Shown: piece after piece, positions 1-47,757 of the stretch
How positions within the stretch are numbered: the first letter of the stretch is position 1
Layout of the letters: every line of letters begins with the position of its first letter
From: a virus
Lineage: Duplodnaviria; Caudoviricetes
Virus record (IMG/VR): IMGVR_UViG_3300032231_000005
Coordinates: 1 to 47,757 of that record
Length of the DNA: 47,757 bases
Reading direction: 5' to 3' (one strand)
The notes under the pieces: model-generated
Database searches by the model: none
Told to the model about the DNA's origin: nothing
What the model saw: only the letters and a program-made list of their open reading frames with translations
Position numbers and translations under genes: made by a program

Positions 1-2195
1 CCAACTCTCGGCGGGTTCTCAAGGTTGTGCCTACGCCATATATTCCGGCGGTGGCGTTGACCGTCTAACTTCCGGCACGTTGGGCAATGTTCTTCTGTAC
101 TGCCTAGATACCATTGCATCATAGGGTTGTACTTAGCACTATCTAAACCACGCGAATACGCCGGATTGACTGTGCCGTTTATCCACATGCGGGGCTTCTG
201 TGCGATCTCATCATCACTAATGCCATTATCAGAATATATATCCCGTGCTAAACGCCGGACGATGGGTGTCATGGATAGCTTCAATGCGCGTATAGTATCA
301 AGATCATCTTGCGTCAATGCGCCGTCAGCTACGCCACCCTGAATAAGCCCTGCCTCGAAGGCGCGTTCAATGTGTACACCTATCGTGGTCCTAAATCGTT
401 CTCTAAATGTGCTTTCGGGCATGTTGTCAGCTTGTGCGCGTTCTAACAATCTGCGAAAGTCTGCCTCAGCATCAGCCCTCACATTTGAAATCGCCTTAAT
501 CGACATGCGCTTACCCGCCTTTTCTAGCGTGTTCCCGCCCTCGCTATCTGCATCGTAATTGTCGTTGACGTAGCGCACAATGTCCTGTGGCACTTGCTCA
601 AATGTGAATGACGACTGCGCCTTGCTAAATCCCTTGCGCCGGATGTAGTCGAAGTATGTTTTGAGTTCGTTGAATTGCTCATAACTAACGGTGCGTTTGG
701 TTTCCGTGTCGTCTATTTCGTCGGTTTCTTCTTCGGTCTGCTCCGTCTCAGCTTCAACTAGCCCCGCTTCTTCTTCGAGTACCTCAACTTGCGCTTCACT
801 TTCATCGGCTTCTGACTGCGCGTTTAAAACCGCCGCCTCTGCGTACTGTTGCGCGATAGCTTGGTCTGTCGCTTCGGGGTCGTATGGCACATTGTCGCCT
901 TCGATGATACCGCCTAATGTGCTAGACGGCGCAATTTGCAGTTTCAGCACCGCCCAATCATCCAGCATTGACACCTTAACCCAATCGCCACCTGACATAT
1001 ACAAGTTTTCTTTTTCAGCTAATGCGGGGTCAACCACACCATCGCCTGCTAACTGCGCGTCCTGAAGTGACATCGTACCACGCGCAACCTTCATATCTAT
1101 TATTCTGTTCTTTTCTTCTGCGGTTGGCTGTAGGAAGGGTACGGTATCCTCAACTACTTCAATGCTGTAACCATCGCCATAGAATGGGACTGCTATTCTA
1201 TCGGTCATTCTGGAGGCGTACCACATGACACGCGGTAACACCCATGAGTACGCCCAATCGCGTCCGTCTTCACTGCGCGATAGCCCCGACTCGACCTCGC
1301 TCGGCAATATCAGTGATAACGGAACTTGGAAAGTCGCCGCGATTTTCATGGCGAGTTGCGTATCAACTTCAGACGTATTGAGGTCTTTGAACGCTGGCTG
1401 TAACTGCTCATATTCCCATCGCGTAGGGGTCACTAATACCTTACCCTGCTTGCTAGAACCCTTAAACAATCGCACCAAACGCTCCCTAAGACCGCCTGAC
1501 GGGTCGCCACCTTGAACAGTACCCGCTTGCATAGCCATTAAACTGTCTTGTGTCGGCTGGATCGCTAACGCCGGAACTGCACCGTTGCGGAATATCGCCA
1601 GCGTGGTTTGATCTACTTCGATATTTGCCTCTACTGACTTAAGCGCAACCTCTGCGGGGCTAACACCGTCCCAATCGTCGAATAGATCAATATCATTGAA
1701 GAATAGCGCATCGTCAACAGGAATATAATACCCGTCAAGCTCTTTTGCAAGGTCATCACCCGTTAGCCCCGTTCTGGATATATGCCAACCCTTAACCTCG
1801 TTGCTTAGTGTGTAATCCCTAACGATGATTGTCGGGTTGACCCATGTCAATTTTAGCGGGCGTTCCGTATACGCTTTGGTGATGTAATCAAGTGACCAGC
1901 CGTATATGGACGTGGTGGTTTCATTACGTTTCATCATATCTGTGAAGTTGTAATTAGGTGCGACCAGTTGCGATAATGGGTGCTTGTCCGGCAGTTTCTC
2001 GCCTTCAAACTTCGCCTCAAAACGCACGCGGGCTACGGCTTGCGCCCGTATGTTGGTGGCGGTGTACATATACGGTGAAATGGAATACAGCCACGCCAGC
2101 GCGTCACTGTTGTAATTATTGCCTATGCCGTACTGCCCACCTTGTCCGCCTATCCACGACTTAATAGAGGAGTTGACGTACTCATGTTGCGCCAT
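1..2195 (-). CDS. Portal protein fused to a C-terminal MuF/head-morphogenesis-like domain (truncated at left edge)
   Basis: Absent from the ORF track because it has no stop in the window. Manual translation from ATG 2195 is open for 731 codons to the edge (MAQHEYVNSSIKSW...HPLSQLVAPN...GVSPAEVAL...IFRNGAVP...IAATFQVP...TEEHCPTCRKLDGQRHR). HK97-type portal motifs; directly downstream of terL. Confidence 0.9.
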   Translation of the reverse strand, partial: MAQHEYVNSSIKSWIGGQGGQYGIGNNYNSDALAWLYSISPYMYTATNIRAQAVARVRFEAKFEGEKLPDKHPLSQLVAPNYNFTDMMKRNETTTSIYGWSLDYITKAYTERPLKLTWVNPTIIVRDYTLSNEVKGWHISRTGLTGDDLAKELDGYYIPVDDALFFNDIDLFDDWDGVSPAEVALKSVEANIEVDQTTLAIFRNGAVPALAIQPTQDSLMAMQAGTVQGGDPSGGLRERLVRLFKGSSKQGKVLVTPTRWEYEQLQPAFKDLNTSEVDTQLAMKIAATFQVPLSLILPSEVESGLSRSEDGRDWAYSWVLPRVMWYASRMTDRIAVPFYGDGYSIEVVEDTVPFLQPTAEEKNRIIDMKVARGTMSLQDAQLAGDGVVDPALAEKENLYMSGGDWVKVSMLDDWAVLKLQIAPSSTLGGIIEGDNVPYDPEATDQAIAQQYAEAAVLNAQSEADESEAQVEVLEEEAGLVEAETEQTEEETDEIDDTETKRTVSYEQFNELKTYFDYIRRKGFSKAQSSFTFEQVPQDIVRYVNDNYDADSEGGNTLEKAGKRMSIKAISNVRADAEADFRRLLERAQADNMPESTFRERFRTTIGVHIERAFEAGLIQGGVADGALTQDDLDTIRALKLSMTPIVRRLARDIYSDNGISDDEIAQKPRMWINGTVNPAYSRGLDSAKYNPMMQWYLGSTEEHCPTCRKLDGQRHRRNIWRRHNLENPPRV

Positions 2196-2239
2196 TAAAT
2201 CATGATGTGATTGGAATCTATTTTTAGGTTGTATATATG

Positions 2240-3670
2240 TCATAATGTGAACGCCTCAAAACTCATTGACCCTGCACGCATAGCGCGGTACATCAACGCC
2301 ACCGCATCAATATAATCATCGTGACCGCCGTCAGGGTGTGTGTACCGCCATACGCCGGATTGTGTTTGCTTGGCAATGAACGACCTGAATTCGTGCTTTT
2401 GCGCTTCGATGTCCATTAACTTTATCTCTCCTGAGTGTAGCGCGTGGTGTAACCCTGTCATCAAATTTGCCTTATCTTTCGATGTGAACACGAAACCAGA
2501 TACACGCGCCGTCGCCTCATGTTCACGCATTACATTATTCAACCCTGCAATGATAGATGTCTGTAACCCTGTGCTATCACCTAACACGCTTAACACGTTC
2601 CATTTTACGCACTCTAGCGCGATACGCCTGTACTGTTCGTCCCAATTCTTTACGTTATTCATAACAAGCGTGGCAACTTGAACGCCGTCGCCTAAACAGC
2701 CTATGGATAACACCGTCGCGTCATTGCTATAGCCAAAGTCCAACCCTGCGACGTATTGCTTACTTTCGTCCGGTTGGCTGGTATTCAACGCGGTATCGAA
2801 AAAGCCCTGTGTGTCACCAAAGAAGCCGTCGCCGGAAACAAGGAAACAACTATGAATGTCTTCGGGATACTCTTGTTTGAACTTAATAGGGTCTTGCTCG
2901 ACACGAAACCGTCGCCATTTAATTTGTTCTAAATCTAAGTTGTGCAATCGAATAAGTTCCGATTCCTCACTATCTTTTAAAATAATAATTTCGCCGTCAT
3001 GATCTAATGGTATACGCAAGTCTGGCTCATCAAACCACCTATAAAAATGCAACTTGTAAAACGGATTGCCATTGTAAGCGTCCATCACCATATTGTAAAA
3101 CTTGCCCTGCGCTCCGTTGGCTGTCGACTCTAGCCATACCTCCCCATGTAACGGCATCGCACCAAAGATAGCCGTCAATACGTCCGCTTCATTCTTCCAG
3201 TACGCAACCTCGCTACCATGAAAGAATGTAACCGTACCCGCCCGGGTGCTTTCAGGGCTACCCGCCGTGAATATTTGATCTTCACTATTGTATAACGGGT
3301 ATGTCATCATACTCGCTGAGGCTTCACCCCTCACGGGTTTAAAACCATCTGGCAATTCATCGTAAAAACGATTGCTGATGCGCCGTAACTTTAGCGTATT
3401 GCCTTTGTCGTTAGCCATTGTCGCTGACAAGCATGATCCTGTGGTTAATAGCCGGAACTTGCGCCCCTGCACATAGGTGGATACCCCGCGCTTACGTGGT
3501 TTGATAACGAGGTTGCGTAACGCCTTATGCTTGTCAATGTCAAGTTGAATAACGTTGTACTCAAATGGCACGATGTTAGTACGCTCATCTTGGATTTTAA
3601 GCAGGTGACGTGCAAACAAGTAATCGCTATTGGCGACTTGGGAGGGCGACGGCATGTTAGCTATCATCAC
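2240..3670 (-). CDS. terL: Terminase large subunit
   Basis: Walker-A-like KPRKRGVST, FHGSEVAYW Walker B, coupling motif ESTANG, nuclease GLDFG...DAT and C-terminal HDDYIDA. Confidence 0.95.
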   Translation of the reverse strand: MMIANMPSPSQVANSDYLFARHLLKIQDERTNIVPFEYNVIQLDIDKHKALRNLVIKPRKRGVSTYVQGRKFRLLTTGSCLSATMANDKGNTLKLRRISNRFYDELPDGFKPVRGEASASMMTYPLYNSEDQIFTAGSPESTRAGTVTFFHGSEVAYWKNEADVLTAIFGAMPLHGEVWLESTANGAQGKFYNMVMDAYNGNPFYKLHFYRWFDEPDLRIPLDHDGEIIILKDSEESELIRLHNLDLEQIKWRRFRVEQDPIKFKQEYPEDIHSCFLVSGDGFFGDTQGFFDTALNTSQPDESKQYVAGLDFGYSNDATVLSIGCLGDGVQVATLVMNNVKNWDEQYRRIALECVKWNVLSVLGDSTGLQTSIIAGLNNVMREHEATARVSGFVFTSKDKANLMTGLHHALHSGEIKLMDIEAQKHEFRSFIAKQTQSGVWRYTHPDGGHDDYIDAVALMYRAMRAGSMSFEAFTL

Positions 3671-4178
3671 GCCTCATCATATCTTCCCAAGTGAATGTTA
3701 CTTCGCCCTCATGCGCCACCTTGTCAGTGAACATGGCGTATGCCTTACCGAGGTGCACCAGTGCTTTCTGCGGGTCGTGTAACTCGAATTCAAATATTTC
3801 AGTCTGGCGCTCTTCACCGTCCTTATCGGTCACAATGGTGATGGTCTGCTTAATCTTTTTTATCAGGTGGGTGATCCCCGCCTCTTTTGCTTTCTTAATA
3901 TCTAAGGTTAGAGTAGCGGGGTCGATGAAGTCGCCTATGTCTCCCCTAGCATGTGCGGACAAGCGTCCTAACACTTCATCACGCGATAATGATTGTCCCC
4001 TTAAGAGTTCGTCAATAGCACTCTGTATCTTATGATTTCTTAAGTTTCCATGACCGATAACTGCTAACGTGTTGTCATCGCCCGCATAACCAGCGCGACG
4101 TGCCGACTCGGTGGCGTTCAATGTCTGTGCATAAGCGTCCACAAATGCTTTTTGTTTGCCTGTTAATTTACTCGCCAT
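3657..4178 (-). CDS. terS: Terminase small subunit
   Basis: LTGKQKAFVDAY..LNATESARRAGY HTH N-terminus typical of TerS; overlaps terL start. Confidence 0.93.
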   Translation of the reverse strand: MASKLTGKQKAFVDAYAQTLNATESARRAGYAGDDNTLAVIGHGNLRNHKIQSAIDELLRGQSLSRDEVLGRLSAHARGDIGDFIDPATLTLDIKKAKEAGITHLIKKIKQTITIVTDKDGEERQTEIFEFELHDPQKALVHLGKAYAMFTDKVAHEGEVTFTWEDMMRRDDS

Positions 4179-4181
4179 AAC

Positions 4182-4436
4182 CTACCCCGTGCTACTACCT
4201 TTTATCTCAACGTCGTACAAGTCCATTGCGTCCCGAAGCGCGTCTAATATAAAGCGGTACTGCTTGAAGTCGCCTGTAACACGCTGAACTCTATATAAAC
4301 CATCGAATTCAATGTCTAAGCGGATGTTGTACTTACGTAGCCTGTCTGCTAAAAAGTGCCACATAATATGGCGTTCGCTAGCATCATTAAACCTACGCTC
4401 TATAACGTTCTCTAATGCTGTTTGCTCATCCCTCAT
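4182..4436 (-). CDS. Hypothetical protein directly upstream of terS
   Basis: 84-aa ORF with SD CAGGTG, stop 3 nt before the terS start. Confidence 0.7.
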   Translation of the reverse strand: MRDEQTALENVIERRFNDASERHIMWHFLADRLRKYNIRLDIEFDGLYRVQRVTGDFKQYRFILDALRDAMDLYDVEIKGSSTG

Positions 4437-4489
4437 ATTTCACCTGCCCTATATTCACTTACAATAATTCACGCCATTCGAGGTTAGCA

Positions 4490-5272
4490 TCAACCATGAT
4501 ATAAACGCATTGAGAAATTGCCGAACACTACGAGGTTGTTATTCGACGCATTAACCGCAGTCAATCTAATATCAGCCCCGACAGGGTATCCGCGTCCATC
4601 TACATAATCAATTAAATCTTTGGGGTCTAGCACCAAATCGTCTTGGCTAGTCCATGACCCCCCATTGTTGCGTACCCTTAACTGTGCCTCTGCCTTGCCC
4701 GTCCCACCACTACGTAACACCTTCCCGCTACATTGATATAATTTAGCATCTGCTATAGTGTCGCCGTTATGGGTTACGGATGGAATTGTATAAATAGCCA
4801 TTCGTGTTTGCCCAGTTGACGGCATTATTTTAGCGACCTCTGTACCGCCAATTGTGATTGATATAGTCCCTTCATTAACACCTGTACTGCCAGCCATAAC
4901 GACAAAAGCACGATAGCTACGATAACCATCTGGGTCAACGGCTACCGCAGTTGTGCCATTCATGTTTGCGGTTGCCATAAATTCGACAAAACTATCATCT
5001 TGCCAAACGACAGCTACTGTTCTAGCACCTGTCCCTAGCAATGTGTCATTAACGTTGTCGGACACAATCTCCAATGCCCCCGCACTTGCAGGGAATGGAT
5101 AGACAAGAACAGTAGCCCCGCCGTCCCATATGTCTGCTGGCGCAGATTCGCTTACCGTACTGTCAACGTCCGTATTACGCCCAAATTTGAATACTGGGGT
5201 GTACCCAATAGGTTTACCCTGTATTAACTCTGTGAGGCTTTGATCTGCCCCGCCAAAACCATCAATTGGCAT
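4490..5272 (-). CDS. Putative virion structural/decoration protein
   Basis: Beta-rich, G/T/A-rich; FKFGRNTDVD...IWDGG...DTLLGTGARTV resembles a recurrent phage structural family. Confidence 0.5.
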   Translation of the reverse strand: MPIDGFGGADQSLTELIQGKPIGYTPVFKFGRNTDVDSTVSESAPADIWDGGATVLVYPFPASAGALEIVSDNVNDTLLGTGARTVAVVWQDDSFVEFMATANMNGTTAVAVDPDGYRSYRAFVVMAGSTGVNEGTISITIGGTEVAKIMPSTGQTRMAIYTIPSVTHNGDTIADAKLYQCSGKVLRSGGTGKAEAQLRVRNNGGSWTSQDDLVLDPKDLIDYVDGRGYPVGADIRLTAVNASNNNLVVFGNFSMRLYHG

Positions 5273-5281
5273 CGCGCCCTC

Positions 5282-5596
5282 CTATTCGTATAATGTAATC
5301 GTTACCGTTGCACTAGCGACATCCGATATAATCTTAAAATTGTTCAGGTTGTTATACCCGTATACATCAATGGTAGCTCCAACCGCGATCACATGCCCTA
5401 ACCCTGACACCGTAGGCGTAGACCCCGTTAACGTGTAACGGCATATTTGCCCTGTGACGGTTAGTGTCATCGCGGTGGCTTTTTTTATTTGGTCAGTTGT
5501 GAAACCGAAATCTGTTAAATCGAAGGCGGTAATACCTAGCGTGGTAGTATGCGAAACATTATCCGAAAACGCTTTGAAGACTTCTACAGCACCCAT
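5282..5596 (-). CDS. Small beta-rich putative structural protein, first gene of late operon
   Basis: RYTLTGSTPT..GH motif seen in small phage virion proteins; SD AGAGG. Confidence 0.45.
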   Translation of the reverse strand: MGAVEVFKAFSDNVSHTTTLGITAFDLTDFGFTTDQIKKATAMTLTVTGQICRYTLTGSTPTVSGLGHVIAVGATIDVYGYNNLNNFKIISDVASATVTITLYE

Positions 5597-5618
5597 AATA
5601 ACCTCTTGCTATATTAAA

Positions 5619-5657
5619 TTACCTTACAGTATACAGTAAGGTAAACAAAAATAGCAA
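5619..5657 (-). promoter_or_regulatory. Putative late promoter with palindromic operator
   Basis: TTGCTA-18-TATACT on minus strand; inverted repeat TTACCTTAC-N8-GTAAGGTAA (5619-5644) centred on the -10. Confidence 0.6.
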
Positions 5658-5746
5658 ACACGCCGTTTGGGTAGCGGTTCGCTATTTTTGCAAGGAAGCC
5701 ATAATGAATGTGCAATCAGTGTACCCTATATCCCAATTTATCGCAA
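5643..5746 (-). ncRNA. Putative small RNA unit B (promoter + anti-RBS segment + terminator)
   Basis: TTGCGA(5746-5741)-17-TACACT(5723-5718); RNA reads ACAUUCAUUAUGGCUUCCUUG then hairpin CAAAAAUAGC...GCUAUUUUUG. Confidence 0.55.
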
Positions 5747-5762
5747 GTTATGGGTGCGCCAT

Positions 5763-5873
5763 AAACGACAATAGACCCCGCGCAATGCAGGGTCTATTGC
5801 CATACAGGTGAAATATGATGAGGGTAATGTACCACCCCTGCCACCATAATACACTGTTTAGATATTATCGCAA
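5763..5873 (-). ncRNA. Putative small RNA unit A (promoter + anti-RBS segment + terminator)
   Basis: TTGCGA(5873-5868)-16-TATTAT; RNA contains CCCUCAUCAUAUUUCACCUG, then hairpin CAAUAGACCC...GGGUCUAUUG (5769-5799). Confidence 0.6.
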
Positions 5874-5881
5874 GCTATCGG

Positions 5882-6271
5882 CTATAACATGCGTAATTGT
5901 TTCATGTATACTTTGTCAGCGTGTCGCAAGGGTTGCTTGTGGATTTTCCCATGACTTGGAACAATAGAACTAAATTCGCGTAATGATCGTTGATTGCAAC
6001 CACTGTCCCACTCATACCCGTTTTCGCTAGGCAGTACCCCCTCTAATGCCTCTATGGCATCCTCCTTTTCCGTGTTGGTTACAATTTTCTTTGCGCCCCC
6101 TCCAGCCCTATCATCATACGTAACCGCGGTAAACCCATATTCAATGATACTTTCGGCACGACCCTTAATCGCATCACGCAAACCCGCCATATCTTCTAGC
6201 CATTGCTTTAATTGCTGTTTGTCGGTGCAATTTTCAATTTGTTCAATTGTTAATTCGATTTTGTCAACCAT
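5882..6271 (-). CDS. Hypothetical protein
   Basis: 129-aa ORF with SD, last gene of the leftward small-gene block. Confidence 0.6.
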   Translation of the reverse strand: MVDKIELTIEQIENCTDKQQLKQWLEDMAGLRDAIKGRAESIIEYGFTAVTYDDRAGGGAKKIVTNTEKEDAIEALEGVLPSENGYEWDSGCNQRSLREFSSIVPSHGKIHKQPLRHADKVYMKQLRML

Positions 6272-6324
6272 CGCTGTCCACCTTCATGTTCAATCTCATT
6301 AACTGGTAACTCGGCTCGTTGCTA

Positions 6325-6531
6325 TCAACCATCTATGCTTAGCCAATTCTCGCAGGCAGACGGCGCAAATTCATCCTCAATACACTGATGATAACGCGCA
6401 ACCGCTTTGTTATATTCACATTCATCGTCACAATCGTTCTCGATAGAGTGTATGGCAAACCAAATGATGACGGCCCAGCCAACAAAAAATAAAGATATCA
6501 TCACTGCATTATACAATTTATCGCTCATCAT
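6325..6531 (-). CDS. Small single-TM, Cys-rich membrane protein
   Basis: Hydrophobic N-terminal helix then CDDEC...C...C. Confidence 0.65.
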   Translation of the reverse strand: MMSDKLYNAVMISLFFVGWAVIIWFAIHSIENDCDDECEYNKAVARYHQCIEDEFAPSACENWLSIDG

Positions 6532-6893
6532 TTATCCACTTTCATCTTGTATTCATGTCTAATACCGTCCCATGACGGCACAGGGTTGTGATAAGCTATC
6601 AATTGCTTACGCCAATTTCTACCCTCAATCAACACATCATAGCAGTAATCAAACATGGCTTCCTCAATATCAATGCCGATATCATCCTTAGATTCGTAGA
6701 AAGCATATTCTGTGAGCGCGTCAAAATACGGGTAGAACCAATGCTGTTTATCAATAGACATATATACCGAGGGCTGGTAATTGATAGACCAATATTCCTC
6801 GCCATCTGGATAGCTGATGTCAATAAGCACAATCCACGCCCCCGACAGCAATTTGTTATACAATTCTTCTAACAAGTCTATCTTGCCCATCAC
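6528..6893 (-). CDS. Hypothetical protein
   Basis: ORF coupled to neighbours by stop/start overlaps. Confidence 0.6.
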   Translation of the reverse strand: MMGKIDLLEELYNKLLSGAWIVLIDISYPDGEEYWSINYQPSVYMSIDKQHWFYPYFDALTEYAFYESKDDIGIDIEEAMFDYCYDVLIEGRNWRKQLIAYHNPVPSWDGIRHEYKMKVDK

Positions 6894-7253
6894 TCACTCA
6901 CTTTCCGCACCTGCGTGCGTATTGTCCGTTTGGATAATCGACACTGATGAAAGTATAGTTGCCAGTAGCCACTTTTTGTCAGCCGTAGCGTCAGCAATCA
7001 CCTTATCGTAATCGTGGAATGTGACGGTGGCAATTTCATTTAACGGCACACATACCGTTTCCCGTACCACGCCACCAGCTTCCCAGCCCCCTGTTTCGAT
7101 GCGTAACTTATTCTGACACTTGTCAAACATGCCAGAACCATCCTCTATGCCCCAAAAACCTTTGGATAAGTCCACCCCATACGCTTCGATCTCAATACGG
7201 TGAATGTGCCTACGGAATCGCTCTAGCCCGTGTACCCTCATTTTAACTTTCAT
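6894..7253 (-). CDS. Hypothetical protein
   Basis: SD AAGGAG, coupled ORF. Confidence 0.6.
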   Translation of the reverse strand: MKVKMRVHGLERFRRHIHRIEIEAYGVDLSKGFWGIEDGSGMFDKCQNKLRIETGGWEAGGVVRETVCVPLNEIATVTFHDYDKVIADATADKKWLLATILSSVSIIQTDNTHAGAESE

Positions 7254-7464
7254 TGCTTCGCTCCTTATTCCCTACTTCGATGACAAAATCATCAACCGAC
7301 AGCGACATATATAGCGGTATGCCCTTGTAATCGGCATAGTACCGCAACAGTCTGCGGTTATAGCGCGATAGCCGGATACAATGTGGCTTAATGTTAAACT
7401 CCGCTAATGACGCTAGTACACGGTTGATGCGCTTCTCTAAGTCGTACCGTTCGGGGCTACGCAC
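7243..7464 (-). CDS. Hypothetical protein
   Basis: Coupled ORF in the leftward cassette block. Confidence 0.5.
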   Translation of the reverse strand: MRSPERYDLEKRINRVLASLAEFNIKPHCIRLSRYNRRLLRYYADYKGIPLYMSLSVDDFVIEVGNKERSNES

Positions 7465-7479
7465 TGGGGTTACTCATTG

Positions 7480-7692
7480 CTAATAATCTCCATTCCACAC
7501 CAGCACAGTATCACTCAGTTCATATTCTCGAACGTCATAAACGACCAACTCATCGCGACCCAAATCGCTTAGGTCAATATCTTTACGGACACGCTTTAAC
7601 GCTGTTTTTTCATTAGGGGCAATCACGACAATGTAGCCACCTAGATAGTGACCTTGCGTTACAACAACATATAGCTTGTCACTCATTGTCAA
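7480..7692 (-). CDS. Hypothetical protein
   Basis: 70-aa ORF typical of small phage proteins. Confidence 0.55.
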   Translation of the reverse strand: MTMSDKLYVVVTQGHYLGGYIVVIAPNEKTALKRVRKDIDLSDLGRDELVVYDVREYELSDTVLVWNGDY

Positions 7693-7909
7693 ATAGCCCT
7701 TGCATCAAGCTGTCACAACGCGCCTCTGTATACCGCCATTCCTCAAGGCATACCGTGAGTGCTTCGTTACGGCGTTCTAGTTTGCAATTATCATCGCAAT
7801 GGAAAAACATAAAGGATATTGTCATTAACAACAGCGTTACCACACATATTATAGTGATGGTAATCTCAATTGAATATTCGCTGATGGTATCGCGCCAGTT
7901 ACTATTCAT
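7679..7909 (-). CDS. Small single-TM, Cys-rich membrane protein (similar to 6325..6531)
   Basis: Likely start MNSNW at 7909 with SD AAGGAG; TM helix then CDDNC...C...C. Confidence 0.65.
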   Translation of the reverse strand: MNSNWRDTISEYSIEITITIICVVTLLLMTISFMFFHCDDNCKLERRNEALTVCLEEWRYTEARCDSLMQGLFDNE

Positions 7910-8594
7910 TGCTTCGCTCCTTAATCTCAATTAAGTAATCCCACTTACCCGCGTCCATGTCCATCTCAAAGCTGGCGACCATGTAATCAATCGCCAACTT
8001 GTACGCCTTAACATTAACGCTGTAAGCAAAATCACTCTCAAGGCTTCTGAACTCATTTACCGACAACCGCGTCTTACACCCCGCGCTTAATTGCAGACTA
8101 ATTGTATTTTCCCCTATATGGAGCGAGCCGTATAACCCATACTCCAAACTGTTGTTGTTAATGCTGTATATACCAACCGCGCCATGCAAGTTCGCATAAC
8201 GCAAGTTCGCACCGCGCAAGTTCGCATCACGCAAGTTCGCATAACGCAAGTTCGCACCGCGCAAGTTCGCATCACGCAAGTTCCCACCATGCAAGTCCGC
8301 ACCGCGCAAGTTCGCATCACGCAAGTTCCCACCATGCAAGTTCGCACCGCGCAAGTTCGCATCACGCAAGTTCCCACCATGCAAGTTCGCACCGCGCAAG
8401 TTCGCATCACGCAAGTTCGCACCGCGCAAGTTCGCATCACGCAAGTTCGCATAACGCAAGTTCGCATAACGCAAGTTCGCATAACGCAAGTCGATTACCT
8501 CACTCGGTTTATCTTTGTTGAGTTGGTTAAACGCGGTCACGTCTATCTTTAACAAATTGATTAATTCATCTGTTGTATATCGCTTGTCACTCAT
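7902..8594 (-). CDS. Pentapeptide repeat protein
   Basis: About 20 A(N/D)LRX pentapeptides encoded by 15-bp tandem repeats (~8181-8490). Confidence 0.93.
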   Translation of the reverse strand: MSDKRYTTDELINLLKIDVTAFNQLNKDKPSEVIDLRYANLRYANLRYANLRDANLRGANLRDANLRGANLHGGNLRDANLRGANLHGGNLRDANLRGADLHGGNLRDANLRGANLRYANLRDANLRGANLRYANLHGAVGIYSINNNSLEYGLYGSLHIGENTISLQLSAGCKTRLSVNEFRSLESDFAYSVNVKAYKLAIDYMVASFEMDMDAGKWDYLIEIKERSNE

Positions 8595-8646
8595 TCTGTT
8601 TGCTCCTTAATTTTCCAAAGTTTGGATTATTCGATTACCGAATGTC

Positions 8647-9027
8647 CTACCCACTGCTATCAGCGTTTTTACTATCGAATGCGCGTAACTGTGACAATAT
8701 ATCGTCTATCCCTTCATCCTCTGTGTGTGGGTTTGGGTTGGTTGAAACGATCCCAAGGTTTTGAATACTGTTGATGATCTCGGATAACTTGCCCCGTATA
8801 TCGTCCAACTCCGTTTTGTCGTTGTCATGATTGTCATAATAGAACGCCAACGCTTCTATAATTGCCTTACGTCGGTTGTTATCAAAACGGCTAACCAACT
8901 CAACAAACGCAGTAACCGCTTTCCCTTCAATTTCGCTATTTGATTCGCATAACCGAACGCTGATGTTAGTGGAGCGATAACCTAACTTACCACTCCACCG
9001 TTGATGCTCATGTAATATGCGTGGCAT
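8647..9027 (-). CDS. ParR-like DNA-binding adaptor (putative)
   Basis: Coupled downstream of the actin-like ATPase; ISVRL beta-strand followed by helices (RHH-like), coiled coil and acidic C-terminal helix. Confidence 0.55.
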   Translation of the reverse strand: MPRILHEHQRWSGKLGYRSTNISVRLCESNSEIEGKAVTAFVELVSRFDNNRRKAIIEALAFYYDNHDNDKTELDDIRGKLSEIINSIQNLGIVSTNPNPHTEDEGIDDILSQLRAFDSKNADSSG

Positions 9028-10172
9028 TATATCCCCTTACTTCGTGGTGATTCTACGACTTGCATAACACCGTTGATGATTGCGTAACGAATACGCTCTA
9101 AGGCGGCGGTTGCTTTTCTAACATGGACATCACGTCCATATTTCTCTTTGAATAACGGATATGTAGCCATACTAGCACCGCCACCGAAAACAACCAATTG
9201 ATTCCGCACACCGCCCTGCTGGTCAAATACCGTTGAAATGGCATTCAATAAGCGACTACGCAATTCATCTGCCTTGTCAGCACAATCTAATTTGCGACTA
9301 ATACCGTAAGCGTACCTACCTGTCAGGAGTGCATTAAGCACCAATGAAACATCCATCTCGTTATTGTGTTGGAATAAATCTAAGTTCTCACGCTTGATGT
9401 ATTCATATAGCTCATGATAAATCAAGCCGATGCCGATAGCATATGAGCGTGTGCCACCTTCCATGATCTCCCCATTTTTTACAACGGTTGTATCAAATGT
9501 GGTTGACCCCCCATCAAAAACAATAATTTGTTTCGACAAGTCTAAGCGCCGGTCCTCATTACCATCCTTACGCAAAGCATAAGAATAAAACGCGCCAATA
9601 GGCTCAGGTCTGCATTGCACCTCTGCGTATGAGCGCACCTTGGTAACGCCATGCCAACCCTCTATAGTGATCTCTTGCCCATTCTTCTCAATTAAATCTT
9701 TAATCCGTGGGCGAAAATCAAAATCGCGTGGAGCATGTGTTGCAACGAATTGCAAGCGAAGGCGACGGTACGACTTGTTATGATGATACACAAACTCATT
9801 AAGTGCATATGACAACGCACAAAAATATAGCGCATCAAAGTAACCCTCCACATAACGCTCAGCACCGATTTTAACGGTCAAGCATGAATCGTGATATGTC
9901 GCCACATCACCATAAGCATATAGGTGTTGCTTGTTATCGTGCGTAATCAGGGTATACCCGTGCTTTAGTCTGCCAGCTTCCATATACCGATCAATATCAT
10001 TCACATCCAACACCGCTAACCGATGCTTGAAATGAAAATCAAAGACACGATTGCCTTCGATCTCTAGCCACGGTTTACCGTCACCATTGCCGATGTCACC
10101 ACCGAAGCCACCGAGTGCAATCTTCGCAATCTGTATAACTTTCGAGTGGTCAAAATTAAATAAGTTCGTCAT
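9027..10172 (-). CDS. ParM/StbA-family actin-like ATPase
   Basis: Phosphate-1 GDIGNGDGK, connect-1 PEPIGA, phosphate-2 VFDGGSTTFD, adenosine FGGGAS; likely start MTNLF at 10172 with SD AGAGG. Confidence 0.85.
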   Translation of the reverse strand: MTNLFNFDHSKVIQIAKIALGGFGGDIGNGDGKPWLEIEGNRVFDFHFKHRLAVLDVNDIDRYMEAGRLKHGYTLITHDNKQHLYAYGDVATYHDSCLTVKIGAERYVEGYFDALYFCALSYALNEFVYHHNKSYRRLRLQFVATHAPRDFDFRPRIKDLIEKNGQEITIEGWHGVTKVRSYAEVQCRPEPIGAFYSYALRKDGNEDRRLDLSKQIIVFDGGSTTFDTTVVKNGEIMEGGTRSYAIGIGLIYHELYEYIKRENLDLFQHNNEMDVSLVLNALLTGRYAYGISRKLDCADKADELRSRLLNAISTVFDQQGGVRNQLVVFGGGASMATYPLFKEKYGRDVHVRKATAALERIRYAIINGVMQVVESPRSKGI

Positions 10173-10186
10173 CCTCTTTTCCCTTT

Positions 10187-10238
10187 GTGTACGTTTCGTA
10201 TATGCCATAGTATACAATACGTACACGCCACAGCGCAA
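10187..10238 (-). promoter_or_regulatory. parM promoter with inverted-repeat operator
   Basis: TTGCGC-18-TATACT; 16-bp arms GTGTACGTTTCGTATA (10187-10202) / TATACAATACGTACAC (10211-10226), 2 mismatches. Confidence 0.65.
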
Positions 10239-10366
10239 GTTACAATATTGTTATGTTTTTATCCCTTATTCCAAACGATGTAAAATCTAAATCTCGTTAC
10301 ATCCCACTACCCCCGCGCAAACATATCCGCTATACTACTTACACGCTCCTTAGCACCGCCGTCACG

Positions 10367-10399
10367 AAACGGGCTAGCCATTATGGTTAGCCCGTTTTG
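10367..10399. terminator. Bidirectional intrinsic terminator
   Basis: AAACGGGCTAGCCA-TTA-TGGTTAGCCCGTTTT. Confidence 0.8.
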
Positions 10400-10409
10400 C
10401 GTTCACTCG

Positions 10410-10694
10410 TTATTTGTTTCTGAATTTCTCGGCGTGTAGTTCGCGTTCGTCTATCAATTTGCGAACTTCTAACAGCTTCTCAGCAATCGCAAGTTGATAT
10501 TTTGCGTCTTCATTAGCACCGTTATACATTCCATCTCTGTATGCTGTAGGCTCAAGTAGCGAACCAATGCTATCCCACTGTTGTGCGTTGCGTTGGTGGT
10601 CATTTACATATGCCTCTAATTCTTCTGTTGATAGCATAGCTATACTTCTCGCACACTGTACCAATATCATCTTTATAAAATCATCATTCATTGT
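10410..10694 (-). CDS. Hypothetical protein
   Basis: Likely start near M(T)MNDDF; the longer ORF call overlaps the upstream gene. Confidence 0.55.
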   Translation of the reverse strand, partial: TMNDDFIKMILVQCARSIAMLSTEELEAYVNDHQRNAQQWDSIGSLLEPTAYRDGMYNGANEDAKYQLAIAEKLLEVRKLIDERELHAEKFRNK

Positions 10695-10947
10695 CATTGC
10701 CCTTTTCAGTATATTCGTCAGGGAATACCCCGAACTCCGTTTTATCACACCAATTGCATATGTGCATATTCTCATTAGTCGGGTTGCCAGCGCATAGCGA
10801 ACCGTCACACTCGATTGTGTCATCTATTTTTATGCTACCTTCGCCAACACACTCCCCGCAAGCAATTGAGAACCTGCCATGTTGGAACGTGCCTTGACCC
10901 TTGCAGGCTAAACACGTTTTGTGTCCCGTAATGTGTATCTTGCTCAT
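10684..10947 (-). CDS. Small zinc-finger protein (DnaJ-type CxxCxGxG repeats)
   Basis: CLACKGQG...CGECVGEG plus further Cys pairs. Confidence 0.65.
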   Translation of the reverse strand: MSKIHITGHKTCLACKGQGTFQHGRFSIACGECVGEGSIKIDDTIECDGSLCAGNPTNENMHICNWCDKTEFGVFPDEYTEKGNDNE

Positions 10948-11135
10948 GCGTTATCCTTTTCACTCATTTCACTATCTATCATCGTTTTCGCCTCCGTTAA
11001 CAACGCCAATTGCTTATCGCGCCACACTTGCCATTGATCGTCACCGACACCGCGCCCCTTGCTTTCGTGGTACGTCAGGTTGTGGAGGCAATCAACAACC
11101 TCATAACATAGCTGTATATATCTATCTCTATTCAT
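10944..11135 (-). CDS. Hypothetical protein
   Basis: Coupled 63-aa ORF. Confidence 0.5.
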   Translation of the reverse strand: MNRDRYIQLCYEVVDCLHNLTYHESKGRGVGDDQWQVWRDKQLALLTEAKTMIDSEMSEKDNA

Positions 11136-11231
11136 CGTTGCGCCTGTCTACATATATGTGCTTTAAACCATTGCGCTCGGCACGGTCACACCATTTACGA
11201 CTGCCTACAATTGCGATTGTGATTTTACTCA

Positions 11232-11525
11232 TCAGTCCATTGCCCCTATCGCTCTTAGCGCATCGTCAACGCTACGCACCACAAATACATTTTGTCCACA
11301 CAATATGGCGCGTTCTATCCAAATACGTTGCCCATCGGACAGCCTACCCGTTTTTGTTTTCACTTCCAACCAATAGAGCGTATCACGATACCACACGCGC
11401 AAGTCCGGCTCATCTGTCCCGTTGTTGCGCTCGATATCTTCTTTGCTATCTACAATCTCATATAGCGCGTTGACGATTTCAGGTTCATTAGCGTCTCGCT
11501 TCGGGTTGTACCTATTCTTGCTCAT
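11232..11525 (-). CDS. VRR-NUC / PD-(D/E)XK resolvase-like nuclease
   Basis: RDANEPEIV...PDL...LEVKTKTGRLSDGQ...VVRSVDDAL. Confidence 0.85.
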   Translation of the reverse strand: MSKNRYNPKRDANEPEIVNALYEIVDSKEDIERNNGTDEPDLRVWYRDTLYWLEVKTKTGRLSDGQRIWIERAILCGQNVFVVRSVDDALRAIGAMD

Positions 11526-11751
11526 TCACACCGTTCCATTCCGTACCCTCGGTTATCATTGTCGCTATTTCGTTTTCTGTTGCGTCAACTTGTTTAAAAC
11601 GTTGCGGATTTGCAAGTGTCTCCCAAACAAAAAACTGAGCGTTTAGAAATGTTTGCCCCTCGGTACTCCTACCATCAGACCTACATAGCATCTTCTTTGG
11701 CTGGTAACCGCCTATATAAACTTTCACCACATAGTAAATGTACTCAGTCAT
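11512..11751 (-). CDS. Hypothetical protein
   Basis: Coupled ORF. Confidence 0.5.
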   Translation of the reverse strand: MTEYIYYVVKVYIGGYQPKKMLCRSDGRSTEGQTFLNAQFFVWETLANPQRFKQVDATENEIATMITEGTEWNGVNEQE

Positions 11752-12017
11752 TCCGCTTGCCCCTCACTCATCACTTGCGCCTCTTGCTTATCACTATTCA
11801 TTTTGTCGTGACAATTTAGCCACTCGCCCTCAGCAACAAACTGCATGTGACTTATCACCGCTTGCCACGCTAACCTTACGTCAATGCAATCAGCGTCATT
11901 GTCACATAGCCATATACCTAACTTGCCACGTATCGCGTCAACATCGGCTATTAATTGGTCGTCTATCTCGTTAAATGCTTCTGTATATGTCCCATCAGGG
12001 TTACATACTTTACTCAT
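11748..12017 (-). CDS. Hypothetical protein
   Basis: Likely start MSKVC at 12017 with SD GGGAG. Confidence 0.55.
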   Translation of the reverse strand: MSKVCNPDGTYTEAFNEIDDQLIADVDAIRGKLGIWLCDNDADCIDVRLAWQAVISHMQFVAEGEWLNCHDKMNSDKQEAQVMSEGQAE

Positions 12018-12963
12018 TTGTCGCTCCCTCACTCATCATTTTACCGTCGTAATCGCGCTTAATCTCATCATACAACACTGCCACATCGCCACCTTGCCAA
12101 TCTGCATTTACTCCACACTCGCCAGTCGTACAGCCATGCTCTAATTCATCGTTTATAGCAAACAAAGGTAAGGTGTCCTGTGTTAGTCCGTCGATCTCAG
12201 CGCGTAACGTTTTGAGCGTCTTGCCTTTTGTAACACCCGTGCTAGTATCACGTAAAAAGCCAAACGGTTTGAAGTGGTCTGATTTCCCGTGCATACCTTG
12301 TTCCCACGCCTCGTACTCTGCGAACAAATCAGGCTTATATGTCAGTGTTCGCTTCCAGTCCCTATTACCTTGCTTAACACAAGCCCCCCCACAATTGGCA
12401 TGTTTATACCCCCATGTGTACATTCGTGGTGGTTGCAAATTCATAGCTGATTTGCAGTAATCCTGAGCATCATATACTTTGTACATCAACAAAGGATAGA
12501 ATACGTTGACACCGATTGATTTATAATTGCGGATTGGTGCGCTCAACCGCCCGCGTCGCTTGTCCTTATGATCCATGCCTAGCACCATCACAACGGTATA
12601 ATCCGCACTTAACGCCTTGACATAATCCATAATGGGTTTGATTTTTAATTTGAACGTACACGGCGCAATCCGTTGGTTTGGAATAATGCTTGCATCTTCA
12701 GATACTTGTAATGGCGTTCTACCTTCACACAGTCGAGTGATCGGCACTTGCCAACGTTGCTTTAGATCATTTAAGAATCGGTAATTATCTGCATCCTCGA
12801 CAAGTGTGTCTGCAAACAACATCTCGACTTGCCCTTTGCCGAAGTGCTTTAGCATTAAATCGCCTGCCACCGCGCTAGGCACACCGCTAGACAGCGATAC
12901 CACAAAGCGGACAGGCTTGTGTTCTATCTGTGATGTGTAGTAATCGTGTGTCCAGTGTCTCAT
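12010..12963 (-). CDS. PAPS-reductase-like PP-loop protein with Cys clusters
   Basis: SLSSGVPSA PP-loop, FADT.VED.DNYRF, CTFKLKIKP, HANCGGACVK, C-terminal CTTGEC. Confidence 0.8.
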   Translation of the reverse strand: MRHWTHDYYTSQIEHKPVRFVVSLSSGVPSAVAGDLMLKHFGKGQVEMLFADTLVEDADNYRFLNDLKQRWQVPITRLCEGRTPLQVSEDASIIPNQRIAPCTFKLKIKPIMDYVKALSADYTVVMVLGMDHKDKRRGRLSAPIRNYKSIGVNVFYPLLMYKVYDAQDYCKSAMNLQPPRMYTWGYKHANCGGACVKQGNRDWKRTLTYKPDLFAEYEAWEQGMHGKSDHFKPFGFLRDTSTGVTKGKTLKTLRAEIDGLTQDTLPLFAINDELEHGCTTGECGVNADWQGGDVAVLYDEIKRDYDGKMMSEGATNE

Positions 12964-13036
12964 TCCGCTTGCCCCTCACTCATCATTTTACCGTCGTAAT
13001 CGCGCTTAGTCTCATCATACAACACTGCCACATCGC
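12026..13036. repeat. 64-bp direct repeat pair (12026-12089, 12973-13036) flanking the PAPS-reductase-like gene
   Basis: 63/64 identical by eye; a separate 26-bp identical pair lies at 11748-11773 and 12960-12985. Confidence 0.9.
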
Positions 13037-13148
13037 AACCGTAGCGCGTAATAGTTGCGCCACCGTCAGTTACCACTGTGACCTTAATTGTGTCAGCGTC
13101 CACCCGTTCGGTCTTGAATTGCGCTGGCATTGATTTAAGTTGTTTCAT
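12960..13148 (-). CDS. Hypothetical protein
   Basis: Likely start MKQLK at 13148; its C-terminus is shared with the PAPS-reductase-like gene. Confidence 0.55.
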   Translation of the reverse strand: MKQLKSMPAQFKTERVDADTIKVTVVTDGGATITRYGCDVAVLYDETKRDYDGKMMSEGQAE

Positions 13149-13887
13149 TGGTCGCTCCAAATAACGATAATTGACTTCCGTTTTTAGGCATAACTACAAA
13201 ATTTAATCTATCTTTAGCCATTTTTGTATATTTAACAGAGTTATCAATATATACAAAATCCAGCCCTAACCGTTGCGCTGATACCGCAACCGTTCCAGAC
13301 CCCCCGAATGGGTCTAGTATAACTTGCGCGTTGGTAGATTTAATTATCCTATCCGATAATGCTACGGGGAACGGCGCGGGGTGCAAATTGCTCCCCGACT
13401 CTTGTTTAATACTCCACACGTCCCCCAAAGAACTCGCATTGTCCGCTAACTCAAATTGCGGTTTGGCAATTAAATAGATAACCTCATAGGTCGGCAAGAA
13501 GTAGCCGGGGTTAAAATTAATGCCTCCCGCACGTTGCCATATAATTATTTGCCGTACTGGAAAACCACTTAAAATGTCGCTACGATCTTGCAATAAACCA
13601 CCTTGTACACGCCACTTGTGATTATAAAATATCGCACCATTATCAGGAATTAAGCGCATCATCTCTGTTAGGCAAGCGCGTTGCCATGTCACATAATCAC
13701 CGTGTTCCATGTTATCATCATGTGCATTGTAACCTTCACTCAGTTCGGGCGTTTTCCATTTGCCACCTTTAGAGACACCACCTAGATTATAAGGCGGGCT
13801 AGTCACCACTAAATCAATAACACCCGCGGGTATCTTACGCATAACCTCTATACAATCGCCTGTCAAGAATTGATTTATGTAATCCAT
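13135..13887 (-). CDS. DNA N6/N4 methyltransferase (beta class), orphan
   Basis: GDCIEVM, VTSPPY catalytic motif, HPAPFP, LDPFGGSGT SAM-binding motif. Confidence 0.93.
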   Translation of the reverse strand: MDYINQFLTGDCIEVMRKIPAGVIDLVVTSPPYNLGGVSKGGKWKTPELSEGYNAHDDNMEHGDYVTWQRACLTEMMRLIPDNGAIFYNHKWRVQGGLLQDRSDILSGFPVRQIIIWQRAGGINFNPGYFLPTYEVIYLIAKPQFELADNASSLGDVWSIKQESGSNLHPAPFPVALSDRIIKSTNAQVILDPFGGSGTVAVSAQRLGLDFVYIDNSVKYTKMAKDRLNFVVMPKNGSQLSLFGATNETT

Positions 13888-15782
13888 TACTTGCCTCCTT
13901 GCTTATTCTCTGGCGCGTCAATTAATTTACCGCCCACCGTCCACTCTAGGTTACGTTTAGCCCCCACCAAATCATGCCAGCGGTCTTTAAGCACCTTAAT
14001 CTTAATCGTACCCTCTGGATATTGAAAATCCATAGATACATTGTTATCAATTTTCATCAGCGCATCATGATTGTAGATGCTAAATATCTTGTCGCCGTCT
14101 TCCTCAATATCCCCCGCGTGTTTCGCGTCCTGTAGCAATGGTTCTTTTTCTTTACGATCTTTATTATTGCGCCCCGTCTGCGATGTCACGATAACGGGAA
14201 TGTTGAATTCCTTAGCTATACTGATGTTGGCTTTTGAGTTGCGTCGTGTAACTTCATACGCCGTGCCAACCCCACCCATATTTTGGATGCTGTCAATCAC
14301 GACGTACTCATAATTATCGGCACTTAACGCGGTGCGAACATCTTCACTTGTCGGTGAACCATTAGGCAGAAAATCAAAGCAGTCCTGAACATATTCGTAA
14401 GCGTCACGAACTAATCGCTTTTTTTCGGATGGTAATTTATGCGGGCTTAATATCAGTGTCTTAAACCCAACACCCGCCAACATCGCCACCATTGACTGCA
14501 TATAATCTACGACCCCCGACTCTGACGGCACGATCAAACCGCGTGCGTTCTCGTGCATCCCTAAAATAAAAGTACGCATTAAATTTGACTTGCCCTGATT
14601 GGTCATGGCATAAAAGTAATACAGTTTAGACTTCTCAAATCCCAACGTCATACGATCAATTGCCGGAATACCACACGATAAACCCAAAAGCGCACGCGGG
14701 TGCAATATCTTATCCTCAAAATCCGCTAACGCTTGCTTGGCTATATCTTGCGATGATTGCACCGTCACACCACCATACTTTTGACGTGCCGTGGCTAGCT
14801 CGGTTGATGCGCGGTCTAGTATGCGCGTAATATCTAAATCGGTAGCGTTGGCTTTAATAGCGCGATGCAAGCCCACAATGCTGTTATTTAGCTGTGAGAT
14901 GCCATCTAAGGCATTTTTAGCATCAATAGGTGTGTTGATAGCCTCAACCGCTAAAAGCGTTAAACTGTCGATTGCCTCGAATGTGTGCAACTTGCAATAA
15001 TCTGCTAAGTCACCACCATCAGTTAAGCCCAAGTCTACAGGCTTTGCTTTCGGGATTTGTGCGTTAATCTTTTCGGTGGCTTTACGCCCCGTGTCGTCAC
15101 AGTCTAGCGCGATAATAATGTCACCCTTCCAGAGTGTATTTAACTCTGTAAGTAACTCATCTGGTATTGCCTTCTCGCCACCACCCGCCACTGTGAAGGC
15201 AGGCACTCCCACTGCTAATCCGGCGACGGTGCTAATCTCTCCGTTGCAATAGACTAACGCCTTCCCGTCTTCTTTAGCCATTTTGACCGCTTGCTTTAGC
15301 CCATACCAACACCGTTTGTAACCTGTCGGGTTGATAAACTTTGATGATACCTTGCCATTCTTGTCTATTTTCTTATCTAAAAAGCGGTGACGTGTACCGT
15401 TAGCTGTCGGGATAGCTAATGCAGGTCTATTGTGATGTGTCACTTCGCGCCAGCCTGCACGATGTAAATCATTGACTGTTACGCCATGCGCTTTTGCATA
15501 ATCTAGTATGCCAATGTATTGGCGATGGGTAGCCTCAGCGTGGGCGCGTTCAAATGCGGGGCGGTCTATGCCTAACTTGTCGCCTAATTCAAACAGGCTA
15601 CCATTTTCGTCGTGAGCATGATCGTAATACGCGCCGTGCGTATCGTCATCTATTGTCAATACAAATGCGTGACTATCGCTGTTGGCGCGAAATGGATTAT
15701 TCATGCGATATGTGCCGTCATGCTGGCGGACTACCTTGCCACGCGCTTCTAACTCGCTCAGCACCTTGTTAGCGTATGTCAT
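13887..15782 (-). CDS. Primase (TOPRIM)-SF4/DnaB-like helicase fusion
   Basis: YCNGEIS and IALDCDDTG TOPRIM motifs; AMTNQGKS Walker A, VVIDSIQ Walker B, TSQTGR, AGDIEEDGD, KDR. Confidence 0.9.
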   Translation of the reverse strand: MTYANKVLSELEARGKVVRQHDGTYRMNNPFRANSDSHAFVLTIDDDTHGAYYDHAHDENGSLFELGDKLGIDRPAFERAHAEATHRQYIGILDYAKAHGVTVNDLHRAGWREVTHHNRPALAIPTANGTRHRFLDKKIDKNGKVSSKFINPTGYKRCWYGLKQAVKMAKEDGKALVYCNGEISTVAGLAVGVPAFTVAGGGEKAIPDELLTELNTLWKGDIIIALDCDDTGRKATEKINAQIPKAKPVDLGLTDGGDLADYCKLHTFEAIDSLTLLAVEAINTPIDAKNALDGISQLNNSIVGLHRAIKANATDLDITRILDRASTELATARQKYGGVTVQSSQDIAKQALADFEDKILHPRALLGLSCGIPAIDRMTLGFEKSKLYYFYAMTNQGKSNLMRTFILGMHENARGLIVPSESGVVDYMQSMVAMLAGVGFKTLILSPHKLPSEKKRLVRDAYEYVQDCFDFLPNGSPTSEDVRTALSADNYEYVVIDSIQNMGGVGTAYEVTRRNSKANISIAKEFNIPVIVTSQTGRNNKDRKEKEPLLQDAKHAGDIEEDGDKIFSIYNHDALMKIDNNVSMDFQYPEGTIKIKVLKDRWHDLVGAKRNLEWTVGGKLIDAPENKQGGK

Positions 15783-15784
15783 GG

Positions 15785-16771
15785 CTAATCCTTAATATCC
15801 ATAATGTCAAATTCAAATGTCTTGTTAGCTGGTTGCTCCGGTTGCCAATTCAGGATGTTAGTCTGCACATTCGTTATCGGTAGCGGGTTACTATTACCCT
15901 TCCAAAAATCCTCCTGATACATCGTGTTCACGTATTGCCAGACTTTGAATGGTTCAACCTTCGCACTCGCTAACGCCTTAATCGCATTCAATGAATTACG
16001 CCACAAATCAATGTTCGTTTTCGCAATCAGCTTATCGTTCTCTGCCAACGCGCCCAACCACGCATGATAGATTGCATTGCATCGAATTGGGAATGTGAGT
16101 GGGTCGGTGCCTGTGGGTCTTTTAACTAACCGTGTATAATCACGCCCCGCATACCACATTTCATCACGCCATGACGCTTGTGGCTTTTCGTCGTATTTAC
16201 AAAGAAGGGGAGAGTTGCTGTGTTTCTTTGTGTTTGACAGTGGGTTTGATTCTGTACTGTTCAACTGACCCCCTCCGGTCTGTTCAACTGTACTACTAGT
16301 GGTCTGTTCAACTGTACTAGTACTGTTCAACTGACCCCCTGTGTTATTCTTGTTAATTTTACGCGCCTTAGCAGTCTGTTTTTGTTTGGATGTTTTCGAT
16401 TCGTTATGGCGTTCTGTAAGACCGTTAGTGTCAGGGTTAGTGGTAAGTTCGTATTTCTGACCTGCATTGGTTGCTTTGCCAACGGGTATCAGAATATTAA
16501 ACTTCGCCAGTGGTGCAAGGTTGCTTATGATCGTGCCTTTCGCCAGACCACAACCGTTATAATGTGTGCCGTCTTTAGTCGTAAACCCTTTTTCAAACAT
16601 CGAAAGACTGATATTCGCTTTACGTGATGAAATTTTATCTTGCCAGCCTAATATGTGGCGTGTAGCGAAAATCAATAACTTAAACTCGTTACCTGACAGC
16701 AGGTGCATTAATTCATCAACATGCGCGTTGGGAGTTTGGAATGTGCGGGGTATGTATTTATTGTCACTCAT
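15785..16771 (-). CDS. Replication initiator / replisome organiser (lambda O-like)
   Basis: FQTPNAHVDELM..LSGNEFKLL...RHILGW...ISLSMF N-terminal wHTH; internal iterons. Confidence 0.85.
   Translation of the reverse strand: MSDNKYIPRTFQTPNAHVDELMHLLSGNEFKLLIFATRHILGWQDKISSRKANISLSMFEKGFTTKDGTHYNGCGLAKGTIISNLAPLAKFNILIPVGKATNAGQKYELTTNPDTNGLTERHNESKTSKQKQTAKARKINKNNTGGQLNSTSTVEQTTSSTVEQTGGGQLNSTESNPLSNTKKHSNSPLLCKYDEKPQASWRDEMWYAGRDYTRLVKRPTGTDPLTFPIRCNAIYHAWLGALAENDKLIAKTNIDLWRNSLNAIKALASAKVEPFKVWQYVNTMYQEDFWKGNSNPLPITNVQTNILNWQPEQPANKTFEFDIMDIKD
16254..16340. repeat. Iterons, putative replication origin
   Basis: CTGTTCAACTG x4 (16257, 16280, 16304, 16323) in ABBA arrangement of 21- and 19-bp units inside the initiator gene. 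Confidence 0.8.
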
Positions 16772-17013
16772 TATTCATTACCCTCTTTTACCTTGCTATC
16801 AATCGACATCGCCACACCGCCCACATTCTTTAACACAACAGTATTAGCGTCTTCGTAGGCTTGGAATGTGGCGTAAATTTCCTTAGCTATGCCTAACTTG
16901 TGCATGAATTCTGCGCTTGCCATAGCCATAGCTGAGTTGTGGTTCATAACAGACAATGATCTATATTGCTCTGCCATTTCGATTTGATCGTTTAGCCACT
17001 TGCTAAAATCCAT
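16771..17013 (-). CDS. Hypothetical protein, first gene of replication operon
   Basis: SD AGAGGA, coupled to the initiator. Confidence 0.6.
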   Translation of the reverse strand: MDFSKWLNDQIEMAEQYRSLSVMNHNSAMAMASAEFMHKLGIAKEIYATFQAYEDANTVVLKNVGGVAMSIDSKVKEGNE

Positions 17014-17042
17014 ATTCTAATCCTCTTATTATCCGTAATAGG

Positions 17043-17146
17043 TTGCGCCATTCGCCGGACGTTGGTATAATTCTTGTTAACAATCCTTCAATGACACGTT
17101 GACTGCTTTGTGCTGAACCCCTGACGAACATCAGGGGATTTTTTAT
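17043..17146 (+). ncRNA. Counter-transcribed small RNA upstream of replication operon
   Basis: TTGCGC(17043)-17-TATAAT(17066) with extended TG; ~70-nt RNA ending CCCCUGA-cgaaca-UCAGGGG-aUUUUUU. Confidence 0.7.
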
Positions 17147-17161
17147 TTACAGCACACACAT

Positions 17162-17190
17162 AGTATATATCGTAATGGCGGAATGTGCAA
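17162..17190 (-). promoter_or_regulatory. Replication operon promoter
   Basis: TTGCAC-17-TATACT. Confidence 0.7.
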
Positions 17191-17211
17191 AGCGTTACCG
17201 GAAGTTACACA

Positions 17212-17436
17212 TTATTTTAAAAAGCCCCTCACTAGGTTGTCGATTTGGTCGAATAAATCATCTGGAAGCGGATCGTGGGTCTTGGTATATGACCATACTT
17301 GATTCAGCAACCCGACAGCTTCAAATAGCTCGTCAGTTACATCATCCAACCGCGCACAAAGCGTTAGCCGTTCCATCTCGTGATGGTTGCGTGGTGGCTG
17401 GAATGGCGGGTTATCGTCAAATGGGAAGCCACTCAT
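17212..17436 (-). CDS. Hypothetical protein
   Basis: Coupled ORF. Confidence 0.5.
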   Translation of the reverse strand: MSGFPFDDNPPFQPPRNHHEMERLTLCARLDDVTDELFEAVGLLNQVWSYTKTHDPLPDDLFDQIDNLVRGFLK

Positions 17437-17642
17437 TGGTCTACGTGCCGTGTTCGGTAATTGGGGTCTGCTTCGTTTTTTTTGCGTTGCTCTTTATATG
17501 AGTTGCGCCAATCATCCGCCTCATAATAGTCATCTTCCGCCTCCTCTATTTGTGGTTTGTGTTTTGTTTTAGGTATATACCCGAAAGCGTCACTAATAAA
17601 AAAGATCGCCAATGTTTCTGCTAAAAATCCTATGATAATCAT
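17433..17642 (-). CDS. Small membrane-anchored hypothetical protein
   Basis: Hydrophobic N-terminus, SD GGAG, own promoter TTGCAC-18-CATAAT. Confidence 0.55.
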   Translation of the reverse strand: MIIIGFLAETLAIFFISDAFGYIPKTKHKPQIEEAEDDYYEADDWRNSYKEQRKKNEADPNYRTRHVDQ

Positions 17643-17703
17643 GCTTTACTCCATCCTCTTTCATTATGTAATAGGTTGCGTTATTCGTGCAAAGTAAATC
17701 CTG

Positions 17704-17982
17704 TTAAGTGTTGATAATTTGTAACGTAGCATATGCCAACATCGTCGCTAATTTCTTCCCGATTATTTTATCCGCTTCCCCTTCGTCAGCCAAAAACATC
17801 AACAGGCTAACAGGGATATATAACTTACTGGCAATGTTGCAAATAGTTGACAGCGTTGGATCGCGTTTGTTGCGCTCAATTAATGACAAATACGACACTG
17901 ATAGCCCTGTCAACTCTGCTAAATCGCTTTGACTTAATGCGCGTTGTGTGCGAATTAACTTTATTGCCTTTCCTAAGTTCAT
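17704..17982 (-). CDS. XRE-family HTH regulator
   Basis: LSQSDLAELTGLSVSYLSLIERNKRDP. Confidence 0.92.
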   Translation of the reverse strand: MNLGKAIKLIRTQRALSQSDLAELTGLSVSYLSLIERNKRDPTLSTICNIASKLYIPVSLLMFLADEGEADKIIGKKLATMLAYATLQIINT

Positions 17983-18239
17983 TATCCCAAGCCCCCTATT
18001 TCATCAAATACTAACGGTATCCCGTCTATTGCCACGTCTTCCATTGGCATCGTAGTATCATCTAATGCGATTTCCGCCCATTCGATCCATTGAAGACGTT
18101 CATCGCGGTTTATCCCGCCATAATGCCCAGTTCTATCACCATTTATAATCCCGCGCCTCATGCCCGCAATAAATGCAGGTAAACGCTTGCGTCGTGTTGA
18201 GTGATCCATCTTTAAATAAGGGTTATTTTGTTTACTCAT
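17982..18239 (-). CDS. Hypothetical protein
   Basis: Coupled ORF. Confidence 0.5.
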   Translation of the reverse strand: MSKQNNPYLKMDHSTRRKRLPAFIAGMRRGIINGDRTGHYGGINRDERLQWIEWAEIALDDTTMPMEDVAIDGIPLVFDEIGGLG

Positions 18240-18309
18240 TATTCATCATCCTTGTCATTGTCATAAGTGTGTTTACCGAAAAATCTCGGCTCACCGTGTT
18301 TGTCTGTCA

Positions 18310-18516
18310 TCACTCACTGGCGTTATCCTCATAATAATCTTCGTTCAATTCATCTGCGGGGTCAATATCATTCTCTGCAATGTAGGCATCCGATTCACGT
18401 TGTGCCTCAGCAATTACACGTCGCCTATCTGCGAGTGGCAATGCCATGAGTTCGGTGAACGATAAGCGGTTGCTCGGCTTCCGGCTTAGACTTCTACAGA
18501 GCTTGCATTTCATCAC
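18310..18516 (-). CDS. Hypothetical protein
   Basis: SD AAGGA; LMALPLADRRRVIAE helix and acidic tail. Confidence 0.5.
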   Translation of the reverse strand: MMKCKLCRSLSRKPSNRLSFTELMALPLADRRRVIAEAQRESDAYIAENDIDPADELNEDYYEDNASE

Positions 18517-18557
18517 TCGTTATCCTTTCAACCTACTTATATCTGTAATAGGTTGGA

Positions 18558-19298
18558 TTATTTATCAATGGTTACTTCATTCACAATTGTCATCCACAAG
18601 CCGTTTGGGATAACAATGCAATCCTCGTTATCGCACGATTCAATCACATACGTCTCATCAGCGACACGCGCCAATAGCGCACGTAAGCGCGTATTCTCAG
18701 CTTCCGCCTCTAGTTGGTCATTCAGCGCAACCGTGAGTTTAGCCTCGATGTCAGCGATACGCTGTAATGTGACTGTGTTAGGTAGAATTTGCTTTACGCT
18801 AGTCATTGCTTACCCCGTCGTGGTGTTTGATCTCGTATGTCCCGTCCGGTTGCAATGTGCTTGTCGTTAGCCAACGTGTGCCAAGTGGTGGGACTTCGAC
18901 AATGTCTACCCCTTGGGATTGCTTTGTTGCCAACCCGTCAGGACTAAAAATAATTGCGTACTTTTCAACCGCGTAATCGCTAGTTCCGTCAGTCCAAAAT
19001 GTTTGTGTGACGCTAGCTCCGTCAGTGTCGGTTATCCCAAACTTGTATCCTATTACTTTTTTCATCACTTGTTATCCTTTTCGGCTTCTGTTCGCACTAT
19101 ATAGCGAATTTGTGCAGTCACACCATCGCCTAGATTGTTTAGCTCACTGCTGTACACACTCACTCTGTACAATGGCGCATTGTGGTTGACACCATGTATT
19201 GCAATATTCACATAGTTATCATCGTCACCATTATTGTTTTCAACGACGGTGATAACAACGCGCCAACTTTCTGGTAGCATATCTAATAGTTCATTCAT
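18558..19298 (-). CDS. Three coupled hypothetical proteins (18558..18806, 18799..19068, 19065..19298)
   Basis: Overlapping stop/start codons with SD motifs. Confidence 0.55.
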
Positions 19299-19475
19299 CG
19301 CTTACTCTCCTTAATTATTCTGATTAATTGATCGTGTCGCTTGTCATACGCTATATCAGCGCACTTAACGTATACCGTGTGGTGCTTGTGTTACCGTTCA
19401 CATTGTCAATGCGCGTCTTATAGTTATCGTTGCGGTTATTGTCGCGCATGTAGTTAACACACTTCATAACACCTC

Positions 19476-19676
19476 CTAATCGAATAGATTTAATTGCCCC
19501 GTTGCGCGTATCTTCTCAATGCGCTTGTTTGATATTGTCTTACGGCGATTTTTAGCGCGATGTTCTTTATCATGGTTGTTATGGCATTTCTGGCACAACG
19601 CTTTAAGATTGTCAGGTTCGCAATTCATCGGGTTATGATCGTATATGTGAGCAATCGTCATCAGCTTGTGGCTCAT
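19476..19676 (-). CDS. HNH-family protein, only the C-terminal half (possibly truncated)
   Basis: LMTIAHIYDHNPMNC...NLKALCQKCHNNHD; lacks the usual N-terminal CxxC. Confidence 0.65.
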   Translation of the reverse strand: MSHKLMTIAHIYDHNPMNCEPDNLKALCQKCHNNHDKEHRAKNRRKTISNKRIEKIRATGQLNLFD

Positions 19677-19956
19677 TGGTTGCCTCGATTAATTGCAATG
19701 TAACCCGTGCTAACTTTTCATTCAATTCACTGCCTAGTGGCTTCAATTCGTTGTCACTGGCAGATAGAAACACAATGATGCTTAACGGTATACCCATTGC
19801 ATTAGCCACCGTGTTTACTGTTTCATAGTTCGGTTGACGTTTACCACGCTCAACCGCCGATAGATACGTTTTCGTAATCCCCGCCAATTCTGCGAGTTTT
19901 GACTGTGTGTATCCTCTTTGCTTCCGGCACATCTGAATTGCTTTGCCTAATTCCAT
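19633..19956 (-). CDS. XRE-family HTH regulator (paralogue of 17704..17982)
   Basis: YTQSKLAELAGITKTYLSAVERGKRQP; promoter TTGCAC-17-TATACT at 20016-19988. Confidence 0.92.
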   Translation of the reverse strand: MELGKAIQMCRKQRGYTQSKLAELAGITKTYLSAVERGKRQPNYETVNTVANAMGIPLSIIVFLSASDNELKPLGSELNEKLARVTLQLIEATNEPQADDDCSHIRS

Positions 19957-20028
19957 ATATACCCCCATGTGTTATATAGTCACACTCAGTATACACCTTG
20001 ATGCTATTCTGTGCAAGTAATTGGCAAC

Positions 20029-20059
20029 AAAAAAGCGCGATGTCCACTAAACACCGCGC
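20029..20059 (-). terminator. Intrinsic terminator
   Basis: GCGCGGUGU...ACAUCGCGC followed by UUUUUU on the minus strand. Confidence 0.75.
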
Positions 20060-20127
20060 CACTCTGAAATATAGATACACCGTCACTGACTTTTACTCAG
20101 TTTTAGTGCATCGAATTGATGCCATGC

Positions 20128-20957
20128 CTAATCTATGTTGGGCGGTGGTGGCTCGGGGTTGATGCTGGTGGTGTTTTCACGCTCTACGCGCCGTCGCCAT
20201 GCGTTCAATTGTGCATAGTCGGTGTTCACTACGGGATGCGCATCGAAATCAATTTTATCACAATCCATACACTTCCGAGTAATCCAACTGCGGTACGGTT
20301 GTGGTTCACTAAGATTTGTACTGGCACAATATTTACAGCGCATCACCCCACCACCTTAATAGTCAATTCGTATTGTTTGCCAACGTCTAGCGCATTCACA
20401 ATATCGCGTATCTGTGAACGTGAGAATATGCCCTCATGGATTGTGTGCATAGGCGCGGTGCTTGATGCGCCCGTTATGTATTCTTCCCATTCGGCGCGTA
20501 AGTATCCCGCTTGAGTGCAAGTTACTTGATTGTCTGCCCACTCGTTCAATTTGCCAAGAGCATAATCTAACGGTGTGAACTGTTCGGGCGATAAGAATAA
20601 TTCAGGCTGTAGGATCAAGGCGCGATTAGCCCATTGCATGGCAAGTCTGTAGTGTGTGTACCTTAATAGGCTGGTTTCGTCTAAACGGCTGTCCTGCGGG
20701 TAAAAACGACTAACCTGCGCGTGGTCTTGCAGTGTGCGGTTCGATATATATGGCGCGTTTGATTCGATGCGGAATTTGTTTAATGTTTCGTCGCCATAAT
20801 AACCGCCCTCAATTACCTCTGCGACAATATCGCCGATAGCCCACTTAACGAATGAGTGCGCGTCGAAAGCAACATTAGCACGTTCTACCAATTCGTCCCA
20901 CGACTGCTGTTGGATGTGCGTTGCCTGTAATGCGTTGAGTTCTACTGTCATAATCAC
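20128..20957 (-). CDS. Zn-ribbon protein (20128..20346) and hypothetical helical protein (20343..20957)
   Basis: CKYC...CMDC; KWAIGD...YGDETL motif recurrent in phage DNA-binding proteins. Confidence 0.55.
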
Positions 20958-21007
20958 CTCAATTGATAATAGCCACCTGTGATAGTGGCTATGCTTGCGT
21001 TAACTAG

Positions 21008-21598
21008 TTAGTTAGTTTCATCATCCCAATAGGCTAATACGTTTTGCCAATACGGTTTATTTTCGTTTAACCAGATTTTCCCTTGTGTGTCTAGTTTTTT
21101 AATCTCGCTCCAATCAAGGTTACCGCGATCACGGATATATGTGCCGGATTCCCAAATAGTATTGCCATCTGAGTCATAAACTGATGCTGTATAAGCTGTT
21201 TCATCAGCATCATAATTATCACCATATCCACAAATCGGCGCGCATGAATAAGTGTAACGAGTTGATAAACTCATTCTAGCGTTGCGGTCATAATGTGCCG
21301 CCTTGTAAAATATTTTGCCACGTAAGCGGTCTTTATTGTCATACAACCCCGACCACATAGAATGATTACCTGCTTTTTTATACCACCCGTTAGGCAGAGT
21401 TACATTAACAAATAAATCATCATGGTTATCATGGAAAATAATCCCAAGTGCCTCACTGTTTTCGCGGTCACACTCAATAGGCAAAACGGAAAAATTAACT
21501 ACATCATTCTGCCCCTGTTTCTCTTGTCTACGTATCGCCTCTCCCGCGCCAAACACCATGGCTTCTATTATAAACTCAGTGTCATTATGTTTTTTCAT
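21008..21598 (-). CDS. Phage hypothetical protein
   Basis: VTLPNGW...HSMWS..D...R.RG.IFYKAAHYDR motif, SD GGGAG. Confidence 0.65.
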   Translation of the reverse strand: MKKHNDTEFIIEAMVFGAGEAIRRQEKQGQNDVVNFSVLPIECDRENSEALGIIFHDNHDDLFVNVTLPNGWYKKAGNHSMWSGLYDNKDRLRGKIFYKAAHYDRNARMSLSTRYTYSCAPICGYGDNYDADETAYTASVYDSDGNTIWESGTYIRDRGNLDWSEIKKLDTQGKIWLNENKPYWQNVLAYWDDETN

Positions 21599-21638
21599 TA
21601 TTCGTTAGTCTCCCTTTTTTGCTTGCGTTAGATAGTCG

Positions 21639-21884
21639 TTACAGATTAAAGTGTTCACACTCAAGATACGTTTTACCGCAGTTAGGGCATTCGATATAAT
21701 GCGACCCTTCCTCATTACCATATTCCCAACTTACGTCCGACTCGAAACTCGGGCTAGCTTGCCACTTAGTCATGCACCCACCGCCATACCCGTCGACAGC
21801 ACACACATAATCAAGTGAGTAATCAGGCGTAGGCGCGTCTGCAGGTACTGGGAATACCAACCCTGTTGGGCTTGTTCTATTCAT
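21639..21884 (-). CDS. Small Zn-ribbon protein
   Basis: IECPNCGK. Confidence 0.5.
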   Translation of the reverse strand: MNRTSPTGLVFPVPADAPTPDYSLDYVCAVDGYGGGCMTKWQASPSFESDVSWEYGNEEGSHYIECPNCGKTYLECEHFNL

Positions 21885-22377
21885 TGCCCAACTCCGCGAA
21901 TTTCTTAGTTAGTACCTTGACCGTTACGGGGTACTCGATAGCCATGTAATCCACGCCGTCAGGGATTACAAGCAAATCGGCTTGCACCGCTTTGAGTAGC
22001 TTGGACGTGTTCACCTTGCTATCAATAGCTTGCGGTAACGCAACCGCGCAGAATTCAACCGCTTTGGGCATATCGTTGATAACGATTTTACCCTTGCTGA
22101 CAGCGACCTGTAACGCGCCGTTGGTCTTGGGGTCTCCATCCTGATAGGTTTCAAACAGCAAAGTCTTAGCGCGTTCAATCGCTTTTTTGTAGTCGGTTTC
22201 AGATTGTGCCTCATCAGCGATTAGCTTCTCATGTTCTAAATTGAACATCTCTGTTAACTCTGCGATTTGTTGGTTTAATGATACTCTCTCAGCATCTAAC
22301 CGCGCCTTGAGTTCTTGATGTTTTGCGAAGGCTACCCCTGCTTGACGTTGGTATAAGCCTAATGTTTCGTTACTCAT
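21877..22377 (-). CDS. Gam/Gp157-like coiled-coil protein (putative)
   Basis: N-terminal coiled coil, C-terminal KVNTSKLLKAV...IPDGV. Confidence 0.5.
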   Translation of the reverse strand: MSNETLGLYQRQAGVAFAKHQELKARLDAERVSLNQQIAELTEMFNLEHEKLIADEAQSETDYKKAIERAKTLLFETYQDGDPKTNGALQVAVSKGKIVINDMPKAVEFCAVALPQAIDSKVNTSKLLKAVQADLLVIPDGVDYMAIEYPVTVKVLTKKFAELGNE

Positions 22378-22536
22378 GGTTACTCCCTTTATTCGATTCG
22401 ATTTGCAAAAATGCTACCAGCTTCTTATACGCCTTAATCTGCGCGTCCGTTGTGAGCGTTAGCGGTCTATCCTGTAACGCTTGCCGTGTTTCTTGTCGTT
22501 GCTTGCTGTCGGTTGATTCTTGGCTGTTATTGTCGG

Positions 22537-23089
22537 TCATACCATACGCTCCATACCATACGCTCTGCTCATCTGGTATACACGCCTCAAGTCTTGCATA
22601 CCGCGCTTCGGGTATCCCGTTCTCTCAGCGTATCTTTTCATATTATTCCACTGGATAGATTTAATCTCGGTTTCATTGCTAGCATACTTAAACCCGTACA
22701 GCCTGCAATGATGCCGAACTAATCCCTGCATATACGTCACCGCTTGCGCCGTGGTCTGCACTTTGAGCGCACCATCATATAGCTGGCTTTCGGTTGCGTT
22801 GCGTGGAAATGTTGGGACTTTCAATGCCATCATTGGTTACACCTCGTTACTCGTCTAATATGCTTATCATTGCGGATAACTCGGCATGATAATCTTTAGC
22901 ACTTTCAGCATCTTTAGTACCGGGAATACAATCAATTGCGTAATGTGACCACGCCATCTCTACCAACTCATTCAGGTAATCACCCGACTTTAACAACTCA
23001 AAGAACTCACGGTGCAATGCCAAGCCCGCCTTGATTTGCTCAATGTCCATCTTATCAATATTTTCCACAATATCACTGTGCTTACTCAT
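22537..23089 (-). CDS. Two hypothetical proteins (22537..22833, 22847..23089)
   Basis: Both preceded by AACGAGGTG SD. Confidence 0.55.
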
Positions 23090-23108
23090 ATCATCACCTC
23101 GTTAATGT

Positions 23109-23495
23109 CTAAAATGGGATGTCTTTTTTCTTGCGCGGTAGTTCATTATGATCATCATTGTAATTGCTATTACTATCGCCACGACTGCCAGCGAATGTCC
23201 ACTTATCAACCGTAACCTGTACAGTTGTGCGCTCATTCTCGTTTTTGTCAGTCCATAGTTGTATTTCAGGTTCACCACTGACAATAACGGCTGTCCCTTT
23301 TTTGACATGCTCACTAAATGCTTCGGCACGTTTCCCGAACATTTGAATGCGATACCACGATGCGACCTGATAATCGCCGTAGCCCGTATTGACTGCTAGG
23401 CTAACGGTAGCCCGTGCTGTACCTGTCTGGGTGTACTGTAAATCAACATCCCCGCCCGTATGCCCTGCGAGTGTGATCTGTGCGAAGTTTGGCAT
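23109..23495 (-). CDS. ssb: Single-stranded DNA-binding protein
   Basis: OB fold (ITLAGHTGGD..L.YTQTG...SLAVN...KKGTAVIVSG) and C-terminal DIPF. Confidence 0.95.
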   Translation of the reverse strand: MPNFAQITLAGHTGGDVDLQYTQTGTARATVSLAVNTGYGDYQVASWYRIQMFGKRAEAFSEHVKKGTAVIVSGEPEIQLWTDKNENERTTVQVTVDKWTFAGSRGDSNSNYNDDHNELPRKKKDIPF

Positions 23496-24382
23496 TATTT
23501 AGTCTCCTGTGCTATGTCTAACTTATTGATATTGTAGTATGTAGTCGGGCCGCCGTCTTTCGTGGTGGCTGATTTGACATACACCACAACGCGGGCGTTA
23601 ATCGGTCTGCGTTCCTGTGGTTTAATGTTTAATTGTGTCAATTGTTCAACTACTGTGCTATTTGCATAATTGCTTTGGGTGTCAATGCTCAGTCCATAGG
23701 CGGGGTATTTCGACGGACTACCATTGTAGAACGCATAGAATTGATATTCAGGCTTTCCCGTTTTTTGCGAAAACTTCATTTCAACCCCACTAACGGCAAA
23801 AGCCACAACTTGTTGATGGTACTTTTCGCCTAGTGTAACTTTATCCTCTTTACTAGCAGGGAATGCTAATAGGGGAGTATCACCACTGGCAGACGGTGGG
23901 ATTAAATCAGGTTGTGACTGTTTGCCCTCATTCTGGATTACATCAACATCATCATTGAACTGTTGCCAGTCAGTGTTATTTTGTTGTGTAGGTGGCGAGG
24001 GCTTATCCTCATAACCAAACGCTTGAAAGTACGCACCTAAACCCAACAACACATTGCTGACATGATTAAGCATGTCTTGTGCGCTTGTGCGCTCCGTGAA
24101 TACATTTAGTTCTATCGGCACAATTCGACCATCACAGGGCACATTGATAGCCTCTAAGCGATAGATTGTAACAACCGCTTCATTGTGATTAGGTGATTCG
24201 TACTCATTCCGGCTACCCCATTCTTCTGACAACTCAAAAACGCCCGCCTGCAACGCTTTTACAGCCTCACCATAATGCTCTAATGTTTCAGACAACACGG
24301 CGGGGTTCAACGAGATACCATTACGAATAGACAATCGTGTGCTGTCTTTTTTAAGCGTAATCGTTTCAGTGTTAATCGTCAT
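23495..24382 (-). CDS. Hypothetical protein at the usual recombinase position
   Basis: 295 aa, coupled to ssb, two domains separated by a P/Q-rich linker. Confidence 0.55.
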   Translation of the reverse strand: MTINTETITLKKDSTRLSIRNGISLNPAVLSETLEHYGEAVKALQAGVFELSEEWGSRNEYESPNHNEAVVTIYRLEAINVPCDGRIVPIELNVFTERTSAQDMLNHVSNVLLGLGAYFQAFGYEDKPSPPTQQNNTDWQQFNDDVDVIQNEGKQSQPDLIPPSASGDTPLLAFPASKEDKVTLGEKYHQQVVAFAVSGVEMKFSQKTGKPEYQFYAFYNGSPSKYPAYGLSIDTQSNYANSTVVEQLTQLNIKPQERRPINARVVVYVKSATTKDGGPTTYYNINKLDIAQETK

Positions 24383-24920
24383 TACTCGCTCCCTTGCTAA
24401 AGAATTCGCTTGCTAAAATAAAATCCGCACCTGATTTACGCGCCATAACTGCATCTTCGCCGTGCCAGTTATCGCCTACTACCAGTGTTTCGCTAGGTGT
24501 TACGTCCGCGTCCTTCATAGCTTGCAATAACAAGCCGTTGTTAGGTTTACGGCTTTCAATTTGCCACTCAATAGCCTGCTCTTTGCCGTGTGGGCGTGGC
24601 GACCAATTGCCGTTACGCGATTGATACAGAAATGAAAAGTAGCAAATAATATCGCGATTACGGACATACAGCCCCAATTTCATTAGTGTATCTGATACGC
24701 GCTGGTATGTCTCATCTTCTGTGGGCAAATCAGCAGGTGCGCCCCAGCTATCCGTTTCCATCCATAGGCGTAATCCAACACCACCGAAGTTATTCACGAT
24801 TGCGAAGTGATACAGTCCGCGATTATTAGCGAACCATTCTGCCACGCCGTCAAGCAGATCGTGTGTAAATGCCTCGACTAGCGTCCCATCATAATCAAAT
24901 ACAATCAGCTTTTTACTCAT
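24372..24920 (-). CDS. HAD-IIIA family phosphatase (GmhB/PNK-3'-phosphatase-like)
   Basis: FDYDGTL, NNFGG, RKPNNG, VVGD. Confidence 0.85.
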   Translation of the reverse strand: MSKKLIVFDYDGTLVEAFTHDLLDGVAEWFANNRGLYHFAIVNNFGGVGLRLWMETDSWGAPADLPTEDETYQRVSDTLMKLGLYVRNRDIICYFSFLYQSRNGNWSPRPHGKEQAIEWQIESRKPNNGLLLQAMKDADVTPSETLVVGDNWHGEDAVMARKSGADFILASEFFSKGASNDD

Positions 24921-25232
24921 TCACTCGTTCCCTTCAATCTTATTGTCCCAGTAGTGGTGTACCACGTTGTACCACGCCTCGACGTTTATACCATATTTAG
25001 CAATGGGACAATCCGACATAAAGAATACAAGCTGTGCGAAGTCCATCCCATCTAGCTTTTTCTTGGCTTCTTTCAGTATGCCAATTGCCCCGCCCCCGGC
25101 ACGGTATTCAAAATATATGTGCAAGTGCATTAGGAGAATTGTCTCGGTGTCATCAAATGCGGGTTCATGCTTGGCAATAAATTTGCGCCCGACTTCCTTT
25201 AAAAACGCATCACGATCTTGTTTGTTACTCAT
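24921..25232 (-). CDS. Hypothetical protein, first gene of leftward early operon
   Basis: SD AAGGGAG downstream of the leftward promoter. Confidence 0.6.
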   Translation of the reverse strand: MSNKQDRDAFLKEVGRKFIAKHEPAFDDTETILLMHLHIYFEYRAGGGAIGILKEAKKKLDGMDFAQLVFFMSDCPIAKYGINVEAWYNVVHHYWDNKIEGNE

Positions 25233-25265
25233 TCACTCGCTCCCTTTGTTAGATTGATTTACCCC

Positions 25266-25309
25266 ATTATAAGCGATTTGTTGACATAGTGCAACCTATC
25301 TGTTAAAAT
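25266..25309. promoter_or_regulatory. Overlapping divergent promoters with operator GTTGACATAGTGCAAC
   Basis: Minus: TTGCAC-17-TATAAT (25294-25266); plus: TTGACA-17-TAAAAT (25281-25309). Confidence 0.75.
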
Positions 25310-25344
25310 CTATAGTATGAATTAATTATCAATGAGGGTTTACC

Positions 25345-25536
25345 ATGACGGAAACATTTAGCAAGGCAATTAGAATCCGTGTAACACCAGAAACCAAACG
25401 CTTATATGAGGAACTTGTAAAATCGAATTATGGCACTCATAACAGCGCGTCCAATATAATTCGTAACGCTATCCGTGTCTCATTAGGGCTTGAACCTATA
25501 GAGGAAGTTAAACGAGGCATAAGGGCAGAAAAGTAA
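25345..25536 (+). CDS. Ribbon-helix-helix type regulator (putative)
   Basis: IRIRVTPETK...ASNIIRNAI. Confidence 0.6.
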   Translation: MTETFSKAIRIRVTPETKRLYEELVKSNYGTHNSASNIIRNAIRVSLGLEPIEEVKRGIRAEK

Positions 25537-25537
25537 T

Positions 25538-26125
25538 ATGGTAATAGAAAAGAAGTGTTCGAAATGCAAAGAGACTAAACCCATAGAGTCTTTTCACAAG
25601 CATGCAAAAGAAAATGATGGCTATCGAAGGCAATGCAAATTGTGTGTAAAGTCGTATTCAAAACGATATTATGAACTAAATGCCGAAAATTTAAAAACCA
25701 AATCACTATATTACGCACGATCAAACCGCAGTAAGGTCAGATCGTATCACAAAATATGGAGGGATAACAATGTGGGCAAATGCAGAGAACTAGACAAGCG
25801 AAAATATTACGCTAAAAAGAACGCACAAGGTAGCCACACTAGAGATGATATACAACAAAAAGTTGAACAACAAAAGCACAGGTGCGCTTATTGCTCGGTT
25901 AAGCTTCAATGCGATGGAGCGGGCAAATACCATACGGATCATATAAAACCCTTATGTCAACATGGTAGTGATAATATAGAGAATATTGTTTTAACTTGCC
26001 CTAAGTGCAACCTGTCTAAGGGAACGAAAACATTGGGAGAGTGGTCAATATTCCTTGAAAAACACAACCAGTTATCAAATGTGATTGCGTCTAATATTCG
26101 CAAGGTGATAGCATCACTCAAATAA
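25538..26125 (+). CDS. HNH endonuclease
   Basis: CSKC..CKLC zinc domain; CAYC...HTDHIKPL..HG...NIVLTCPKCN.SKG. Confidence 0.9.
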   Translation: MVIEKKCSKCKETKPIESFHKHAKENDGYRRQCKLCVKSYSKRYYELNAENLKTKSLYYARSNRSKVRSYHKIWRDNNVGKCRELDKRKYYAKKNAQGSHTRDDIQQKVEQQKHRCAYCSVKLQCDGAGKYHTDHIKPLCQHGSDNIENIVLTCPKCNLSKGTKTLGEWSIFLEKHNQLSNVIASNIRKVIASLK

Positions 26126-26147
26126 ATAATATTGGTATAATCAATAT

Positions 26148-26177
26148 GTTGACATAGTACAACAAATAGAGTATGAT
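26148..26177 (+). promoter_or_regulatory. Rightward early promoter with second operator copy GTTGACATAGTACAAC
   Basis: TTGACA-17-TATGAT. Confidence 0.75.
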
Positions 26178-26209
26178 AGTTACAAGATAACAAACAAGGG
26201 AGTAACGAA

Positions 26210-29200
26210 ATGACAGCACTATTTGACGAGGCACTAAGCGAATTTAATAAAATAAGCTCCAGCACAGAGGGACATTCTGGTACAAGCTACGGGTCATCCA
26301 ACGGTTATGAATTTGTAATCTGGATCGACAACGGGGATGACTATCCCGAACCCGAATCTGACTTAATCACGACAATAGTCGATTATGATGAAACTTTTGA
26401 GAATATGTACAAATTTACCATGACGCTAAACTTTGACACCCCACAACCAGCCACCGCAAGCGACACAGCCGACCCGCCACGCATCACGACAGGTGACACC
26501 GTCACATTAATTGGCGACCCGGTAGAGGGTACAGAGTACCGCGTGCATCTGATATTGCCCAACACCGCTTATATCGTAAATGGTGGCGGTATGAAAAACG
26601 TAGACGCGAGCCGATTACGGCTAGCACAGCCACAGCCACAGTCGACAATCGAAACACTGCAAGCGGAAAATGATGCGCTTAAGGCGAAAGTCGCGGAGCT
26701 GGTGAAAGACTTAAGCAACGCTACTAGTTTTGCAAGTTTCCTTGAATCTCGAATCGAGAAACTAGGGGTTAGAGTATCTGAAATTGAAGAAAAGATAGAC
26801 TGGCGATAACACGCAAAACAAAAGGGCGGTCAACCCACTCACGAGTAACCGCCCAAATTGATCTAACAAGGATATAAGAGGATACCATGAATTTATTGAA
26901 AGTGTCAAAATTAATGTTCTCAAAATATGGCAACACAGGCACAGAAAACACAACGGATGGCACAAAAGAACCGGGGGTACATGACCTCGTTGAGCATAGT
27001 AACGGGGCGCGGGCGATTGTTTGTAATATCGTTGATAATCCCTATTCATTTACAGAAAATCCCAACAAAGTCCTTTATGTTATCGGTGTGAACCTAAATA
27101 AAGAGGGTAAGCCGTGTAGCAAGTTTGGCGACCATTGGGGATTTGATGAAGTAACGCTAATTGCGGAGGTGCAATAATGACAATTTCAATAATAGACATT
27201 GATGGTACAAAACGGCATGTAGATTTACGCAATTGTGTTGAGTATCACACAACAGAAGGCATGGCGGGTAAATGGTTTGTGTATATTCAACCAGTCGGGG
27301 CAAGTGAGGATTTTGATCTTCGGTGGCAGATAACAGAGGAAACAGCAAAAACTCTTGAAGCCTTTTTTTCTGGTTTGTCTGCATACACGTTCGGGGGAGG
27401 GAAACAATAATGACCTACTTGACAGAAGCGGATAAGAACTGGAAGCAAGCGCAAGCGATATTGTTGGGGGTTAATAAACTTTTAAACGGCGCAATCATTA
27501 CCGACACTAACCAGCGAGAATTGTATTATTTAAAATGGTGTTTACGTTGCCTACAATCAGCACACAAACAAGGACTAATCACAACTAAAGACGCTTACAA
27601 CCTCGAGAACAAAGTGGACTGGTACAACTTGCTACTTGCCGAATTAGAGGATGTAATCAATCCAGTGTACACAGTGGCGCAGTACCCCCCGCTAGATGAT
27701 CTAACAGTCGAAGATCATAAGCGCGTAAACTTTGCGGGTATGCTCCGGTGGTGTCACATCGGATACAAGTCGCAGGTTAACAGCCTGCAAGGGTTTATTG
27801 AACTTGCGAAACTGGACGCTGACATTGCACAAGCGAAGCAATCGACGGTCACGAAAGGTAGCCCGTTGGCGAAGATCATTAGCGACCAAAAAAAAACTAA
27901 AGTAGTACCGATACCAGATGGCTTTATGGATACGCCATTTCACGAATACACAATCAGAAGTTTAAGACGTAGACGATAACTTAATTAACTAAGGGAGTTA
28001 GTGATGGAAGACCGATTAGAAGCTGAATTGAAGTATATTCGGAATGTGCTAGATAGCCCTATCGGCAATACGCGAAAATTCATATTAATAAAGGGGCTTT
28101 ATGAGGCTACTGCCAAACACGCTGGTAATTGCGTTGCCGAAAACGCGAAATTACGTAAGCAACTAGAAAAACAGACTGATGACAAAACCCGTGACGACCT
28201 CGACAAACAAGAATGGCGACACGATGAAGACACGCACAACATTGAAGACTGGCTAAACGGCAACTAGAAACCGCACGGGGGCGCGTATTGCACCCCCCTT
28301 AGACAAGGATAACAAGTGATGTTCAAATGGATAATGGATTTAATAAGACCGAAGCCAACTTTTTGGGATACCTATTTTGATAAGTTTATTATGCCTCATT
28401 GGGAACGGGGGCTACGGCATGGTATTCCTGAGGATGAATTGAACGCCATGTTCAAGGACTGTGTAGATAATTCCTATCTTGATGTTCTGCCCGGTATTAG
28501 CTTTAGAGACGCTGTAGACAATCGAATTAATGGCAAGGATAACGAGTGATGAAATGTAAGAAGTGTAAGCAAGCAATGCGAAACGACGGGAAGCAGGCAA
28601 CCGCTTGGAATCAAGTAGCTGGCAAGTTTGTGCCAACCGCTTGGAGCGAGGTCATTACGTGCGATAACAAGCGATGCACGATGTACAATTGCACGTTCAC
28701 AAACACGAATTATGGCAAGGTTGACGTAAGTAAATATCAGGAGCGCGAATGATGGGAAAGCGCAAACTTAAAAGCGAGTTTTCAACACAGTTGCAATCGG
28801 TGTCAAATCCTAACGTGACATTTGAATTTGCGATCCGTTACGATAACTATAGTGAAGAGTGGGAGTGGAAATCTATCGTTACGGACAACGGAGAAATCAT
28901 ACGTGAGATTGAAGGGCTTACATCGGTGTACGATATAGCCGTGTCAAAGATGCTTAACGTTATAAGCATTTATGGGTGGGAGTAGGCGTGATGCGATCAC
29001 GGGTCTATGAACATGACTACATAGACCCCAACTTCTAGGAAACTATAATAAAGAAAGCGAGGGCAAGTGATGAGTGATAACGACATTAACAAGTTAGAGG
29101 AAATACAGGCGATACTTGAGACTTCCGACAGCGAGGGGAAGAAGCTGACACAAATTGAGGCGTTGTTAAGCAAGCGGGGGGCGTTGTGTGAGTGTGATGG

Positions 29201-30253
29201 TTGCACAGAAATAGCAATAGTAACCCATGTACCAACAAATAAACGTTTTTGTGAATACCACATGATAACGAAAGAGAGTAGTACGATGGACGAAATATAT
29301 AATACTAGTTTTGATGATATGCCAATTCATACACAGGAGGCTATTGAGGTGATTGTGCAATACGGAGATGTCGGGGGAGGGCATCATAAACAATGGGTGC
29401 TAGATCAAGCCTTACGCGCATTAATGGGTGATGAATATCAAGCATGGCGCGATAAATATGATTTAGAAATGGCGCGGGAAGACTATAGTATTTGGGATGA
29501 AGGTATAGCCCCTTAACTAGAATAACGAAAGCGAGTAGCACGATGGACGCAAAAGAAAAAACAATGTTAGCTAAAAATGGGTACACATTAACCCACGTAG
29601 GCGATGAGTATCGCATCTATCAAGACGGCGTTAAAGAGCCATTGCATGTTATTGGCGACAAAGGCTCAGGCGTAGCCGTGCATACATTTTTAGCATACGC
29701 CAATGGTGATAACACCACCGCGCCCGCTGACGACAGCGAACAGGAGTAAACAGAATGAGCAAACAAAGCAAATACGAAATAGGCACAACACTAGAAGAAT
29801 GCTATCAAAAGTTACGCGGGGCGTGGTGGTACAATCATCTTGGCGCACCTATCCAAACTCGCGAGTATAAAACAGGATTAAAATTCACGCCTTATGCAGT
29901 TACATTTTTCAGTTACGAATATGTCAACCCTAAGTCGTTGGGGTGTGACAAATATGAACATTTATTTAACTGGAAGTGCATCAGTGTACACCCCGCGCCC
30001 ACCGACGGCGACGGGGAATAGCGCGATGCTCCTAATCAAATATACTGGCAACAACAACAGTCACCAACTTTTTAAAGATGACAACTTGCTATTTGAAGGC
30101 ACATTTACAGAGTGCTTTGATATTATGGATCAAGAAAAAAGAAATGACTGTAATCAGCGCATAATTGAATATGTTAATTGCTTGGATGTCAGCGATACTT
30201 TAAAAGCCAAGTTGTTGAAACTCTCCGTGACAGCAATAAATAGCTACCGATAA
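26210..30253 (+). CDS. Rightward cluster of small hypothetical proteins (26210..26809, 26887..27177, 27177..27410, 27410..27979, 28001..28267, 28316..28549, 28546..28752, 28749..28985, 29067..29516, 29543..29749, 29755..30021, ~30026..30253)
   Basis: Tightly packed, SD-led ORFs; 29067..29516 has GGHHKQWVLDQ...WDEGIAP, a recurrent phage motif. Confidence 0.65.
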
Positions 30254-30267
30254 CTATAAATTACCGC

Positions 30268-30405
30268 AAACAAAAAGACGGCTACCATCTGGCAACCGTC
30301 TTTTTGTTTATTGCGTTAAAAAAATGAAAAGCCCTCCCATCAATGCGTATCGGACGCGGGGAGAGCTTTTCTTCACCACACGAAAAGTTTAGCTAAAACT
30401 TTTCG
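30268..30405. terminator. Convergent terminator cluster (three hairpins)
   Basis: AAACAAAAAGACGG...CCGTCTTTTTGTTT; GAAAAGCCCTCCC...GGGAGAGCTTTTC; CGAAAAGTTT...AAACTTTTCG between converging operons. Confidence 0.8.
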
Positions 30406-30432
30406 TTTTAGTATTTTCATTATATCACAAAT

Positions 30433-30690
30433 CTATTTGTTTTCATCTGATGCGATACGCATTATACGTGTAACACCATATCTATTTCCCCGCTCCGACA
30501 CCCCTTGGACAAAAACGCGATCACCCATTACAACACCCTTTATAGAATCTTCATTACCCTTGAAAATATACTCAACATTATTAGATTTAATTTTTAATTC
30601 AGTGTACCCCATTTGAGGTTGCACCCACTTAAAATCATAATTAGTAATCACCCCAACCAGCTCGATTTTTATTTCTACTTCGTCATTCAT
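30433..30690 (-). CDS. Hypothetical OB-fold-like protein (moron-like)
   Basis: AT-rich, own TGG-TACAAT promoter and SD GAGGG. Confidence 0.55.
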   Translation of the reverse strand: MNDEVEIKIELVGVITNYDFKWVQPQMGYTELKIKSNNVEYIFKGNEDSIKGVVMGDRVFVQGVSERGNRYGVTRIMRIASDENK

Positions 30691-30809
30691 GTCACGTCCC
30701 TCATATATTTTGTACTATTGTACCATGTAAGGCAATAAGTCCCTCCCCTAATCGTTGGGGGTGTAATCGCCTCGTTAAGCGTAAAGCATACCACATTATG
30801 GTAATGACG

Positions 30810-31634
30810 TTAGAACGTCACTGCGCTATCACCATTGCAGAAATCATCTGGCGCGTGTAGGACCTCCAGTGCGTGAATAGATACCTGAGTACCCTGTAGG
30901 AAACTACCCCACACCAACTCGCTATATACAGCAATAACACCGTCAATCAACTCATCAGTTTGCACTATCCAAAATATCTCATGTCCATTAGTGCCACTGA
31001 AACGCCCGCCGAATGACTGATTACGCAATTGTATAATGCGCTCATCGGTTAAATGTATCTGTGCAGATAGTGATATATCGCTTGTGCTACCGTTTGGTAT
31101 CGAATGCGATCCCGTTTGCTTAATCAGGTAACATATATCAGGCTCGAAAACCTGTTCAAATTGTACGCCAAATTGACCGTCAACTTGTACAAGCTCTAAT
31201 GTCATGCCGTTAAATGTACCGCCACGGAAAAATGTAGCACCCGCGTTTTGGTATGCGAACGTGCGTTGTAATGCTGGGAATTGCCAGTACCAATATCCAT
31301 CGTACAACGCGACATAACGCCCATCGGCTGTTCCCAAATCTACTGTCTGAAAATTGCCATTGTTAAGCACTAGACACGGGTTGTTATTCGTATTTACTTG
31401 TGCGAAGCCTTCAACCCGTTCACCTGTGAAGCAGTCGAAGTAGAACAATACCTCTTGCGCAACCGTAGGCGCAACCGTAGGCTCATCTGTTGGTGTTGGC
31501 GTGGTATCGCGGGTGCATGATGATAATAGTACAATCACCGCGATTAGCAACGCTGACTGTGTGACATGCAATACAACGTGCCCCGTTTTTGATAACCGTT
31601 GATAATACCGGTCCCAAACGTTATGCAGTTTCAT
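30810..31634 (-). CDS. Putative lipoprotein
   Basis: Hydrophobic stretch ending LLSS-C lipobox, then a TPTPT linker and beta-rich domain. Confidence 0.65.
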   Translation of the reverse strand: MKLHNVWDRYYQRLSKTGHVVLHVTQSALLIAVIVLLSSCTRDTTPTPTDEPTVAPTVAQEVLFYFDCFTGERVEGFAQVNTNNNPCLVLNNGNFQTVDLGTADGRYVALYDGYWYWQFPALQRTFAYQNAGATFFRGGTFNGMTLELVQVDGQFGVQFEQVFEPDICYLIKQTGSHSIPNGSTSDISLSAQIHLTDERIIQLRNQSFGGRFSGTNGHEIFWIVQTDELIDGVIAVYSELVWGSFLQGTQVSIHALEVLHAPDDFCNGDSAVTF

Positions 31635-32076
31635 ATTTCCTCAATTCTTTGATTAATTCTTCCCAGTCTTCACCTTTAACCACGCCATCAGCTAACGCCC
31701 TTTCGATAGTAGGTATTGATTTTGGGCTTTCGATTGTGCTAAGCGCACGCCAAACACCGTCAACAACCGTATGCAGTTCACTCTGTATGAGCGATTCGGC
31801 AAATAACCGCAATGTTTCCACGTCTTCGGGGTCTATAACGTGGTGCGGTAATTGAACGAGGCACTCCCTGATAGTTTTGCTGTGTCTTGAGACATTAGGT
31901 GTGCGCTTAATGAACTGCTTAACCGCATCAAGTACAGGAGTTAGACCGTACTTGTCTACATATTGACATAGCCTAATTGAGAACGCGCTATCATAGCCAC
32001 TCCTGAAATGTTCATCTTGAGATGTGATGAATATATCCTCAACCAATTGCGTTAATGTTTTGTGAAATCGCGTCAT
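31621..32076 (-). CDS. Helical (HEAT-like) hypothetical protein
   Basis: Likely start MTRFHK at 32076 with SD GGAG. Confidence 0.55.
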   Translation of the reverse strand: MTRFHKTLTQLVEDIFITSQDEHFRSGYDSAFSIRLCQYVDKYGLTPVLDAVKQFIKRTPNVSRHSKTIRECLVQLPHHVIDPEDVETLRLFAESLIQSELHTVVDGVWRALSTIESPKSIPTIERALADGVVKGEDWEELIKELRKYETA

Positions 32077-32104
32077 TGAAATCTCCAAAGTTTGGGAACT
32101 TGCA

Positions 32105-32461
32105 TTATTGGTCCTGCTTTGGTGCGAAGTCAGGACGGCTATCCCCAATGATTGGGGTTTTAGTATACTGAGCCACCTTGTACAAACCAGCACTGCCGAC
32201 GAATACACTTGCTAACCCTGCTACAATAACAGCTATTGTATCGAATGCGGTTGTGAACTGCTCAATGTAATTAAACTCATCAGCAACCAAAGCGATAGCG
32301 TACACGATAATGATAACGCCCGTGCTTAACATCTTGGTGTCAATGCTTGCCAATACTCCCCATTTTTTCAGTAGTGCGGTTAACGATGTTGCAAAGGGGG
32401 CTAAACCCACAACGCTCAATAGTGCCATTTCAACTACATTATCCAGCAACGCTTCACTCAT
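32105..32461 (-). CDS. Holin-like membrane protein
   Basis: 118 aa, about 3 TM helices, charged C-terminus, lysis-module position. Confidence 0.6.
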   Translation of the reverse strand: MSEALLDNVVEMALLSVVGLAPFATSLTALLKKWGVLASIDTKMLSTGVIIIVYAIALVADEFNYIEQFTTAFDTIAVIVAGLASVFVGSAGLYKVAQYTKTPIIGDSRPDFAPKQDQ

Positions 32462-32472
32462 GTTTCATTCTC

Positions 32473-33150
32473 CTATATGATATTGAACACTTTTAAAATA
32501 GCGGTAATAACAGGTGCGGAGCTTATACCGCCCACGCTTACCGCCACAAATCTCCAGTTAATACCCGCGATAAATTCATATACGCGGTCTAGTTTTTTTG
32601 TGGTTGCCTCTAATTCGCCAACCTTGCCTATTATTCCGTCGCTTGTTTCACCGTCGCCAAACACCCCAAACAGCAATTTAACCATCATAGCTTTAACTTC
32701 AAGATGATGTTTATGCGCTTGTTCGGTTAGTTTCTTGTCTTCCGATTGTAACCCTGTGATGTCGGTTTGTATCATTTCAACATCCTTTTTGTTGTTACTT
32801 GTGCGTTCATTTACTGCGCTCAATTCTCGTGCGAAGGGCAACATAGCAGACTTAACGCCCACGTCTACAGCACTAGCAACATTACGTGCTATCCTGTCGT
32901 CCATGCCCTTTAGTATCGCATCTAACGCGGTGGTGTTTTCATTGCGTAATGCACTAATTTGATCGTCCGTATATTGCTTAGAGGCTTTGTCGCCATCGCG
33001 GGTAGCCTTATACATTTTGGCGATGTCGTCATCAATCTTGTCCAACCGTTTAAGGATTAGTTGCTCGAACTCGCCAGTTTCTACTTGCACTTTGTCACCA
33101 TCGCCATTGATTGGCACTAGCTTTGGTATCTCTTTAGGTGGTCTTTCCAT
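32473..33150 (-). CDS. Coiled-coil protein with C-terminal membrane anchor
   Basis: Heptad-rich with a hydrophobic C-terminus, next to the holin-like gene. Confidence 0.6.
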   Translation of the reverse strand: MERPPKEIPKLVPINGDGDKVQVETGEFEQLILKRLDKIDDDIAKMYKATRDGDKASKQYTDDQISALRNENTTALDAILKGMDDRIARNVASAVDVGVKSAMLPFARELSAVNERTSNNKKDVEMIQTDITGLQSEDKKLTEQAHKHHLEVKAMMVKLLFGVFGDGETSDGIIGKVGELEATTKKLDRVYEFIAGINWRFVAVSVGGISSAPVITAILKVFNII

Positions 33151-33198
33151 TTTTCGCGCCCCCTCAGCGCATATTATAATATTTGTTACATCATATCA

Positions 33199-33280
33199 TG
33201 ATATAATAGGTGTGTGTGACCTACAGCACGTTTAGGCGTGTGTGGCAATTCCCTAGTTGCCAGTAGGCACACTTTTTGTT
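33199..33280 (+). ncRNA. Putative three-way-junction small RNA
   Basis: TGA-TATAAT (33199-33207); outer stem GUGUG-A-CCUAC/GUAGG-CACAC enclosing two hairpins, then UUUUU. Confidence 0.5.
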
Positions 33281-33321
33281 TATCAGTATATCACACCTTT
33301 GTAACAGTACACTAATTACCA

Positions 33322-34581
33322 CTAATAGTAAGAACGCCTTGCATCGCGCCCGAAGGACGCACCCTCCGTTTTATTCACTTTGCCTAACTGATATTGCCCT
33401 GATAGCGTTAAATCCTCTTTAGAAGCCCATGTGACTTGTCCTGTTTCGCCGTCGTAATTGATTTTCTCAACATACGACACGGGTATCTGCGCATTTAGTG
33501 GCGTGTTGAACGATGGGATATCAAGGATAGATATATTCGCGTCAGGGGTAATTGTCCACGGGTCTAATAATTCACCCGTTGCGCTATAGACACGGCGGTC
33601 TTTGAATATATTTGTGTAGTATTTCGTTTCGGTGTTCGCCTGCCTGTAATAGGCACGGCGATAGCCTAAGTTGGGGTCTGTTCTCGTTATCCCAAATACC
33701 CAGTCATTTACGCCGTCCCCCGGCTCTACGTGCTGGCGTATAAAATCAAGGTGTGATTGCCCGCCTCGTTTTTCAGTAGATGTATTATATGTGGCGTTTG
33801 CATTGAAAAATGTGAAATCTTCAGTATTGTAAAATACGCCCGTGCCGTTACTCGTGAATCGTGACGAATTGTAACCTGTCGCGTTAGATACTAGGACATA
33901 CCAAAGATAATTAAAAACAATTGATGAAACCTGTGACGTTGCGACCCCGACCTCAAAAGTATCCCACTCTAGCGTATGATAAAACCCCTTTATTTCAAGT
34001 TTCAGACTGTAATTAGAAGCGTTACCCGTGGGCGTGACGGTCATCTGCTCGTAGGGGTCAGCGTGTTTAGCAAGCAACAAATCGCGTTGTACATTGTGGC
34101 GTGTATCGGTTGTCAGGTACTCAATACCTAAATCCTGTGTCAACATCTTAGAGCCATATATATCAATACTATCCTGATTTAGTACCTCAGCACTCACTTT
34201 GCTGTTTGGTGCTGACACTTTGTTAAAATACGACACCATAACGCGGTTGCCTAATGTGTCTAACGATACACTGAATTTAAACCCACGTATCTCAAGATTA
34301 ATCCGATTGATATACCCCTCGAATATCGGTGCAGATGGGTTGTTCACAATCGTCTGAACGCGATTACCTAAGTACGCACCGAAAATATCAAACGCCTCCG
34401 TAGGGTCAACGGCTAATTCACATGACGCGCTATCGTCACCGCCCATAGCGATAATTTGATGCTTGTAATTGTGCGCTTGATAAGTGGCTAATATACGATC
34501 ATTAACAACGGGCGCAAGGCGTGTACCAGACATAGCTTGGCGCGGTTTCTTGTATACCACAAGCTGATGTATTTTACTCAT
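33322..34581 (-). CDS. Tail tip/hub protein
   Basis: Second gene after tape measure; GGDDSASCEL...IFEGYINRI..SLDTLGNRVMVSY. Confidence 0.7.
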   Translation of the reverse strand: MSKIHQLVVYKKPRQAMSGTRLAPVVNDRILATYQAHNYKHQIIAMGGDDSASCELAVDPTEAFDIFGAYLGNRVQTIVNNPSAPIFEGYINRINLEIRGFKFSVSLDTLGNRVMVSYFNKVSAPNSKVSAEVLNQDSIDIYGSKMLTQDLGIEYLTTDTRHNVQRDLLLAKHADPYEQMTVTPTGNASNYSLKLEIKGFYHTLEWDTFEVGVATSQVSSIVFNYLWYVLVSNATGYNSSRFTSNGTGVFYNTEDFTFFNANATYNTSTEKRGGQSHLDFIRQHVEPGDGVNDWVFGITRTDPNLGYRRAYYRQANTETKYYTNIFKDRRVYSATGELLDPWTITPDANISILDIPSFNTPLNAQIPVSYVEKINYDGETGQVTWASKEDLTLSGQYQLGKVNKTEGASFGRDARRSYY

Positions 34582-36328
34582 CGCGGTTGCCAGACCAGCG
34601 TGGAATGATGTTGACTGCTAGTGCAAGCGGGTCTGTTGGGTCTGTGTCCGACAGCAACCCCCCACCTGTATCCTCGTAGGCGTATATAATGTGGAGCCTG
34701 TTATCAACCCCGGGTATTAACTGGGGAACGACACCCACAATATTAGCTGATGAAATTTTTGTACCCCCCGTAGTATTCTTAAATCGTGATTTAGAGAGTA
34801 CCCCCCCGTGTCCTAAATATCCTGTTCCATCCACAGTTACTTGCTCAACAACCCCGTTAGCGGGCAAAACTGCCTTAAACATGGCAATGTCATAAGGTAC
34901 CAAAATGATGTCGCATATATTGACAGTCACAGCACCCCCCGCACTTCTATCATTGTAGCGCAACTCTATTTTGAAATCTCCACCGTCTATGTTGTATAAC
35001 CCAACACCGTCACTAGCTGACTTCGCCCGCTCACCAATCGGCAGGGATATATTGCCCATGTATGCGAATGGGAAACGGTCTGCGGGCGCGGTGGTACTTG
35101 CGGGGTTAATTGACTGAGTATCAATAAAATTATCATAATCACCAATAGCAGATATACGCAAGAATAAGTCTATATCTGTGCTGACACCCGCCGTTAAGTC
35201 ATGCCTCATGTAAACACTATATTTGCCTATATAAGAGTTTAGACGGATTTTATAATCAACATTACTTGCACTCCCCCCATTCCCCTCGCCCCACGACCCG
35301 ACTTGACCGCCAGTCAATGCCCCCGCTACAAATGCTACATTTAACACATGTTTGGTCACTGTAGAGCTGTTACTTATCACCCCTTGCCCCGTTAAGTAAG
35401 TTGTCACGAAATCGGGGTTTCCTGCTATATCGTTTATATCCCCACCAGCAAACACATAATTATCGTTAAAATCGTCTGTATATGAGGTGGGTACTGGCAG
35501 ACGGGGTGTCACAGAGTGACCGACATATAATTCTTTTAGGATCGTGCCAACACCAGCAGATACGCCCATGTCAATCATGCACAAGGCGGGTAAGTCGCCG
35601 GGTATATCCTCTTTCGGGATAGTAATGTAGTTCTCTGTAATCGTTGGGCTATCCTGCCCCGCGCCGAAGTCGTATTCCAGTCGATTTGTGAACGCGGTTT
35701 CGTATATCAGCGAGTTAGATGATAGCGGGTCTAAATCCGTATAACCAAAATCTTGACCGGGTATATTACCGCCCGCCAATTGTGCGTAATAAACGGGGCT
35801 TGTACCCGGTGGTATCGCACGCCAGCCGTATTCACGCTCCCACGATATTGTTATAGACGCGATTGATACTAAGTCCTCAGCACTTTTGTCTAAGTAGCTA
35901 ATCTCGCTGTCAATGTTAAATAGCAATGCGAATTGCGCGGGTACTTCATTTGTTTGGCGATAGTGCAAATACACAGGTTCAATGAAGCTATGCCCTGTGC
36001 CAAACCGCTTGCAGTCAGCAATGAATAACTTAATCTCTTTTAGCTTCTGATTAAGCTCCTTAAACGTTGACGCGCTAACTTTGAATGTCACCGTTTCAAC
36101 GATATTGCCATACGCCAACGATAGCGGTTGCCTACCATCACTCAATGAGCTATCCGCCCACACACCCCCGTTCTTAGTCTGCGGGTTATTAGGCGAATAC
36201 TGAACGCTGTCGGCTGTACCGATACCCCCGCTTAGGATGTCAAGAACTACAATATCCTTTTCGGGGCTATCAGTATAATTTGGTAGGGGCATAACACCCC
36301 GTATAATCTTAAATTCTTGTGCTGTCAT
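34574..36328 (-). CDS. Distal tail (Dit-like) protein with inserted beta domains
   Basis: Directly after tape measure; IPGDLPALC motif; beta-rich. Confidence 0.65.
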   Translation of the reverse strand: MTAQEFKIIRGVMPLPNYTDSPEKDIVVLDILSGGIGTADSVQYSPNNPQTKNGGVWADSSLSDGRQPLSLAYGNIVETVTFKVSASTFKELNQKLKEIKLFIADCKRFGTGHSFIEPVYLHYRQTNEVPAQFALLFNIDSEISYLDKSAEDLVSIASITISWEREYGWRAIPPGTSPVYYAQLAGGNIPGQDFGYTDLDPLSSNSLIYETAFTNRLEYDFGAGQDSPTITENYITIPKEDIPGDLPALCMIDMGVSAGVGTILKELYVGHSVTPRLPVPTSYTDDFNDNYVFAGGDINDIAGNPDFVTTYLTGQGVISNSSTVTKHVLNVAFVAGALTGGQVGSWGEGNGGSASNVDYKIRLNSYIGKYSVYMRHDLTAGVSTDIDLFLRISAIGDYDNFIDTQSINPASTTAPADRFPFAYMGNISLPIGERAKSASDGVGLYNIDGGDFKIELRYNDRSAGGAVTVNICDIILVPYDIAMFKAVLPANGVVEQVTVDGTGYLGHGGVLSKSRFKNTTGGTKISSANIVGVVPQLIPGVDNRLHIIYAYEDTGGGLLSDTDPTDPLALAVNIIPRWSGNRDE

Positions 36329-36339
36329 ATGTCACCTTT

Positions 36340-39006
36340 CTATGGAATACCACCTGTTGCAATTGTCTCAGCTACTTGTGCGTTAGCATTACCCTGCTGG
36401 GCGGGGCTAGCAATATTGTTAGTTGTGTTCACAGTCATGTTGCTAGTTACCGTAGACCCAAAATTACTAGGGATACTCGCCATATTCATCGACAGACCAA
36501 CTAGCCCCGCGTTTATACTACTAATCGCTGTCGTGATTGTGTCGGTTTCAGCTACGATGCTTTGAGAGAATGTGCCATAACGACTTTGCGTTGCGTCTAA
36601 CTCTATTGTAGAGTTCTGCCGTAACGCTGTGTAAGCGTCGCTTGCGTCCTGTATTGCTTGGATTTGATTGTCGGTTGCTAGCGTTGTTGCCTCGTCCATC
36701 GTTTCCATTGACGTGGTTACACCCATACTCGCATCATCGGCTGCGGTTTCAAGGTCGTCGAGGCTAACGCCCATATCATCGGCTAACATTTCAATACCAT
36801 CTACTATTGACGTGTCACCTGTTGCTTCCTCTAATGCGCTACCAATGTTTAACGCGGTGGCAAAATCCTCATTGTCAAGTGCATCATTCATCTGTGTTGT
36901 TAGCGTTTCAATCATTGCGTCAGCAGTCTCGCTAATGCTTTCGAGATCAATCAGCCCCTCAGGATTTAATAAACCCTCCATTAATTCAGGGTTGCCTAGG
37001 ACTGTCTCTAATTGCGCTCTAATATCGGCTTGTGCATCTTCCGGTATATTAAACTCATCAAAAAACCTATTAAATTCGAAGGTTTCAAACGTTTCGTTGA
37101 ATGACGCATTCATACCAACCCCATCAATTGCAATTGATAGCTCATCAAGCGCGTCTTGGGTGACACCGAACTGAGACATCAGGTCTTCGCCTGTAGCGGT
37201 GTTCGCTATGCCCTCCATTGCGTCACGTAACGCCACAACCTGCTCAACATCGCCAATTTCAACGGCAATATCAAATTGATCGGATAACGATGTTAACAAG
37301 TCGCTCGAATCAACCCCACGACTTAAAGCGTCAGCTACAGCGTCCTCAATTTGATCCGCACTTTCGGCAGTCGCTAAATCAATTTGCAACTCACCGCCCG
37401 CCAACCCCGAAATAGCCTCGCGAACGTTATCGCCAGTTGCAAGTGGAAGTGCGTCGAGGGTATCCGCTATACCTATTCCCAAGCTAAAGAAGCCGTCAGT
37501 AATCGCCTCACGAACTTCTAACAGGACTTCCACCACTTCGTTATCATCAAATGCAATACGGAATGAGCCTTCAATACCTGTGCCACTATCTAGGCTGTCG
37601 AAAAAAGTTGTAATATCGCCTGTCAAATCGTCTAACAGAGTAGTTATGTTAAACTGTTCGTCTAATGCTTCACCCAATCCGGTGCTAACGACACGTTGCA
37701 TACGCTCCCACGCCGATGGTAAGGTTTCACTCAACGCTGTGCCAGCGTCATCTAATGTACCTTCAAATTCAATTGCCGCGCTGTCTGCCTCGTTCAATGC
37801 GTCAATAAATACTTGCGGATCTATGTCTTCAAATTGCGTGCCGAACAATTCAACCGCAAGCCGGGATTGCTCAAGCGGGTCTTCAACTTCGGAAAGTGCG
37901 CCAATAGTAGCCTTGATGAAATCGTCACCCGCTACCTCGCCTAGTCTAAACTGTTCTGCTAATTCATCTATGCTTAAATCTGCGAACTGTTCATCTAATA
38001 AGCCAACGCCGTCAGTTACTTCGTTAGCGCGAATGTTAAATTCTCGGAACGAATCAGCTATTAAATCTGTATTCCAAATACCCGCCTCAAGCCCCGCGGT
38101 TAAGAACGCCTGTATATCTTCTGCACTCATATCTAATGCTTGGAATGTCGTCCCGTATTCATTTAATGTGTCGAGTAGATCGCCAGAACTATCTGCGCCT
38201 GCTTGAAACATTGATGCGATAACATCCCCTGCGGTTTCAAAATCTGGTACCATTTCTGTTCGGACTAGCGTTGTCATTGTGCGTAAAATTCCGGCGGGGT
38301 CTTCACCCGTAATGTCAGACAAAATCAAAGCGTTGCGAGTGGCGACCTCAAGGCTTTCCATCTCAACCCCAAGCTGTTGAGCTTGGGTTAAAACGGATGA
38401 TATTTGTTCACGACTATCGCCCCAGCCATCAGTCCATATCTCATTGATTAGCCTGTCAGCTTCGGGGATAAGCGTCCCTACTTGCGCCTCCATTTGGGCT
38501 AGCAAAGTTTGCATTTCAAACAAACCGCCAACACCTGAAATGTCAAGCGCGGTTTCTAAGCCGCCCGTAAGTAGGTCAACTGCTGTCCCCGCGATGTTCA
38601 GTGTTAACTCAATTGCCTGCATGTTACGAATGTCTTCAATATTTCGTAACGCTTCGTCTAATTCGTCCTCTTGCACCCCCACTCGGACGCTGGCATCTTC
38701 CTCAAGGTCTGCAATTAATCCCAGCGCGGTTTCTATTTCACTTTCATCGACAGTGACATCAATACTTACACCCTGCTCTAAGTCGTTGATTAACGATAGC
38801 GCGTTTTCAATCTCGCTATCATTGACCGATATATCAATACTGCGTGACCCAATATCAGCTAATGCCGAACTGGCGCGATTAGCGGACGCGACAAGATCAT
38901 CAAATGCGCTATCCGCATCACTAGCGGCGTTTGTAATGGCGCGTAAATCTGCTAACGCTTGTCGCTTATTCAGTTGTATGTCTATATCAACTCTTGGCGT
39001 TGTCAT
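36340..39006 (-). CDS. Tape measure protein
   Basis: 888 aa, helical, after the chaperone pair; GDLLDTLNEY...GIWNTDLIADSFREFNIR phage minor-tail/TMP motif. Confidence 0.9.
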   Translation of the reverse strand: MTTPRVDIDIQLNKRQALADLRAITNAASDADSAFDDLVASANRASSALADIGSRSIDISVNDSEIENALSLINDLEQGVSIDVTVDESEIETALGLIADLEEDASVRVGVQEDELDEALRNIEDIRNMQAIELTLNIAGTAVDLLTGGLETALDISGVGGLFEMQTLLAQMEAQVGTLIPEADRLINEIWTDGWGDSREQISSVLTQAQQLGVEMESLEVATRNALILSDITGEDPAGILRTMTTLVRTEMVPDFETAGDVIASMFQAGADSSGDLLDTLNEYGTTFQALDMSAEDIQAFLTAGLEAGIWNTDLIADSFREFNIRANEVTDGVGLLDEQFADLSIDELAEQFRLGEVAGDDFIKATIGALSEVEDPLEQSRLAVELFGTQFEDIDPQVFIDALNEADSAAIEFEGTLDDAGTALSETLPSAWERMQRVVSTGLGEALDEQFNITTLLDDLTGDITTFFDSLDSGTGIEGSFRIAFDDNEVVEVLLEVREAITDGFFSLGIGIADTLDALPLATGDNVREAISGLAGGELQIDLATAESADQIEDAVADALSRGVDSSDLLTSLSDQFDIAVEIGDVEQVVALRDAMEGIANTATGEDLMSQFGVTQDALDELSIAIDGVGMNASFNETFETFEFNRFFDEFNIPEDAQADIRAQLETVLGNPELMEGLLNPEGLIDLESISETADAMIETLTTQMNDALDNEDFATALNIGSALEEATGDTSIVDGIEMLADDMGVSLDDLETAADDASMGVTTSMETMDEATTLATDNQIQAIQDASDAYTALRQNSTIELDATQSRYGTFSQSIVAETDTITTAISSINAGLVGLSMNMASIPSNFGSTVTSNMTVNTTNNIASPAQQGNANAQVAETIATGGIP

Positions 39007-39272
39007 GTATTACGCTTCTTATTCATTTCTTCGACACGATCATACTCTTGCAAAACCTTCACAGTCCTAGACCCTGTTGCATACGCCACGCGCTCAATGC
39101 GCTCTAAGCGTGACATATCGTAAAACCACTCATAATTAGTCAACCCACTATCGTGCAATATGCCAATTTCGTTATAGTAGACACCACCACTGACGTTACC
39201 CTTTTTGAACGTTGGATGATCCCCGGTCTTTATTATGTCGGCTACCAATCTGCCTTTGTAACGCAGGTCGAA
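39003..39272 (-). CDS. Tail assembly chaperone, frameshift (GT-like) extension
   Basis: Overlaps the upstream chaperone in the +1 frame, which opens just before ATC TTT CGA (39276-39268). Confidence 0.65.
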   Translation of the reverse strand, partial: FDLRYKGRLVADIIKTGDHPTFKKGNVSGGVYYNEIGILHDSGLTNYEWFYDMSRLERIERVAYATGSRTVKVLQEYDRVEEMNKKRNT

Positions 39273-39804
39273 AGATGCGAAGCTGATTTACAACTTCCTC
39301 CTGTGTCACTGGCAACAGCTTTGTAATGTAGCCATCTATAATCATTTCATCGTCAGCGTTTAACGCGCAATAATAAACGGCGATTTCATAATCGTCGTCT
39401 GGTAACTCGCTACCGTATTCCTTCAAGAATGCGATTTTGTCAGCGAGGTATTCAATTAGCCCCTCACTATCGAAGTCGGGGAATGTGACATATTGATTGT
39501 AGAGAATGCGCTTGCTATCCCGTGACCGTTGACTCTCAACACGCTTGGCCTCAATTAAGTATTCAGGGTCATTGGGGTTCTCATATTCAGTTTCACCCAT
39601 AGCGAATTGCATTTTCGTTTTGTCATCAGGGTCAACAGCCACAATCGGCACGTCGGGGTCGGGATATGTTTCCTTTAGCCGTTCTTGGATTGCGTATAAA
39701 GCGCGAACAGGGATAGGGGTAATGTGTACCCTTATCCCTGTGTACTTGGTTGTGTATTCAATCACACCGCGATTAGGTGCGTTACCTAGTGATACATTAC
39801 TCAT
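39196..39804 (-). CDS. Tail assembly chaperone (G-like)
   Basis: Lies between tail tube and tape measure; acidic; NPNDPEY motif. Confidence 0.75.
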   Translation of the reverse strand: MSNVSLGNAPNRGVIEYTTKYTGIRVHITPIPVRALYAIQERLKETYPDPDVPIVAVDPDDKTKMQFAMGETEYENPNDPEYLIEAKRVESQRSRDSKRILYNQYVTFPDFDSEGLIEYLADKIAFLKEYGSELPDDDYEIAVYYCALNADDEMIIDGYITKLLPVTQEEVVNQLRIFRPALQRQIGSRHNKDRGSSNVQKG

Positions 39805-39818
39805 ATTTTCACCTTTGC

Positions 39819-41360
39819 CTAACTTGCTTCGCTAGTTACTTCGCCAATAAATCCCTGTGAACTGACAACTTCACCACAGGACAACCCGCTACCTGTTGAT
39901 GTCCCTTGTCGATTGCGTGCAATTGCAATGTCGTTCATACCCGCGTTCGTTGGTAAGAATGCGGTTGTGTTAGCGATTTCGATTTGGTTATCACCTAATG
40001 CGCCACCTGATAAATCGCGGATAACTTGCCCGACGGGACTTGCGTTATCTTGCACGATATATAGGGCTTCACAATACAGGCTACCCCAGTCAAATGCACG
40101 TATGCCACCAACGCCCGTGTTTGGGAATGAAGGCTGTGTAAAGGTTGGCGCGGTTGCATTGCGGTCTGTGGTCTTAAAAATCTCGCCCGCGTCAGTGCCG
40201 ATGATTAGGTTTTTCAGACTTGGGTGGGTACCACAAATGAGCGCGTCAATTTGGTCGGTTGTCCCTGTCACGCTATTTGCAATCACGGTTGCGGTTGGGT
40301 TGTCCAACCCATTGATGACTAAAATACCACCATTAGCCAAACCACAGAACACCTTATTATCTTGAACAGCGTGAATGCTGGTAATGTTTTCAGTGGTCGC
40401 ACTTGCGCTAAAGCCCTGCTGTACAAAAGTGATTCCGTTGTCGTCAGACTTCCAAACATAACCGCCGTCGCCAACCGCCCACACACGCCCGTTCGGGCAG
40501 GTGTCAACAAATGATGGGAAGTTTGTAGCGATACCAGTTGATGCAGTGTAAGTACCTGTGCCTGCTAGTAATTCCTTTTTGTCAACATAGGCGCAACCGT
40601 CAGCACTGCCCGCGTAAATCACATAACGACCCGATTCGGTCACATCGGTTGTATGCCCTGATGTAAATGGGGTAACACTTTCTTGCGCCCACGTCGCGCC
40701 ATTGTCAGATGTGTAACCCGTTAACCCCGGACTTACACCCACACTGGCACTCTCACTAGCGGTCACAAACTTGTTACCGCCTAGCCATATGATTTTGTTT
40801 TGCGCGGTTGTTAGTGTTGCACCTGAAATGTCACGGTGCAATAACGGAGCTTGTCTGAACATAAACCCAGCTTGAATAGCTTCGGTCTGTTTAATGTTCT
40901 CATCAACACCTGTACTCGAATCAGCAACCATGTTATCGAAACCGAAACTGGTATTCTTTACATCGTATAGATATAAGATTTCTTGCCAGTTGCTAACATC
41001 GCGCATATCTCCACAACGGAACCGAATACGCAAATTAAGCCGATTTGCATTGCACGCATCACCATCCCATCGGATGTTACTGTCTCTCAATAGCCCCGCC
41101 AGATAGTCTTGCGCTTTGATCCGCGCTTTAATATTGGTTGTTGCAACTGCGGGATTGCCCGTCGCATGTTGCCCGTAATAGACGCTAGAGCCGATTTCTG
41201 AACGCCCCCAATCCGTTTCGTAAGACACACCACCGCCTGATGGCGCATCGACTTCCGCGTCAGCGTCTAATACAACCCAACCGACATCGCCTGTATTGCC
41301 TTTCTGAATGTCAACAACGGTGACTTCTCTACCGTTGCTAATTAACCCTTGATCGCCCAT
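39819..41360 (-). CDS. Major tail tube protein with C-terminal Asp-box beta-propeller
   Basis: Directly upstream of the chaperones; YTSDNGATW and WKSDDNGITF BNR repeats. Confidence 0.65.
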   Translation of the reverse strand: MGDQGLISNGREVTVVDIQKGNTGDVGWVVLDADAEVDAPSGGGVSYETDWGRSEIGSSVYYGQHATGNPAVATTNIKARIKAQDYLAGLLRDSNIRWDGDACNANRLNLRIRFRCGDMRDVSNWQEILYLYDVKNTSFGFDNMVADSSTGVDENIKQTEAIQAGFMFRQAPLLHRDISGATLTTAQNKIIWLGGNKFVTASESASVGVSPGLTGYTSDNGATWAQESVTPFTSGHTTDVTESGRYVIYAGSADGCAYVDKKELLAGTGTYTASTGIATNFPSFVDTCPNGRVWAVGDGGYVWKSDDNGITFVQQGFSASATTENITSIHAVQDNKVFCGLANGGILVINGLDNPTATVIANSVTGTTDQIDALICGTHPSLKNLIIGTDAGEIFKTTDRNATAPTFTQPSFPNTGVGGIRAFDWGSLYCEALYIVQDNASPVGQVIRDLSGGALGDNQIEIANTTAFLPTNAGMNDIAIARNRQGTSTGSGLSCGEVVSSQGFIGEVTSEAS

Positions 41361-41367
41361 CTTTAAA

Positions 41368-41895
41368 TTACCTCACACGGCGTATGCCGTCTTGTATGCT
41401 TTGATTGATTATCACTATTACGTCTATCTCATCTTGAAAGTATGTATCCGCAAACTTGCGCCCGCGTATACCGGGGTGCATAACTGTTCGTTTTGATACC
41501 CAGTTGCCTGAGCGTGAGCCATCGCCTACGTTGCCCCGCGCTATTGGTGCTGACTTAGCACTATACCCTGTTTTAAATCGCAGTGCGGGGGCGTTGACAG
41601 CCGTGATGGGGTATGCTCTACGCTTTTCGCCGTGTAGCCCTGTCCCCTCATCAACCCAATACCATATGTCGCGCATGTCGCCCGTCGCCCGAACAGTCAA
41701 GTCTAAGGTGGCAGGGTTATCGACTACTTGCACAACGAACACGGGCTTACCATCCCAGTTTGCAATTTCGCGCAAGTAATACGCTTTGGCGTTAGTGCCG
41801 ATTTCTTCCAGTGTCTCTTTTAATGTCCGGCCTAATTGCTTGCCGATTTTCTTCACATAATCGGCTATGCGGATACCACTGCGACGGCTAGTCAT
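41368..41895 (-). CDS. Neck/tail-completion protein (HK97 gp10-like)
   Basis: WVDEGTG.H...YPI......LRF...V.HPGI..R.F motif. Confidence 0.7.
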   Translation of the reverse strand: MTSRRSGIRIADYVKKIGKQLGRTLKETLEEIGTNAKAYYLREIANWDGKPVFVVQVVDNPATLDLTVRATGDMRDIWYWVDEGTGLHGEKRRAYPITAVNAPALRFKTGYSAKSAPIARGNVGDGSRSGNWVSKRTVMHPGIRGRKFADTYFQDEIDVIVIINQSIQDGIRRVR

Positions 41896-43022
41896 TAGAC
41901 TGCACCTATCCTAAAGCCTTTTGTCAGTGTCAAGACTTCGCGCCATGCAAGCACCTGCCCACGCTTCAGTCCAAATGGGTTATTCAAAAACGCCATTTGT
42001 AATTCGTCGCGTGGTGTCGCTTCGCGGTCACGCGCAAATCGTCCAAAGGTGATGTCATAAATCGGCTTGATCTTTTCCGGCAAATAGGTATTTGACAGCC
42101 TGATTGTCGGAATAGCTAACCGCCTGTCTATGCGTTGATTGACCAACGGAAACCCCGCCAGATACTTCAATTCCACGGTGTCTATGCCACTGGTTGCGCT
42201 AGGGTAGTCAAAACGCGCTTGGAATATACCGTTATCAGCGTCCACAAAGCGCGGTGTCGCTATTGCGCTTACATCGTCAGCGTTGTTGTATGCGGTTGAC
42301 CCACCTTTAACGGTCACACCGTTGGTAGTATCAGTGTACACACGGTATATATCGACTTGCGTTATGAAGTCCCCCGCGATTGTCGTTGTGGCGAAGTTCC
42401 GCACTAGCCCCGACACTTGAGTGTACTCGTTCCCCCATATGCTAGGTTGTACAAATAGTGACCGATGTCCGGTTATGGTGATGGTACTTGCATTAGTCCG
42501 CACAACTCGTAACGGATAAATACGCCAATACTCATCACCCGCACTATCAGCACCATCAGCGACCCTGAAAAATACTTGTATTTCGTCGGGATCGGTTTCA
42601 GTGTCCGTTAGCGTTATGGTTGCGGTGTCGTCTATGTTAGGCAACGCCACACTAGAATACACGATATTTACATCTGCCTCTAATAAGGTGCTAGCCCGCT
42701 CCCCAAATTCAATTACATTACGCCATTTCGTTTGTAAGTATTGGTATGGCAACGGCGTATCACACTCATCTATAGACAATGTTTCAGTCACATAGCGCGG
42801 TGCAATTGGGGAACGTAAATAATTCTCCATATTGGCACGCGCATCAACCAACCCTTGTGCTATAAAATCGCGCTCGAATTGAATGTATACCGTCGCACCT
42901 GAACTAATTTCAGCGTCTTCGCCAGACACCTGATTAAACCACCACTCAGGGCGACCATCAGCTTCCATATAGCGACCCCACTCATTCAGGAGTTCAGGCT
43001 GGATGTACGGGCTAACTGCCAT
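41895..43022 (-). CDS. Head-tail connector/adaptor protein
   Basis: Position; N-terminal helical ARANMENYLRSPIAPRY and VELKYLAGFP adaptor-like motif. Confidence 0.6.
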   Translation of the reverse strand: MAVSPYIQPELLNEWGRYMEADGRPEWWFNQVSGEDAEISSGATVYIQFERDFIAQGLVDARANMENYLRSPIAPRYVTETLSIDECDTPLPYQYLQTKWRNVIEFGERASTLLEADVNIVYSSVALPNIDDTATITLTDTETDPDEIQVFFRVADGADSAGDEYWRIYPLRVVRTNASTITITGHRSLFVQPSIWGNEYTQVSGLVRNFATTTIAGDFITQVDIYRVYTDTTNGVTVKGGSTAYNNADDVSAIATPRFVDADNGIFQARFDYPSATSGIDTVELKYLAGFPLVNQRIDRRLAIPTIRLSNTYLPEKIKPIYDITFGRFARDREATPRDELQMAFLNNPFGLKRGQVLAWREVLTLTKGFRIGAV

Positions 43023-43520
43023 TATTTATCCGTTTCTGTTTTCGGCTTAACCGCTTTCGGCTTGCTGGTCGATTGGGGTGTAAGTGTGACCCACTCTAGC
43101 CCCAACCCGCTAGCCGTATTGCCTTTTGCATAGTCAGGGTCACACAATAGTTTTGCGTGATTGGCATCGACTTCAATCGGCTCACCGCGATATACATACT
43201 GCTTGTTGCCAACCTTGAAGCCAAAACTGCGCTGGCGTGGTACTGCTAAGTCCACCTTAGCCATTAGTTACCCCCTGTTTGCTTTTGCGTGTTCGCTTGG
43301 CTGGCTTACGTTGTGTACTCGCCATTGGGGGTGCATCTTTTACATACTCCCACTCGGTATTTTCCACTCGATCAATAAGCCACTCAGCATCCTGAACCCA
43401 GACTTTAATGGGTTCACCTTTGTAGGCAATGACCTCCCCACTGCGAGGCATACGCGCACCGAAATGGGGAATGTCTTTGTTTGTGTGTTTAATTATTGCG
43501 GTTTCGGCATATCTCATCAT
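43022..43520 (-). CDS. Two small related capsid-adjacent proteins (43022..43264, 43257..43520)
   Basis: Both carry FG...Y(R/K)GEPI.V....A..L and basic tails. Confidence 0.6.
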
Positions 43521-43524
43521 GCAC

Positions 43525-43959
43525 CTATGTGAACAAACAATAGGTGAATACGATTTGAGCCAAGCCCGCGCTAGGGTCTGCGTTGCTTCCGGTGTATGTA
43601 GCTTGCACAGTCACGTCCGCCGTTAACGGTGTGCCAAATTGCAATAACTCACTAGCGACAAAACCCGTCACGATTTGACCCGCACTGGATACGTCTAGGT
43701 TAACGGCGTACTTATCGGCATCGGTTGAGATACCAATATCAAGTAAATCCGTTCCGGTGTCATTGAACGCTGTTTCTACATTGACCGCCACAGATACGAT
43801 TACCGCACCCCTAGGCAATGTGAACAGTGCCTTTGCTGTTGTGTCCGTATACGCTACTGTGTTGAACATGACGGCAAGTGTACCCCCGAAGTTTGGGGGT
43901 GCAAAACCATCAGATGAGCTATAGTAACGTCCCGGCGTTGTAAAGTTACCAAGTGTCAT
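43525..43959 (-). CDS. Head decoration/cement protein
   Basis: LFTLPRGAVIV...V.TAFN..GTDLLDIG motif, downstream of the capsid. Confidence 0.65.
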   Translation of the reverse strand: MTLGNFTTPGRYYSSSDGFAPPNFGGTLAVMFNTVAYTDTTAKALFTLPRGAVIVSVAVNVETAFNDTGTDLLDIGISTDADKYAVNLDVSSAGQIVTGFVASELLQFGTPLTADVTVQATYTGSNADPSAGLAQIVFTYCLFT

Positions 43960-43969
43960 ATGGTTACTC

Positions 43970-44410
43970 CTACACTGTTCCGGTATTAGGGCTTAACTTC
44001 GCGCCTTCGACCAAACTAACAGCGTAATAAACAGGTGATGTACCTGCCAACGTGAACACAACGCGCACAAAGCGGGTTACCTTCTGACGACGCAATGCCA
44101 ACACTTGGAAGCTGTCAACCGTAGTTACTTGCGTAAACGTGGTTGCGTCCCCTGTGTCGGGATCAATAAGCGCAACTGCCGGAACTGCTACCCAACCCGT
44201 GCTACCGTCGTCTGATTCTTCGACAGTTACGTCAAGCGTTGGGGTAGTACCACTGATTGCATTAACTGCCACAACCAACGCCACAACGGGTTCACTGTTG
44301 TTGATTAAGTCAACTGCCGTGCCGGGGGCGGTGGCGGTATATGTGTTTACCTGATTTGATTGTGAACGCTGTATCGCGCCTACAATGTCACGACCTACAA
44401 TATTAGGCAT
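43970..44410 (-). CDS. Head decoration protein
   Basis: GTTPTLDVTVEESDDG..W...RFVRV motif directly after the capsid. Confidence 0.65.
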   Translation of the reverse strand: MPNIVGRDIVGAIQRSQSNQVNTYTATAPGTAVDLINNSEPVVALVVAVNAISGTTPTLDVTVEESDDGSTGWVAVPAVALIDPDTGDATTFTQVTTVDSFQVLALRRQKVTRFVRVVFTLAGTSPVYYAVSLVEGAKLSPNTGTV

Positions 44411-44421
44411 TATCTATTCTC

Positions 44422-46716
44422 CTATACCGCTTTAGCGTCGGTAATAATTTGGAAGGCTTCAGGGCGTGTAACTGTAGTCCCCGCGTAGAACGTACCACGA
44501 ATGAGTACCTCACCGTTACGGATTAACACTGATGTGTCGGTTACTACCCGAAGATCATTTGAAAATGACATAATCACCTTACTAAAGTCACCGCAATAGA
44601 TTTCAGTCTCGTTAGAGCCAGCACCTAAATTCGATGGGATTTGATTAGTAGGGTGTACTGTAATCCCTCTAAAGCGATTTAAGGCGGTATCGCCAAATGC
44701 ACTTAGAAGCGGGCGACCTGTGGTATCTGGCATGTTAGCCACTTGGTCATTGATGTCATAATTCCATACCCATGCCCACTTCTCGTTGACTTCTACATTC
44801 CGCTTGTTAATGGCTTTAATCATCGCATTAAGGTCTGGATATGTCGGGAACGCTGTACCGATAGATGTTAACTCGCTAGCATTGGTGTTATAGCGTAAAC
44901 CGACGAATTGCGCCGCCTTATCGCCTGACCGTTTCGTACCATCACCGCGCAATGATGAATTGTCGATTAAGATCATCGCCTGCATTTGCATGTCTTCGCG
45001 CACTTGCGCTTCGACTGAAGCGTCAGCGAATTCTAATTCTTCTTCGGTCAGGATAACTTCTACCACGACCTTTTTTTGTTCAAGTGTGACGTAATCGGTA
45101 TCAGGGCGTGATTCGGTTGTGGTATCACCTTCGCCACCAAAGCGTGCCACCGTTGTATTATCCCAACGGCGTATCTCTTGGCTACGAACACCACTCGGTA
45201 AATTCCGACGGGTTGCGCCCGCCCGCATCATAACCGTGTCGGTATACAGTGGTTTAATGACCTCATTTGAAATAACAGAGTTCACCCAATACCCACCGCC
45301 AATACCTGATTGCCCCGACAAATCCGCTTTTACGGGTAGTCTACGACTTGTTGACTTTATCGCATCTTGGATTGGGTTGCGCGACTTACGAAAACGCAGT
45401 GGCGGAATACCCGCTTGCGCTTGAATAAGGTCAATTAACCCGCCTTCGATGTGATTTTCTTTATTGATATTAAACCGCTCATACGTTGCACTTTTACTGC
45501 GACTGACTGCTTTCGGTGGTGGTGAATTTTTCGGCGTAGTGTCTAGCTTTTCCATTAATGCCTGAACGTTCTCGCTCAATGCCTTAACGCTTCTCATTTC
45601 TTCTGACATAGGTGTCTCCATTTCATCACCAGCCATGGCTTCATATTCCTCTAACATCGAAGTCAACTCACCAGCGCGTTCTAATGCGTTAGTCAAGTCA
45701 CCAGCCTCATACCCCGCTAGAATTGCCTCGAATAGCGCGGTAAGTTCGTCTACATTCTTACCTTCACCGTCGTCCGCTTTCGCTTCGGGTTCAGCTTTTG
45801 CTTCGTCGTCTTCTGGAATATCGTCCATTTTGGCGATAACGTCTTCGTTTTCGTTGTCCATCTTGGATAACTCTCCTGTTAAATTATTAAGGGTATTGCC
45901 ACCGCCACGCGCCGACTGCGCCTCTGTTTCGGTTCTTGTAATAAGTGATTTAATTTGTCGTAACTTAACCATGCCTAGACCGGGTTCTGCGGGTGTTTTT
46001 GTCAGCGACCACGCTGGGGCAGACCACTGTAACCGCCCGTCGCCGTCGTCTTCTGTGTAACTTTCTATCCCGTCAACTGAATAACTTAACTCCCCCCGTT
46101 CAACTTCGTTTACCGTTTGGTTATACTTGGGGTGATCGTTGTGCAATTGATGCGCTACCCATATCCCTATCGGTGCTTTTACCTCAGCGCTTACTCGGTT
46201 GCCGATAGGCGTTATACCATACACCTTACTCATGCCATGTTCGTAATATAGTGGGGCGTTCTGGTAATACTCTAGCAAAAATGCGTCTGTGTCGTCTTCG
46301 TGGAAATACTCATCCACAAGGTCGCGCTCAGTAGTGGCATTAGAGCCGTCTGTAAACAGCGTCCCCCAGCCCTCGACAATTGCGCCCTCAGCATTGAATG
46401 ACTTAATGCCCAATGTGGTATTCACGGTATCGCGCCTAACTGCGCCCCATGCCCGTGTGACCGCCTTCGTATCATCTTGTGTAGCGGTGTATGCTTCATT
46501 GTAAGCATCTAGCCATAACTTGCGCTTGCGCTCATTCAGGAGCTTTATATCATCAGCATGTAAGTCTAACGGATCGCTTGCCTTGCCTTCGGAGAGTTCT
46601 ATAGAGGTGATTTGTGCATACGCTAAATCGCTGGTTACATGACACCCTAGCGGGTTATCATCGCCAACTTGATATACACAATACTCGTTATTTAATTCAC
46701 GTACTTCGTAAGGCAC
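44422..46716 (-). CDS. Polyprotein: small N-terminal domain + ChaB-like + HK97 prohead protease + scaffold + major capsid protein
   Basis: Protease VEGWG.LF...DLVDEYF...YYEHG...WSLTKTPAEP; acidic scaffold; HK97 MCP GGYWV...EG...YCGDFS...RPEAF. Confidence 0.9.
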   Translation of the reverse strand: MPYEVRELNNEYCVYQVGDDNPLGCHVTSDLAYAQITSIELSEGKASDPLDLHADDIKLLNERKRKLWLDAYNEAYTATQDDTKAVTRAWGAVRRDTVNTTLGIKSFNAEGAIVEGWGTLFTDGSNATTERDLVDEYFHEDDTDAFLLEYYQNAPLYYEHGMSKVYGITPIGNRVSAEVKAPIGIWVAHQLHNDHPKYNQTVNEVERGELSYSVDGIESYTEDDGDGRLQWSAPAWSLTKTPAEPGLGMVKLRQIKSLITRTETEAQSARGGGNTLNNLTGELSKMDNENEDVIAKMDDIPEDDEAKAEPEAKADDGEGKNVDELTALFEAILAGYEAGDLTNALERAGELTSMLEEYEAMAGDEMETPMSEEMRSVKALSENVQALMEKLDTTPKNSPPPKAVSRSKSATYERFNINKENHIEGGLIDLIQAQAGIPPLRFRKSRNPIQDAIKSTSRRLPVKADLSGQSGIGGGYWVNSVISNEVIKPLYTDTVMMRAGATRRNLPSGVRSQEIRRWDNTTVARFGGEGDTTTESRPDTDYVTLEQKKVVVEVILTEEELEFADASVEAQVREDMQMQAMILIDNSSLRGDGTKRSGDKAAQFVGLRYNTNASELTSIGTAFPTYPDLNAMIKAINKRNVEVNEKWAWVWNYDINDQVANMPDTTGRPLLSAFGDTALNRFRGITVHPTNQIPSNLGAGSNETEIYCGDFSKVIMSFSNDLRVVTDTSVLIRNGEVLIRGTFYAGTTVTRPEAFQIITDAKAV

Positions 46717-46830
46717 TAGCGTTAATCCATCGTTGTCTGATAAACTATCGTTAGCGATTGCCTTACGAATCGCTTATTCACTTAAAGCCTGTTGATAGCG
46801 GGCTTTTCGTGTTTATTGATATTGCTATTA

Positions 46831-46859
46831 ATTCTAAAGCATAATTACGATTTAGTCAA
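46831..46859 (-). promoter_or_regulatory. Capsid operon promoter
   Basis: TTGACT-17-TAGAAT followed by a ~110-nt leader with two hairpins. Confidence 0.65.
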
Positions 46860-46866
46860 TTTTGCG

Positions 46867-47673
46867 CTAAAAGCGATCATAGATAGACATCTCTATGAGC
46901 TTGTGTTCTGCATTTTTGATTTCCTTTGCCAGTGTTGTGATATGCTTAATCCATAAATCACCCTCTTTTACGATTGCTATCACAAACGCTTGACCTAAAG
47001 CATAAAGATGTCTGCCTTCATACTTAATCATGAATTCAACACCTTCGGCATCCAGCGTTAATTCACCAAATTCATTGTCTACAATTCTACCAATAAGATA
47101 CAATCTACTTTCATTCATCACCATCTAGCTCCTTATACACTTCCCACAGCTTCATATAAGCGTTCTCTAGCCACAATGTGTACGCTTCCAGTGTGGTGTT
47201 ATCCATGCCGTCTTTACTTACACGCATGTTATGATGCACAACAAAGTGATTGGCGTATGCCAGCCCGTCTAATAATGAACTATCGTCCAAAACGTATCCC
47301 TCTATTTTGTGTGGGTTGCCGTTAGTGTCAAATACTTTGGGAATTTTCGGGTTATTCATTTCCTACGCCTTTCGGTATTAGCCTGCTTTTGCCACAATAA
47401 TCACTCCGACCCCTGAGCATCAATTAAATGCACATTGTCGTCGGCATCGACAATTACTTCACTAGCGACAAGCGTAAATGTTTCGGCTTCTCTATACTCG
47501 TTATCCCAATCCCAAAACACAAAGGCTTTTTTCATCGCGTCAAAACTATCGAAGAAAATCGGGGGCGTGTCTTCGGATATGTTTATTGCATATCGACCAT
47601 GTGCCATTTTAAAAACGCGAAACGTGCTTATACTACCTACGTATGTGTATATTTTATCCATTGTGATTGCCAC
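46867..47673 (-). CDS. Three small hypothetical proteins between portal and capsid (46867..47124, 47111..47359, 47401..47673)
   Basis: SD-led ORFs; two share a repeated upstream leader. Confidence 0.6.
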
Positions 47674-47700
47674 TCATTTCCTACGCCTTTCGACCTTAAC

Positions 47701-47757
47701 CTACATTAGCCTGCTTCTGTTAGATGCGTCATCATGCCCGTCTTCTGTTACAATAAT
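47701..47757 (-). CDS. 3' end of an ORF entering from the right edge, possibly the portal-MuF C-terminus
   Basis: IIVTEDGHDDASNRSRLM* open from the edge to TAG at 47703-47701; synteny portal then capsid. Confidence 0.45.
   Translation of the reverse strand: MIVTEDGHDDASNRSRLM

Follow-up and report, generated by a model that had tools for sequence, protein, structure and literature searches.

Putative small RNAs in an intergenic gap of a tailed phage and their predicted pairing with the starts of packaging and tail assembly genes

The window analysed here, the whole of record IMGVR_UViG_3300032231_000005 (47,757 nt), belongs to a tailed phage, with terS, terL, portal, capsid and tape-measure genes recognisable in it. 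The portal frame (1-2243, minus strand) continued past the left end of the record and no terminal repeat was found at the record ends (1-2243 and 46867-47757), so that the record is incomplete and a piece of the genome is missing. The only DNA run containing this sequence was labelled sediment metagenome and may be the source of this DNA; no sequence variants were found in that run, and no RNA run was listed as containing the sequence. The presence of a partition-protein-like gene (phrog_691) and of two HTH genes gave a hint of a plasmid-like carrier state, and no integrase was found among the subset of phage proteins scanned. An actin-like partition protein gene (8647-10238, minus strand) had its own promoter and a small gene downstream, which suggests a ParM/ParR-like pair and a plasmid-like state. 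The protein encoded at 7902-8594 (minus strand) was labelled pentapeptide-repeat-like from its sequence pattern alone. The gene at 44422-46716 (minus strand) codes for a 764-aa protein whose C-terminal part contains the major capsid domain; its long N-terminal region may be a maturation protease fused to it.

On the minus strand, ORF84 was followed by terS, terL and the portal gene. As the first-pass annotation had stated, the ORF84 stop lies 3 nt ahead of the ATG of terS, which matches PF03592. The ORF84 start was located 53 nt past the previous stop, and further down terS and terL overlapped by 14 nt, terL and portal by 4 nt; the spacing suits fresh initiation at ORF84, with reinitiation downstream that would be coupled. 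The ORF84 ribosome site was among the strongest of the 79 called genes, and an internal promoter directly ahead of ORF84 scored poorly in the promoter matrix described below. The tblastn matches of terL carried the annotation terminase large subunit. No family was found for ORF84 in family searches, Pfam and PHROG included. Its structure model (pLDDT 83) comprised two helices, two strands and one helix; at E 0.001, neither PDB nor the viral models offered a matching fold, and the Atlas gave no usable match. A full HMMER search returned two repeat proteins with patchy identity of 22-33%, which were rejected as homologs. At the other end of the window, the gene at 39196-39804 had no Pfam or PHROG match and received from the Atlas, as a lead, the label 'putative Tail assembly chaperone'; we consider it likely to be one. 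The gap between it and the tape-measure gene (39006-39196, minus strand) measures 190 nt; a frameshifted extension in this gap is common in tailed phages.

Searches for relatives yielded none that is close. ORF84, a 104-aa gene and the chaperone gene matched only themselves among 5.8 billion proteins, and locus searches with ORF84, a 260-aa gene and the capsid gene gave no relatives. For terL, relatives were about 40% identical over long matches, and for terS 40-49% (the entry L008 in the list of relatives is the window itself). The distant relatives L001 and L019 had other genes upstream of terS. The contig L019 also carried terS twice, in near-identical copies separated by about 4.5 kb (6544-7197 and 2018-2617).

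Table 1 Features of the intergenic gap, of its putative RNAs and of their predicted targets (positions in the window; RNA ends are inferred).
Feature	Position	Strand	Remarks
terL	2240..3670 (start 3670 or 3667)	-	weak Terminase_6C match
terS	3657..4178	-	PF03592, phrog_51
Target 3: terL Shine-Dalgarno region within terS 3' end	3672..3684	-	13 contiguous bp, 11 exact Watson-Crick
ORF84, hydrophilic 84-aa protein	4182..4436	-	coding score +0.15, SD -12.4
Target 1: ORF84 translation start	4430..4447	-	18 bp, -26.8 kcal/mol
52-bp inverted repeat	5606..5657		over -10 box and start of the terminase-operon-directed promoter
Predicted promoter of genes leading to the terminase operon	5657-5628	-	rank 8/95,418
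Predicted RNA B	5640..5711	-	about 72 nt
Predicted RNA B promoter	5718..5746	-	rank 9/95,418
Predicted RNA A	5762..5839	-	about 78 nt
Exact 14-nt anti-Shine-Dalgarno/anti-AUG segment for ORF84	5805..5818	-	
13-nt part of RNA A 5' hairpin (stem and loop)	5824..5836	-	complementary to chaperone gene +5..+17
Predicted RNA A promoter	5846..5873	-	rank 13/95,418, 16-bp spacer
Best in-genome match of RNA B: DNA methyltransferase start	13882..13902	-	19 bp
Likely tail assembly chaperone	39196..39804	-	just upstream of tape-measure gene; Atlas feature match 0.92
Target 2: start of gene 39196-39804	39788..39814	-	26 bp, two 13-bp blocks, -31.1 kcal/mol

We then considered the 285-nt gap at 5597-5881, which contained three minus-strand promoter candidates. 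We scored 95,418 positions with a promoter matrix whose training set consisted of six candidates from elsewhere in the genome, and these three came 8th, 9th and 13th; training sites took six of the seven places above them. The promoters of RNA A and RNA B shared a common -35 context. The RNA A unit starts 7 bases behind its predicted promoter and one base ahead of its first hairpin. This 5' hairpin (5838-5821) has 6 bp and is weak (-6.5 kcal/mol); it is followed by 17 bases (5820-5804) that contain the 14-mer and are unpaired according to the predicted probabilities, and then by a 3' hairpin (5803-5765) of 17 bp with a weak U tail, so that read-through into RNA B is possible. The folding z-score of RNA A was -5.0 on the minus strand compared to -2.4 on the plus strand, with 5 G-U pairs on the former and 0 on the latter. 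RNA B likewise showed a z-score of -5.0, with 3 G-U pairs on the minus and 0 on the plus strand; over the three hairpins of the two RNAs, 8/8 G-U pairs thus form on the minus strand and none on the plus strand. No Rfam family matched at the gathering score anywhere in the window, RNAs A and B included, and at E values up to 10 the region 5560-5920 gave seven chance-level matches only, none of the c4 family. Considered as a trans-encoded sRNA, RNA A exhibits a strong predicted promoter and strong folds, a weak U tail, and an accessible seed with predicted pairing to translation starts encoded elsewhere. The first-pass proposal is partly borne out: a minus-strand small RNA exposing a segment against the ORF84 start is well supported by promoter, fold and strand asymmetry, and the stretch 5839-5762 probably represents a small-RNA gene under a promoter of its own.

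The same DNA might instead be read on the plus strand. Its sites would then serve two small genes there (5704-5811, 35 aa, and 5815-5967, 50 aa) as ribosome sites, or would be a functionless copy, in inverted orientation, of the start of a late gene, and no antisense RNA would act. Both sites indeed read as a Shine-Dalgarno sequence and ATG on that strand with open frames after them, oppositely oriented genes of this phage share starts over 15-22 nt, and promoter-like plus-strand sites are present, at the lower ranks of 39th and 139th. The two frames, however, scored as non-coding (-0.12 and -0.31, where short called genes gave +0.11 ± 0.06 and uncalled frames -0.16 ± 0.09), the longer one overlaps the gene 5882-6271 in antisense, and the match to the chaperone gene described below falls in a different reading frame and is therefore not accounted for by a common protein start. 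Since the frame scores are non-coding and the hairpins and best promoters favour the minus strand, we rated this explanation low, not zero, and consider it improbable.

The exact complementarity that the first-pass annotation had reported was recovered: 5805-5818 is the reverse complement of 4433-4446, which spans both the Shine-Dalgarno sequence and the ATG of ORF 4182-4436 (ORF84). An RNA made from the plus strand at 5805-5818 would be identical to the ORF84 mRNA; complementarity therefore calls for a minus-strand transcript, like the target mRNA itself. The extension of the pairing across a 3-nt bulge also stood, and its extent was corrected from 14+7 to a total of 18 bp: the duplex has 15 contiguous bp (one G-U), the bulge and 3 more bp, or an equivalent register. 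Taken alone, a 14-nt match is common, not rare, with 13 inverted exact matches of at least 14 nt seen genome-wide compared to 8.9 expected. The chance of a 14-mer covering Shine-Dalgarno sequence and start codon, computed post hoc once the match had been seen, was 1e-4 in a 78-nt RNA, 8.5e-4 in this intergenic stretch and 0.013 in all intergenic DNA; the post hoc values for a 14-mer covering the start codon only were 5e-4, 0.004 and 0.064, respectively. The 14-mer was the longest intergenic-to-start match across this genome and five distant contigs: in the five related records, four of them incomplete, no comparable match exceeded 12 nt. The intergenic DNA itself had no match in 5/5 of these records, and two guide patterns had none in viral contigs.

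The gene starts of this genome are similar to one another. The compiled set comprised 83 starts, 79 called by script (six shifted by hand) and four added; the portal start joined it later, making 84. Reversed gene starts equalled RNA A's best match at another start in 25/83 cases and had an exact run of at least 14 nt to another start in 10/83, mostly reciprocal pairs, and so any anti-start segment commonly finds a good partner within this genome. The inverted matches of 22, 17 and 15 nt link starts of oppositely oriented genes. Near-identical starts of small genes on opposite arms were found at 18506-18527 and 28535-28556, 19063-19079 and 28305-28321, and 11764-11778 and 29063-29077; their similarity points to duplication or shuffling of gene-start modules.

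The target search with RNA A singled out the ORF84 start. The duplex energy of the guide at this start was -27.5 against a mean of -11.8 over starts, and ORF84 was the top start of the 83 with and without accessibility, as well as in co-folding with two window sizes. It also came first among the non-self sites of the whole genome; for a guide of 40 nt, several sites away from gene starts scored level with it. Of random 25-mers, 13/1500 matched this energy. The first-pass annotation had overlooked two more predicted targets among the assembly genes, namely the likely tail chaperone and terL itself. At the start of gene 39196-39804, second in both co-folding runs, one block pairs with the core of RNA A over 13 bp and the other with its 5' hairpin over 13 contiguous bp. 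Among the five starts that paired well with the core, to which this test applied, such an additional 13-bp helix beside the core match arose in 2/5000 shuffles and 15/5000 random 21-mers, and by energy it was equalled in 10/2000 shuffles. The terL site was second by duplex energy and third in one co-folding window, and dropped below the top six in the wider target window. Three starts with helices of at least 13 bp were reached by 7/1200 random 36-mers and by 32/4018 tiles, mostly U-rich and none with late-gene matches only. The first 36 bases of the predicted RNA A are complementary to the starts of ORF84, the likely tail chaperone and terL. All the target statistics were devised post hoc, and the second and third targets (chaperone and terL) were likewise found afterwards. 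A class-wide division, in which RNA A would address late genes and RNA B early genes, was considered too and found unsupported: late genes as a class were no better matched in Mann-Whitney tests, which gave p values of 0.14 and 0.54 with RNA A and of 0.07 with RNA B.

The second unit of the gap, RNA B, begins with about 20 largely unpaired 5' bases of anti-Shine-Dalgarno/anti-AUG type, followed by a terminator-like hairpin and a U tail, and its guide segment differs from that of RNA A. Within the genome it paired best with a DNA methyltransferase start (gene 13135-13887, PF01555), which ranked 1 or 3 depending on the target window and for which 25/1500 random windows were as good. We retain this pairing as a candidate, RNA B having no single clear target. 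Beyond RNA B, the -35 box of the promoter at 5657-5628 overlaps the RNA B terminator stem. The exact 9-nt half-site of the 52-bp inverted repeat was found at 5606-5657 only, and this repeat may be an operator.

One could regard all these matches as chance in a region of terminators and promoters only. Inverted matches of 14 nt or more number 13 against 8.9 expected, the probability of such a start match somewhere in intergenic DNA spans the two all-intergenic values given above, and every test was post hoc. Chance leaves aside, however, that an anti-start segment is exposed in each of two neighbouring units of promoter and hairpin, at the frequencies of 13/1500 and 25/1500 random windows, and that the two tandem promoters, which face hairpins within 60 nt, are followed by no coding gene that they could drive; we consider it very unlikely. 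A different possibility is that RNAs A and B are real and have host or competing-phage genes as their main targets, the matches to this phage's own starts arising from a shared style of ribosome site. That both guides are anti-Shine-Dalgarno plus anti-AUG, that so many reversed starts find an equal partner, that RNA B lacks a clear single target and that no class-wide late-gene bias appeared would all fit, but the 13-bp helix into the chaperone coding region, at its frequency of 2/5000 shuffles, and the exact 14-nt match to the phage's own gene are left unexplained. We regard host targets as unlikely, with some weight nonetheless. Pairing might also take place inside one long read-through transcript, by long-range or attenuation-like contacts rather than in trans. 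In favour of this, the guide shares its strand with the ORF84 and terL sites, which lie 1.4 and 2.1 kb from it, and the U tail of RNA A is weak. Against this, the RNA B terminator and another promoter intervene, and the chaperone target lies 34 kb off in the contig and, on a circular genome, would still be well beyond 10 kb downstream, which makes pairing within a single transcript most improbable.

The first-pass annotation had offered a type I toxin-antitoxin pair of RNA A and ORF84 as an alternative, for which there is a small orphan protein whose strong ribosome site is covered exactly by the RNA. Type I toxins are small, usually hydrophobic membrane proteins, and the antitoxin RNA is encoded opposite or next to the toxin gene. 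In contrast, ORF84 is hydrophilic (GRAVY -0.64, best 19-residue window 0.28, no hydrophobic segment) with a soluble alpha/beta model and matches no toxin family or fold, and RNA A is encoded on the ORF84 strand at a distance of 1,358 nt, from which it is separated by two genes. As ORF84 also sits inside the packaging operon and is one of several predicted targets, the alternative found no support and we give it hardly any credence.

On balance, we lean towards RNA A as a trans-acting repressor of assembly genes, which would block ribosome loading at three starts. It is the context, namely promoter, fold, strand bias and additional targets, rather than the 14-nt match alone, that speaks for repression. 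In such a scheme, a housekeeping-type promoter would make RNA A early in infection or in the carrier state, its unpaired segment would seed on an exposed Shine-Dalgarno sequence and AUG, and the weak 5' hairpin could then open and lengthen the pairing. ORF84 would be the fresh-initiation entry to the closely spaced ORF84-terS-terL-portal chain, and for this reason its block would lower terminase and portal synthesis through lost coupling or polarity. Leaky synthesis of terminase, portal and tail chaperone would be suppressed until late transcription exceeded the RNA A pool, and outrunning this pool would create a threshold at which packaging and tail assembly set in. In a carrier state, RNA A could also hinder superinfection. 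RNA B might do likewise for replication-phase genes, with weaker support than RNA A. A broader proposal, which we hold to be tentative and rather doubtful, is that RNA A carries a composite guide, overlapping parts of a 36-nt stretch addressing three virion-assembly starts in two operons (head packaging and tail), that the tandem RNA B addresses replication-phase genes, and that the two together form a two-RNA timer or carrier-state lock at translation. Were RNA A to gate terminase and tail assembly jointly, as a short RNA acting in trans, this would mean that phages can time virion assembly through translation thresholds, and small orphan genes ahead of terS would be possible control points of coupled packaging operons.

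Among known phage RNAs, c4 of P1/P7 offers the closest comparison. In these phages, the small icd gene is coupled to ant. The c4 RNA (immI) uses short complementary segments around the ribosome binding site to block translation (PMC12197685, PMC8201110) and is encoded upstream of its target, in the same direction, in the c4-icd-ant operon (PMC8198154). RNA A, too, is predicted to pair over a short stretch with a ribosome binding site that lies downstream of it on its own strand. Unlike c4, RNA A matches no sequence-structure model of Rfam; its best predicted targets are assembly genes (ORF84/terS, terL and the likely tail chaperone) and not an antirepressor operon; it has its own predicted promoter, has a terminator before its targets and would reach a second operon; and its main guide is an unpaired linker, whereas those of c4 are loops. 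By analogy, RNA A may thus work like c4 RNA, and is not a member of its family. STnc6030 of the Salmonella prophage BTP1 acts on late structural transcripts and gives superinfection exclusion (PMC7067206). RNA A is likewise a phage RNA predicted to be directed at late structural transcripts; STnc6030, however, is a cis-antisense RNA of 786 nt, whereas the predicted RNA A measures about 78 nt, comes from another locus than its targets and matches three start sites imperfectly over short stretches.

The sar RNA of P22 and the OOP RNA of lambda are transcribed from the strand opposite their targets. PMC12197685 describes sar and, in lambda, OOP and aQ as holding down the phage's own developmental genes post-transcriptionally, each acting on a single regulator (ant, cII and Q), with aQ transcribed from the strand opposite its target. 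RNA A differs from all three in being trans-encoded and multi-target. Trans-encoded multi-target bacterial sRNAs, the prophage DicF among them, use short imperfect pairing to block translation of several mRNAs (PMC12197685); DicF targets host genes, whereas the best candidates of RNA A are the phage's own packaging and tail genes. For the phage K RNAs, the targets given are predicted ones only (PMC9241854). The regulatory RNAs of phages in the cited papers are directed at host genes or at lysis-lysogeny regulators, or are cis-antisense RNAs of great length. In the main texts of the mostly open-access literature covered, none was described as acting in trans at the start of a terminase or tail-chaperone gene; a supplementary table of PMC12197685 lists a further 38 phage RNAs as uncharacterised.

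Elsewhere in the window, strong convergent promoter candidates at 17043 (plus strand) and 17190 (minus strand) flanked a hairpin (17030-17200), and a short motif recurred beside the promoters at 17043 and 17692 (17670-17700). This region is possibly a regulatory switch with another small RNA.

Follow-up and report, generated by a model that had tools for sequence, protein, structure and literature searches.

Two consecutive minus-strand promoter–hairpin units ahead of the late genes of an uncultured phage, and the small RNAs with anti-start segments predicted from them

In an uncultured sediment phage, the gap that separates early from late genes contains two consecutive promoter-plus-hairpin units that are a real feature of the minus-strand sequence. 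The proposal that these units encode small RNAs, each with a segment antisense to a Shine–Dalgarno sequence (anti-SD) and a start codon (anti-AUG), is well supported at the sequence level. What is new is the fit of the first of these segments, guide 1, to the phage's own late genes, which predicts an off-switch acting at a distance on packaging and tail genes. In kind, the predicted RNAs are known: they would work like a trans-acting translation blocker, and they belong to no Rfam family and are not of the AsxR/AgvB type. All of this is read from the sequence of a single genome.

Promoters, hairpins, and guides in the early–late gap

The window, that is, the whole stretch of DNA analyzed, is one virus record of 47,757 bases with 45% GC. 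It carries the gene set of a tailed phage, including terminases, portal, capsid, tape measure, primase-helicase, SSB, DNA methyltransferase, and two HTH regulators. A ParM-like gene, scoring below the family cut-off, is present and no match to a tyrosine integrase was found in the window; a plasmid-type prophage is therefore possible, the record perhaps being incomplete. Close relatives were not found, the best terminase homologues being 42 to 43% identical. Since 7 of the first 10 genome loci with related terminases came from Chloroflexota or Anaerolineae assemblies, the host phylum is likely Chloroflexota. The portal protein, at least 747 residues long, is a fusion whose linker is acidic and whose C terminus carries a Cys/His domain, and we take this fusion to be MuF-like; in one relative (L099), a 2H-phosphoesterase-like domain lies within the portal protein.

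None of 50,697 phage records proved to be a relative at the DNA level, and a comparison of the gap DNA with 10 related virus records gave two chance matches only (E above 0.1). The flanking genes returned no loci from IMG/VR; the 104-aa gene has no homologue, and the 260-aa gene has relatives at 32 to 51% identity only. Searching 401 Anaerolineae-class genomes for a prophage or CRISPR spacer gave four weak matches, of which the 32-nt one lies outside any repeat array. A second assembly, maybe of the same sample, shows no differences over positions 3500 to 7500, which checks the assembly and adds no independent support. Elsewhere in the window, upstream of the capsid gene, a lower-depth second contig (run X1) has 346 other bases in place of the 251 at 46864–47116, with a joint side of just 24 bases; this replacement stems either from an allelic variant within the population or from a different organism.

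The units are located in a 285-bp gap (5597–5881) that is bordered by the last of the early genes and the first of the late genes, two minus-strand genes. An earlier sequence-only reading had described two consecutive minus-strand units at this place, with a common −35 context and a separate −10 each, and this layout was recovered (Table 1). The sequence CTTGCGATAA occurs exactly twice in the 47.8-kb window (5865–5874 and 5738–5747), 127 bp apart and both times in the gap, and each copy provides the −35 of a promoter-like site (P1 and P2). The weaknesses of P1 are its 16-nt spacer and a −35 that matches at four of six positions. Of 11 sites with a TTGC-type −35, 8 are intergenic, five of these outside this gap, with gaps making up 7% of the window and with a −10 set that was picked after these sites had been seen.

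The units had also been placed upstream of the late promoter, and a third promoter-like site, P3, indeed precedes the first late gene. A 26-bp near-palindrome (5619–5644) is centered on the P3 −10 and forms the core of a 52-bp imperfect palindrome (5606–5657); a single mismatch in this core leaves the −10 intact on the minus strand only, and the palindrome may be operator-like. On the plus strand, an 11/12 promoter match at 5266–5294 points across the first late gene, in antisense, toward hairpin 2. It could possibly yield an anti-late RNA of about 390 nt ending at this hairpin, one such match being within chance.

Table 1. Positions of predicted elements, frames, and genes in the window
Feature	Position	Strand	Remarks
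Promoter-like site P1	5846–5874	−	TTGCGA-16-TATTAT; −10 at 5851–5846
Promoter-like site P2	5718–5747	−	TTGCGA-17-TACACT; −10 at 5723–5718
Promoter-like site P3	5619–5657 (motif 5657–5628)	−	TTGCTA-18-TATACT; for first late genes
Predicted small RNA 1	5763–5840	−	about 76 nt; ends placed from promoter and hairpin
Predicted small RNA 2	5641–5712	−	about 72 nt; predicted ends
Guide 1	5803–5838	−	6-bp 5′ hairpin (5838–5821), then unpaired anti-AUG/anti-SD seed (5821–5803)
Guide 2	5690–5712	−	anti-AUG/anti-SD segment
Hairpin 1	5765–5803	−	17 bp, 3 G-U pairs, weak U tail
Hairpin 2	5645–5691	−	19 bp, 3 G-U pairs, A-tract/U-tract base
ORF A	5704–5811	+	35 aa; judged non-coding
ORF B	5815–5967	+	50 aa; 5 Cys and a single hydrophobic stretch; probably non-coding
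First late gene start	5585–5611	−	104 aa (5282–5596); predicted cis masking by guide 2 in read-through transcripts
Best predicted RNA 1 target	4433–4446	−	SD and start codon of 84-aa gene (4182–4436); 14/14 match
Predicted RNA 1 target, large terminase (terL) start region	3660–3690	−	11-nt exact match 3672–3682; longer bulged duplex
Predicted RNA 1 target, start of 202-aa gene ahead of tape-measure gene	39789–39814	−	two helices, 12–13 bp
Terminases	2240–4178		
Portal	3–2243	−	runs off left end of window

As the sequence-only reading had proposed, each unit has its own hairpin. The minus-strand folds of RNA 1 (−35.4 kcal/mol, z = −5.4) and RNA 2 (−26.6 kcal/mol, z = −6.9) were equaled by none of 200 shuffles each, whereas the plus-strand folds of the two units gave z values of −2.3 and −1.1. 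The three stems contain eight G-U pairs on the minus strand versus none on the plus strand, which fits minus-strand RNA hairpins and not a DNA palindrome. Hairpin 1 is likely a stabilizer or leaky terminator, and hairpin 2 is intrinsic-terminator-like and possibly bidirectional; a terminator scan called neither of these main hairpins on the minus strand. At the level of sequence only, both small RNAs combine a promoter and a 3′ hairpin in gene-free DNA. A search of Rfam 15 at the gathering score, including the c4 antisense RNA, returned no match in the window (best local E of 2.2). The hairpin of another gap (28986–29066) carries the same 8-bp arms as hairpin 1 in reversed order.

The segments between promoter and hairpin had been read on the plus strand as an SD sequence followed by ATG. 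Both guides show this, and a strong SD plus ATG on the non-coding strand occurs in only 2 of 1424 control windows of 30 nt. The claim that these 5′ segments are single-stranded was borne out in part: pairing probabilities leave a 17-nt seed of guide 1 unpaired just ahead of the main hairpin, but a small hairpin at the 5′ end precedes the seed.

The description of the region as a modular array, in which guides would be exchanged on a conserved scaffold of promoter and terminator, was not supported. There are two units only, and the promoter alone is common to both. The full units are slightly more alike than shuffles (16/1000) because of the promoter, and their transcribed parts are no more alike than shuffles (276/1000). 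No guide or CRISPR-like array of at least three evenly spaced repeats was found, just a 17-nt two-copy promoter repeat at a spacing of 127. In the comparison with related phages that had been suggested, no relative was close enough to show guide exchange or a joint change of guide and target.

Predicted pairing with the phage's own gene starts

The sequence-only reading had proposed trans-acting translation blockers and had named no targets; the late-gene targets of unit 1 (Table 1) are an addition of the present analysis. The seed of RNA 1 is accessible and complementary to a distant translation start, that of the gene starting at 4436. This 84-aa gene lies three bases ahead of the small terminase gene; no family was found for its protein, and a structure-atlas look-up gave it no name. 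The 202-aa gene is, judging from its position, probably a tail assembly chaperone gene.

By duplex energy, the top three of 85 ORF starts for guide 1 are late genes (4436, terL, and 39804), and the sum of these three was reached by 0 of 200 shuffles. The terL start is the best non-self duplex among 4772 genome windows. With RNA structure included, the same three starts rank at the top of 81. Pairing with the 4436 start (−22.6) is then better than with all 1379 foreign starts, and the values for terL and 39804 are each equaled by 2 of the 1379. When foreign starts were used as decoy guides, a 14-nt match occurred in 4 of 1761 and the top-three sum was reached by 0 of 120. Since foreign decoys are rarely as good, guide 1 is written in the style of the phage's own gene starts.

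Decoys made from the phage's own starts behave differently. When antisense copies of own starts were placed on the same hairpin, 34 of 81 equaled guide 1 in pairing with three further own starts; in plain duplex energy, 4 of 80 (40-nt guide) or 7 of 80 (34-nt core) are as good. Own-start decoys are often as good because the phage reuses start sequences, 19 of 80 own starts sharing at least 12 nt with another. The repetitive gene starts explain the multi-target pairing, which is thus no separate proof of selection. For an unrelated control unit (26878), 11 own starts fall under the foreign first percentile, compared with three and four for the guides. Taken over all starts, RNA 1 has no preference for late genes (p = 0.53). 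We favor the view that guide 1 is self-directed, the targets being predicted and the own genes that matter not being singled out.

A survey of 124 loci for gap DNA that matches gene starts exactly in antisense, over at least 11 nt, gave 13 rows, with the window counted twice (as WIN and L008). The 14-nt match of the window ties with one A-rich match in L021. We also observed that unrelated small genes have start sequences of 16 to 22 nt in common (18516/28546, 19068/28316, 7253/7911, 12963/11751, and 47359/47673), some on opposite strands. This suggests cassette exchange at gene junctions, from which inverted guides could arise.

Guide 2 pairs best with early starts, namely 13887 (methyltransferase), 25232, and 24382, and early starts are better than late ones (p = 0.03). 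The gene at 23495–24382 was left unnamed by the structure-atlas look-up. The fit is not better than that of foreign decoys (13/120) or own decoys (27/80), and by these comparisons guide 2 has no distinct predicted target. Of the proposed trans-acting blockers, the one from unit 1 is supported, with late genes of the phage itself as candidate targets. In cis, the unpaired probability of the 5596 start is 0.16 in the transcript that reads through hairpin 2 versus 0.56 in the P3 transcript, and only 2 of 300 guide shuffles gave a value as low.

Recurrence in other phages and relation to known RNAs

Among the terminase relatives, a strong anti-SD/anti-AUG segment is present in 4 of 47 promoter-plus-hairpin units (L071, L151, L168, and L265) versus 33 of 2676 gap windows, with an SD list that was extended once these units were known. 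The frames opposite the L071 and L151 units span one to four codons, which means that there is no gene there. A tandem pair was seen neither in 15 related virus records nor in any of the four anti-start units. An initial loose hairpin scan, which flagged 99 of 485 gaps, proved too permissive to be more than a lead.

As a prospective test, IMG/VR was then scanned for a pattern of promoter, anti-AUG, and anti-SD, using a pattern with a scrambled anti-AUG as control; the first 120 or so stretches were taken per pattern, from 32 of 64 (motif) and 22 of 64 (control) parts. Without the hairpin, the raw motif of promoter and anti-start is not enriched (about 250 versus about 350 control stretches). 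Among the matches listed, 20 of 85 usable unique motif matches are followed by a hairpin, compared with 2 of 73 control matches; when opposite frames of at least 45 codons are dropped, the count is 15 of 85 versus 2 of 73 (Fisher p = 0.0035). Some of the matches are from related phages. The opposite frames comprise at most 14 codons in 9 of the 15 units and 27 to 34 codons, maybe small genes, in five. The own-start test covered 14 of the 15 records (a 227-kb record was left out), and a match above the null was seen in three of these 14 phages, none longer than 11 nt. Rfam gave no match in 19 analogue loci. The class looks real from these scans, appears to be mostly generic anti-SD, and has the 14-nt self-match of unit 1 as the strongest case seen.

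Some of the individual loci deserve mention in their own right. In L099, the capsid gene is preceded by a promoter-leader-terminator (10026–10197) that pairs with the initial codons of the HNH gene upstream, a pairing that 0 of 498 foreign starts matched (1 of 200 using a shorter window). In L151 (11070–11260), the anti-start unit is followed by tRNA-like stems with another terminator and then by the capsid gene; ARAGORN and Rfam call nothing in this stretch. The related phages L303 and L349 have an identical anti-AUG/anti-SD segment, the next hairpin differing at paired positions, and no own target was found in either. The guide at 12510–12617 of L071 (record G406) pairs with two small genes that have one upstream leader in common; these genes rank second and third of 33 own starts, and 2 and 8 of 700 foreign starts are as good.

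The P4 CI RNA was compared alongside the c4 RNA of phage P1, and c4 is the closest known system in logic. According to the available part of the source, c4 of P1 and P7 is a trans-acting repressor of Ant synthesis (PMC8546580). Like the RNAs predicted here, it is a phage RNA of about 77 nt that acts in trans on the phage's own genes, and P1 is a plasmid prophage, as we infer for the present phage. The same text describes c4 as controlling an antirepressor and as being processed, whereas the targets predicted here are packaging and tail genes at their starts, both RNAs have separate promoters, and no Rfam family matches.

Closest in purpose are Sar of P22, aQ and OOP of lambda, and STnc6030 of BTP1. 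Together with PAK_P4as15, these are described in the accessible text of PMC12197685 as antisense RNAs that are each tied to one gene, and they resemble the present RNAs in being phage RNAs that restrain lytic or late functions; STnc6030 targets the tailspike mRNA and gives superinfection exclusion. Unlike these antisense RNAs, the RNAs predicted here would pair imperfectly, at distances of 1.4, 2.1, and 34 kb, and with several genes.

The known model for swappable guides is that of the anti-sRNAs AsxR and AgvB of EHEC prophages, which the available part of PMC4104026 presents as RNAs of 51 to 60 nt encoded close to the late promoter. Their 5′ ends vary, a 3′ part of about 42 nt is conserved, and they are Hfq-binding mRNA mimics that act as sponges of host sRNAs. 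In the present units, the 3′ parts differ, without a conserved scaffold of this type by the shuffle comparison of the transcribed parts (276/1000), and the 5′ ends are antisense to mRNA starts. Hfq exceeded the Pfam cut-off in none of 41 Anaerolineae-class genomes, with three weak matches, the host class itself being a prediction. PreS of lambda is said to be an Hfq-dependent trans-acting phage sRNA that promotes replication. VpdS of VP882 likewise is a phage-encoded trans-acting base-pairing RNA, but its type is, as far as the available text goes, mostly host-targeted, Hfq-dependent, and engaged in promoting replication and not in holding back packaging (PMC12197685). The same text has the known trans-acting phage RNAs relying on Hfq or acting on regulators. 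In the literature searched, which included few subscription papers and no supplements, no phage RNA was described as pairing in trans with starts of a terminase module, and nothing relevant was found on phage small RNAs in Chloroflexota.

Proposed mechanism and alternative explanations

The mechanism that we propose, and to which we give an even chance of being right, is that two stand-alone RNAs block translation initiation and thereby keep morphogenesis off in the carrier state or early infection. Host RNA polymerase would fire P1 and P2 outside the late phase. The RNAs would be ended by hairpin 2 and, more leakily, by hairpin 1, and early transcripts arriving from upstream would be stopped as well. 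The unpaired seed of RNA 1 would nucleate on the start of the 84-aa gene, at the head of the closely coupled terminase–portal run, with terL and the tail chaperone gene as second sites. RNA 2 would pair more loosely with a family of early starts (methyltransferase 13887 and genes 24382 and 25232), and its guide would, in read-through transcripts, mask the first late gene in cis. Pairing is probably Hfq-independent. Such control would likely serve to prevent production of packaging and tail proteins in a plasmid-type prophage state or early in infection, and the RNAs would also strike a superinfecting close relative.

The RNAs could instead be trans-acting blockers whose real targets are genes of the host or of competing phages, the own fit then reflecting a common style of ribosome sites. 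We regard this as unlikely, though it accounts well for guide 2, which has no distinct own target, and for the wider class, in which 11 of 14 phages have no own-genome match. By extrapolation from the 2 of 1379 foreign starts, a host of some 5000 genes would have about seven starts that pair as well as terL, enough for several equally good sites. This explanation is at odds with guide 1, which fits its own phage far better than foreign starts do (4/1761 and 0/120). In addition, a search with 19-nt guide patterns in 301 Anaerolineae-class genomes gave no match with fewer than two mismatches, and the 13 and 7 matches with two mismatches point to no recurring gene; the test is weak, the host class used being a prediction.

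We consider it rather improbable that the units are promoter/terminator leaders of the late operon, combined with terminators of the early operon, so that the short RNAs are by-products and anti-RBS action is confined to cis, by guide 2 on the first late gene. Late leaders of this style are known from pR′/tR′ of lambda. The units do lie directly ahead of the late genes, a promoter, short leader, and hairpin also occur upstream of the capsid gene in the window (46717–46866) and in the relatives L071, L099, and L151, and the cis masking by guide 2 speaks for such a role. However, a leader explains neither why the anti-SD/anti-AUG seed in unit 1 is left unpaired between two hairpins nor why it matches 14 nt at a distance of 1.4 kb, the late genes are served by a separate promoter-like site, P3, that follows hairpin 2, and no antiterminator was recognized among the 85 ORFs.

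More doubtful still is the possibility that the frames opposite the units, ORF A and ORF B, are real genes and that the units are cis-antisense RNAs of the SymR/symE type, with the promoter inside an ORF. The geometry equals that of symE/SymR of E. coli, where, in the available part of the source, a 77-nt RNA lies over the SD and start codon and the order is promoter, anti-start segment, and terminator (PMC1891008). Both frames are open, with chance frequencies of 0.155 (A) and 0.054 (B) in shuffles and 0.23 and 0.13 among antisense ATGs, the stop of ORF A falls inside the SD of ORF B, and real phage starts do have sequence in common with other starts. A type I toxin that stabilizes the plasmid prophage is kept as a possibility because ORF B has one hydrophobic stretch (KD17 of 1.92, compared with 0.74 for ORF A); the ParM-like gene and the missing integrase match would suit such a role.

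SymR, however, stands opposite a real gene in that account (PMC1891008), whereas ORF A and ORF B score as non-coding, and so the alternative of real plus-strand mini-ORFs, which the sequence-only reading had named among those that would overturn it, did not gain ground. The codon score of ORF B lies under all 253 length-matched coding windows and that of ORF A at 11 of 389; in synonymous usage alone, both fall under all 44 small genes and inside the range of antisense shadow frames. A homologue search with ORF B and Pfam searches with both ORFs gave nothing. These results reveal no real gene on the opposite strand, with the reservation that small orphan genes can escape codon, homology, and Pfam tests. 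Furthermore, no good plus-strand promoter adjoins the ORFs, hairpin 2, read on the plus strand, is a terminator placed immediately upstream of the ORF A SD, and units of the same build elsewhere often face the very short frames described above.

Finally, the SD-plus-ATG look-alikes can hardly be functionless products of chance or relics of inverted gene starts: recombination could leave an inverted copy, given that gene starts are repeated in many places in this phage, and the raw motif is not enriched, but two consecutive cases against the rare background in control windows, each between a promoter and a hairpin, and the enrichment of the full build in other phages argue against this.

If the proposed mechanism is true, a stand-alone RNA pair acting on distant starts of the terminase module and tail genes would be a new layer of lytic-gene control, and the named RNA–start pairings offer concrete self-targets that can be tested with reporters. 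A broader and more tentative possibility is that phages keep a kit of minimal Hfq-independent RNAs, built from a host promoter, an inverted own gene start, and a hairpin. Two of these would be stacked here, in a late and an early dialect, and would silence whole lytic modules as well as superinfecting kin; the build would recur, unannotated, in many uncultured phages. The motif scan suggests such a wider unannotated class of phage RNAs, one that may be found by a simple rule.
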